A stretch of 64,000 nucleotides of DNA, taken from Vitrella brassicaformis CCMP3155 (taxonomy: Eukaryota; Protista; Chromerida). The translations under genes were made by a program, and so were the position numbers. Shown in pieces: positions 1 to 64,000 of the stretch. The stretch spans positions 25,342 through 89,341 of the forward strand of contig CDMY01000390.1 of the NCBI GenBank assembly GCA_001179505.1, in the 5' to 3' direction. The notes under the pieces are model-generated. The model had not been told where the DNA came from. It did no database searches and worked only from the letters and a program-made list of their open reading frames with translations. Each line of letters starts with the position of its first letter. The first letter of the stretch is position 1.

Positions 1-560
1 GGCCAACGGTGTAGGTATGGGCGCCATGCTGGGGACCGCATGTACAAGATGCCATCCCTGAGTGGCTTGGGTGTGGTGGACGTCACCATGCAGGGGGCTC
101 CCCGCTGGCTCACTCAGAACAAGAAGGGCATCAAGTCGCTACACATCATCTGTGACAAGGTGAGCGACAAGAAGGGCAATCAACGTGCGGCTCGACAAAC
201 GATCTTCATTCTTCTCTCCTTGCAGGATGACCCATTCGGCCGAGGTCCTGCGAATCTCTACCAAGTGAGCAGCGCCCTCTAGTTATCAGCAGGTGAGAGA
301 AGACACACAGCCCCTCTCCCGCCATAGTGCCTGCACTTCAAGCCCTGTGTGAGCACGTCTCAGCCAAGAGCATCACGTCGCTGACTGGCCGCATCGGAGG
401 GTGAGGGCGACGAAGAGGGCAGACGGAACGATAGTGCTGCGACCCAGCCAGGCCATCAAGAGAGCCAAGAGAAACGAGGAGCAGACGAACGAACGAAATG
501 CGCTACCTACTTCTGCCTCTTCGGTCTTGATGGGCTTTTTACGAGGCAGGACATATTGTT
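1..560 (+). pseudogene. 3' part of a degenerate paralog of the F-box-like family (copy A)
   Basis: MYKMPSLSGLG..KGIKSLHIICDK (40-159) resembles RKYDLPVLKELS..SGLSSLHF of copy B. AIVPALQALCEHVSAKSITSLTG (from 321) resembles AIDTALIVCLLVVTAKTLTSLSG of copy C. IVLRPSQAIKRAKR (~430-475) resembles VVLRPSQAKQKVKK at the end of copy C. These segments lie in different frames with stops at 280 and 294. Confidence 0.55.
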
Positions 561-868
561 GTACACTAACAGGTCCGACTGTTTTATCCGAATCGGTCCT
601 CACAGCGTTTTCTCTGCACCTTTGCGCCAATGCTGCATTTGTCTGTATTGGTCGCGCTGCTCGTACACGTCGCTTTGCTGCGTGTGTGTGGTTTTGCTGG
701 GTGGCATCCGTGTGTGTGCATTTGTGCGGTGTTTGTGCATTAATTTGTCCATTCGTGTGCGTGTGGGACGGACGGACGGACGGACGGATGGACCGACAGA
801 CAGACAAACCATTCAGCTGATCAAAACTGTCCTTCATCAGACACGCCGCGGGTGTGGGTGTCGGTCTG

Positions 869-3800
869 TCAATATAGCAATTGCGCTCCGGTGAGGATGG
901 TCTTGCCCTCCCCGCCCGACACAGTGAGCCTCTTCTGGCTTGCCTCTCTGAGCAGAGTGATCAGCCCCTTGGGGCGTGGCTTGTAGGGCGACAGAACCAC
1001 ACACTTGAGGCGAGGGAAACTCTCAAAGACCGACACAACACACTCGGCAAACGACTGGAACAGACCCTTCTCTGCCGCATCAGTGAGAGAGGGGCCAGTG
1101 CGGCCGCAATAGCCATCCCAACGCAGTAACAGATGCATCTCGAGGCGAGACACACGACTTGCCATGACCTGCCTGCCTGCCTCCCTGTCCCCACCGTACA
1201 CACGCCAACCGACAGCCAAATTCTGACTCTGGGGGGGATCATAGCTGAGCGTGGTGTAGTTGAAGCTAGGGGATGGAAAATCGATCTCACTCTTGACGCA
1301 CACAGTGACATCTCGCCTGCCTTGAGCACAGAGATGGGCCACACCGGCAGGCACGAGACACAGCGTAGCATTGGGATTGGCGGGAGTAAACAGCCCAAAC
1401 GTGATATGGTCGATGGATTGAAGTCCACTCAGCACCTGCCCCGCCCCTCCCTCAAAGAACTCTGCCCCTCCCCTCTGCTTGACCCACACAGACTTAACAT
1501 TGGGGAACATCGCGCGAGGATCAGACGTTACGTACGAAGGCAGCACACCATCCCCATCATAGGCTGGCCCATCCCAGTCGATCGTGAGCTCATTCACACG
1601 TGGGAAAACGAGTGGACCGAGGTCGGGCACACCAGCACTCGCACGTGCTTTGAGTGTGACCCTGTCGGCCTGGGCGCAGCACATGTGGAGTGTGGGCAGC
1701 GCTGGGGCGACGGGTGGGGCCGCGCTGGTGAGCGGAAGGCGGAGTGCGAGGCCCTCTCTGCGCCGATACCCGTCGTAGGTGTGGTAGCTCTCAGTGGCGC
1801 CGTGTGAGAGGCAGGTGGTACGGAAACGATGCAGCGCCTAATATATGGGACAAAGACAGAAGACTCAGGACACCAATGGACCACCAAGCATGAATGGGTG
1901 CTCAGTCTGCCACTCACGCGGATGAGTTTGGTGTCTTTGATCGTATTGAGTCCCATCTCAACGTGACGAAGCGGCCCTCCGCCATTGTCCGTGCCGATGA
2001 CGTCGATGAGTTGTGCCGGATCGCCGCTGCCGCCTGCGAAACCCCAGTCGGGGTACGAGAAGTCCACCTGCCCAGTCAGGCTCCCCTGAGAGAGAAAAGA
2101 ATGCATGGCAGAAGAAGTGTCTGTCTGTCTGTCTGTCAGTCTCTGTGGTGCTCTCGTGGTCGATTGTCATCTCACCGGATGCTGTGTATCTTATCGCACT
2201 CGCTACTTCACCGACATGCCGGTAGTTTGCGTAGACGCCGCCTTCGTGCACGACAGCCATTTCGTCACGCTGCATGGCACACAAGGCACCAAGTAGAGTC
2301 TTTACGGCCTTTGCTGCCCACTTTCCTGCTTGCCTCCCGTCGTACTGTGTCAGGGATGAAGTGCAGGGACGATAGGCCCGACGACGCGTTGCGAACCAAC
2401 GCCCTGGCGAACCCACTGACACCGACAATGCTCAGCTCCTTAAGTACGGGCAGGTCGTACTTGCGCCTGTGTGCGATGCTCTCCCACACCGAGCCGACCG
2501 TCGCCTTGCGCAGCTTGGGGAACGCAGTGGGGCTCTCGTTGCTCAGCACCTCTGCGATGTTCTGCCCTCTCCGCTGCCGTGTGCCTTGGAGCTCGACGGT
2601 CTCGATGGTGGCCGCGAGCTGCTCAAGCAAAGTGACGAGCCGAGGGGTGGGGCGGTGATGCACATGCAGGGAGCGACACTGAGACACACGACCTGCAAAT
2701 ACGAAACAGGCATTTGAGAATGGACATGAGCGAGAGAGGGAGAGGGAAAGAGAAAGAGAGAGGGAGAGGGAGAAGGGAGAGAGAAAGAGAGAGATCTCAC
2801 CGGGCAGTTTGGCTGCGGTGCGTTTGGTGGGGTTTGCGTAGATGTCGACGATGGGGTGTACAGCGGGCTGGCGGCTGAGGTGGCTGAAATGTGTGTTGAT
2901 GGTGGAGAGGGATGTCATGAAGGTGTGGTAGCCGAGGTACGCGCCCAAGCCAAAGCCCTCCTCGGTCGTCATCCACAGCGCCTCAGGCAACTCCTCCAAA
3001 CCAGACCTCACCTGACACGTCCACAGAACGCACAGAGAAATGATGAACCCACCCACCCTCGACGGAGCTCTTTGTGTGTATGCGCGTGTGTGTCGTGCCC
3101 ACCTCATGTTGGTTGAGTTTGTCCATGGTCTTTAGGATGACGTCGAGCTTCTTGACACATGCTTCCACCTGCTGCTTGGCCGTCTTGTCCACGGTGGAGA
3201 TCTGGATGTCCGCCTCGCACCTCACCATGGCCGTAAGCACACGGTAGTGGCGGTCAACCTCCTGAAAGCAGAAGGAGAGGCGGGATGTCTATGGAACAAA
3301 GGTAGCTGTGTTGTGTGTGGCGGCTAACCTGCATGTGTTTCTGTTTGGCGAATGTGTTGGGGGCGGGGAGGGCAGCCTTCGCATCCAACATCTGCTGCGC
3401 CTGTGGAACAAACACAACACGCGGGAAAGATCACACAGTGGTATATGTACAGTCCTCGCCCTGTCGCCTCCACCCTCTGGTCCCTCATTTACTCACCTTA
3501 GCCTTTGCTTCGTTGACCATGTTGATCTGTGCCTGGAGTTGCTCTGCCACCTCGGCAAGAGCCGCCAACGCTTGCCCATGACCCACCTCACCAACATCCT
3601 GGCAAAATGCATAAGACACGGCAAATACAGCAAATACCGTCCATTGTTTAGCCCATCGACTCGTTGTCTTTGGATCTGTGTCGATGTCGTCCCGTGCGCA
3701 CCTCCATCTCGACGTCGTCAGGCGTCAGTGGCTTTGTCCTGGCCTTCTTGACGTCCTTCCTCCCCTTGTTCTTCTTGTTCTTCGCCGCACGTCGGGCATG

Positions 3801-3983
3801 AGCATAGCCCTCCCACTCGGAGTTGTCGTCTGAATCCACGCTGCTCTCGGAGAACAAGGAGCGCCGCTTGCGATCACGACCACCACCACCACCACCAACA
3901 CCACCAGCAGCGGCAGCGGCGGCGGATGAGGCGGCCATGGCGGCCTTGCGAACGGGACGAGCCGGTCGGTCCTTGACGTCCAT
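869..3983 (-). CDS. Lineage-specific multi-exon protein with N-terminal basic/low-complexity region, coiled segment, F-box-like motif and LRR-like C-terminal region (copy B)
   Basis: Exons traced with GT-AG junctions: MDVKDRPARP..DDVEME | DVGEVG..NEAKAK | AQQMLD..KHMQ | EVDRHYRVLTAMV.. | LEELPEALWM..LGYHTFMTSLSTINTHF (F-box-like) | GRVSQC..LEQLAATIETVELQG.. | ..WRVYGGDREAGRQVM..TGAQLLY*. Collinear with copy C. The junction near 2340 needs a very short intron or a frameshift. Confidence 0.7.
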
Positions 3984-4112
3984 CGTGACAAAGGGGGAAA
4001 GAGAGGAAAGAAATTGGGTCGTTCCATTTACCTTTTGTTGGCCAGGATGTCGCGAGCTATTGTCCTATTTCTCGCGTTCTTCTCGCTCGTTCTTCTCGCT
4101 CCTTCGGCAGCG

Positions 4113-7100
4113 ATGGCGTCAGAAGGTGTTGAGCATCGCATGACCGCCCGTCAGGTGGCCATTGCCGCTGCGGAGGCTGCGGCGGGTGCGGGTCAGAAGC
4201 GCAAGCCGTCGATGGATGTGGGCGTGAGCAGCGACGGTGATGAGGAGGAGGATGGGTCAGAGTGGGAGGAGAGGGGCCGCCGCACCACCAAGGCCGCCAA
4301 GAAGAAGCAGCGGGTGGATAAGAAGGACAAGGCGGACAAGGCGGCTGCCGGCAAGGCCAAGCCCAAGAAGAAGGGCGGCAGATCTAAGGCCCAAGCGGCA
4401 GAGGAGGACCATCAGATGGAGGTACGCTCGCATCATGCGATGGGAGGGCACACCAGGGACCGGCATGGCTTGGGCATTGCTCATCCATGGCTCGCTGCTG
4501 TCTGTGTTTCGTTTGTCTGCCCGTCAGGATGTGGTTGAGTTGTTTCCTGCCGACCCACTGGAGGCTCTCAAGGCCGGGCGCAGAAGCTACAGACGCAGAT
4601 CCAGCGCGTCGAACACGCCAAAGCAAAGGTGAGCGAGAAGGAGAGGGGCTGAGAGAGGATCACCGGAGAGGAATGTGTGTGGTGTTGTGTGTGTCGTCCT
4701 GCCTGCGTTCAGGCTAAGGAGTTGTATGAGTTGAAGATGGGCCTCGCCGCGCCCGAATCGCACACGCAGCAGAATCGCATGCAGGTGAGAATGACGACAC
4801 GACGCACACGCTTGACACGACACATCCCCCCTGCTCACTCCTGCGCCTTGTTGTGTGTATGTGTGTGTGGCTGGCTGATGATGCAGGACGTTGACCGCCA
4901 CTACCGCGTGTTGACGGCGATGGTGACGGCTGATGCTGAGGCCCACGCCACCCACACTGACACGGCCGTCAAGCGGCAGCTGGACCGGTGCGTCGCCAAA
5001 CTCCAAATCATACAAGACAAAATCGACAAACTACACGACGAGGAGGTCAACGCACCGCACATGGGACAGGCACAAGGCGGGGCCACATACATGTGTGGCT
5101 TTGTCTGTGCAGGTGGTTGAGCCCTGCCTCGAGGGGCTGCCTGAGGCCCTCTGGCTGAGCAGCGACGAGAAATTCGGTACGGGAAGAGATTGGACGACGA
5201 GTCCAGGGGACGGGGAGGATGCATGTGTTGTGTGTGTTGCTGTGTGTCAGGACTTGATGCCTTCATTGGTTTCGTGCCATGTCTGACGTCGCTGTCGGCT
5301 GTGAGCAGCCACTTCCACACCCTCACCCAGGACAGCAACATGCACCCCATCATCCAACTCGACACCTCACCACCCAATGACATCGCCAAGGAACTGCCTG
5401 GTACGCAAAGGGAGGCCTCATGCGTCATGTGCCCGTCTCCACCTATGTAGCGGTGCTGCGTCGTGATTCAGGTCGTTTCTCAAAGTGCAAGGACATCCGC
5501 ATCAATCACGCCCCCACACCCGCCCTCATCCGCCTGCTCGAAAACCTCAAGGACAGCATCACGAGTATCGACCTGAAGGGCCACGGGGGCATCGCATTGG
5601 GGGAGAAGGACCAGCCCAGCCACAGCCCCCAGCAGCACACCATCTTCCCGCAGCTCCACAAGGCAGCCGTCCAGGGGAAGTGGGGCGGCGTCGCACCAGA
5701 TCGCAAGTACACACTCCCGGCCCTCAAGCACCTGAGTGGCGACACATTCAGTCGCCATGGGGGGTACTCTGCGCATTACGGGATCAGCCCTCGTACACAC
5801 GGAAATAAATGGATGCAGCACACGATTCTCCGGGCCGCGACACGTGTGTTGGTGGGTGTTTATGCAGGTGGTGTCGTGGATTGACATCGCATCTGATGGC
5901 CTGACATCCATCCACTCTACCTACGTTCAAGTAAGGCGCACGGACAGGCAGCACGTCGTCGCACACTCAAGACTTTCATGCTGTGTGTCCGGTGTGTCCT
6001 GCTGTGGTGCGTCAGTCGCTCACAGACGTTTCCGCTTCCATCAAGGACACCCCAACTGATGAGAGGGTTGCGGCAGGGAATATTGTAGCCATCGACACAG
6101 CACTCATTGTGTGCCTCCTTGTGGTGACAGCCAAGACTCTCACGTCCCTCTCCGGCTTCGAATTCTCGGGCAACGACTACGACCACAACCCCCAATTGTA
6201 CCACCCCTGGTACCAATACGGCCTCGGCGGCGACAAGGCGCCCGAGGATGAGCTCAGTGACCTCATCTCAGCCCCCCAGGGAGCCAAGCTGCAGAAGATT
6301 GAGATGCGCCTCCCCGACATGCCGACACCCAAAACTATCCAGGTGAGCATGAGAAGACGCCGACTCACCAGCTGTCGATTTCTGCGCTGGTTGTCATCAG
6401 AGGATTCATCGGTTCCTAGCTGCCTGCCTCGCACCTGACGCGGTCGAGACGTACCACACGGGCACCTACTTCCACCTCCGGCTGCCCTTCAAAGGCGACT
6501 TCGCCCCCCTCGCCACCTGCTGCACCAAAGCCAACAGCGTGATTCTCGAATCCCACGCAAAGGACGGCACAGGGACGGCGGCGCTCAGCCCCCTGGTGTG
6601 CGAACGGGCCCGAGAGCTGACTATCCAATGCAGCTACCGCGACCAGCAGCCCGCGCAGCCGGCGTATCCACACCTCGCCCACCATGCTCGAGCGCCGCCC
6701 CGTGTCACGCAGCCCATCCCGTCCTACATCACGTCTAATGCCCACTGCCTCTTCCCCAGTGTGGTGTCGCTGAGTGTGCATGAGGGGCATGCGGGTATGC
6801 GCGTGTATGAGGGAGGGGCGGGCGTCTTCATGGGGTCGCTGCCATCGCTCGAGGAGGTGTCGTTTGATGTGCATGTCAAACCTGACCCGGGTGCTGAGCT
6901 GTGTCTCGTGCCTGAGGGTATGGGTTTTCTGTCGAGTCAAGGCAAGGATCTGACAGTCAAGTTGTCGATTGACGCTGAGGTTGACCGCTACCGCTACCTG
7001 TATGGTGGCCAGTCCGACGCAGCGCCAGCCGATGACTTGACTGTGCAGTGGCGTGTGTACGGTGGGGAGGGTGAGGCTGACAGACAGGTCATGCAGCGTG

Positions 7101-7455
7101 TGTCTCGTCTGGAGATCGATCTGCGTGTGTCTCTGCGCCACGGCCGCGAGCGCGGGCTGTCCTTTGCTGCTGCAAGGGACATGTGCGAGTCGTTCGCCGA
7201 CTGCGTCGCTGAGGCCTTCGGCAGCTGCCCCTCTCTCTTGTCTGTCATGCCGTGCTGCCTTACCTCTACAGCTCTCGGTTCTCGCTCGTCGATTGTGTGA
7301 GGGAGGGGGCTAAGAGGCGATTCAGAGTGGCCAAAGGGCAGGCAGTGGGGGGATGTCAGAATGTTGTGTTGCGACCGAGCCAGGCCAAGCAGAAAGTCAA
7401 GAAACAGACACACACCAACGAGGCAGACACAGTCATGAAGACAGAGGAGGAGTGA
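4113..7455 (+). pseudogene. Head-to-head paralog of copy B (copy C), apparently frameshifted
   Basis: Exon-by-exon homology to copy B (VDRHYRVLTAMV, LEGLPEALWL, PSYITSNAHCLFP, YEGGAG, LCLVPEG, WRVYGGEGEADRQVM). A 1-nt deletion near 4576 and a second frame change near 7250 are seen by comparison with copy B. These could be sequencing indels. Confidence 0.65.
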
Positions 7456-8358
7456 GGGGAGAAAGGCAGACCGACCGACGGCCGGTGTCTCGTATGTATC
7501 TTCATCTTCTTCTTTCGCATGAATGAATGCACGGGCTTTGTACAGCCGCACCCATTCCGATCCGCGCGTGTACATGTGTGGGAGAAAGAAAGACAGAGAC
7601 GGCCCGGCACAGACAGACGGGCGTTGCGTGTCGGGGGGCGTGTCGGGGGGCGTGCGCGCCTCTGTTCGTTCATATTCGTCCGGCCGACATTCATGACATG
7701 CCAACTTTGAGACTCAGCCCGCACAGCAACTGTCCGCTGAATCAATCGCACATGCATACACAGTGACGGATGGACGCTTGGCTCGCTTCATCAGACAGAT
7801 AATGACATACATACAAGTGTTCGTCTCGCGATTCGGGTCAGCTGATGGGCGGTTGCTGATTGAATGGGTGCGGGTGAGCTGGGCTCATTTGTGCAGGCAC
7901 TCCCGCGGCGCCCAGCAAGGCAAAATTGAATGCGTGGATGCTGACACACCAATTTGGCCTTGCTGTACTATGCATGAGTGGCAACCCCCGCCATCTCAAC
8001 ACACCGAATCACCACCCATTCATTTGTCTCTTGACATACGCAATCATTTCCACGCGGCCGTCCATGCTGTGTGTGAGCTCCTCTTTGCAGGGTGCGGCCT
8101 CACTACCAAGGAGGTCCTAGCAATGTGACGCATTGCCAGGATCCTCGTCAAGTGGTGATGCAGCATCCCGCCAGGAAGAGCCCACACACGCATCACACCG
8201 CAGGCAGACAGGCAGCATCACACAGTAAATGACAACACATACATTCCCTCGTGTGTGCGTCTAGGTGACGCAGAAAGATGAACATGCGATAGATAGATAC
8301 ACCAGCAACCGAAAAGCCCAAGACGTGCACAGAAGAGCCCCGCCATACATTCATTCAG

Positions 8359-9490
8359 TCAAACGCCCCCCGCCTGCCCGCCTCCATCCACCATGGCCGC
8401 CCCTGGCGGCGGCTGATGCGCTACAGACGCCACAGATGCGTGCATCCTCGGCGAACCATAAGCTCCCGGCACCATCTGCTGCTGCTGAGGGTCCACCATC
8501 GTCGGCCCTGGCCCGGGCGGCGGAGGACCTGGAACAATCGGCGGACCAGTGACGATCGGAGGGCCGGCGACCGCAGCTGTCGGTGGCGAGGAGGGGTACA
8601 TGACATGGTAGGGCGCGGCACCACCACCACCAGCAGCAGCGGCAGCCATGAGTGGTGGCTGCGGGTGGCCGCGCGCCGCGGGCATGGGAGGGCTGAATGT
8701 GCCGTGTTGGTCTTCGAGGAGCCCCCGTGCGTCGTGCTCGTATGCGGCGGAGGCTAGGGAGGGGGGCATCTGCATGTGGTGTGGCATGCAACACACGTAT
8801 GGAGATGGAGATGTGTCGTGTTTGCCTTACAGGCGCGATGAAGAAGGCCAGCATGAGGAACTGCACAAGACAAGACCACAGCACACATACAGAGAGGAGA
8901 AAGAGATGTCACGTACTTGTATCAACGCAGTGGCCGTCGAGTCTCTCTCTCTCTCTGTGCGTGTGTGTGGTTTACCTTGGCGATGACTTCTATGACTGCG
9001 ATGAAGATGACCAGCTTGTGGTAGCCCATCGTCCTGCTCTCTATCGCCAGCCAGTCGTGCGAAAACCACTTCGGACCTGCACCATAACGACAGCAACACA
9101 CCGTGGCCATGTCTGTCTGTCTGTGAGTCCCCGTCTCTCTCTCTCTGTCCCTCACCCCAGTAGAAGATGTACACGATGTCTTGCAGAATGCTCAGGGCGA
9201 TGATCACCGACAGCGACAGATTCTCACGCTGACCAACCACCACACACACAGGCAGGACACCACCACACATAGAACCCACAGATCACAGAGATCTCCCTCC
9301 CTCTCCTCTCCTATGTCGTGTTGCCCACCTGTTTTCTGCCCTTGGGTATCTCATCGTAGAAGGCTATCAGCATCCCAAACAGCACCACATTGTAGTCGGG
9401 CCGCGCGAAGCACCCGAGGGCTCCCAGCAGTGCCAGGATGTAAAACGCGCCTTTGAACGTCCCGCGTCGGAAATCCAACCCACCCTCCAT
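8359..9490 (-). CDS. Small four-TM membrane protein (AGTRAP-like) with Pro/Ala-rich cytosolic tail
   Basis: Five exons: MEGGLDF..FYILALLGALGCFARPDYNVVLFGMLIAFY | ..LSVIIALSILQDIVYIFYWG | ..YHKLVIFIAVIEVIAK | LWSCLVQFLMLAFFIAP | Pro-rich tail. Four hydrophobic segments. The family name is recalled resemblance only. Confidence 0.6.
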
Positions 9491-9689
9491 CACGGCAAGC
9501 CGCTTGACACCACGAAGAGGCCAGATTTCGCCGATCCACTCACAGGTCAAGCTCGCATTTGCAAGCTGAGCTCGCAAACGTTCCTGAAACAGGCGCTGTG
9601 CGGCCTCCCCTGTCGCCCATATGACCTCCCCAGTGGCAGATCTGTCAGATCTGTGAGTTTGACTCATCCTTTGGCCCGTCCAAGGCAAG

Positions 9690-11932
9690 ATGATAGACGC
9701 CACGGGTGCCGTGAGCACCGAGGTGCGTCGGCTGACGTTCGCCATGCAGACCAAGGAGGAGATTCGTGCACAGAGCGTCACGCGCATCGACAGGGTGGGC
9801 GTGTGGACACCGCTGGGGCTCGCGGACGCCAGGGGCGTGCACTCGCCGCTCCTTGGCCCCCTCGACAAGACCATGCCCTGCCCCACCTGCGGACTCACTA
9901 ACGAGTGCCCCGGTGAGAGCCGGTGGGGGATGGACAAGTTGAGATCCCGGATGAATCTGTCTGTGTGTGTGTGTGTGTGTGTGTGGTTGTGTAGGTCACA
10001 ATGGTCACATCGAGCTGAGCACTCCGATGTTTCACCCGTCGATGATGCAGCCCCTGGCCACCATCCTGCGTGCCGTGTGCTTCCGCTGCAACAAGCTCAA
10101 GATGCCCACCGACAAGCAGGAGAGCTTCGTCAAGCGGTTCAAGCTCCTGGGACTGGGCGGACTTGGGGAGATGAGGACATTCACACGAGCGTACGCTGCC
10201 CCGCCCCGCCCACACACACAAAGGCATATGGGACACGTGTGTGTGTGTGGTGGTCAGACGTATGCCGATGAGCGAGAAGTTTGCCGAAGAGCTGCTCAAG
10301 TCCCTTCTGGAGGAGAACCCCGACACAGCGCTCAACGAGACCGAGGCAATCGCTGACGAATTCGACCGCGCGAGAGACCGTGCCAACGTACCCACACACA
10401 CCATCCACTCCACACACATAGGGAGGGAGAGAGATCGACAAGTCCATCCATTCATCCGTTCACCCTCCTGTGCGCGCGTGTGTGCGTGTGGCCTGCAGGC
10501 CTCTGTGAACGATTTCATCGGGAGGGAGTCTCGTCGTCGCGGTGTGGGCGAGTACTTCGGCGAGCGCGAGCAGGACATGTTTCGGGACAGCACTGCCAAG
10601 TTCGAGATCTACATGGCGCTGCGGCGGGGCTTCATCGTCTACGCCAACAAGTGCGCCAACAGGCGGTGCCCCCACTGCACACACAAATGCAAAATGGGCG
10701 TCAGACCCGCTGCCAAATGGGGCGTTGGTGAACAAACAAAGAGAGAGAATGCCTGCGCTGCACTGCACCCGGAAATGTGCCCGGTTGCGTATGTGTGGTG
10801 TGTGTCCTGGTGCTTCCTTCGTCCTTTGTGTGTGTGTCAGGTTTGATGCAGCTGTCGTGGGGCAAGAAGGTGGACAGCCCCTGGTCGCAGGAGCAGGAGG
10901 CCCGCTTCATGTCGGACCAGCGCGAGACCCCCCGGTGGATGGAGCTCTACCTCCCAAGGGCCGTCATCAAGGCACTCGACGACCCCAACGTCGACGTACG
11001 CAGTGCAACACACGACAGACACAACACCGAGCACAGAAATGGCGTAGTATCTTTCCTCTTGTGTGTTTTTGGCTTTACAGGTGAGTGATTTGATGATGCG
11101 TTACAAGGAGGCGATGGAGTACATGGTCAAGGACATCGCCAAGGAGAACAGGCGGTACGGCGGCCAGCAGCTCGCCGCCATGGACCTCTACCCCATCCTG
11201 CAAAAGGTCTGGAACAACGGCGCAGAGGTCCTCGAGTTCGTATTCCCTGTGAGTAAGTAAAGTACTCTCACTTTCACCGCACACACCGCGCCACACACAG
11301 AGAGAGTGTGTGCGTTGCAGCCCGTCGTCTGAAGCACGAGGCGTTCTTTATGGACGTCATGGCTGTGAGCGGCAACAAGTACAGGCCGCTGGTGCGCCTG
11401 AGCAACAAGAGCGGAGGCGGCGGAGATGAGTTCGAACGAGAGGGCCATGGCGGTCAGTCAGCCACCTCACCTGACCTGAGCTACACGCACCATGCACACA
11501 GACAGGGATCTCTCCTTGTCTCTCTGTCTGTCTGTCTGTCTGTCTATAGGTCGTGTGCGTCACATGCTGCATCCCCGCAGTGTGGCGTTGCAGCGCATCT
11601 TGGAGCTGTCCCTCAAGATCGAAGATCACTGGGACTGGGCGTTCGAGCTCATCGAACGACACCTCAGGCACACACACACCACACACACACATACACCTCC
11701 ATATATAAGTGTGTGTGTGTGTGTGTGTGTTGCAGGTATCTGGTGCAGGTGAAGCATTTCGGTCTCGAAGATGGGGACGAGCAGCCCAAAAAGACTGCCA
11801 AGAAAGGCAAGAAGGCCGCTGCCGCTGGCGCTGCTGCTGCTGCTGCCGAGCGGCCAACCGTCGACGTGTCCAAAGACGTACGACCCCACCCACCACCAAC
11901 ACACACAGACACATGAGTCCACCCATCAAATG

Positions 11933-11966
<34 letters not shown>

Positions 11967-14900
11967 TGTGCATGTTGGTGTTAGGAGGAGCGAGAGGTGG
12001 CCAAGTTGGCAGCAGAGGAGCGTCGTCGTCAGCCGCTGAATGTGACTTACCAGCTGATGGAGGGGGCCGTCATCACCCTCGACGAGGACATCAAGCAGAT
12101 GCAGATGCAGGTCATCGCTTACCTCGACAAAAACAGAATGCCTGCAACGTGAGAAGCAGCCACAACAACAACACCACCCACAGACACAGACATAGACACA
12201 GAGGGGAGGGGGAGGGGGATGCGGCACTCGTCCACACGTGTGTGTGTGTTGCGTGTGCAGCAAGAGGGACGATTATCCCCCCGGCGTCCGCCAGGGCCTC
12301 GAGGCAAAAGCCGGTCGGTCGAAGGCCACGCACAACCAACACATGTGCACCTCCCACACACACTCTGCTCTCCCCTGTGTGTGTGTGTGTGTGTCTGTTT
12401 ATCATGTGTCAGGTCTGATGCGTATGAAGATGATGGGCAAGCGCGTCAACTTCGCCGCCCGGTCGGTCATCGGCCCGGACCCCTACATCGAACCCAACGA
12501 GATCGGCGTCCCCGAGGCGTTCGCAATGGTCCTCACTCTGCCCGAAATGGTCAGCAAACCGTGAGAAGGCTCAGAAGCGTACACATGGTGTGATTGTGTG
12601 ATGGCTCTACTGCACTGCAGGTGACCCCGTTCAACTACCGGTGGCTGCACAAGCTGGTCATGAACGGCCCCCAAAAGTACCCGGGAGCAAACATGGTCCA
12701 AGACTCGAGGGGCCAGGCGTAAGCTCCACCCCTCCCCCTCCCACCCCCACAAGTGGTCTGTCTTTCCCACGTCCCTCTGCGTATCCTTCAGGGTGACATT
12801 GGTGCGGATGAGCTACTCGGCGCGCCGCGGCATCGCAGGCAAGCTGCTGCTCAAGGGTTCGAGCGACCGCGCGGCCGAGGCTCCGACGATTGTGTATCGT
12901 CACCTGAGGGACGGCGATGTGGTGCTGATGAACAGACAGCCGACGCTGCACAAGCCGGGCATCATGGCACACGTCGTCAGGGTCATCAAGGTGGGTCTGT
13001 CTGCTGGGGCTCGTAGACAGAGGTGCGTGAGTGTGTGTGTCTGTGTGTGGTCTGTGTGGTTGGTGTGGGTGATTAGGGTGAGAAGGTGCTTCGCCTGCAC
13101 TACGTCAACTGCAACACGTACAACGCCGACTTCGACGGAGACGAAATGAACCTCCACCTCCCACAGGTGCGCACACACGCACACACACCCACAGACCTAC
13201 CACATGGGTATCTGGTCGATAATGCCTTTCTCAGGATCCCATCTCCCGCGCCGAGGCTCAGCTTCTCGTCAACGCCGACAACCAGTACACAGTGCCCAAA
13301 AGTGAGTGTGCGAGCCAGCGATGAGCAATGGGGGGCATCGCTTGTGTGTGTATGTGTATGTGTATGTGTGTGGTGTAATCGCAGGTGGCGACCCCATCCG
13401 GGGCTTGATCCAGGACCACATCATCGGGGGCACACTCATGACCTCCAGGGGCACCATGCTGTCCGCACACGAATACACCAACCTGGTCCGTCAGTCAGCC
13501 AGCCACCATACCATGCACTCAGACGCTATCTCAGCACACACCTGTGTGTGCGTGTGTGTGTGTGGTCGGACAGGTGTATGCGGCCCTGCAGACGTTCGTG
13601 AACGCGGGCGGCAACCAGACGCCCCTCTCACAGAGAGTCGACAAGAAACCAACCGCCAGACACAGGTCAGTCACATCACACACAGACACACACACACGCA
13701 CGCAGAGAGAGAGAGAGAGAGGGGAGGAGGGTGTGGTGCATTGGCGTGTGAGATGTATATGTCTGGATGCCTGCAGTGTGGTTGAGCGTCGGATGTTCAT
13801 TCACCGCAACAAGCGCATCCTGGTGGAGCCGCCCGCCATCCTCAAACCAAAGCGCGTCTGGACCGGCAAACAGGCACGCCCAGACCCCCAACCATACCAC
13901 ACCACCACCAGCCACATGAGCCTTCCTTCAAACAGCAGGCCAGGCTGTTGTCGTGTCGTGTGTGGTGTGGTTGTGCGCACGTGCAGGTGATAACGACAAT
14001 CCTCAAGACCCTGGTGGACCAGTTCGCCACGCACTCTCTCGGACACACCAAGGGATTCAGGTAGCTCACATACATGTTGACACATCCGCCACACACCACA
14101 CCACAAGCCACACCACACACATGCGTGTGTGTCAGAAACTACCGTGGTTTGAACTTCAACGGTCGGTCGAAGCTGCCCGGCGACGTGTGGAACGGCGTGC
14201 TCGACGGCGACGACGAAGAGGCCGACTGCGTCATACGGTGGGGACTGACTGCAACACACATAGGCATCCATCACACTCACACCCACACCCGCACAGACAG
14301 ACAGACAGACATTCAGAGAGACCCGCTGTCCTGTGCTGTCTGGTCTGTGGTGTGTGTTGTGTGTTGTGTGTGTGTCAGTGAGTCTGAGATGCTGCAGGGT
14401 CTGATGGACAAGTCCCAGTTCGGCGGGGCCAAACACGGCTTCATTCACCTGCTCTTCGACCTCTTCGGACCCAAAATGGCCGGTGGGTGGGTGGGTGGGA
14501 AAAGCGGATGGATGGATGCCCCTACCTATGGCTCGTGTGTATGGGTTCGCTCTCCTGTCATGTCATCCCCACCCAGGTCTGGTTCTGTCGGCGTTTGGTC
14601 GGTGCTTCACGTGCTTCCTGCAGCACCGCGGCTTCAGCTGCAACACGGGAGACCTCTTCCTCTCACCAGAAGGAGAGCTCGAAAGGTAGGCCTTCCCAGC
14701 CACCCCCCTCCCACCCCCCCCACCTCTCTCTCTCTCTCTCTCCATGCATCACTCATTGCAATGACGATGCCTGCAGGTCTTTGGTGATGCGCGACGTGCA
14801 CAAGGCGTCCCGTTTCGGCCTGTGGCTGATGGTCCGCCAGCGGCTGCCCATGTGGCCGCTGCACGTCAAGCTGCAGCAGGAGGTCATGGAGGCCACGCTC

Positions 14901-16047
14901 TTCAAGCACCGCAGACGCATGATCCGCGCACTCGAGCGGGAGAGGGAGGAGGACGGCATGAACTGGATGCCCTGGACCAAGTACCTCCAGTGGCACAGGA
15001 TGGGCAGGCCGCCCGTCACGCCAGATCTCATCTACAAGGGAGACCCGGAGGGCAAGCCCACCGCTGCTGCTGCTGCTGCTGGTGTCGGTGGTGGGGGCAA
15101 GCCGACGCCCATGGACACCACAGCAGCGGCCAAGAGAAAGAAGAAGAGAAGGACGGCAGATGGGGGAGGGGAGGGGAAGGGGGACGGTGGTGAGCCGATG
15201 GCTGTGGATGAGCCACCAGAGGCAGAGCCGCCACTGCTGCCACACCCGTCGCCTCCCAAGACCCCCAAGCAGACCAAGAAGAGCAAGCACCCACCACCAC
15301 CAGCAGCAGCAGCGAAGGAGGAGGAGGAGAAGGAGGAGGAGGAGGAGGAGCCGCCAAAGACCAAGAAGAAGCAGAAGAAGGTCACCGGCAGCAAGACCGC
15401 CCCTGCGGCCGCCCAGCGGCAACAAGACGACGACCAGCCGATGGAACCACAAGAGGAAGAGGACCACCAAGATGAGGAGGACAAGGAGGTGTGGGTGGGT
15501 GGCAAGGAGATCCTTGAGCTGATGCCCGTGTACGTCTCCAAGACGGAGGGGCTCTTCACAGCTAAGGAGCGCAACAGGCTCAGGGACGCGCTGCTGCGGG
15601 GCTACCACATGCCCGTCTGGAAGAGGAAGCCGCCTGGGTCGGGGCTCCTGGACAAACACGAGACGCCTGAGGAGAAAGCCAAAGAGGGCAAGCCGGGCAT
15701 CGTCGTCCCGGGGCTGGAGAGACTCATCACGGTGGGGTGGGGGAGCCCACACAGATGCGCGTGGGGGTGGTGTGGTGTGTGTCCACCGTGTGTGTGTCCA
15801 CGTGTGTGTGTGTGTGTCCACCGTGTGTTGCGTCAGTTGGGCTGTGAGCTGATGGAGGAGCATGGGTTCACGAGGTTCCGTCGCAACAAGCAGAGGATCG
15901 ACTGCATGGTCCAGCGCATGACGCAGAAGAAGGCCTCGCAGTCACAGGAGATCGTCTCGGGCGGCAAGTAAGCCCTCAGCACCACCATCCTTCCACCAGA
16001 CAGACAGACAGACCACTGTGTCGGTGTCCGTGGTGTGTACCTTTCAC

Positions 16048-16078
<31 letters not shown>

Positions 16079-19000
16079 AAGGTACCTGCACCGGAAGTTC
16101 CCGCGCAACGGCTTTGCCGGGATGGTCATGACTGGTGAGTCAGTGAGCCAGCCGTGAGATGAGCCCTGCACATACTGCTCCCACGCACACGCGCCTGTGT
16201 CTGTGGCACACACGTGTGTGTGCGTGTGTGTGTGTGTGTGTGTTTTGTAGGTGCGAAGGGTTCGAAGGTCAACTACTCGATGATCGGTGCGATGCTGTCG
16301 CAGCAAGACCTGGAGGGCAGGAGGGTACCCATGATGTTCACCTCCAAGTACGCTCCCTCCCAACACACCAAACAGGAGAGTCTTTTCCTTCTCTCTGCTC
16401 TGCGTGTGTGCAGGGCCCTGCCGTGTTTTGCCAAGTATGATCTGGGTGCGCGCAACGGCGGCCTCATCATGGACCGATTCCTCACCGGACTCAGGCCACC
16501 GGTGTGTGTGTGTGTGTGTGTCTGTGTGTGTGAAGATGCGCGTGGACAGCAGCCCGTTCTCGTTTTTTTTCTGTTTTGTTTGTGTTGTGTTCCTGTGCCC
16601 TGCAGGAGTATTTCTTCCACTGCATGTCTGGGCGAGAGGGGCTGGTAGACACTGCCGTCAAAACTGCCAAGTGACCAGCAATCCACACACACACACGCCT
16701 GTATGCCTGTATGTGAATCTGTGTGTGTGAATGTGTGTGTGAATGTGTGTGTGTGTGCGTCAGGTCCGGTTATCTGCAGCGGGCGTTGATGAAGACGATG
16801 GAGGGCATCACCTCGCTCTACGACAGCACCGTCCGCGACGCTGACGGGCTGGTTCTGCAATTCAAATACGGAGAGGACGGCGTCGACGTCATGAAGTCGC
16901 CATACGTCGACAAATTCGAGTAACCATTTCAGCCTCACACCACACCCACCTGCACAAATGCTTCGCTTCCTCTCTACTCCCCCCCCCNNNNNNNNNNNNN
17001 NNNNNNNNNNNNNNNNNNNNNNNNNNNNNNNNNNNNNNNNNNNNNNNNNNNNNNNNNNNNNNNNNNNNNNNNNNNNNNNNNNNNNNNNNNNNNNNNNNNN
17101 NNNNNNNNNNNNNNNNNNNNNNNNNNNNNNNNNNNNNNNNNNNNNNNNNNNNNNNNNNNNNNNNNNNNNNNNNNNNNNNNNNNNNNNNNNNNNNNNNNNN
17201 NNNNNNNNNNNNNNNNNNNNNNNNNNNNNNNNNNNNNNNNNNNNNNNNNNNNNNNNNNNNNNNNNNNNNNNNNNNNNNNNNNNNNNNCCCCCCCCTTTTC
17301 GCCTCTGTCTATCTGTCCATCAGGTATGCGCTTGACAACTTGGCCATACTGCAAAGTCGCTACAGCACCGACAAGGCCATGTCGACCCCGAACGTCGCCC
17401 GCTCCATCCGGCGGGCCGACGACTACTCCAAGCAGGTGGCGCGGGAGTTGCGGTCCATCAGACAGGCCGTCAAGGAGCGCAACCAGCAGAGGAAGGCCGT
17501 CGAGGAGAGGCAATTCGACCTTGGCCCAGCCATCGAGCGGATCGAGACTACCTTCAAGGACCCCTGGAAGGAGGTGGACGACCCCGCCCCGTCCAATCCG
17601 GAGATGTCGCCGCCTGACCCTTCGGCCGAGAAGTATCATCCCATGGCCAATGTCGGCAGCACATCCGAGAAGTATCGAGAGAAGATCTTCGAGGTCAGCT
17701 CACCTCCCCCACCCACCCACCCACCCACACAGAGAGAGAGAGAGAGCCAACACGTGTTTGTGTTTTTTGCCCGTGTGTGTGTGTGCGTGTGTGTGTGTTC
17801 AGTGGATCAGGGGTAACCCGTTCCTTCTGAAGGACGCCGAGGCTTACATAGCTCAGATGGGGGAGGAGGGTTTGGAGGAGGAGGACAGCAAGAAGAAGAA
17901 GGAGACCAAGATCAAGCACGTGGCACAGGGCAAGCTCATGACGCCCCAGGAGTTCCGCGTCATGATGATGCTCAAGTACCACGACGGACTCCTCCAGCCA
18001 GGCGAGAACGTCGGATGCGTCGCCGCTCAGTCCATCGGCGAGCCCTCCACCCAGATGACGCTGAACACCTTCCACCTCGTCAGCACACCCACCCACCCTT
18101 ACACACGCCCACTCCCTCAATCATTCTTCCTGCTTGGCTCCATTTCGTCCATCAGGCGGGATCTGGTGGTGCGACGAACGTCACCCTGGGCATCCCCCGG
18201 CTAGTGGAGATCCTGCAGCGTGCCAGCCGCAAGCAGAAGACGCCCTTGGCGTATGTGGCCTTGCGGCGGATCCCCGACTGGCCCGACTTCCAGCGAGTGT
18301 TTGGCGAGAGGGCCGGCTACCGCTGCAGGAAGGTCACCTACGCCCACTTCATGAAGGCCGTCTCCTTCAATAGACAGCTCGTCACAATGGTGCGCCGGCC
18401 GCACAGGAAGATCGGCACACATTAAGGGTGATGACGGGGATGGGGCCTTCGTGTGTGTGTGTGTGTGTGGTCATCTTCTTAAGATGGGTGAGGCGACCCA
18501 CGGGCTCCCTCAGCGATGGTGGTACTTCCGCATGCGGTTCCACCTGCACGACATCCGGGAGATCGTGTCGGCCATGCCCTTCATCACCTACGAGCAGATC
18601 GAGCAGATGTGCTACCAGAAGTACCTCCCGCGGCTCCTCAAGATCTTCAAGAAGATGTTCATGGTCTACTTCGACATCACAGAGGAGGCATGGGAGGGCT
18701 CCAAGGACTGGGGGCTCAAGGGCGGCAAGAGCAAGGCCGAACAAGCCCGGGAAGCGGAGGATGCTGCCGGCGGCGGTGGGGACGACATCGACGATGCCGC
18801 CGCGGACGAGATGCGCGAGCCAGAGGGGGAGGAGGAGGGCGACAGCGACTTGGAGAGGGACGATGAGGCCGTCGACCCCCTCATCGGCGATGACGACGAG
18901 GGGCAGGACGAGGGCGCCCCGCGGGACCGCGACGAGGATCTCTATGAAGACGAGGAGGACATCCGCAAAAGAAAGCGTCGCCGCAAGAGGCGGGAAGAGG

Positions 19001-21239
19001 AGGGAGAGGAGGGAGAAGAGGGTGAGGAGGGCTCAGACCTCGACATCGACGAGGAGCTCATGATGGACGAGGGCGATGAAGATGAGGGCGAGGGCGAGGG
19101 AGACGAGTCCGACGAATCGGGGAAGGACAAAGACAGCGAGGCTGAGGAACAAGAAGAGGATGAAGAGGCAGCAGAGGAGGAGGAAGACCGCCCGGCCAAG
19201 AAACCCAAGAAGCCCACACCGCCCCCGGCAGCAGCAGCAGCAGCAGCGGCCGCCGCACCATCACCATCCCCCGCGCCAGAGAGCGACGAGGGGGAGGAGC
19301 CAGAAGAGGTCGCCGACGAGGACATGGCAGACGCCGACCAAGACCAAGACCAAGACCGAGACCAGGACATGGCCGCCGCCGAGCAAGAAGACGAGGACGC
19401 AGGCGCCCCAGAGGAGAAGGAAGAGGAGAAGCCTCCCGAGAAGCCCAAGGGCTACCGGCAGGTCGACTGGAAGAAGCCCCTCCGCCCCGAGCGCCTCTCG
19501 CCCTTCCGACCCTGGAGCGACAACATCCGGCAGAGAGTGCTTCCCCGGCTAGACCTGCGCAGCGAGCAGGAGCACCGTCAGTACGGCTACTGGGACGGCA
19601 ATGCCTATGTGGACCGGCGGGGGTACATCGTGGGGACTGTGGGGGTATTCAAGGCCTATGACAAGGAGGAGATGACGTCTGAGGAGTACAAGCCTCTCGA
19701 GGTCAGGGGCATCACCTTCAAGACGGAGGTCCTCGACTCACGTAAGCTTGCGGGGTGGGGGGATGCACAGCAGATACGAGATGGGGTGGACGATGTGTGT
19801 GTGTGTGTGTGAGATGCGTGTCAGGCAAGTCGTTGATCCGGGGTCCTATCATGTTCGACCGCAAAGGCAGCTGCATGACCCTCGAGTTCAAGTACAACGC
19901 CGACCTCTACCCAAAGTTAGCACACACACACGGACAAGAATGCACGAGCGCATTGTATGTGTGTGTGTGTGTGTCTGTCTGTTGCTGTGTGTGTGCGTAC
20001 GTTTAGGGCGCTGGTCCCCAAGATCCAATGGCACCGGCCGTTCAGGAAGAAACTCATCTGCGGCTCGCAAAAAATCTCATGCTCCAAAGTCCTCAAGGTA
20101 CCCGCGGCACTTACACAACTCTGCGTGTGTATGTGTCTACCCAATGTGTGCTCCGTGTGTGTGTGTGTGTGTGTGTGTACAGGACAAGGATGGCGGGCGC
20201 AACACGGTGACGGGTGCCGAGTACGAGATAGAGTTCAACGGCATCGACTTCGGCATGTTCGGCAAACTCAAAGACGAATTCATCGACCACACCAAGTTAG
20301 TCAGTCACCATATGGCCATCCACGCACACCCACACAGACAGAGAGGTTTGTCGATGCACTGTGCGCCTCTGGCTGGCTGCCTGCCAATGTGTGTGTGCAG
20401 GACACGGATGAACGACCCCTACATGACGCTGGTGCACTTGGGTGTGGAGGCGTCGCAGCGCATCATCATTCAAGAGGTACACACGCTACGCTACACTACC
20501 CTTCACACATGGGAGGGAGGTATGGGCGGCGGCTGTGGGGGACTGTGTCTGACTCCGTGTGTCCCTCCAGCTCGAGGCTGTCTTCTCGGTGTATGGCATC
20601 AACGTCAGCTTCAGGTGGGTATCCCTTGTAGGCGAGGCGTACGATCAGAGGAATGAACATGTTCATGGAGGCGATGATGGAGGGCCTCCGTCCCCTCTGC
20701 TGTGTCGGTGCGTGCAGGCATCTGTCGCTCATCGCCGATGTCATGTGCCGCAACGGTGGGCAGAGCCAGCCAGCCAGCCATGACCAGCTTGCTGACGCCT
20801 TACGTTCCATGTCTGCTGTGCTGCTTTGGTTCTGTCTGGTTCGGTCAGGGGACTACCGCTCCTTCAGCCGACACGGCCTCAAGGTATCCATCCGTCATCC
20901 ATCCATCCATCCATCCATACACACCACACCACACCACACCGCACCGCACCGCACCACAACGCCAACCACTCTCTCTGTCTCTGTATGTGTGCGCCTCAGT
21001 ATCACCACTCGTCGCTGCTGCGCATGTCGTTCGAGACCGCCCTGGGCAACCTCAACGAGGCCATCGAGACCGACGCCGCCGACCACCTCACCACCCCGGC
21101 CGGCGCAGTGGTGGCCGGCAAGCTGGCCAGGGTGGGGACGGGGACGTTTGACATCCTGCCGGTGCTGCCCGCTGGCCAGGGGCCCGTCAAGAAAGAGTTC
21201 TCCTTCAGAGCCATCAAGATGGAGGAGGACGGAGAGTGA
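9690..21239 (+). CDS. RPA1: DNA-directed RNA polymerase I largest subunit (~35 exons)
   Basis: Zn motif CPTCG..CPG|HNGHIEL; [17 protein letters not shown]; [16 protein letters not shown]; catalytic [24 protein letters not shown]; RGLIQDH; WTGKQ; [27 protein letters not shown]; [17 protein letters not shown]; C-terminal [19 protein letters not shown]. Pol I-type signatures, acidic jaw loop, no CTD heptads. Confidence 0.97.
16988..17287. other. Assembly gap (300 N) inside an RPA1 intron, flanked by poly-C
   Basis: N run. The flanking exons join in frame (DKFE|YALDN). Confidence 0.95.
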
Positions 21240-21452
21240 GTGATCATGGACGGGATTGGGCATGGTTGTTGGTTGTCGTCTTTGTGTCGTGTTTTATCGG
21301 CTGTGGGTGCGAGTTGGTGCTTTGCGACCTTTATTGCATTTGTGGGATTTATGGGGACCCATATAGACATAATGTGCATTCACAAGGTCACTGTTGGCCG
21401 GCGTCGAGTCAATCATTCACGCGTCGATGCGTCGCTTCACCATAGCCATGCA

Positions 21453-22045
21453 GGCGTCTGTGTGTCTGTGTGTCGACTCGCCGGCCATGTGGTCCTGGAC
21501 TGAGTACAGCAACAAAATGCCGTCGTGACACTGACACACACCATAATCCGTGTGTGCGTCTGCGTGAGTCCGTCGAGTGGGAACGGGCCGACCTGTTTGT
21601 GTCCGATTCCGTAAGTGACGAGCAGTTTCTCTGCGAACGAGTTGGCGTATGTGTTGAGTTCCGTTCGTTCGTCGTGCTTGGCCCTCTTCTTGTCCTTGGC
21701 GAGTGAGTAGGGCAGCTTGGCCATGAGTGCGATGGCCAGTTGGTAGAAGGTCTTGCCGAGGCTTCCACAGGCGTGCTGCGTCTCCAGCCTGAACTTGAGC
21801 AGTCGCGTGTCGACGTCGTTGGCCTCGTCGTCGGTGAGCCATCCGTCGGGGTCACACAGCCAGATGGTCTCCCCCGCCTCGGCCGCCTCGCCGCGGTTGC
21901 AGCTCGTGGGGTCCAGGAACGGACTCGGGTAAGTGGACAGTGACCACTCCCTGCAAGCACCGTATCGCACGGTCACACACACAAAACAGACAGAGAAGGC
22001 GTGATGTGGGGATGAGTGAATGAATCAGGGTGTCGTGCTCGGTGT
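21453..22045 (-). pseudogene. Duplicated two-exon fragment (with introns) of the TPM/MOLO-1-like gene at 33857-35479
   Basis: Nearly identical to 34555-35155, including intron sequence, with scattered substitutions (e.g. ETIWL vs ETTWL, FRLET vs FRQET). Lacks the signal-peptide exon and the downstream exons. Confidence 0.85.
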
Positions 22046-22110
22046 TTGTGTTCCTTTCTCACTTGTTCTATATATACGGACCGGCACTACATGGCCCCCA
22101 CATCCATTTG

Positions 22111-23502
22111 TCAGCGCTGCTGGAACTTGAGCACCTCGTCGCCAACACAGACCCAGCCAGGCCGCAACTCACTGAACGGACATCCATCAAAGACACCCAC
22201 ACACCTTGTTTGCTTGTTGGACTGCCCTTTTCGTTGGAGCCTTACCGTGCAAAAATCTCCATCATATCAAATGGTCCACTGATCATCCCTTCGCCATTTC
22301 CACCACCAAACCCCAATGCCGGGCCGATAACGTGGCGCCACAGCACATCCGGGGGCGGCTTCCGCGAGTGCTGCCTCTTGGACGACCACACAAGGCGCAC
22401 CTTCCCCCTCTGATGCTCTGCCGAGGGAGCACATGGCCGTCCGATTATCAGCTGCTCGTACGGCTTGCGATGGGGCGACTTGAAGGGGCTGGTTAGCTTC
22501 AATCCATTGGTGAAGTCGACCTTGACCCACACGACCCTCAGCATCACTTGACGGATGAGTTCGCGCGTGACGAAGGCCTCGAAGGCAGGGTTGTTGGTGA
22601 CCCATACGGCCAGAAGGCCTCGGTCAGGGCAGGGGAAGAACGTGGAGTAGGGCTGGCAGCGGAGAATCGAGTACAGCTCCTCCTGACCTACATGCATATG
22701 CACCCGACGACAACACAGACAGACATACAGACAGACAGTCGAGTCGATTGGAAGAGCATGTGACTATCATGTGAGCGCTCACCAGGTCTCTGGTAGGCCT
22801 TGCTGCGCTTGACAGAGTGACATCGCCACGGGGGATCCATCTGCAAGATGCACACACACAAAGCATCATCTCAACCCACGAATCTCTTCTCTCCTTGCTC
22901 ACCAGCACGAATCTGAATCCCTCTCTGGGTCTGATAGAGCCCAACCTCTGCCAAGGGTCCCCTCCCTGCTGATCTCCTGCGGCCGTCAGGCAGGTGAGCA
23001 TGAATGCTGACCTCTCCGGCACGGAATAGACGCCCTGCCCTCCGTCCCTGTGTGTCAGCTGGAGGCTGACGGCGGCGTCCGATGAATTGACCACCAGTCT
23101 GTCGACGAGCTGACCGATCTCCAGGGGAGTGGCGGAGTGGCTGGGGCTGAGAATGAGGGGATGGAGGGCGGGCGGACTCCATTGGCGGCACGCAGCCGCC
23201 AGGTCCGGCGAATGGTTGTCATCTTCTGGCAGTGGCCTCTTTCGTGCTGAGTCCGAAGCGGGAGCGGAAGCAGGACCAGGTCCCTCTGCCGAGCCTGTCT
23301 GGAGCCACTGCTGAAGCACAGCTAGCTCCTTCTCGATGAGCTCATGAAGCCGCTGTTGGCTCCACTCCCTCTCATCGTCCTCTGCTGGGAGATCTGCATC
23401 TGCCGCTTTCGCCAGATGGGAAGGATGCCCTGGAGCAGGATCTCTCTCATGTAGCAACACTGTTGACACTGAAGTGACCCAGTAGGCGCGAAGGAAGGGC
23501 AT
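22111..23502 (-). CDS. METTL4: METTL4-like MT-A70 family adenine N6-methyltransferase
   Basis: Catalytic MDPPW at exon start 22840; LAVWVTN; VVWVKV; HRKPYEQLIIG; QHSRKPP; spliced C-terminus MEIFAR|ELRPGWVCVGDEVLKFQQR* (TGA at 22111). Start at ATG 23502 is tentative (alternative 23642). Confidence 0.9.
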
Positions 23503-24043
23503 TTGCTCAAAAGTCTCCAAAAGTGTAAGCTCGCAAGTCGATCAGAAGCGGGTCGATCAGGAGGGGCCGGCAGCAGCCGATCTGGACACAGTAGGCCACA
23601 TCGCAGCAACATCGAGCGACGTTTATCGATTTCTTGCATCATGATTCATCCAATCTTCAGCCTGAGTGAGTCAACCAAACGTTGTAGCACAAGTGTGCAC
23701 GTTCCCTCAGAGGGCCTCACTTTCAAACGATCAACAACGGAAGGATACACCGCAGGCACCCACCCCCACACACCATCCGATTCATCCATCCATCCATCCG
23801 TTTGGTTCTGACAATGGGAGCAAGAACGGGTGGGAAGGCAAGACAGGCAGACAGTCAGCCACCGACTACCGACTCGACTTCCCAGCCCAGAAATACACAG
23901 ACGGCGACCGCTTCAACAAAAGAAAAAGGCAAGCAAGCGAGCCCCGCACCCGCCCACCGCCCGTCGACCGACATGTATGTCCTTCAGTTCAGTTCAGGCT
24001 GTGCTGTCGTTGTGTAAGTGTACAGTACGGGTGTGCGTTTGAT

Positions 24044-27000
24044 TCAAACAATCGACTTCCCCTGTCTCTCCTGCTCCTCCTTGGCCTGCTGCTTGGCCTG
24101 CTGCAGCAGGTTGTTCCATCGTGACCCCCTCCTCTCCCGATCCTCCTTGGCCTTCTGCAGCGCCATGTTCCATCGTGACCCCCTTCTCGGCTGCTCACCA
24201 ACTTCCTCCTGCGGCTCCTCTTTCTTTTGCTGTCCAGCCGCTCGCTGTGGGGATGTTGGCGAGGCCGAGCCGAAGCCGACTGAAGGCCTGGCGACAGTCT
24301 TGGCTTCAGGGGACCGGTGTAGGTCGATTTCGCTCCACTGCGATGCTCGGCGGACGTCGGATTGGCGGCGTGGGAAGTCCTGCGACGGGCTTGGCAGGTC
24401 CTCCAGGGACGAGTCGGGAGTCGACTCTTCATCAATGTGCTGGGCCGTGGTGTCGGTGGGGCGCTGGTGACCACCCAGGTACTGCTGGTCGAACATCTGA
24501 GCGAACCTCGACTGCACACTCCCGCGCTTGACGCCTGAAGAGACACAGAGATTTTGCTTTCTTTCAACCTCGGTGTCTCCGTGTCTCGTCCCTTTGCCCT
24601 TTTGTGACCTCTGTCGAATGCGGCCATGTAGTCCACCGACTGGTGAGAGGTGTGAGATACGATGGACGACCGACGGTCACTCTCATCGTCACTCATCGCC
24701 CGCACGCTGCCCCTTCCCTTGGCGACGCGCTCGCCCTCGCCGCCCTCGTGACCACACGATGAGACAGGCGACTCCTTCTCAGTCGGCTCACTGCCCGTAG
24801 ATGTGCGGCAGCCGCGCTCCACCTCCGCTTCAGAGTCACTCGTCGTTGCTCGTGGGGGGAGTCTGACCACCTGCACTGGCGGTGGCAGCTGCTCGGTGTC
24901 GCTGGGCAGTGCAGCCGGCGGAGAAGGCTGCTCCGCTGCCGCCGATGACGAGAGGAAGGCCTTGCTCGTGGCCGATACGGCTGTGCTCCAGAGAGCGCCG
25001 AAGATGCTCTTGCTGGTGGAAGGGAGCGGCGATGAGGTGGGCGATGGGCTTCGCTCACTCTGCGCCCGCAGCGGGAGAGCGACGGCGTTCTTGACAGCCT
25101 GGTCGGGGACGACAGGCTCGGGCGGAGGAGTGCTGATCAGTGGGGGGGCGCTCTTGGTGGTGAGGGCGTCTGCCTGGGAAACAGGGGATGGCACGTTGAC
25201 GACGCTGTCCCTCTGGCGCGAGACGGTGACATGGTGCTGGTGGAGGTCGAGCTGGTCAGGGGTCATGTAGTCGACGATGGATCGCCTCCCCGCCACTTCA
25301 GGCTGCTCCTGCGCCCGCCACAGCTTGACCGCCTCGATGAGCGCCACGTCAAAGTCATCCACGTTGGTCGACGACGATCGCCGGGGCCTCTCCTGTGCCT
25401 GCGCTCCACTGAGGTCGACGTCAAAGTGCCTGAGGAAGTTGAAGCAGCCGTCGCAGACCTTGCACCACGTCTCCTCCGCGCCCCCCTTTTCAGAAGCGGC
25501 GAAGGATCCCTTGTCCTTGGTCGCCAAGGCCTCCACCATAGCTTTCCTCATCTCTTGCTCGGCATTTTCGCGGGCCTCGGCAAAGTCACGTCTCGTGGGG
25601 GAGGCCTCGGCCATCGTGACGCGCTTCTGTGGAGAGAATGAACTCGTTGGCGCGCGGCGCAAGGACAGGGAGAACCGGGACTTGCGTCGCTCGGCGAGCT
25701 GCTCTGCAGCCGGCGAACCTGCCGAGGGCGATGGGGGCATGGCAGTGGGAGACATGGGCGAGGGGCTCGAAGGAGCGGCCGCCCCTCCTTGCCAGAGACT
25801 GAACCGTCGGACACCTGCAGATAGACAGAGAGATGAATGAAGGGGTGGGTCAGATAAAGAGGAGGGGTGCGGTGCATGCCATGTATGGGATGGGCGGGAC
25901 GGGCATTCACCTCACCTGCCATGGGCGACTTTGGGATTTTGGGTTGTCCGTCGTCTGCGACGGCTCCCGGGGCAAGGCTCCCGGGGATCTTGGCTCTCTT
26001 GCTGCAGCACTTGGGGCACAACTCAATGCCACAACGACCGCACACTCTAGACAACACACAAACAGAGGGAGAGGGAGAGGGAGAGACTGGGGATTGATAT
26101 CACGTATGGATGTGGGTGTCGTGTCGTGTCTCAGCTCTTTTGCAATTTGCTCACTCGCGAGGGATGTTCATGAAGAGCTGCTCACAGATAGCGCATGATG
26201 ATGCGACCAGGCTGGCCCCCGGTGTGCGTTCGGGGTCCTCCTCAACGTCCCCTGCCCGCGGCCCCGCATTCGGGCGGCCCCAGAAGTGCAGCTTCTCGCG
26301 CAGACCCTCCTCCGCCATCGACGGCCATTTCAGACGACTGAATCAATCAACGAATGAGGAAATGAGTGAATCATTGGGTCAGTGCGGGCAAACACATCTA
26401 TCTGCGCACAATCTATTAAAATTGCTTGTGTGCTTTGCTTGTTTGTGTGCTTACGTGTATTCGTCTTTGAGTCGAATGATTTCGTTGTAGTGTCTCTTGA
26501 CGAGCAGCTCTGGCTTGCCCACCTCGTCGCTACCCGTGCTGCCCCGCCGCCCGCTGCTCGGCGAGTCGTCCTCACTGCCGCTCTCCCAACTCTCGGGCTC
26601 ACCACCTCGGTCGGCAGCATGGTCGCTCTCTCGGTCAGCCAGCCGCGACCTGTCCCACCCGATGGCGCCAAAGCTGGCCAGGAGGAGGGCGATCGCCTTG
26701 TGCTTGACGAGCTCCGAGGGAATCTGCCCCGGACCGCCGCCGCTGCTCGTGCCTTCACGCTTGTTGGGATGGGCGCCGAATCGGAGGAGCAGCTCAGTCA
26801 TCTTGCGGTCGCCCTTTAGAATGGCCCAGTGGAGGGGAGTCTGCTTGGCTCGGTCGTCTGAAAACCAAAGGCACACATATATGCGATGCGTGTCTGGCAA
26901 ATGCTTGCACGATTGAAAGGAAAGACAATGACTGCACTAACGCACGCACACACACACGCACTTGTGGTGACATTGGGGTCAGCCCCGGCCCGCAGAAGTC

Positions 27001-28566
27001 GCTCAGCCGCCTCGAGGTGCCGCTCCACAACGAACACGTGGAGAGCCGAGACGTCAGGCAGCCCTTGGAAGCCCCGCCTTTGCCCTCGTGTGCTGTCTTT
27101 CTCGTCCCCGCCCGCCGCAATCGACACGTACACCCTCTTGGAGGTCCGTGAATCGATGCCGGGCGGGAAGCGCAGCAGATGGCCGAGGATGAGGAAGGCG
27201 GCCGTCTCATTGGGGATGCGGGCGGCCAGCTGCGGCACGGACCGCCCGCCGTAGTCGAGGATGTAGGGGTTGGCGCCGGCCTGCAGCAGCAGCCGCACCG
27301 CCTTGGGACTGCCTGCACGGATGGCCATGACCAGAGGGGTCTCGTTTGCATAGTTGAGGGGATCCAACTACAGGCAAGGAGAGAGAAGAAACATGTACAC
27401 ATGTGCAGGGTATATATACAGACATGTCTGTAGGTGGTGTAGTGGGTCTACAATGATATCGAGTCTGAGTAGCAGCGACAGTGTCCTCAGACTGCCAGTG
27501 AATGCGGCGATGTGGAGGCCGGTGTTATCCCACTCGTCGGGTTGATCGGGGTCCTCGCGGTGCAGCAACATCATCCGCAGGCCCTCCAGATCGTCATGCA
27601 TCGCAGCATGGTACACAGTGCCACCAACCTGACAGTAAATAAACCACACACAGAGGAATCCTTTGTGTCAAGGAAGGGTGAGACACGCACCTTCTCATGG
27701 CCGACGAGCAGCCGCTTGTACACCGGGTTTGGGAGGAATGTCGCGCCCAACATCGGATCTCTCGTCCGCCTTCTGCCCGACGCGTCTTTCAATGACTCAT
27801 GCGGCCCCTTCTGACGCCCCTGACTGCCGTCGCTTGGATACACCCAGGCGTGAATCGCCCTGCGGAGGGTGTTGAGAAACAGCCTGCGCTCTTCTGTGGA
27901 CTCGAAGCATATCATGCCCTGGAAGGCCACTGTGGCGGACAGGGGCTCTTCGAGGGCGACGACGGACTCGACTGCGATTCCGGGGAGGCTGTGGGTCTGC
28001 CATTCGAGCAAAGAGGGGGCGGTCTTGCGCTTGGGGTCCTTCTTCACCGGCCTGCCGTCTGCTGAGATCTGGTCCTGCAGACAGACAGACAGACAGACAG
28101 ACAGACGTACACACGGAGGCACATCATGTCCAGTCCAGTAGATGGCACGCCTGCATGTCTCCTCTACGCATGTCTGTGTGGCTCCGTCGCCCCTCACTGA
28201 CCATCATGACGTGGCACCTCATCCATCTGAAGGGGATGGTGCGGTGGTGCTTGAACTTGCCGCTGGTGGAGGGGGGCTGAGTCAGCATCAGGCAGTCGGT
28301 GCAGATCATCGCCCATTGGGTGACGAAGTCACCCATCAGCAGCTGAGTCGTCAGCTGCTTCCGAGGCCGGTACACGATCCCGTGGGCGAAACACCTGACC
28401 ACGCACAGACCATCATCCACAAAAGACAAAGGCGTGCAGTGCGAGAGAGCGCCTCTGACAGCATGAATGGGTACTTTCGCTCTCCCGCTGGCGTGACGGC
28501 CTTGATATAAGGGCTCTGGTCCGCCCCAATGAGGTCATTCCACCTGTCCTCGTGCACAATAGGCAT
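24044..28566 (-). CDS. PH-like N-terminus + ankyrin repeats + atypical FYVE-type zinc finger + long disordered tail
   Basis: Ankyrin motifs: GGTVYHAAM.., NTGLHIAAFTG, NETPLVMAIRAG..LLLQAGANP, SALHVFV..LLRAGADPN, QTPLHWAILKG..LLLRFGAHPN. Zn finger: SCAICEQLFMNIPRE|VCGRCGIELCPKCC...WCKVCDGC. Spliced frame continues through the intron starting at 24608 to a stop at 24044. Confidence 0.8.
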
Positions 28567-28686
28567 ATCCGATTCTCTGGTCCCCCACTGGTAAGAAGGG
28601 CAAACTGCAGGGCAAACTCACAGCTCCAAAACACTCTCTTTCTTCGGGGGGAAGGGGGGAGAGAAGGGACTCTCTCGTGGGGGCTA

Positions 28687-28709
28687 AGCTCGCGGCCCCC
28701 ATGCGAGCT
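28687..28709. promoter_or_regulatory. Inverted pair of AGCTCGC motifs in the divergent promoter between the ankyrin-FYVE gene and the helicase
   Basis: aagctcgc-ggcccccat-gcgagctt; the same 7-mer occurs at 4052, 9550, 9569, 23528, 39831 and 57715, each near a gene or repeat-arm start. Confidence 0.4.
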
Positions 28710-28781
28710 TGAGCAGAGGCTCGAAAACTGAGGAACTCAACTGGACATCTGCAGCCATCCCGTGTGAACACTTGGCGGATT

Positions 28782-31700
28782 ATGACGTCCAGCAGCTCCC
28801 GCGGGGACTCTCGGCACAACGAGCGGATCCTGTCGACGCTCAAGAGGAATCTGCCCTCGGACATGATGGCAGAGATCTCCGAGAGGATGGGTGCTCTCGT
28901 CGCGTCCGCCGGCACATCATATGAGACGAAGACCTGGCTTGACTTCGTCACCGCCCTCGCCCGCCACCCCAGCCGAGTGCGGCCAGCCGGGGCGGAGGAT
29001 CCCCTCTTGAAGGTGCTGTTGATGTGTCCAGAGCGTGTGAAGGGCGAAGCGCGGCGTATCATTTTAAGTGGCGGCATCACCCGCAGCGACTCTGCAATGG
29101 CCGCCCGCCCAGCGCCCATGGAAATCGAGATAGAAGACGACAACCTACCCGCTGCCGCAGCTGCTGATGGTGCAGCCAGTCGTGCCAGCAACACGCCCGC
29201 CGGCTCATCTGCATCATCCAATCGCAAGCGACACCCGCCCCTCTTCCCTCCCAAGGACCCCCCTCCACCCAGCAGCAAGGCATCAAAGCGGACCGAAAGC
29301 GCTAACGGGGCAGCGACCAGGCGGAAGGGCCAATCATTCCACCAGCGCGTGGGCTATGAGGGTGCGGAAAGGGACACGCCCTTCAGGCCACAGAGGGCGG
29401 CCAAGCAGCCACCTGGTGGTGCTGGTGCATCGGCGCGGCGCAACCAGGGCAAGATCGACCCCAGTGCGGCCATCGAGCGGCGCAAGAAGAAGGCTCGGGA
29501 GGGCAACGGCGAGATTTCTTTTGACGCTCCTGTGGTGAGCGTGGCCAGCCTCTCGTTGGAGGACGACAGCCGAGATGCAGTGCCCCCGCTGGCCCAGAAC
29601 GAGAACAAGATCCACGACACCAAGGTCTACTTCCCCTTCCGGCCGGCGAGGGCGCAGCTGGTGGCGATGCGGACGGTGCTGGAGGCCTTGAAGGAGACCA
29701 CACCTAGCAGAGAGGGAGGCGGAGGGGGAGGGGGAGAGGGAGAGGGGCAGGACGGTGGGGATGTAGACATGGCGGCTGCAGCAGCGGGTGACAAGGACAA
29801 GGCGACGACGAACCTGCCACCCGTGGGCAAGGATGACCTCAATGTTGCCTTTGTAGAATGCCCCACAGGTCGGCAAGCCACACCCACAATCATTGCCCCC
29901 TTTCATTCATTCTGTGGTATGGTCTTCAGGCACGGGCAAGACGATCGCACTGCTCTGTTCCGTATTGGCGTACCAGCACAGCATGGCGCAGGAGGCGGCG
30001 GAGGGCAGGATCAAACCAGAGCAGGTGCCCAGGGTCTTCTACGCCACCCGCACCCACAAACAACTAGATCAGGTTCGAAACACGTACCTGTGTGTGTATG
30101 TGGGTGGCTTCATCTGCTGTCGTGTCGGTGTTTGTGCCTGTGCCTGTGTGTGAGTACAGGTAGTTTCCGAGTTGAAGAAGACGCCGTATCGGCCCCTGAT
30201 GACGCTGCTGGCGTCACGGGAGCGGTTCTGTCTGCACCACACAGTCATGGCGGCCCCAAACAAGGTACACCTCCAACGTGGGCTTCCTCGGGTCTGGATG
30301 GCTATGATGTGTGTGCGGGATGCTCATTGTGTGTGTGTGTGTGTGTGTGTGCAGGCCGAGGCGTGCGAGAACGCCACGTTCATCGACAACATGGAGTGCA
30401 TGCACCTGCAGCACCACGAGGGCATCAGATACCCTGCCAACTTCCTCAAGGTCTGTCTGTCTGGTGACGACCAACACACACACAAGGTGTCAGTCGCCGT
30501 GTACGCATCTGTGCTCAGCACTACACTCCCGGGCGAGAGGGTCATCTGGCGGCCTTTGACATCGAGGAGCTGGTCAAGGAGGGCAACGAAGCATTCATCT
30601 GCCCCTACCACACCACCCGCGACCTGCTGTCGGAGGGCGCGGCACTCATCCTCCTGACCTACTCGCAGGTCTTCGACCCCCCAATACGCACAGCCAACTC
30701 CTTGTTCAATGCGCTGCCGGGCAGCATACTGGTGAGTTTTCGGAAAGCGCCGTGGGGGAGGGCTGTCCACAGGCGCACGTGTGCTGCGGTGTTGCAGATA
30801 CTGGATGAAGGGCACAACATCGACAGCGTGTGTCGGGACGTCGCGACGCTGGAGCTGACCACCACCAAGGTCGGACACACACGCGTCCACAAACACACGA
30901 ACCATGCATCGCATCTATCTGCCTCTACACGTGCTCCCATGTTGTGTTGGTTCAAACGACTGTGGGTCGGGTCAATTTCTCCGTGCAGTTGTACGAGATG
31001 CTGGAGGATCTGCAGCGGATGCACGAGGTCCTCGCCAGCAATGCCGAGCACTCCAACCTCCTCCCCATCAACGCCTCCTTCCAGACACTCATATACGACC
31101 TCATGTCATTCACCCTGGCACAGCACTCAGAGGCAACATCCACACGACCCCCTCCCTCAGCACCAGCGCCTCCGCCGGCGCCAGCGCCATCCCGCGCCCC
31201 CAAGCCCATCAGCCGGACGTCGTCGATGAACTCGATCAGCGCGGAGCCGCCGCGTGGCTTGCCGGTGGGTGCGACAGGCTGGCGGCAGGTGAACCTGTCG
31301 TCGGGCGGAGTGGGAGGGAATGGCGGCGATAAGGAGGTCACACATTGGGTGCAGGTACGCTCGCCGCAGACAAGGGTGGGAAATGGATGTCGACGGCCGT
31401 GTGAATTCGTGTCCGTGTGCATTCTGTCCTGTGTTTGTCTGCAGGCCGGCACCGACGCCCTGGGAAAGCTCATCGGCATCTCTGACCTCTCGCGGCCGAC
31501 AGTCAAGCGCCTCCAGGATCAAATCAGGCAGATGCGAAAGGCGCTGCAGGTACGCACACACGCATGCCATACACGCCCAGACATTCGTCCGCCATTCTCT
31601 CCCCCCTCCCCCACAGGCAGAGGGGTTCGAATCGACGGCTGTGAAGAGCGGCACCATTAACGCCCTGGAGGGCCTCCTGTCGCGGCTGGACTTCTTCATC

Positions 31701-33564
31701 CACTCCCGTGGCGAACCCTACAAGTGCTGCATCTCAGCCCTCCACACCGCCCCACTGCAGGGAGCCGCCCGGGGCGGGGCAGCAGCCTCCCATGGCATCG
31801 GCTCAGCCCCGCGGCGAAGGGCCAAGAAGATGACACGGCAGGAGAAGGAGACAAGACACCTGGCGGCCAAGCACCGGTACGCCGACTTGACTGGCAACAG
31901 CGACGACTCCCGTCCGCCGTTCGAGGCCACCCTCACCCTGCTGTGCCTCGACGCATCCGTGGCCTTCCGCCCTGTGGTCGAGTGGACGCAGCTGACCATT
32001 CTCGCGTCGGGCACCCTCTCACCCATGGACGCACTCGCGCGCGAGCTCATCTCCTTCGGGCTGAAGCCGTCCAAGTCGTCCCCCCGCCCCCTCCCTCCTG
32101 TGTCGACCGACGGCCTCCAGAAGGCCATTCACGTCAGCACAGTGCAGCAAGGAGAGGACGGCGAGGATGAGGGCGAGGCCAGGACGGTGGCGGTGCGGCT
32201 GTGGGCGCTGACAGCGCCGCACTTTGCGTCGCTGCAGGACAACCTCGTGAGTCGGCTGCTGCAGTATGGGCCGGTGGGGCTGGAGGGGTTCAAAAGGGGA
32301 GGTGGCGGAAAGGACAGATTCGCCAAGCTCGACATGTCCTATCAGTGCCGAAGGCAGCCTGACCAGCAGGACGCACTGGGCGGTGCCATTGTAGCACTCG
32401 CACACATCGTCCCGAACGGGCTGCTGGTGTTCGTCCCGTCCTATGGGGTGCTTAAGGTGCGTGCGTCAGGCGAGAGGGACAACAGACACGACACCGTACT
32501 CTATGGATGCGTCTGTGTGGTGATGTGTGTGTGTGTCAGATGTTGGTGGATCGGTGGCGTGTATCGGGTCACATGGCGGAGATGGAGAAGCGGAAACGTG
32601 TGCTGGTGGAGCAGCAGGGCATGTCCGCCGACGCATTCGACCAGATGCTCAAGACATACCACGATGTAATCACACGAGGGGGAAGGAGCACCGCCACACC
32701 ACACCACACCACACACCATGTCACGGATGGGATCTGTCCGGCTGCCTTGTCAGGCCGCTAAGGACAAGAAGGGCGTGTTGCTGCTGGGCGTGTGTCGCGG
32801 GCGGGCCAGTGAGGGCGTCAATTTCAAGGACCACAACGCCAGGTACCGACCTGGACACACCACACGGTGGCACACCCATCCCTCCCTCATGGAACCGATG
32901 GATGGATGGATGTATGGATGTGTGTGTGTGTGTGGACCTGTAGGGGTGTACTCATAGCTGGCATCCCCTACCCTCCCCTGAAGGACCTGCAGTCGGTGCT
33001 CAAGCGCGAGTACAACGATGCGGAGAGCCGGAAGGGCGAGGAGGGGGCTGTGGTCAGCGGCAATGAATTCTACCAGATGGAAGCGTTCAGGTGAGGAAGA
33101 CGAGCGGGCTCCCGGGCGGACTGTCGTGTGTGTAAGGCGGGCGTGTCTGCGTGTGGTTCAGGGCCGTCAACCAGTGTCTCGGTCGCCTTCTTCGGCACAG
33201 CAAGGACTACGGCTGCGCCATCCTGCTCGAGCAGCGATACGCGCAACAGACGCACAGACTCCCCGGCTGGTTCACCGGCCAGCTGCCCCCCATTCCCAGC
33301 CAATTCTCGGCCCGCAATGCCTTCTCCGACACCCTCAAGGACGTCGGTGCCTTCTTCAAGAACAAGAGCGACGCCAACCTGCCCCCACAGCCACAAGCGC
33401 CGCAGCCGTCGGACCCGACCCGCCCTCGGCTCGATGGTCAGGCGATGATCATGAACAGGGGCGTGGCACCGTCGTCACGCGGGCCGTCGTCACGTGCGAG
33501 TTCGAGGGAGTCGTCTCGGGGTAGCTCGAGGGATGGGCAGAAGGGCAGGAGGAAAGGCAAGTAG
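28782..33564 (+). CDS. XPD-family Fe-S 5'-3' DNA helicase, RTEL1/FANCJ-like
   Basis: VYFPFRP..AQ (Q motif); ECPTG|TGKT (Walker A); FYATRTHKQLDQ; four Fe-S Cys (RERFC, EAC, MEC, ICPY); ILDEGHN (DEAH variant); LASGTLSP; LLVFVPSY; GVCRGRASEGVNF; AGIPYP; AVNQCLGRLLRHSKDYG. RTEL1 vs FANCJ not resolved. Confidence 0.92.
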
Positions 33565-33856
33565 TGTAGTGCAGTGAGTGCATCATTCGTTGGGTGCCAG
33601 TGGGGTGGGAGACTCGTCTGGTGGTACGTGGCGTGGGTTGGTGTCAGTGCGTAACTCGTCCAATCCAATCGACGCTGATCTGATTGATGTGCGTGATCGA
33701 TGTCGATCAATCTTCCAATGCATTGAATTGACAGATCGTATTAATGCCAGCGACAACTCAGAAATGAAAGAGATGCAACATGCATTTGATCATTTTAGCT
33801 GAGCATGCATCTGTCTTCTCATGTCTTGTCGCTGTGTGTCCTCTCTCTCATGTCAC

Positions 33857-35479
33857 TCATTCCTGAGCGATGAGGCCAGTCAGCGTGTCGGAGAGTGTCT
33901 TGGCGATGGCCTCCGTCTGCTGGGTGACTGCCTGGAGTGGTGTGGCAAGCTCTTTGGCATGGTCCTCGCCATACACAGCCACACCTTCATCGTACAGCGC
34001 TTGCTGCTGCACACACAGACAGACAGCGAGAGGGAGAGAGACAGGGATGAGTTTGTGAAGGTCTGTGTGTCTGATGTTCGCCACCATTTGGTGGAGTGCG
34101 TATGCGACACACGCGCCCACGAGCGCCAGAAACAGCACAATCAGCAAAATGTCCATCGTGTGGGACGAACCTGACAGTCACATCGTGTCATGCACACACA
34201 CGTCTGTCTATGTGTGTGTGTGTTTCATGAGATACCGCCGGGTGCGTGGTGTTTGGTCGGCAGGCGGTGTTCGATCAGCTCAATCGCCTCAAGCAGTCCA
34301 TCCTTGAGATTGTCGCCATTCAGCTGACACACACACACACACACACACACACATGGATGGATGGATGGATGAGTGTCTTCAGCTGACACACGTGAATGGC
34401 TCGTTCGATGTCTCGTTCGATGGTGAACTTGGCGGCCTCGTTGATGTAAGGCTCCAGCCCCTCACGCCAACGCACTACTGCACACACGATGGACACACAC
34501 ATCCACACACACGGTCATTGGTTGTGTGTCCATCCATCCATCCATCCATCCAATCGTCTGTGTGTGTGTGTGTCGACTCGCCGGCCATGTGGTCCTGGAC
34601 TGAGTACAGCAACAGAATGCCGTCGTGACACTGACACACACATAATCCGTGTGTGTGTCTGCGTGAGTCCGTCGAGTGGGAACGAGCCGACCTGTTTGTG
34701 TCCGATTCCGTAAGTGACGAGCAGTTTCTCTGCGAACGAGTTGGCGTAAGTGTTGAGTTCCGTTCGTTCGTCGTGCTTGGCCCTCTTCTTGTCCTTGGCG
34801 AGTGAGTAGGGCAGCTTGGCCATGAGTGCGATGGCCAGTTGGTAGAAGGTCTTGCCGAGGCTTCCACAGGCGTGCTGCGTCTCCTGTCTGAACTTGAGCA
34901 GTCGCGTGTCGACGTCGTTGGCCTCGTCGTCGGTGAGCCATCCGTCGGGGTCGCACAGCCAGGTGGTCTCGCCCGCCTCGGCCGCCTCGCCGCGGTTGCA
35001 GCTCGTGGGGTCCAGGAACGGACTCGGGTAAGTCGACAGGGACCACTCCCTGCAAGCCAAGCACCGTATCGCACACTCACACACACAAAACAGACAGACA
35101 AGGCGTGATGTGGGGATGAGTGAATGAGTGAATGAATCAGCGTGTCGTGTTTGGTGCTTCACTCACATGGTCGCATTCCTGTACATTTGCAAAGCAAACA
35201 CACGGACAACGAGACGCTCAATGACTGTGTGTGTCTCCTCTGATGTCTGCTCGCTCACTTCTTCTGAGTCGGTCCGCCGCTCTTGACGCCAGTCGGGTCG
35301 GCGTGTGAGAGAGGGCGGAAGGAAAACCGCACAGACTGGCTGTGGGTGTCTGCCGATGGCTGCACGTCGGTGAAGAATGCCTCGTCCAGCTGATAGGTCT
35401 GCTGGGCTGAAGCACCCCAGACGAGCAGGGCACAAACACTCACAATGACCAGCTTCATGGTCATCTTGCTCGCCCGCAC
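33857..35479 (-). CDS. TPM-domain (MOLO-1/TLP18.3-like) type I membrane protein
   Basis: Signal peptide MKLVIVSVCALLVWGASA; WSLSTYPSP..C..WLCDPDGWLTDDEA (MOLO-1-like); YGIGHKQ|CHDGILLLYS..|VVRWREGLE; TM helix ILLIVLFLALVGACVAYAL; short cytosolic tail. Confidence 0.8.
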
Positions 35480-35633
35480 ACGCAGAGAGAGAGAGAGGGC
35501 TTCTCGATTGGTGGTTAATCAACCAAAGTGTACAAACAAACACGTACATGTACATGTACATGTATACGTATGCCATGTCCGTACACACTCTCTCATATAG
35601 ACAGACACAAGCGAGTGGGTGAATTCGAATCAT

Positions 35634-36569
35634 CTAGGGCATATTCACAAAGCCGCCTGCAGCTGCCTGTGGCTGTTGCATCACAGCTGCCGGGCCTCCC
35701 ATCGCCATATACCCCACCGGCGCTACCGCAGGCCCTCTCGGCTGCTCGTACACCACTTGCGGCGGCTGCTGCTGCGGCACGTAGTACTGCTGCTGCTGTT
35801 GCTGTTGGGGCAGAGGGACGTATTGAGGCACCTGCACCACAGCAGGCGCCTGTGGCTGCTGTACCGCCGACCAGCCGTACTGCACTGGGACGACGGGCTG
35901 TTGGTAGAGAGGGGCAGGAGGAGGCGTCTGGATGTAGGCGGGCGACACCGGCCGAGGAATGTCTTGAACAAAAATAGGCTGGGTTGCAGGCGAGTAGTGG
36001 CTGATCGAGCTCGGCGGCTGCGCGATGTAGGAAGAAGGCGAGGTCAGCGGCATCATTTGTTGCTGCGTGGTTGTCTGATACGTCTGATACATGATACCGT
36101 CCCCATTCTCCTTTCCATGTTGGCCATGCTCGCTGATGCTCCTCAACTTCGCTGGAGAGCTGCTTGTGCTCCGATGCGGATAATTTGTAGCCGCTGCGCC
36201 ATCACCAGACGGCCGCGATGCCATGGATAAGTCAACGGTTTCATCGCTGTCTTCAGTGGTCTTCTCGAAGCTGCACGTGCACCGCAGTCGGCTGTCCTCA
36301 GACAAAGAATTGGAGAGCTGGATCAGCGATGCCGCCCCTGCAGAGCTCTCATTGGCTGTCATTCGAGGCCGCCCCGCACCCTCTCCCTGTGGTGGGATCT
36401 CGATGAGCACGGGCACAGAGTAGAGGTGCTGCCTTTCGACGCGGGTTGTGCCGTCCTCATCTTGAGAAACCTGCAGGAGGGGGTGCCACGACTGCAACGC
36501 GTGCGTGGTGGAGGCCAAGAAGCCCAGCAACAGCACCGATTGAAACATCTCCACACTTGGCGGTTGCAT
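35634..36569 (-). CDS. Single-exon secreted protein of unknown function with Gln/Pro/Val/Tyr-rich C-terminal half
   Basis: 311-aa ORF with signal peptide MFQSVLLLGFLASTTHA and a tail such as PLYQQPVVPVQY..QQQQQQQYYVPQQQPPQVVYEQP. Confidence 0.6.
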   Translation of the reverse strand: MQPPSVEMFQSVLLLGFLASTTHALQSWHPLLQVSQDEDGTTRVERQHLYSVPVLIEIPPQGEGAGRPRMTANESSAGAASLIQLSNSLSEDSRLRCTCSFEKTTEDSDETVDLSMASRPSGDGAAATNYPHRSTSSSPAKLRSISEHGQHGKENGDGIMYQTYQTTTQQQMMPLTSPSSYIAQPPSSISHYSPATQPIFVQDIPRPVSPAYIQTPPPAPLYQQPVVPVQYGWSAVQQPQAPAVVQVPQYVPLPQQQQQQQYYVPQQQPPQVVYEQPRGPAVAPVGYMAMGGPAAVMQQPQAAAGGFVNMP

Positions 36570-36949
36570 TTACACGAGCGCGCAAATTACCCCCCGTCCT
36601 GGCGCGGGAGCCTAGCTAGGCCGGCCTCGCCTCACACTGACGCTATTAGGTATGCAGATGTAATGGAAACCATGTCAGAGACCTCTTCGCATTCGAATGC
36701 AACAGGTGCGTCCATCACACATCCGTCCGGGAACACGAGAAAAAAGCCCAGACGCATCAATCGCAAGGGGTGGCTCTCATAGCACAAGCATGCCGTCTCA
36801 CATCCATCCATCCATCCATCCATCCATTCACACATGAATCGACATTCGAATGGTGACAGGCACCAAGCAAAAAGGCTCGTCTGTCACCCTACCTAGTTCC
36901 CTCCTCGCTGCCCCACCGTCTCATCATCACTGTTTCTGCCTCTTAGCTG

Positions 36950-39703
36950 ATGGCCCGTCGGCACCCGAACGTGCCACCTGACAGCAGGCAGAAAGGACAA
37001 CTGTGCAAACACAAACATGCCCTCGGGGCTCACCCGTTTAGCATTTTGCAGCATGGGGACATTGCTGCTCCCCGCCACCGCCATTGGCTGGGGGTGGATG
37101 AGGGGCGTGATAGGAAACATACCTCCCACAGCAGGCGGATGCCCACCCAGCACCTGCACCAACCAAGCGAAATCAACGAGGCAAGGTGGCCACAGTTCAT
37201 TGCACCATCCATTGCCCCCCCTTGCTGCCCTCGCAGACCCACCGGGAACAGGTGGGGAATGGGCACGATGGCGGGCGCCGGTGGGGACGACACAGCCTGA
37301 CACGCAGACACGTACACACGTGCATCGCAGATGGATGGCATGGATTGGGGCGAGAGCATTGCATTCATCATCCTGTCCTGTCTCCCTTGTTTGTTGTCTG
37401 TCTGCTCACGTTGGCGTATGCCTCTGTGTATGCCTTGTGGGCTATGAGCATGCGATGGGCCGCCTCACGCAAGCGGGAACCTGACACACACAACACATCA
37501 ACACACAGAAAGAAGACAGGGCAGGAGAGTGACCCACAGAACGCACCCGATGCCGCCGCGCCGCGCGGGGCACTAATAGAACAAAAGGCTGGCTACTCTT
37601 CTGCTGGTTGCACACTAACACATGCGTCTACATGGGTATGCCGTCAACCGACCGTCAGCAAGTGGAGAGAAGCGGGATTCATCATTTCGCTTCAGGGCCG
37701 TGTCGGGCTGTTCATATCACACCAATACCAATACTCATGAGCAGCAATCGATGGATGGATGGATGGATGGCACGGCGAGGTAGCCATCAGCAGCAGAACA
37801 GTACTAGCGGCAAAGGGCGAGCGATCGCTCCCTCGAACCTCATTCATTGGGCACCGCCTGTCTGCCTGGCACGTGTGTGTTGTGCAGGGTGTGCGTGTGT
37901 GCATACCTTGAAGTAGCCCTGCACGGACCATCTGAGCATGTCAAGACTCGTGAACGGCCCTTGTTGCTGACACACACAGAGAGACAGACACACAGGGTGG
38001 ATGAATGGATGGATGGATAGGTCTTCCCTCCCTCCCTCTGTGTGTGTGTTCACCTGTCCTTGGAGATCCACATACTGCCAATCGTGAGCATAAGCACATG
38101 TAGACGAAGACTGAATGACCCAGACAGACAGAAGAGCACATTCACACAGGGTCGGTCCATCGACCAATGGTATGGTTGTGCCCTCTCTCCACTCACTCCG
38201 CATCTCTCACCAGATATTCCGGAGGCAGCATACTCAACTCCTCAATCAACTTCACACACACACACACACACACGAGACATTGGACCGGCGCCTCACCTCC
38301 CGTGCTTCCCCAGCCTTTATCACCTTTGCCGCATCCGGTGCCCCGACAGTAGCCACTCCCGGCTGCTGATGTTGCTGTTGCGGTGCCGCTAGAGGCATCC
38401 CTGCTGCTGCTCCCAATGGCTGTGGCGGCTGGACAATCGCAGGCACAGCGGGGGATGGAGCCACCGCAACGCTAGGCGGGGATACCGTCGTCGTGAGTGG
38501 TGACGAAGACGACACCGGCTGCTCACTGCGGCAATGGCGATCCCCGCCCTCGCTCTCACCCTTGCCGAACTCCCCCAGACCGAAGCGCAGGTCCATTGGC
38601 CTCACCGGATGCGCACCTGACGACCCATGCCATGGCTGACCCCCTCGCGACTCATGCCATGGGGGGATCTTCCTCGGCCCATTGTCTGGCGAGAGAGAGC
38701 GGTGCCTCACATAGCGGGGATGGCCAGTGTCACGGGGCCCGTCGACAAATGGGAGGTCGTCATCGTATCTGCGGATGGGCGGAGGCCGCCAGTCGTATGG
38801 ACGGGGTGGTGGCCGGAAGTCTCTGCCGATGTCGTCATAGCTGTCGAAGGGGTGATGTGGGTGTGGGTGTGGCGGGGGCATGCGTGGGGGGTAGCCGTCT
38901 GGCGGGGGGCCATAGTCAAGCATGATGGGGGGAGGGGGAGCAAAGGGCCGCCTTTTGCGCGGCGGCCCTTCGCGTGGTAGCCCGACATCGTCCTGCATGC
39001 GCACACAGAAATGGAAGGCAAAGGACAAGACAGATGTTTTGTGACGTGTCTGTGATGTCTGTGATGTCTGCAATGCATGCATAAGTGCCCCAAGAAAATA
39101 TACATGAGTCTCAGGCTTCTGGTACTGACTGGTAGCTAATCACGACCACTCTAGATGCAGCCACTCAGACAAACGAGGTTCTGTCTTCAATCATCCCCAA
39201 CTCTACCCGTCCTTCCACGCACTCTCTCCCATCCCACCCACCCACTTCGCCAATGGCTCACCCGCGGTCTGTCCTCGTCTCTCCTGCCCCGCCGACGCGA
39301 CTCCCGTCGGCTTCCCGACGACATTGAGCAGGGCAGCTCGGGATGTGGCGGCCCTCGTGGTGGAAATGACGGCCGAATGTCGTCGGGGAAGTTGTCCCAG
39401 TGGATGGGAGGGCCACGCGTGAACGGTGGGCGCGGGAAGAGGCGGTCATCCGGGAGCTGATTGATCACAGCGCCAGATAACACGAGGCAGATTGAGACAG
39501 TCAGTGATTGTTGCTGACCCTCGCTTCTGCAAATGGCGGCCCTGGACGCCAGTCGGGAGAGAGGGAACGCCGGCCTCTCTCATCTGCATCAACAGGCACA
39601 GGCACAGGATCTTGTTGGTGTTGTGCTGTGTGTGAATGTGGCTCGGTGACCTTCCCTTACAGAATGGAGGTGGACCCATACGCCCATCCCGAGGAAACGA
39701 CAT
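36950..39703 (-). CDS. GYF-domain protein with Pro/Arg/Asp-rich N-terminal region
   Basis: Spliced GYF domain WQYVDLQGQ (exon 38110-38054) | QQGPFTSLDMLRWSVQGYFK (37966-37907) | PDTALKRNDESRFSPLAD (from 37707). Further in-frame exons SRLREAAHRM..YAN | AVSSPPAPAIVP. Both ends approximate. Confidence 0.75.
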
Positions 39704-41065
39704 CGTTCACGCGAGCCTGAGCACGTGCGAGGTCGTGGCCGTCGGTCGCTCCTTCTCTTCAGAGGTGCCTGGGTTTCTGTTTATGGCCTCCTGTTGGCCG
39801 AAAACGAAATAAATGCGGCGAGAAACTTTCGCGAGCTGAGACAAACCCCTGATTTGAACTCGCAGTCTTTTCACATTTTTTCGTCCGCGTTTGGCTTTGC
39901 AGCCTTGTTTCGTCCACATCTCCTGCGTATCTTTTTCTTTTCGGCTGGTTGTTGGCTTGTGTTGTCCGCCGCATCTCCCTCTACCCCTCCCAACTCGTCC
40001 GGATCCATCCGCCGCTTTTTCCTCCACGGCCGTGCCCCGGGCGAGGGCTCGCCTGGTGGTGCCGTTCCTTGTGCGGAGCGGCTGGCGACTGCCTGGCGCC
40101 TGCAGAGTGCGCACGCGCCTTCTTTTCGCACAAACCGCCTTCGTCAGGTGAATACATATGAGTGTGGCATCGTGCGTCCTGTCTCTCGGGTGTGGTGATG
40201 GTGTGGTGTGTGGATGATGTACAGGGATGAATGCATGGTGCATTTCGTTGTCATAAGTGTGCTCAGATGCCCCCTGTTGCCATGTCTGTGTGTGCAGATG
40301 AAGTGGTCATTTCTTTCATTCCCGTCTCCTTTTCTCAACACATTTCTGTGAAGGTTAGCGAGTGCCTCATTGAGATTGGTGTTCACGTGCGCGTCGGATT
40401 CCCTGTCTGCTGCTCTCCACAAACGAGATCCCTTGGTCCGACGAAATAAAAAGAGACAGATTGAAAATTTATCCAATTCATCTTTGTGTCTTGCAGCCCG
40501 CCGAGAAGTTTTCACGACGACGGCAACCTCCTGACCAACGAGGAGACCTGCGAATGGAAGCCACAAAGATAGTAGCGTGCGCGTGCGCTGCCAAAAACTC
40601 AGAATGCTCACTGCTTTGACCAGCAAAAAAATAAGCTGTGTCTTCTGAGCAGGCCAGTCGCCTCATGCGCCGCCACCAAGGGCTCTCTCTATATATCGTG
40701 ACGAACACTCGACATCTGTCCTTTTTGCCTTCTCTTTCAGCTCAGCGTGAGAAGTCTGGCGGCCGAGAAACCGGCATCGACAAAAAGATTGTTTCACGCC
40801 GAAGGAGTGGGCACTGCTGTTCGCACGGGTTCGCGCGCAGGTAAGTGATGGAGCGACTGACGAATGAGACTGACAGTGACCGCCGTGCCCATCTAATTGT
40901 TTGTGCAGAACGAGTCGGAAGAGGCCAGGCGTCGCGTCGCTGCGTCAAAAGCCGCCCAGAAGTTGCACGCGGCCAAGCTGTGGGAGATGAAGGCGAGGAT
41001 GGATGCCGGCGAGCAGGTGGATGCGGTCGCCTGGCTGTTGGAAAAGTGAAATCGAGGCAGTTCCC

Positions 41066-42502
41066 ATGATTGTCTCACACGCCGACGCCCTGAAGGCCCT
41101 GGGCCTGCAGACCTCCGCCACCCTCGCCGACGTCAAGACCCGGTTCCACGAGCGCTGCCTGGTAAGCGCACTCGCGAGTGGGGAAGGTCATGTTGATGGC
41201 AGATGCCCATTCGATGCACTTTTGCACTGGTGTGTGTGCAGAAGTGCCACCCCGATAAGGCTGGCTCTTCGGCAGCGTTGCGGAAGCTGCACGAGGCGTA
41301 CAAGGTCGCCTGCGCCACCCTCGTTAGCGGCACTGTGGCAGCGGTAAGCAGCCGCGAACGACCCCACTGCATGTGCTCTGTAGCAGACGTCTGTCTCATT
41401 GCGTTGTTGTCTGTCTGTCTGTCTGTCTGTCTGCCATCGTCAGGGCCGTCAGAAGGCGTCTTTCACGCCCGATGACTTAGACCGGCTTCGCGAACAGGTA
41501 AGTGATGGACCGACTCACGAATGAGACAGACAGACAGACAGTGAGTGACCGCCGTACCCGTCCTATTGCTTACATGTGCAGAGGGACGAGGCCAGCCGAA
41601 TCGCCGCCTCCTCACAAGCGGCATCGAAGGCGTGGCTCGCCAAGTTGCAAGAGGTGTGGGCGAGGGAGGCTGCTGGCGAGGAGGTGGATGAGGAGGCCTT
41701 TGTGGAGGAGGCCCGACGGGCGCCCAGGGCGGCAGCAGAGGAGGCCAAACGCAACTTTGACAAGGCCACCGCTGCCCGCCCCACCGAGGAGGAGCCCGCC
41801 GCCGCCAAGAAGGACATCCCCCCCGCCACGCGCACACGAGGCGCCAACCCACACACGGCCCCCGCCCAGCCACCACCGACCATGGCCACCACCACCAAGA
41901 GCGCCGCCACCGCCGCCAAGAAGCCGCCCGCCAAGCCCACCAAGGCAGTCGCCCAGCCACCGCCCACCAAGGCCACCAAACGCCCTGCCGCAGCCGCCAT
42001 GCAGAGACCTGCCCCCACGGTCCCCGCGGCAGCAACCAGGGTGTCGAAGCGGCAGCTGCAGCACCAGCAGGAGGCCAGGGCGAGGCGGCAGGAGTTGGAG
42101 AAGAGGAGCGAGGAGGCGGTCAAGCACCGCTTCCGCGTGTGAGTGGCTGGGTTGCGCGCGTCTGACGTGTTAGAGGAGAGACACCAGCTCTCCTCGGCTG
42201 TTGGCATGCTGTGTGTGTGTGCAGTATCGCTGCTTACATTTTATATTCCGATGTCTGTGTTGTTGGTTCCCTCGTCCAGTGCTCACCCTGAGCTCTCCCT
42301 TGTAAGTGTGTGGTCGAATGAGAGAAGAGGGTTCGTGCTGGCGGGCAATGACAGGATGTTGATTCGATACACTGCATGCGAGCTGTGTGTGTGTGTGCAG
42401 AAGTGCCACCCCGATAAGGGCGCGTCCGCGGCATCGTTCCAGCAGCTGCACGAGGCGTATGAAGTGGCCTGCGAGTACCTGGCTGAAGCCAGTGTGGCAA
42501 GG
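41066..42502 (+). CDS. DnaJ (J-domain) protein: J domain + helical/Ala-Pro-Thr-Lys linker + second HPD module
   Basis: MIVSHADALKALGLQTSATLADVKTRFHERCL|KCHPDKAGSSAALRKLHEAYKVA is a canonical J-domain pattern with intact HPD. GT-AG exons 41066-41161, 41242-41343, 41444-41497, 41581-~42136, then KCHPDKGASAASFQQLHEAYEVA (42400-42502). The last junction is uncertain. Confidence 0.65.
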
Positions 42503-42649
42503 GTAAGCAGCCGCGAACGAACCCACTGCACGTGCTCGTCTGGCAGACGTCTGTCTAACTCTGTGCTGTTGTGAGTTATCTCAGGTTCGAGTGAGTTTCA
42601 CGTCCGACTCCCTGTGCGCGCGACCCGCCGCCAAACCCATGCCCGTCTC

Positions 42650-43370
42650 ACACCGACGCCCTCTCTGTGCTGGGCCTCCGCACTGCTGCCACTGCTGCTG
42701 ACATCAAAACACGGTACCGCGAGCGCTGCCTGGTAAGCGGACTCGCGAGTGAGGGGGCAGATGCCCATTCGATGCACTTTTGCACTGCTGTGTGTGCAGA
42801 AGTGCCACCCCGATAAGGATGGCTCTTCGGCAGCGTTCCAGCAGCTGCGCGAGGCGTACAAGGTCGCCTGCGCCACCCTCGTTAGCGGCACTGTGGAAGG
42901 GGTGAGCAGCCGCGAACGAACTCACTGCATGTGCTCTGTAGCAGACGTCTGTCTGTCTGTCTGTCTGTCTGTCATCGTCAGGGCCGTCAGAAGACCTTCA
43001 TCACGCCCGATGACTTAGACCGGCTTCGCGCACAGGTAAGTGATGGACCGACTCACGAATGAGACAGACAGACAGACAGAGAGACAGTGAGTGACCGCCG
43101 TGCCCATCTTCTTACTCACATGTGCAGAGGGACGAGGCCAGCCGAATCGCCGCCGCCTCACAAGCGGCATCGATGGTGTGGCTCGCCAAGTTCCAGGAGA
43201 GGTGGGCGAGGGAAGCTGCCGGCGAGGAGGTGCATAAAGAGACCTGGGGGGAGGAGGCCCGGCTGGCGGCCGAGGCGGCGGCAGAGGAGGCCAAACGGCA
43301 CTTCGACGAGGCCACGACGGCCCACACGACGCACGGCACCACGCCCGCCGACGCTTCCTCTTTTGGGCGT
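42650..43370 (+). pseudogene. Second J-domain unit (J1-J2-L-H), possibly incomplete
   Basis: DALSVLGLRTAATAADIKTRYRERCL|KCHPDKDGSSAAFQQLREAYKVA|GRQKTFITPDDLDRLRAQ|RDEASRIAA..; no clear start codon. Confidence 0.6.
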
Positions 43371-46360
43371 CACTGTACAGCACAGCATAGCATACGGTAA
43401 GGGTAGGGGAGCAGGTCATATGCAGCATTGAACCATCCCTTCATGTCATCTCTTGCCGTTGGCTGTCCTTCCTCCACTCAGGCAACGAGTGGAGCCATAG
43501 CGTCAGCTGGCGACACCCATATCACATCCATTGCTTCTGTCAGTCACCGCAGAGGCTGCTGCTGCTCGACCGACCTCAGCAACATCATCTCCACCTACCC
43601 TCTCCCGCACCCGCAACTCCATCTGGACAGCAGTTCGACCCGCAGACGCATCTCGCTCAGCGCCCCACGGGCCCTCCACCCCGCCGCCGACACTCAAGCG
43701 CCCTGCCGCAGCTGCCAAGCAGAGACCTGCCCCCACGGTCCCCGCGGCAGCAACCAGGGTGTCGAAGCGGCAGCACCAGCAGGAGGNNNNNNNNNNNNNN
43801 NNNNNNNNNNNNNNNNNNNNNNNNNNNNNNNNNNNNNNNNNNNNNNNNNNNNNNNNNNNNNNNNNNNNNNNNNNNNNNNNNNNNNNNNNNNNNNNNNNNN
43901 NNNNNNNNNNNNNNNNNNNNNNNNNNNNNNNNNNNNNNNNNNNNNNNNNNNNNNNNNNNNNNNNNNNNNNNNNNNNNNNNNNNNNNNNNNNNNNNNNNNN
44001 NNNNNNNNNNNNNNNNNNNNNNNNNNNNNNNNNNNNNNNNNNNNNNNNNNNNNNNNNNNNNNNNNNNNNNNNNNNNNNNNNNNNNNGTGTGCAGATGAAG
44101 TGGTGATTTCTTTCTTTCTCATTCCTGTCTCCTTTTCTCAACACATTTCTGTGAAGAATAGCGAGTGCCTCATTGAGATTGGTGTTCACGTGCGCGTCGG
44201 ATTCCCTGTCTGCTGCTCTCCACAAACGAGATCCCTTGGTCCGACGAAAAAAAGCGAGAAAAAAGAGACAGATTGAAAATTTATCCAATTCATCTTTGTG
44301 TCTTGAGCAGGCCGAGAAGTTTTCACGACGACGACAACCTCCTGACCAACGAGGAGACCTGCGTATGGAAGCCACAAAGATAGTAGCGTGCACACGTGCA
44401 CTGTCAAAAACTCAGAATGCTCACTGCTTTGATCAGCGGAAAAATAAGCTGTGTCTTCTGAGTAGGCAAGTCGCCTCATGCGCCGCCACCAAGGGCTCTC
44501 TCTATATATCGTGACGAACACTCGACATCTGTCCTTTTTGCCTTCTCTTTCAGCTCAGCGAGAGAGGTCCTTCCCTTTCCCGGCATCGGCAGAAATATTT
44601 TTTCACGCCCGAGGAGTGGGCACTGCTGTTAGCACGGGTTCGCGCGCAGGTAAGTGATGGACCAACTGACAAATGAGACAGACAGTGACCGCTGTGCCCA
44701 TCTAATTGCTTGTGCAGAGCGAGTCGGAAGAGGCGCCGCCGCCTCACAAGCGGCATCGATGGCGTGGCTCGCCAAGTTCCAAGAGATGTGGGCGAGGGAA
44801 GCTGCCGGTGAGGAGGTGGACAAGGATGCGTGGCTGAAGGAGGCCCATCGGGCGGCCAGGGCGGCAGCAGAGGAGGCCAAACGGAACTTCGACAAGACCA
44901 CCAAGGCGAACACGAAAGGCGCCAACAGCAAGGACGACACCCCCACTGCCCGCCCCACCAAGGAGGAGCCCACCCCGGCACTCGCCCTGCTTCCGCCGCC
45001 GCCAAGCAGAGACCTGCCCCCACGGTCCCCAAAGCAGCAACCAGGGTGTCGGAGCGGCAGCAGCAGCACCAGCAGGAGGCGAAGGCGAGGCGGCAGGAGC
45101 TCGAGAAGAGGAGCGAGGAGGCGGCCAAGCACCGCTTCCGAGTCTGAGTGGCTGTGTCCGGCAGCGGTGCGCGTGTCTGACCGCGCGCCGCTGCCCGACA
45201 CATCCCTGCCCCCATCCCCATGCTGCCCGTGGTCTGTCCGTGGTCGTCCATTCGTGTGTCCGTTCGGTGTGGTAGTTCGTGTTTCCCCGGTGGGTGTGGG
45301 TGTGGCGACGTGCTCTTCAGCCATGGCAGGCCTCTCGACGTCACCCACACCACAAGACGTCACCATTTACCCAGTGGCCTTCCAAGACGGCCGGTCCAGC
45401 GAGAACAACACCATCATCCGGGTCAACCACTCGGTGTGGTCATTCGACCTGCTGGTGCACAGGACATGCGCTTCACTGTGGGAGGGGTAAGCAGCCGCGA
45501 ACGACCCCACTGCATGTGCTCTGTAGCAGACGTCTGTCTGTCTGTCTGTCTGTCATCGTCAGGGCCGTCAGAAGGCGTTTTTCACGCCCGATGACTTAGA
45601 CCGGCTTCGCGAACAGGTAAGTGATGGACCGACTCACGAATGAGACAGACAGACAGACAGTGAGTGACCGCCGTGCCCATCTTTTTACTCACATGTGCAG
45701 AGGGACGAGGCCAGCCGAATCGCCGCCGCCTCACAAGCGGCATCGATGGTGTGGCTCGCCAAGTTCCAGGAGAGGTGGGCGAGGGAAGCTGCGGGAGAGG
45801 AGGTGGATAAAGAGACCTGGGGGGAGGAGGCCCGGCTGGCGGCCGAGGCGGCGGCAGAGGAGGCCAAACGGCACTTCGACGAGGCCACGACGGCCCACAC
45901 GACGCACGGCACCACGCCCGCCGACGCTTCCTCTTTTGGGCGTCACTGTACAGCACAGCATAGCATACGGTAAGGGTAGGGGAGCAGGTCATATGCAGCA
46001 TTGAACCATCCCTTCATGTCATCTCTTGCCGTTGGCTGTCCTTCCTCCACTCAGGCAACGAGTGGAGCCATAGCGTCAGCTGGCGACACCCATATCACAT
46101 CCATTGCTTCTGTCAGTCACCGCAGAGGCTGCTGCTGCTCGACCGACCTCAGCAACATCATCTCCACCTACCCTCTCCCGCACCCGCAACTCCATCTGGA
46201 CAGCAGTTCGACCCGCAGACGCATCTCGCTCAGCGCCCCACGGGCCCTCCACCCCGCCGCCGACACTCAAGCGCCCTGCCGCAGCTGCCAAGCAGAGACC
46301 TGCCCCCACGGTCCCCGCGGCAGCAACCAGGGTGTCGAAGCGGCAGCACCAGCAGGAGGC
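42895..46360 (+). repeat. Near-identical direct repeat, ~42895-43786 and ~45480-46360
   Basis: Long stretches are identical with few substitutions (e.g. EVHKETW vs EVDKETW). The first copy is cut by the gap. Confidence 0.9.
43787..44086. other. Assembly gap (300 N) inside the repeat array
   Basis: N run. Confidence 0.95.
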
Positions 46361-48265
46361 GAAGGCGAGGCGGTAGGAGTTAGAGGAGAGGAGCGAGAAG
46401 GCGGCCAAGCACCGCTTCCGCGTGTGAGTGGTCCGTGTCCGTCAGCGATCTGGGCAGAAGAGAGACACCAGCTCTCCTCGGCTGTTGGCTTGCTGCGTGT
46501 GTGCAGTATCGCTGCTTACATTTTATATTTTGACGGCTGTGTTGTTGGTTCCCTCGTCCAGTGCTCACTCTGAGCTCTCCCTTGTAAGTGTGCGGTCGAA
46601 TGAGAGCAATTTGAATGAGAGAAGAGGCTTCGTGCTGGCGGGCAATGACAGGATGTTGATTCGATACATTGCATGCGAGCTGTGTGTGTGTGTGCAGAAG
46701 TGCCACCCCGATAAGGTCGCGTCCGCCGCGGCGTTCCAGCAGCTTCGCGAGGCCTATGAGGTGGCCTACGAGTACGTGGCGAAAGCCACTGTGGCAGCGG
46801 TAAGCAGCCGCGAACGAACCCACTGCATGTGCTCGTCTGGCAGACAACTGTCTCACTCTGTGCTGTTGTGACAACTTGTGAGTTATCTCAGGCCAGAGTG
46901 AGATTCATCTCCGATGAGTGGAACCGACTCATCGTCACGGTGAGTAGCGGACCGACTGACGAATGAGACAGACAGACAGACAGACAGTGAGTGACCGCCG
47001 TGCCCATCTTATTAATTGTGCAGTCGGTCTACCCCTGTCTGTCTGTCGGTCTTTTTAGCTCAACGACAGGCTCGCCCGCCGCACCAAGGAGCTGGCCATG
47101 CAGTACCAACAGATGACCAACACGGAGCCTCAGGTGGGTGGGTGGGTGGTTGAGTGAGTGTCACACAGACAAATGCGACAAGGGTGGACGGCCTCACTGG
47201 CTCACTCGTGAGTACATCTGTGTGTGTGTGTGAGCGTGTGTGCAGGAGGAGGATGGGGAGGCGGATGATGGGCAGGTGCCCGAGTGGCTTGATGAGCCCC
47301 TCCCACATTACACGTCGCTGCCGGTAGGCAAGGCACCCCACAATCCACACGCCGACGTCTGGCACCCATGTGTGTGTGTTGTGCACATCTTGGTTGTTTC
47401 TACCAGCTGGCCTCCCAGCCGCCGCAGCAGCCCCAAAGCTTCTTTCACTAAGAAGTCGATGCCCGTCCGCCGCGTCCGCCTGTTTGTCCGTCCACTGTTG
47501 CCTGTCCGTCCTCACCTGCGTCTACTCGACTGCATGCCTGCCCGACAACGTGACTCCCCGACTGCTCCAGCCACGCCGCCAGCCGCCCTTCTTCCCTCTG
47601 AGCCCCCTAAGGGTGGCTCTTCGGCGGCGTTTCGAGAGCTGCACGAGGCCTATGAGGTGGCCTGCGCGAGCCTGATTGGCGGCACTGTAGGGGTAAGAAG
47701 CCGCGAACGAACGCACTCCATGTGCTAGTCTCATTGCGTTGTTGTGTGTCTGTCTGTCTGTGTGTCTGTCTGTCATCGTCAGGGCCGTCAGAAGGTGTTC
47801 GTCACGGAGTTAGCACGGGTTCCCGCGCAGGTAAGTGATGGACCAACTGACGAATGAGACAGACAGTGACCGCCGTACCCGTCCTATTGCTAACATGTGC
47901 AGAGGGAAGAGGGCAAGCGAAGGGCAGCGGGGTCGCGAGCTGCGGGTAAGGCCCACTTGGAGAAGCTGCGGGAGATGTGGGCGAGGCAAGATGCGGGTGA
48001 GGAGGTGGATGAGGATTCCTGGCTGGAGGAGGCCTGGCTGGCGGCCGAGGCTGCAGCAGCGGAGGCCGAGCGCAACTTCGACAAGACCACCGCTGCCGCC
48101 ACACCGCTGTCCGTGGTCCGTCCATTCGTGCGTGAGTTCGGTGTTGGAGTTCGTGTTTCCCCGGTGGCTGTGGGTGTGGCTGAGGTGGTTGGGCATTTCC
48201 GGCAGGACCTGACCATGAGCCAGCTGTCGCGTGCGGTGAGGAAGGGGGGTGGGGGGGGGGGGCGT

Positions 48266-48672
48266 GGAGAGACACCAGCTCTCCTTGGCATGCTGCGTGT
48301 GTGCAGCATCGCTGCTTACATTTTATATTCCGATGGCTGTGTTGTGGGTTCCGTCGTGCTCACTTTGATGTGGATTAGGCAGACTGAATGGGTGTTGGGG
48401 GCTGGACGGTTGCATGGTGTCGGTGGCCACGGCCAGGGCATGACTGACGGGCGCTGTGAGGTGCGTGCAGACCGATGACATCTAGATGAATCTCTGTTGG
48501 CCAAGAGAGTCCATTGACGGATAAGTGTATAGTGCACACACGCATAGCATCCGGGGGAGGGGGTCCCCTCACTCACGCAACACTCAAAACAGAACGTGAT
48601 TACACCGAAACACCTTGGCGCCAAAACGACTGAAACGTCAGTCACGCGAAGCTGCTGCCTATCCACACTATG
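48266..48672 (+). repeat. X segment; inverted copy at ~54312-54723 on the other side of BBS7
   Basis: E.g. gatgacatctagatgaatctctgttggcc (48474) is the reverse complement of ggccaacagagattcatctagatgtcatc (~54478); similarity runs ~400 bp. Confidence 0.9.
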
Positions 48673-48811
48673 CTGACGTCCCCCGACCTTGGCTGGGTGA
48701 GTGAAGGCCTTGATGTATGTCTGTCTGTTCTGTCTGTCTATGTACACACACTCATGGAGGCAGTGTGTCGATGCTCTACTCACCTACACATGCGCGCATC
48801 TGTCGGTGTAC

Positions 48812-51800
48812 CTATCTGATTGGCTCCTGGAAGAAACTGATCAGCACCTCCAGGCTGCACACACAGACAAAACAGAACGGAACAACCGCAATGTGTCGCT
48901 GTATGTTTGTATGTATGTACTTGTAGTTGTTGAGTATGGCGGTGAGCTCTTCCAGCCGCTCGCGGCTCACAGAGGGGTAGCCCTTCAGCTGCCATTTGCT
49001 CACATACCTAATGGACGGACAGATCGATGCATGGGACGGACACATATACGAGGGCAGCCTTGTCTCTGTCTGTCTGTGTGTGAGACTCGGTGTGTGCGTA
49101 CGTGTCATGGACGAGTCCATGCAGGAATGAAAGCCGCCGCGGCTGCTCCTCGTACTCCCGCTTGATCGAATCTACATAGACACGAAATGCACCAAATCAT
49201 TCCATGGACACACACATGGACACACACGAGCGTACCAGCATTGTCAATTACGTGTCTGAGGTCGGGTGCGAGGAAGTCGACCGTCCCCTCCTGCTGCTGT
49301 ATCTCCCTAAGTGGCTCCACCAGCCGCACCTGGGTGGCCAACGCGTGCTGCACCGACAGCCTACGGTCCACCAGAGACAACACGTGGGGCAAACTGGCAT
49401 CCTGGACGGACCAGACAGACAGACAGACAGAGATGGTGCACGTCTCGTTGATTGTTGCTCATGTGAATGTATCCACCTGCACGTCGGTGGTGATGGCGAG
49501 GTGGATTTTGCGGTTTGTGGCCTCGCTGGACAGCACCTCCTGCACACACCGATGCATGCAGGTGTGCACAGCCGCATGATTGGTGGTGGTCTTGGTGGCT
49601 CCCTCCCTCTCTCTGGCACCTTGAGAATCCTCATGGTGGCCACACAGTCTGTGCGAAACACCGCCGAACCCTTAGAATACCTACATGAGCACAAACGCAA
49701 CACACGTGCGTGAGTACATCGACAGACAGCCGGCCAACCTGGCCTCCATGTGTGTGCCCAGGTAGGTCGACCGGAAGACGGCGCACTCCTGCACACATGA
49801 GGGAGGGACGGAGAGAGGGATGGAGGGATGGGAGCTTCCTGTTGGCCATATGCTCACCTCGTCCTGGTTGGGTCTTGCTGGGAGGTCGTTGACGCACGCA
49901 CCAAGCCATCCGTGCACTTCACCCAAACTAAACGAACCTGCTCACATACATCCATCCAAACAATCATCATTAAGATGAAGCAAGTGTGTGTCGGTTTGCG
50001 CATGCCCACCAGTGATCCGCAGCTCATTCAGAGGCAAGTCCTTCGGCAACTGTAGGCAGTAGAGACCTGCCTGCCTCCCTGCCTGTATGCGTGTGTGTGG
50101 CCGGCAACCCGTGCGCACCTCTTGCACTCGTTCGTGGAGGCTAAGAGGCTTGACGGGGATGTCAATCAACGGACACACGCGAAGGGACGTCTACACACAC
50201 ATACACACATACACACAGCACAGCCACGTGGACAGATAGACAGCAGCTCACACAATGGATTGTATACCTTTGGCACGACGAAGCACGACATGGTGCCGTA
50301 TCGGCCTGATGACACACACGATGATACAACCATCCATCTGCGTTGTGTTTCCAAGACAGCGAGTACCCTCAACGGTGCGGAATCGGACCTCCAAGCGTGT
50401 CGGATCGCCCTGGTGCACACATGTCATCCATCAGTTGGTCACGTATGTGTGCGCATGCATCGCTCTCTCCTCCTGCCTGTTTTGTTGTGCTGACCTGACA
50501 CCGCATTGTGGCGAGCAGTGGACTAGCAGAGTCACCGTCAGATCGAGTCACTACTGGGGCTGCATGTGGGAATGACATCACATCACAGCGGGTATGAGAT
50601 GGATCTTACTCTGTTCAGTGGATCCCTCCGAGCAGTCGAGCAGGTCGATGGCCACGTCGCTGCGAAGCACCACCAACTCCTGCATGTGTGTGTGGGGGGG
50701 CAAGCGTCCCCACGTGAAGGCACTCCTTCTGTGCGTCCGACGGTGCATGGATACGTACGATTGGGTCGGGTGAGTCGACGGTGAGGAGGTAACACGCCTC
50801 GTCCGACATCAAACGAAACCGATGCGATATCTGACACACACGCACGCGCAGAGAGAGAGAGGAGAGAGCGAGAGAGAGATTACGCGACCCCATTCTGTCT
50901 GTGTCTGCCTGGCTGTGGGCTGACGGGTGCGTGGGAAACCTTTGTGGGCACGGCGGCAGCAATGACGCTCTTGGACAGATCCTGATACCTGAACCAAGAC
51001 ATCAGCAAAGACAGATTGTGCATCACACCTTGGTTCATCTACCCATCATACCTCTTCCGTGCGTGTTCGAGCTTCTCTCTCAGTGCCGCGACCTCCTTCT
51101 CCAGCGATTTCACCTTCTTGGCCTGACAAACAAACCGGTCGGTACGCACAGCGGAAACAAACTACTGGTCGTGCGGTCACGTACCCGCGCCTCCGGGCTC
51201 TCATCGGGTCTGGTCTGCGCCTCGCCGCCCTCGACCTCACCTGCGCAACATCAGCCAGGCACACAGACATGAGGTGAAGAGCTTGCTGTGTCGGGCTAGT
51301 GGCCACGGTGTGTACCCGATGCCGCTGCTGCTGCTGCCCCGGTGGTGTCTGCTGCCGACGCATCTGGAGACACCATCACACATGACACACAGGGGTGCTC
51401 TGTGTGTGTGTGTGTGTGTGTGCATGGTAGGTGGGATGCATGTGTGTGACAGCTGCTGGCTGGGTGATCGACCTGGAGTGAGTGCGACCACCCGCCCGCT
51501 GTACGTTGACACTATCACCTCCAGATAATCTGGGAGGGAAAATGTCACTCTCACACGTGTGCGTGAGTGTCAGATGCAATGTGCGTGTGTGTGTACCTAC
51601 CTCCCGTAGTGACGTATCCCGCGTCGAGTCCCCTGATGCTCTCGTGAAGGCACACCTCATACGCCAACACAGGCGACCCACTCAGCACCTCACGCCATAT
51701 CTGTGTAACAAGTACACCCACCAACAGATACCGAAGACTCTCTCAAATGGTTGCTCGTTGGCTGACCTCTACAGTGCCGTCATCCCGGCCGATCAGCACA

Positions 51801-53284
51801 TCGGGCTCCCCCGACTGTCGATGAGCAATTTCACACACCCATGGGCCGCCGATTTGTTTGTATGTCTGTGTATGTGGTGGTTGGCAGCCGTTCGTCATAC
51901 CCCAGTGAAGTCGGCACCCATGATATTGACAACACCAGCCCTGACAAACAAAACCAACACGCACACCACATCAAGGCCAAGACCGGTGTATGTATCTGTC
52001 TTCCCGCCTGGCTGGCTGGCTGCCTGCCAGTCCCGCCTACCGCCGTTTTCTTTTGGCCGGCTGGTCCTCATCCACCTCTATCAGGCACCCCTCCCGCATC
52101 ACATTATCCACACTGACCACAGAAGGACCGACAAAAGTGACACACACAGAGCGCCATACATTCGTCCTCGTCCACCTTTATGCCTCCTCGCGCTCACGTG
52201 TCGATGAGTGCCAGCCCGGCCCTGCCAGTCTCGGTGCCATAGAGCAGCTCGATCGGCAGCTGAGAGCCGGGCACACGCTCGCGGAGGAAACCTGTGAATG
52301 AATGGCCAGCAGATGGATGCATTGACGGAGACAAGATGCACCGTTTCGGTTTGGTCACGTACCGAGTGCGGTGACAGGTCCATCGACGGGGTACTGGTGG
52401 TACAGTTGCTCCCCACTGTACACTCGAATGTGGCGGTCCTGAGGGCAAACAAGAGAATGACGGCATAACAGTCGAGCGACCCTGTGTGGCCCGACTACCG
52501 ACCTGACAGGCAACAATCGAGCACAGGGGCGTCCTGCAAGTGACAGGCGGAGAGGGAGAGAGATGTGGCAGCCATGTGTAAAGGTATCCAGAAGTGTAAG
52601 TATGTGTGTGTGTGTAGGTTACTGACTGCGGTCCGGCCACAGCGGCGCACTGGAGGTCGTTGATGCGGTCGGGGGACATGACGAACCCAGCGTCCTTGCA
52701 GCTGTCGTATATCGTCAACAAGTAATCCTACACACACACACACAGCCACACCCACACCCCCACACACCACAGCAGAGATAGAGAGAAGCCAACAGATTCA
52801 CATGTACGCCACACACAAGTGCATTGTGAGTTAGCTCAGCTCACCCCGCCGGCCCAAATCATGGCTTCGTGCACGACGAGCGATGAGATGGTCTCAGTGA
52901 GGTTGGTCTTGAACTTGAGGAACTCCTTGCCCTTCCGCGTGAAGCCCCATATCGTCTGACCCGCACCCACAAACAGCTTGTCCCGCCCACACTGCAGCGC
53001 CACACGGCTGACGGGGCGGCCCAGGGGAGGCGACCGCCACTCCACCTCCGCTGCGCCCTTCTTCATAAAGAACACCGTCAGCACACCGGAATCGTCACCA
53101 ATCGCAACTGAGTGCAACATTAGACCAAACAATGCCGCGCAGATCTCTCCTCACACACCATGCTGTCTGTTCTGACATGCTGACCTTTCTGTTGTCTCTT
53201 CTTTCCGAATGGCAGCACTGCGAGTGTGTTGCGTGCGATGCTCCCTCCCGAAGTGTGCAACAGATCTACCACATACAGCTGCAT
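48812..53284 (-). CDS. BBS7: Bardet-Biedl syndrome 7 protein (BBSome subunit), multi-exon
   Basis: MQLYVVDLLHT..KKRQQK|VAIGDDSGVLTVFFMKKG..IWGFTRKGKEFLKFKTNLTETI; DRINDL; VLIGRDDGTVEV; EVIVSTYSGRVVALT; VKPLSLHERV; SEATNRKIHL; C-terminal NNYN|LEVLISFFQEPIR*. All collinear with recalled BBS7. Confidence 0.93.
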
Positions 53285-53619
53285 TCTGATGAATGAATGC
53301 CGTCAGAACCACTGAGGCGAGATAGAGTCACTCCGCGGTGCGATTTTTCACAGATCTCGATGCCACTAGACGACTCTCGAGCTTGGCTCGAAGCCACTGG
53401 GCAAGGAGAAGGAGGGCATCACCCAAGCTCACGCCTTGCCTCCGGCTGCGTTCGGGTGCTCCATGAAACCGCAGCTCCTGCTTCCCGAAAGAACCGGACG
53501 GTCATGAGAATGGCTGACATTCCCACGAATGAAACGGAGGAGGGGAAAGCCGCCCGCCCAAGCCGCAGAAACGGCGCACGACGAACTGATGGCGCGATGA
53601 ATTGGTTCATTGTTTTGAC

Positions 53620-54260
53620 GTAGCGAGCCGCCGTCGCCGACATCAAAGCACGGTTCCACGAGCGCTGCCTGGTAAGCGCACTGGCGAGTGAGGAAGGTCA
53701 TGTTGATGGCAGATACCCATTCGATGCACTTTTGCATTGCTGTGTGTGCAGAAGTGCCACCCCGATAAGGGCGGCTCTTCGGCGGCGTTCCGAGAGCTGT
53801 ATGAGGCCTACAAAGTCGCCTGCGGACACCTGATTGGCGGCAGTGTGGGAGGGGTAAGCAGCCGAACGAACTCACTGCATGTGCTGGTCTCATTGCGTTG
53901 TTGTCTGTCTGTCTGTCTGTCTATCATCGTCAGGGCCGTCAGAAGGTGTTCGTCACGGAGTTAGAACAGCTTCGCGCGCAGGTAAGTGATGGACCAATTG
54001 ACGAATGAGGCAGACAGACAGACAGACCGCCGTGCTCATCAGATTAATTGTGCAGAACGAAGAGGCCAAGCGAAAGGCAGCGCCAGCACGAGCCGCGGGG
54101 AAGGAGCACTTGGAGAAGCTGCGCGAGATGTGCGCGAGGGAAGATGCCGGCGAGGAGCTGGATAAGACGGCCTGCCTGAAGGAGGCCCATCGGGCGGACA
54201 GGGCGGCAGCAGAGGAGGCCAAACGCACCTTCGACAAGGCCACCGCTGCCGGCACACGAG
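53620..54260 (+). pseudogene. J-domain unit (partial J1-J2-L-H) directly upstream of, and divergent from, BBS7
   Basis: ADIKARFHERCL|KCHPDKGGSSAAFRELYEAYKVA|GRQKVFVTELEQLRAQ|NEEAKRKAA..EEAKRTFDKAT; most similar to the unit at 47605-48100. Confidence 0.65.
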
Positions 54261-54311
54261 GCGCCATACATACAGCGACATGTATGTATGTGTGGACGCC
54301 GTACGTTTAGA

Positions 54312-57300
54312 GTATGTGTGGAGAGGCAGCAGCTTCACGTGACTGACGTTTCAGTCGTTTTGGCGCGAAAGTTGTCGGTGTAATCACGTTCTGTTCTTAG
54401 TGCTGCGTAAGTGGGGGGACCCCCTCCCCCGGATGCTATGCGTGTGTGCATACACTTATCCGTCAATGGACTCTCTCGGCCAACAGAGATTCATCTAGAT
54501 GTCATCGGTCTGCACGCCCCTCACAGCGCCCGTCAGTCATGCCCTGGCTGTAGCCACCGACGCCAGGCAAGCGTCCAGCCCCCACCTCCCATTCAGTCTG
54601 CCTAATCCACATCAATGTGAGCACGACGGAACTAACAACACAGACATCGGAATATAAAATGTAAGCAGCGATGCTGCGCGCACACGCAGCATGCCAACGG
54701 CCGAGGAGAGCTGGTGTCTCTCCTCTAACACGTCAGACGCGCCCACCGCTGCCGAACCCAGCCACTCACACGCGGAAGCGGTGCTTGGCCGCCTCCTCAC
54801 TCCTCTTCTGGAGCTCCTGCCGCCGCGCCCTCACCTCCTGCTGGTGCTGCCGCTTCGACAGCCTCGTTGCTGCCGCGGGGACCGTGGGGGCGGCTCTCTG
54901 CTTGGCGGCGGCGGCGGCAGAGCGTTTGTGTGTGTGGCGTGCTGGTTGTGCGGCGGGATGGATTGTGAGGTCTGACTGACCTTTCCTCCCAGCCACCGTC
55001 CTCCTCCTCCTTTTGTTGGCGGACTTCGACCAGAACCAATTCTGCCCGAAGCTGAGCACACATCACACACACGTACGTCATTGGTATGCCGTCACTTGGC
55101 CGGTTTGTCCGCGTGGCTTCTTGTTGCTGGCGTGCAGACCTCATTCGGCGACACTGCGAGATGGCCTTACGACACCACCAGGCGGAAAGGGGAGTGCCAC
55201 TGCGTAGGATGCCAAGGAATCTCTCAACTGCCTGAGGCAAAGGCAACAACAGAAACAGGCAGGGGCGGGTGAATGTGTGTGTGGCGTGCATCATGGCCGA
55301 CGGGCAAGTGTGTTACCTGGTGTTCTTCGCTGCCGCGAAAGGATTGGTCGACGACTTCTCTCTCCCAAGAAGCCACGCGCAACATCTGTGTCTGCACGAA
55401 TGCATTCATTCACCGGCACACAGCAGCGGCAGCACCACGATGGATGGATGAACACTCACTCTTTTGCCATAGGTGTATGCAGTGACCTGTTCCGCGAGTT
55501 CCAGCAGTAGTCTCTGATCAGGAAGATCCTCACTGGGCGAGCGACCTGACCACAGGCAGCCACACACAGACACAGACAGAGAGACACAGAGAGAGAGGGA
55601 TGAGTCGGACGGCCAGCCTTCTCCCTTTCTCCCCGTGTGTGCTCTTGTGTGTGGTTGTGTGCCTCACCGAGTGTGTTTTCGTCGTGTCGATCATGATCGT
55701 TGTCTGCACCCTCATCCTTCTGGACTGGCAGGTGACGCTCACGACCCGCTGCCCCGGCGGATAACAAGAAGCTACTGCTACCCTCCTCCTCTGTGTCGCT
55801 CTCCGTTCCGTCCACTTGCCGCACGCCCGACACACCCACACCCACACCAAAGTCCGCACCAGAGCCGGTACTGCTCCCTGGCAGACCTACATGCACACGG
55901 ATGGGGTCATGCGGATGGATGTGCCTCGTGTAAGTGTGGGTGCGTATTTGTGTGTGTCTGTGTGTGTGTGTGTGTGTGTGTCACGTACCATCAAAGGGCA
56001 GCCGTGACGGTCGTCTTCTTCTTGGCGGGGGCGGCGGCAGAGCGTTTTCACCCGGCCGGGTGGGCTTGGTCGGTGGTGGCTGGGCGGGTATGGGGCGGCC
56101 TTCTTGGTGGCGCCTTCGTGGTGGCGTGTGGCGGTCTCGCCCCTCTCACCGGCAGCGGTGCTGGTGAGCAGCGTCGGCGGGCGTGGTGCCGTGCGTCGTG
56201 TGGGCCGTCGTGGTCTCGTCGAAGTGCCGTTTGGCCTCCTCTGCCGCCGCCTCGGCCGCCAGCCGGGCCTCCTCCCCCCAGGTCTNNNNNNNNNNNNNNN
56301 NNNNNNNNNNNNNNNNNNNNNNNNNNNNNNNNNNNNNNNNNNNNNNNNNNNNNNNNNNNNNNNNNNNNNNNNNNNNNNNNNNNNNNNNNNNNNNNNNNNN
56401 NNNNNNNNNNNNNNNNNNNNNNNNNNNNNNNNNNNNNNNNNNNNNNNNNNNNNNNNNNNNNNNNNNNNNNNNNNNNNNNNNNNNNNNNNNNNNNNNNNNN
56501 NNNNNNNNNNNNNNNNNNNNNNNNNNNNNNNNNNNNNNNNNNNNNNNNNNNNNNNNNNNNNNNNNNNNNNNNNNNNNNNNNNNNNCGCATCGATGCCGCT
56601 TGTGAGGCGGCGGCGCCTCTTCCGACTCGCTCTGCACAAGCAATTAGATGGGCACAGCGGTCACTGTCTGTCTCATTTGTCAGTTGGTCCATCACTTACC
56701 TGCGCGCGAACCCGTGCTAACAGCAGTGCCCACTCCTCGGGCGTGAAAAAATATTTCTGCCGATGCCGGGAAAGGGAAGGACCTCTCTCGCTGAGCTGAA
56801 AGAGAAGGCAAAAAGGACAGATGTCGAGTGTTCGTCACGATATATAGAGAGAGCCCTTGGTGGCGGCGCATGAGGCGACTTGCCTACTCAGAAGACACAG
56901 CTTATTTTTCCGCTGATCAAAGCAGTGAGCATTCTGAGTTTTTGACAGTGCACGTGTGCACGCTACTATCTTTGTGGCTTCCATACGCAGGTCTCCTCGT
57001 TGGTCAGGAGGTTGTCGTCGTCGTGAAAACTTCTCGGCCTGCTCAAGACACAAAGATGAATTGGATAAATTTTCAATCTGTCTCTTTTTTCTCGCTTTTT
57101 TTCGTCGGACCAAGGGATCTCGTTTGTGGAGAGCAGCAGACAGGGAATCCGACGCGCACGTGAACACCAATCTCAATGAGGCACTCGCTATTCTTCACAG
57201 AAATGTGTTGAGAAAAGGAGACAGGAATGAGAAAGAAAGAAATCACCACTTCATCTGCACACACAGACATGGCAATAGGAGGCATCTGAGCACACCCATG

Positions 57301-57820
57301 ACAACGAAATGCACCATGCATTCATCCCTGTCATCCACACACCACACCATCACCACACCCGAGAGACAGGACGCACGATGCCACACTCATATGTATTCAC
57401 CTGACGAAGGCGGTTTGTGCGAAAAGAAGGCGCGTGCGCACTCTGCAGGCGCCAGGCAGTCGCCAGCCGCTCCGCACAAGGAACGGCACCACCAGGCGAG
57501 CCCTCGCCCGGGGCACGGCCGTGGAGGAAAAAAGTGGCGGATGGATCCGGACGAGTTGGGAGGGGTAGAGGGAGATGCGGCGGACAACACAAGCCAACAA
57601 CCAGCCGAAAAGAAACAGATACGAAGGAGATGTGGCCGAAATAAGGCTGCAAAGCCAAACGCGGACCAAAAATGCGGAAAATGAGACTGCGAGTTCAAAT
57701 CAGGGGTTTGTCTCAGCTCGCGAAAATTCTCGCCGCATTTGAATTTCGTTTTCTGCGGCCAACAGGAGGCCACAGGCAGAGACCCAGGCACCTCTGAAGA
57801 GAAAGAGCGACCGACGGCCA
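54312..57820 (-). repeat. Right (inverted) arm of the DnaJ-module array: U-L-H-gap-H-unique exons-T-X on the minus strand
   Basis: 56586-57260 is the reverse complement of 44087-44765 with almost no differences; 57260-57820 matches 39736-40300; 56170-56285 is inverted H; 54770-54920 is inverted T; 54312-54723 is inverted X. Confidence 0.9.
56286..56585. other. Assembly gap (300 N) inside the inverted arm
   Basis: N run. Confidence 0.95.
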
Positions 57821-57971
57821 TGAGATAGCGCGGAAAGGTCACGCTCAGACGAGCAGAGAGCAAAGAGGAGGCCCGTATCCTATTCATTCATCGCATTTGC
57901 CCTCCTGTGTGCTGTACTGTCAGGTCGGCGCGTCATTCATTCATCTCTCGGCTTGATGGCGTCTGGCGACT

Positions 57972-60230
57972 ATGGCGTCATGGTGTGGTGGTCTTCAGGC
58001 ATTGCGTGAAGCTGCCGTGAGCACAGCGAGCAGCACCATGCGCGGCACCAAACCATGCGCCACAGGTGGGCTTACTGACCGCGCCTCCCTTGTGAGGGGG
58101 AGAGGGGTTCTGCGTGTGGTGTGGTGTGTGTGTTGGCCAGGTGGTGGTGGATATAGCACTGTATTCGGATTCATCAACCAGAGCGAGCAGTCGGTGAGCA
58201 CTGTGAGGAGCAGGCATGTATTCCCCTTCTGCTCATCACAGCCGTGTGTATTCCTCCTCTTCAGAGGTTCTGTGAGGTGTTTGGGAGGCTGCTGGCCTTG
58301 CATGAGCAATTTGTTGTGATGCAGACGCAGGTGAGAGCCATGCACGCTGACACTGAGATGGCGGGGGGCGGTGTGAGATTTTTGTTGTGTGTGCGGTGCG
58401 CAGATGGGCGACCTGGTCAGATTCTTAGCTGCGAAGGTCAGTGATGCCTCCCTCCCTCCCTGCTTCCGTTTGACTTCGTGTGGTCTGTGCACTGGGTGCT
58501 GGGCTCGGTGCGTGAGAGGCGTCTGGCGATGATGGAGGCTGCCGTGTCAGACGTATCCGATGCACTCGACCCCCTCAAGGACCGACTCAGACGACTGAAT
58601 GGAGTGGCATTGGTACGCACACACTCATGCATCCATCCATCCCTTGGGAAGGCATGTGCGGAGCTTTCCCTGTTTGTGTGTTTGTGTGTGTGTGTGTGTG
58701 GTTCAGCTGGAAGGGCACTCCCAGACTTTTGCGCTGGTCACTCCAGGCGATGGGGAGGCCCATGCTGTTGCTGAGAAACCCATCAAGACCACTGACACAG
58801 AGAAGAAGGTACGGCTGTTGCACTGTACTCCCTATTACCATGATGACAAGTGTGTCTGTGGGATGATGAGTGTGCAGGTTGAGGTTGATGCGAAGCGCCG
58901 CCACATTGGTGCTGCCGATCCGCCCTTCCTGGCCGGTCTGCCGCTCCTGCCCACGGACGTCGTCCGCGACACCCTCATGCCCCTCATCAGCGGCGAGCGC
59001 GACACCCCCTCCACCCTCAAGCCACAAAACACGATCGCCCTCTGCCGGACATCCGAGGCGGTCAGCAGCGCGCTCGAGGCCGCCCTGGTCGGCGACATTG
59101 ACAGCCTGATCGAGAAGAACGGCCTCACGGGCGTCATCGGCTACGCCCCGCTGCGCCGGTCGGTCGGCGCCCGTCATTTGGTGCGCCGACTGCGACTGAT
59201 CCGTCTGCACTACCTGATGGCGACGGGGGGCGACTGGCGGGGCAGCGAGCCGGTGCTGCGGCTGGCCAGGAGCTGTGGACGACTGCAGCAGCTGCCGATC
59301 GAGCTGACGGGTGGCGATCTGCAGCAGGCGGGCAGCAAGACTGTCTACCTCCGCCGCCCAGAGGCCATCCGCCAGTATGGCCTGTACGGCCACCGATTGG
59401 GCGATGACATGCAACTGACGTTGGCGGCCGATGGGCGGGAGATCCTGGGTGGGTGGTATGCGGTGGGGGTGCACACACGATGGACGGTGCCGGCCAGATA
59501 TGCGGCTGGATTCGATCCGAAGGATCCCCCCTGCATATGTGAGACAGGGGAGGGAGGCAGGGGAGGGAGGGCAAAGCACCATAGGAGAAGCAACTTGACA
59601 TGGATGTCATTTGGCGCTGCGTGTTGATGTGTCTGCAGGCGATGGTGACGAGTACGGGACCTTCCGTGGGTTGGTCGTCAAGAGGTATGCAGCGGCTTAA
59701 ATGAGAACACAACACAGCAACGTCTCGCGTGATTTGCCTTTCCGTTCCTCGCTCCTTCAGGACATGCTTTGGGTCGTCGCGTCGTGTGCGGGATGAGGTG
59801 TGGGGTCGCCGCACTGCTGAGTATCGCCGCATCTGTGCCCTGATCGCCCAGCAGCCGCCCCTGTGGGGCTGCCGCATCATCGACTACACTAGCAGATTCG
59901 GCAGTCCATATCGATTCGTCATACTGTGTGGCGACAAGGACGGCGACGAGTTCACATCAACCATCACGGTGGCCAAGTGGGGTCGTCAGCCGGCATACAT
60001 CGCCCTCCAGACCAGCGAGGAGCCCCAGAGCGGCAGTGATCTTGCTTCCTCCGTCCCCAGGGCAGTCGACATCGCCCACGACAAGTTAGGCGGAGCCATC
60101 ACATTACTCCCGGGGCTCGTCGGGTCCCACGCGGGCCCTCCCCCGCCCAACAGCTTTGCCACCGCCTCCTCACTTCCACCTCCTGACGCCCTCCTAGCCT
60201 CGGGTATATTCGCACACACAGATGGGGGTG
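57972..60230 (+). CDS. Multi-exon protein of a lineage-expanded family with F-box-like motif (unknown function)
   Basis: GT-AG exons; LAGLPLLPTDVVRDTLMPLI..LCRTS (F-box-like); LHYLMATGGDW..VLRLARSCGRLQQLPIEL; FDPKDPP; RFVILCGDKDGDEF. GC3-rich codons. May continue into the next model. Confidence 0.65.
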
Positions 60231-60303
60231 GTGTTTGTGCGTTTCGTGTGGGTGAGGTAGGCTGATGTGATGTGTGCGCTGTGTGATGGTGGTGTGTGTG
60301 TAG

Positions 60304-61839
60304 ACGTGCCTCAAGAGGTCGATGAGCCCGGACGAGGTGGACTCATCCCCCAATGTCTTAAAACCCTCATCCAATGCAACGGTATGCTGCAAGATGCCGC
60401 TTCCACTCCATCTCCCCTCCCCACACCATTGCCCGCATCCATTTGTCTGTTGTGTTGTGTTGTGTGTTGTATTGCCGTTCGTCGATCCATCAGCATCTCC
60501 TCACGACCCCGATTTCGCCACGAAGGTGTATCGGAATACCCTGCAGCTGCTGCGGTCCGACCCGCCAGCCCACGGGGGTCAGATGGCCGGCAAGGGTCAG
60601 GGCATCATATGGGCATTCCGCCACCCCACCGGCGAGCTCATCGACAGGCTCAACCTGTGCACCATGGACGGGCAGCAGCAGCTGTACGTGCTGGCCAAGG
60701 AGTTCACGGCCGTCATGCTGCGCGACCAGGCCATGCCCAAGGAGTTCCGGGGCATGGCTGTCGTCATGGTCAGGGACGGCATGAGGAACAGGAGAGGGAG
60801 TGCGTATTACACATACGTCCCTATACGCATTGGGGCTATGTCGTCCCAATACGCATTCGCTATGCACGTCATCAGAGAGGTCGGACAGCACAGCGCAGCG
60901 CACGCACAGGGTGGTTGATGTGCCTGAGTGTCATTATTGGGTGTGTGCGTCATTGGGGGTGGCTGTGTGTCAGTTCTACGACCGCATCCACCAGGCGCCC
61001 TTGTTGGCCCAGGCGCTGCACGGCATCATCTTGGGGCGCGGCAAGCAGCGCGGGGACCTCGACGGCTACGCCCTCCTCAACGACGATCGCACGGGCAAGC
61101 TGCGGGACCTCTTCCAGGACCCTCGCTATCGGAAACTCGCCACTACACACTTCCCTGCCCTGCCGTAAGCCACCCGACAGACAGACAGACAGACACCACA
61201 CACAACGACCACATCGACCATCACATGTGTTGTGCTGTGTGTTGTGTTGCGTCGTGGGTGTGTTTGTGTCTGTGTCAGTCCGGGTATTCATCCCCCTCCC
61301 CCCAGGCACCCTGACCACACCCCCACCGCCGCGCAGGGGCCACCCCCCCAGACACAACAACAACAGCAGCTGCAACAGCAGCAGCAGCAGCAGCATGCGG
61401 CCCCGGTCCACGCCTAGCCCACACCCGCGCCCGTGAGGATGCAGCCTTTCCAGCAGGCCCACATCCCTTCTGGTGGCAACAACACCAACGCCGGAGGCAA
61501 CAACACCAACGGGCGATCACCATCCCCGCCGACACAGCTCACAGCGAAGCCAAAGCAGCCACAGGGTGGCGGTGGCGTGCAGCGGCCCGCTGCTGCCGCT
61601 GCTGCTGGTGGTGGCAGTTCTGCGTCATTTGGCATCACTGTAGTGCAGCACAACGCCGCTGGTGGCGGCGGGGGAGGGGGAGGGGGAAGGGTGCTCCCCC
61701 TTGGCCGCGGCAGGGGTATCGACATGAACTTCACGCCAAACAACAACAACAACACCAACTCACAGGCCACAGGTGGGTCGTTAGCACACAAAATCACAGC
61801 ACACACACGCGCAGATGACCAGGGAGAAAAGCGAAACCA

Positions 61840-61896
<57 letters not shown>

Positions 61897-62438
61897 TACC
61901 ATGCCTGTGTATGTGGCAATCAACAGGGCCCGGAGCTGGACGTGGCGCCCACCTCAACACCCCAGCCTGGTTGCCGCCCACTGTGGAGCAGCAACGCCGC
62001 AGCGCGCTGCGGCGAATGCTGGAGCGGATGCCCATGGCCGAGGGCCTGCGCAACGGCTCAATGCCTCCATCCTTCAGAAAGCGGTGCTTCGAGCTCTTCC
62101 CCGACCTGCAGAATAGCGTGGAGCGGCTGCAGCAGCTGCTCGACCAAGAGACGACAAGGATGCAGTAGGAGCAGCAGTCGGAGATTCCCCAGACGGCAAG
62201 AAGGCAGCAGGAGCAGCAGTCGGAGCACCCCCAGGGCTCACCTAGACGGACACACGCGACATGGCGACATGGCGGGTGGCAGTGTGGGGACCATCGACAG
62301 CACGGAGACGACTACACTGAGGAGGAAACGGGTGAAGAGGAGGAGGGGGCAGCCATCGTGGGGGAAGCAGATGACGAGCCGGCTGCGAAGGAGTCGGGGG
62401 CAGATGAGATGTCGGGCAGCAGTAGGCAGGCTGGCTGA
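60304..62438 (+). CDS. Spliced Gln/Gly/Asn-rich reading frame interrupted by two in-frame TAG codons (61415, 62166)
   Basis: In-phase exons DVPQEV..IQCN|ASPHDPDF..GMAVVM|FYDRIHQ..FPAL|PPGIHP..QQQQHAAPVHA*PTPAPVRMQPFQQ..QAT|GPGAG..TTRMQ*EQQSEIPQ..EEETGEEEEG..RQAG* (TGA 62436-62438). Confidence 0.55.
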
Positions 62439-64000
62439 GAGCGAGGGAGGGAGGGGGCAGGGAGGGATGTGTACGGGTGGGTGTGTTTTGTCAGTACATC
62501 AGAGACTTAATGCCAGTGCTTGGGGTGTGGGCGTAGGTCCGGTCCATTCATGTCATTTGTGTGTCAGGGATGTGTGGCCTGCTGGGCCAACTGGCCTGAT
62601 TGATTGATTGATGTTTTAAGTAGCGATGACCGCACCAACTCACACCTTTATATCCACCTTTATATACGCCATTGTATACATGGATGCCGCGCCTGCATGC
62701 CTATGTTATGCCCCTCTCCGTGGGCCCTTTTGGCCAATCTAGTATTATGTATACGGTCCATCGACGACCTTCCCGTGAGAGATGAGAGAGTCCGACACAC
62801 TGGTATGGTCACGAGGACGCTCGACACCCACACAGATTGTGTCGGCCGGTGCATGTGTGTTGTGTTGTGGTGTGTGCGTATGGACTCTTCAGCAGTTTTA
62901 CGTTGTCTTTATATCAACACCGATAACAACACCAACACGCGTCACACATCAGCGGTCAATGGCGACACTCCCCCCCACCCACGGTCGCCCTACCGACCAG
63001 CCATCATCCAACATTCTGCGCAGACAGACAGACAGACAGACCGACCGACCATTCATATTGCACGTGCAAGCGTCAGCCACAGAACGCACGAATTGCATTT
63101 ATCGACAAGCACGACACGCATGAGGTTATTTACCTGCGTAGTGAGTGGATGGGTGACGACCATGCCGCGGGCAGTGCAACGGACGGACGATGTGGGTGTG
63201 AGGACTGACAGACAGTGAACTGATTCAATCGGCCGTGGCACAACAAGTGCACCAACGATAGAGGGAGATCCGTGCCATCTCTAGCCTGGCACGTGTCTGT
63301 CTGTCTGTCTGTCTGTCCCTGTTTATCTCCAGCTCACAGGTAGCCCTCCACACACACACCCCATGGGCACACAGGCACCATGCACCAGGTCGTTGACACC
63401 TACTGAGTCAAGTTGCTGCCAAGTCGTCAAGTTAAGTCAGGTTAAATTTCTCTGTCTACCGTCAAATGAGCTCTCGGCGGCTCGGCCCATCATGGCTCGC
63501 TCAACACACACGAACCCGCGCGATGAGGGAGCCGAAAGAAGACACCAACACACAGCACTGTCTTGAAAGCCAACACGCATCTATGCAGTTGTCGATGCCC
63601 GTCCGCCAAAACGGGTCCGCCGTTCGATGGATGCAGCCAGCCAGCCAGTCAGTCAGTCGGTCACGCACACTTGATCCACTCACTCTGCCCGCTCATCCAC
63701 TCACTCGGCAGCAGGCATACAGGCAATACTGCGAGGCATCTGTTCTCTCTCAAGTCGATACGATCGGCTTACCGCACACACCGCAAAAAAAAGGGAGGCT
63801 CTTGAAGCCTAGTCATGCATGCATCTATCACGCCCCCTCGTCACTGTCCCTCGCCCATTCCCTCTTGCTCATGGAGGCCCCGCTCCCCTTCTCCCTCCCT
63901 CCCTCCCTCCCTCCCAACGAGAGACAGAGAGAGTCAGACATGCCTGTCCGTCCCGTGCTATGGTCACTTGTGGTCGTCTGACTCGATGGGGAGAGAGATG

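Follow-up and report, generated by a model that had tools for sequence, protein, structure and literature searches.

Paralogous J-domain gene units in both orientations around BBS7 in Vitrella brassicaformis CCMP3155: a probable product of local duplication and recombination

The arms of Drosophila Foldback (FB) transposons are arrays of short (10-31 bp) subrepeats, and the elements are multi-copy and flanked by target-site duplications. The Vitrella locus described here resembles them in having long inverted terminal regions around a centre and internally repetitive arms, but it differs in that its arms consist of spliced gene units, that it is single-copy and without target-site duplication, and that its end module is a repeat fragment copied together with its flanks. 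Ampliconic palindromes and tandem families (e.g. the human X and Y palindromes with their multi-copy genes) likewise have inverted arms of one family around a unique spacer, exchange sequence between copies and are prone to mis-assembly. The Vitrella arms, in contrast, measure 3.5-9 kb, are 74-92% identical (the palindromes exceed 99.9%), partly degenerate and non-colinear as scaffolded, and their arm-to-arm conversion is demonstrated only if a perfect identity of 675 nt is real. Snake-venom phospholipase A2 and conotoxin genes have introns more conserved than their exons, a sign of accelerated exon evolution. The Vitrella units share with these families the better conservation of introns, the open frames and exon indels in multiples of three, whereas their dN/dS is below 1 and their product is a J-domain protein instead of a secreted toxin. 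As for the product, type III J-domain-only proteins (DnaJ/Hsp40, PF00226) show the same pattern of helix II, HPD loop and helix III (RFHERCL-KCHPDK...EAYKV) and, as in Vitrella, an N-terminal J domain followed by an unrelated tail; the Vitrella units are devoid of glycine-rich or zinc-finger regions.

Our analysis concerns a window of 64,000 nt from scaffold C390 (contig CDMY01000390.1) of the V. brassicaformis CCMP3155 assembly, and all genome-wide searches were run on this assembly (72,700,666 bp in 1064 scaffolds, CDMY01000001-CDMY01001064). The locus is likely to be a cluster of lineage-specific paralogous J-domain genes and gene fragments, built by segmental duplication, unequal crossing-over and gene conversion, which lies in both orientations around BBS7. 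Its features, in window positions, are as follows.

39724-40763, plus strand: U1, a 5'-truncated repeat fragment; family homology spans 39783-40763, and 39724-39782 is a non-family flank common only to U3
40764-41046, plus strand: unit 0 tail, with long-form E3, a conserved intron and a short E4-like ORF (stop at 41044-41046), no J-domain exons
41066-42170, plus strand: J-a, with E1 at 41066-41161, E2 at 41242-41343 (HPD), E3 at 41444-41497 and E4 from 41582 to about 42150
42401-42499, plus strand: J2, an orphan exon of E2 type that encodes HPD and follows J-a E4 (DnaJ, 16.2 bits)
42646-43786, plus strand: J-b, with E1 at 42646-42732, E2 at 42800-42895 (HPD), E3 at 42982-43035, E4a at 43128-43331 and E4b at 43573-43785
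43787-44086, no strand: gap 1, 300 N, with coding E4b on its left and U position 555 on its right
44087-44761, plus strand: 3' half of U2, continuing into long-form E3 and the first part of E4; U2 and U3 may be one physical copy
44717-45190, plus strand: exon 4 of unit 3, a U-linked unit without J-domain exons
45474-46442, plus strand: unit 4 (mosaic), with E3 at 45563-45616, E4a at 45701-45904 and E4b at 46146-46442
46698-46799, plus strand: J2', a second orphan E2-like exon with HPD
47603-48097, plus strand: unit 5, with an E2 remnant lacking HPD at 47603-47689, E3, and E4a at 47903-48097
48266-48668, plus strand: X(+), downstream of E4, the left copy of the inner inverted repeat
48800-53150 (ends approximate), minus strand: BBS7, multi-exon, with Pfam domains
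53627-54250, plus strand: unit 6, with the 3' half of E1 at 53627-53671 (a stop closes upstream), E2 at 53752-53847 with HPD (53758), E3, and E4a at 54059-54250
54316-54723, minus strand: X(-), the right copy of the inner inverted repeat, 91% to X(+) and on the same contig
54757-54951, minus strand: E4b of the reversed unit, 75% identical in amino acids to residues 124-190 of J-a E4
56005-56285, minus strand: E4a of the reversed unit; 56170-56285 is 99% of J-b/unit-4 type, and the frame closes after about 45 codons
56286-56585, no strand: gap 2, 300 N, interrupting minus-strand exon E4
56588-57832, minus strand: U3 with long-form E3 and the start of E4, 92% to U1 and 100% to U2 over 675 nt

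Reading of the exons and a tblastn exon map of all units revealed a basic unit of four GT-AG, phase-0 exons, in which the J domain, HPD loop included, is specified jointly by E1 and E2; these are followed by E3 and by an E4 that is first charged and then ends in a Pro/Thr/Ala-rich tail. J-a, with all exons in phase 0 and GT-AG introns, is the only unit having an ATG and every exon in frame; the upstream ATG of J-b is 1 nt out of frame relative to J-a, and the 3' end of J-b enters gap 1. The motif KCHPDK, which contains the HPD that characterizes PF00226, is invariant in six E2 exons. Single exons reached 16.2 and 14.1 bits with Pfam DnaJ (profile positions 25-52) against a gathering score of 27.8, since an intron splits the domain just before the KCHPDK codons and no single exon therefore attains the cut-off. 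A profile of the six E2 exons retrieved weak matches from the PDB, all of them J domains (1FAF, 2CTR, 2OCH) aligned at the HPD loop with E values of 0.05-0.24; phmmer searches of the PDB with single E1 and E2 exons gave no match. The tail is without detectable relatives: a word search of 5.8 billion proteins, limited to candidates of 123-390 aa and with most of J-a E4 as query (the 223-aa ORF at 41502-42170), found none at E <= 1e-3 and no predicted Vitrella protein. No RNA family was found at 38-60 kb at the Rfam gathering thresholds. The genome-wide search placed the J, X and inner modules only at 65-83 kb of scaffold C390 and on the 6.4-kb scaffold C1004. A large part of the array may consist of pseudogenes, given that J-a alone has an in-frame ATG and all exons and that truncation or the lack of J-domain exons affects several units.

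Evidence of recombination among the units comes from unit 4, whose I2-E3 portion is 98-99% J-a-like and whose I3-E4a portion is 99% J-b-like, the switch being located at the E3/I3 boundary. In addition, a super-unit composed of U, tail, J, J2 and J occurs twice, with an offset of 3.8-4.8 kb. The locus thus contains neighbouring paralogues with a common exon-intron structure and a mosaic member (45474-46442), as a tandem or segmental gene family does, and these findings together with the repeated super-unit support the recombination-driven gene-family generator that the initial annotation had put forward as one of its explanations. Aligned paralogues show no stop codon in 122-154 codons, exon indels of 6 and 12 nt and dN/dS values of 0.46-0.84. 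Introns are 85-99% identical and exons 68-93%, and variable columns amount to 37% in exons versus 19% in introns (Fisher p = 5e-6); introns 2 and 3 carry (GTCT)n/(GACA)n runs, which are readily aligned. The higher conservation of introns could reflect intron constraint in the Vitrella genome and not diversifying selection on exons; as dN/dS is below 1 and dS also exceeds intron divergence, such constraint, or patchy gene conversion, explains the data as well as positive selection does.

Module U has a different distribution from the J modules, with 56 matches of 74-83% identity on at least 33 scaffolds in the genome search. Elsewhere in the genome it belongs to longer repeats (4 kb or more) that contain tandem units of 650 nt; a reading-frame test of U favoured no frame, and the ORFs of a longer U-family locus contained no Pfam domain. 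U1 and U3 are 92-94% identical and are truncated at one and the same internal position of the repeat. Both are bordered by a common non-repeat flank of 47-59 nt and, at the opposite end, by exons of the J genes, which identifies them as segmental copies and not as independent insertions. Probably one ancestral unit gained a truncated copy of this genome-wide, non-coding repeat in place of E1-E2, and the resulting U-tail unit was then copied together with its neighbours. Intact units would encode Hsp70 co-chaperones with diversifying tails, and their well-conserved introns would offer the homology for exchange.

With regard to the inverted geometry, the outer ends do match: TGGCCGTCGGTCGCT is present at 39736 and its reverse complement ends at 57820. 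The outer inverted pair (39736-40925 versus 57820-56615) is 92.2% identical over 1217 nt, the similarity fading out by 39724/57832, and the inner pair (48266-48668 versus 54723-54316) 91% over 412 nt. Further inverted pairs are formed by 41987-42275 with 54915-54623 (88%) and by 43240-43355 and 45813-45928, each with 56285-56170 (99%, 116 nt). The pair X(+)/X(-), as well as 45813-45928 with 56285-56170, lies within one contig. The inverted DnaJ-module arms initially annotated thus stand as far as inverted matches of 91-92.2% go, but not as equivalent arms: the left one, of 8.9 kb, consists of successive gene units in forward orientation, whereas the right one, of 3.5 kb, is a single reversed unit without J-domain exon and not colinear with it as scaffolded. 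Within the right arm an inverted counterpart exists for approximately 1958 of 3209 sequenced bases (61%, as the sum of alignments), 54925-56169 is genome-unique sequence, and all five HPD exons of the array are on the plus strand.

The spacer of about 5.6 kb (48669-54315) holds, as had been described, BBS7 and one forward J unit (53627-54250). BBS7 is a conserved, cilium-related single-copy gene. Its beta-propeller (Beta-prop_BBS7, 80.4 bits, Pfam cut-off 27, 53132-52839) and hairpin (BBS7_hp, 46.4 bits, cut-off 27.8, 49458-49108) were both found above the cut-offs, in N-to-C order on the minus strand, and a weak Pfam match to the platform lies at about 49700 on the same strand. It is possible that recombination between the inverted copies could invert BBS7, as suggested from the arrangement. 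The cruciform proposed along with it is discarded on general knowledge, such a structure not being plausible where the arms are more than 5 kb apart.

How the arms are arranged depends on the two gaps of scaffold C390, whose four flanking contig ends all fall within repeats. The edges of gap 1 are discontinuous, 43786 lying in coding exon E4b and 44087 in the non-coding U repeat. Those of gap 2 belong to two paralogue types (one edge is 100% U2-type, its partner 99% Jb/u4-type), and about 63 nt (21 codons) of E4 are absent there, according to alignment with paralogues, if the edges are colinear. Over 675 nt the segment 44087-44761 matches 56588-57262, read in reverse complement, at 100%, with contig ends as bounds on both sides, and a script assertion established that contig B (44087-56285), once reverse-complemented, ends with the very 675 nt with which the next contig, C, begins. 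This perfect match indicates that contig B may be mis-oriented. Flipping it in silico renders the inverted pairs colinear, and either orientation produces coherent junctions. We consider it somewhat probable that contig B is to be flipped, so that the 675-nt overlap closes gap 2 and the locus becomes an imperfect palindrome whose arms, of 5-6 kb, are colinear; the arrangement as scaffolded, with two tandem super-units and one reversed chimeric unit, is quite possible too. Short-read scaffolding is the basis for orienting contigs A, B and C relative to each other, and the orientation of the 12-kb middle contig is not secure, hence the earlier caution about two gaps inside the array was apt. The outer and inner inverted pairs are valid under both arrangements. 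Other solutions were rejected: scaffold C1004 fills neither gap, as it contains no U and neither of its ends overlaps those of the contigs, and placing the reverse complement of contig C before contig B strands contig A and inverts the rest of the scaffold, flipping B alone being simpler. Colinearity of E4 over gap 2 was dismissed as proof of the scaffold for being non-diagnostic, since in every unit the contig ends lie to either side of the part of E4 that is conserved best, and any correctly oriented ends would look colinear.

The perfect identity of U2 and U3 also bears on the idea that they are inverted repeats of at least 675 nt flanking a naturally invertible 12-kb BBS7 segment, with both orientations present in culture, in which case the assembler would have broken exactly at the repeats. 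The gaps at both repeat copies and the coherence of the junctions whichever way contig B lies are consistent with this, as is an identity of 100% where other paralogue pairs range over 74-99%; a single physical U copy and a mis-oriented contig nevertheless account for the same data more simply, and the assembly contains only two U 5' halves, which makes an invertible segment unlikely. It is tempting to speculate further that the segment is a real invertible cassette within a J family whose conserved introns act as recombination tracts shuffling the rapidly diverging exons, a quite unlikely situation that, if true, would mean that a free-living apicomplexan relative has a eukaryotic locus in which introns guide diversification.

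We find it very unlikely that the inverted arm is an assembly artefact, the right arm consisting of repeat-derived reads misplaced by scaffolding or gap filling. The Vitrella CCMP3155 pipeline comprised velvet (run at k=75), SSPACE, GapFiller, IMAGE and REAPR (PMC4501334), and this combination of velvet, GapFiller and IMAGE would favour such an origin, together with the repeated modules at the four gap-side contig ends, the 675-nt identity bounded by contig ends and the chimeric nature of the reversed unit across gap 2. However, X(-), E4b(-) and E4a(-) (54316-56285) share an uninterrupted contig with BBS7 and with forward units (44087-48668 and 53627-54250). No forward copy is identical to them (75-91%, with a unique insert of 1.25 kb), and they are thus not duplicated reads; U3 is 8% different from U1 and runs on into unique right-flank sequence.

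Finally, a Foldback or composite element mobilising the enclosed BBS7 segment by means of inverted terminal arms (U to X), the other explanation initially offered, has in its favour the outer inverted modules with matching ends and the dispersed family from which U comes, but it is extremely improbable and failed every test run: a module copy-number search retrieved no other copy of the composite with the same termini anywhere in the genome (J modules elsewhere being only on C1004), direct repeats up to 5 nt away from the two candidate pairs of boundaries (39736/57820 and 39724/57832) did not exceed 3 nt, no transposase or other Pfam domain was found in ORFs of the arms or of the flanks (38.2-39.5 kb and 58-59.9 kb), U1 and U3 are segmental copies with common flanks, U itself is a frameless, Pfam-less and truncated part of a longer repeat, and the arms are spliced gene units of about 1 kb or more, with GT-AG introns and phase-0 exons, in place of short tandem subrepeats. 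The lack of transposase and target-site duplication already remarked in the initial annotation was thereby borne out.

The foldback geometry of this locus thus stems from paralogous genes and not from a mobile element, and a probable scaffolding error is flagged in scaffold C390 of the Vitrella reference. If transcript data agree, the J-domain cluster would be a tractable case of exon diversification by recombination in a chromerid, a group that serves to infer the origin of apicomplexan multigene families.

The array on the 64-kb stretch (eukaryotic, intron-rich DNA with about 58% G+C) is probably a gene cluster of a known kind, built by tandem and inverted segmental duplication and complicated by a scaffolding problem. 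Its unit is a J-domain gene. The model of J-a, the one complete member (41066-42170), was obtained by reading the DNA directly, with all exons in phase 0 and separated by GT-AG introns (I1-I3). Exons E1 and E2 jointly appear to encode J-domain helices I-III, with the ends RFHERCL / KCHPDK...EAYKV; because an intron divides the domain, single exons scored only 16.2 and 14.1 bits with Pfam DnaJ, whose cut-off is 27.8. In the PDB, a profile made from six E2 exons matched J domains only (1FAF, polyomavirus T antigen; 2CTR, DNAJB9; 2OCH, dnj-12), aligned at the HPD loop. A tblastn search with the four exon peptides yielded the following map.

Members of the array, in scaffold order
Unit 0: U1 (first local copy of module U), long-form E3, short E4
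J-a: 41066-41161 (+), E1, opening with ATG; 41242-41343 (+), E2, coding KCHPDK; 41444-41497 (+), E3; from 41582 (+), E4
J2: 42401, orphan E2-like exon
J-b: E1 to E4b, ATG out of frame by 1 nt
Gap 1: 43787-44086, 300 N
Unit 3: to the right of gap 1, U2, long-form E3, E4
Unit 4: E3, E4a, E4b
J2': 46698, orphan E2-like exon
Unit 5: E2 remnant without HPD, E3, E4a
X: the sequence downstream of E4
BBS7: 53132-52839 (-), propeller exon, 80.4 bits; 49458-49108 (-), hairpin exon, 46.4 bits
Unit 6: forward, to the right of BBS7, half E1, E2, E3, E4a
Reversed unit (-): U3, long-form E3, E4 start, gap 2 (56286-56585, 300 N), E4a, 1.1 kb of unique sequence, E4b, X

Both gaps that the initial annotation had placed inside the array are thus present; a further run of 300 N lies at 16988-17287. 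In J-b, J-a's ATG is retained upstream of E1 (42620-42660) and a 1-nt deletion breaks the frame, which denotes either a pseudogene or a draft base-call error. The end of exon 4 (KHRFRV and stop) overlaps a donor-like GTGAGT followed by an intron-like stretch at 42150-42175, 45130-45153, 46420-46442 and 54757-54780 (-), with an HPD exon following in two units; the exon 4 tail may therefore be spliced to a second half of a J domain, or translation may end at the stop codon. Elsewhere in the window, a 583-nt direct repeat of 95.9% identity (21446-22023 and 34546-35127, 13 kb apart) bears no relation to the J cluster.

The inverted matches on which the proposal of an 18-kb foldback-like structure rested are real and far above chance level, and its end motifs were found at 39736 and 57820.

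Inverted matches within the array
39736-40925 and 57820-56615: outer pair, 92.2%, 1217 nt
48266-48668 and 54723-54316: inner pair, 91%
41987-42275 and 54915-54623: 88%
43240-43355 and 45813-45928, each with 56285-56170: 99%, 116 nt
44087-44761 and 57262-56588: 100%, 675 nt

The arms, however, are not equivalent: the left measures 8.9 kb and the right 3.5 kb, and within the right arm only about 61% of sequenced bases have an inverted counterpart (summed from pairwise matches). The segment 54925-56169 is unique in the genome, and the five HPD-encoding exons all lie on the plus strand. By its exon map, the right arm is one reversed U-type unit devoid of J-domain exons.

A search of the genome (72,700,666 bases, 1064 scaffolds) located J, X and the inner modules only at 65-83 kb of the contig and on the unplaced scaffold C1004. 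This 6.4-kb scaffold (1-6430) carries two head-to-head sets, 74-97% identical to the window modules: a full J unit on the minus strand (E1 1816-1727, E2 1647-1552, E4 1313-657) and a plus-strand set of E3, E4 and X (4805-6124). Because these modules are local, neither candidate boundary pair is flanked by direct repeats longer than 3 nt and Pfam found no transposase-like domain, the Foldback and composite-element readings were ruled out; the initial annotation had itself seen no transposase or target-site duplication. Its other suggestion, a recombining gene family, is supported.

Module U is dispersed, with 56 matches on 33 scaffolds (74-83% identity) and no reading frame conserved above the DNA level. 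At other loci the homology reaches further upstream, into repeats at least 4 kb long with 650-nt tandem units, and local homology to the family is restricted to 39783-40763. Such longer loci (e.g. C283:65-70 kb, C748:268-272 kb, C304:73-77 kb) share at least 4 kb at about 87%, with 650-nt tandem duplications, and Pfam found no domain in the ORFs of these repeats. U1 and U3 (92-94% identical) appear to be copies of one segment, not separate insertions, because they start at one common internal point of the family and share both 47-59 nt upstream that the family lacks and J-gene exons downstream.

The assembly is a short-read one, made with velvet (k=75), followed by SSPACE scaffolding, GapFiller and IMAGE gap filling and REAPR breaking (Woo et al. 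2015, PMC4501334). The edges of gap 1 do not continue each other (E4b coding on the left, U position 555 on the right). Gap 2 interrupts E4 of the reversed unit, with about 63 nt absent by paralogue alignment, and its edges differ in type (right, 100% unit 3; left, 99% J-b/unit 4). The 675-nt perfect inverted identity spans base 1 of contig B, the piece between the gaps (44087-56285), to base 3 of contig C, beyond gap 2 (56588); since it is bounded by contig ends, the reverse complement of contig B ends as contig C starts, as checked by script. Correct placement of contig B as scaffolded is a serious possibility, though below an even chance, and the colinearity of E4 over gap 2 cannot tell the two orientations apart, since the contig ends flank the most conserved E4 segment. 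We somewhat favour a flipped contig B: the 675-nt overlap then closes gap 2, just two U copies are required, matching the two U 5' halves in the assembly, and the direct super-unit pairs turn into colinear inverted pairs (39736/56843, 41413/54840, 41974/54108, 42814/52764 and 45649/52106 in rebuilt coordinates). BBS7 and unit 6 would then lie between the 5-6-kb arms of an imperfect palindrome. Given the published assembly methods, the 675-nt duplicate would be just what gap fillers produce when one set of reads is used to extend the two contig ends. U1(+)/U3(-) and X(+)/X(-) are inverted under both orientations, and the reversed unit beside BBS7 is as secure as contig B itself, because its X, E4b and E4a share one uninterrupted contig with BBS7 and forward units.

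The spacer of about 5.6 kb was correctly described as holding BBS7, here on the minus strand, and one forward J unit. Exchange between the inverted copies could flip this interval and leave BBS7 intact, because both ends of the gene lie inside the spacer (X(+) ends at 48668). The suggested cruciform is implausible, since extrusion is not generally expected where the spacer exceeds 5 kb.

Five or six units could be aligned along their full length. Unit 4 is a clear mosaic, because its nearest relative switches at I3 from J-a (I2-E3, 98-99% identity) to J-b (99% from I3 onward). E1 of J-b is 80% identical to the C1004 copy versus 71% to J-a, its I1-E2 is J-a-like (93-94%), and a U-tail-J-J2-J block is repeated with a 3.8-4.8-kb offset. 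In the alignment of four full units, variable columns made up 37% of the exon part and 19% of the intron part (Fisher p = 5e-6). Pairwise intron distances were 0.06-0.23, with exon dN of 0.16-0.30, dS of 0.26-0.58 and dN/dS of 0.46-0.84; the 122-154 aligned codons contained no stop codons, and exon indels measured 6 and 12 nt. This pattern supports exons that are translated and fast-diverging, with the introns between them constrained or homogenised, and falls short of proving positive selection. Between paralogues, the three short introns were 85-99% identical versus 68-93% for exons (41066-41800, 42610-43360, 45474-45930, 47560-48120, 53600-54280; C1004 1100-1850). Introns 2 and 3 carry (GTCT)n and (GACA)n runs that are easy to align and are present in all aligned units. 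At 41380-41570, (GUCU)n at the intron 2 3' end is complementary to (GACA)n at the intron 3 5' end. In the predicted RNA fold the two runs form a stem, with the 54-nt exon 3 in the loop (MFE -69.2 kcal/mol, z = -2.0), which could favour exon skipping or back-splicing.

The most likely history comprises four steps: a J-domain gene adjoining BBS7 would have been amplified via unequal exchange; E1-E2 of one unit would have been replaced by a dispersed-repeat fragment; a multi-unit block with this fragment would have been duplicated, in tandem or inverted; and ongoing conversion among units would generate the mosaics. J proteins act as Hsp70 co-chaperones via the HPD loop, and by this general knowledge the product or products of intact units are putative Hsp70 co-chaperones acting through the same loop.
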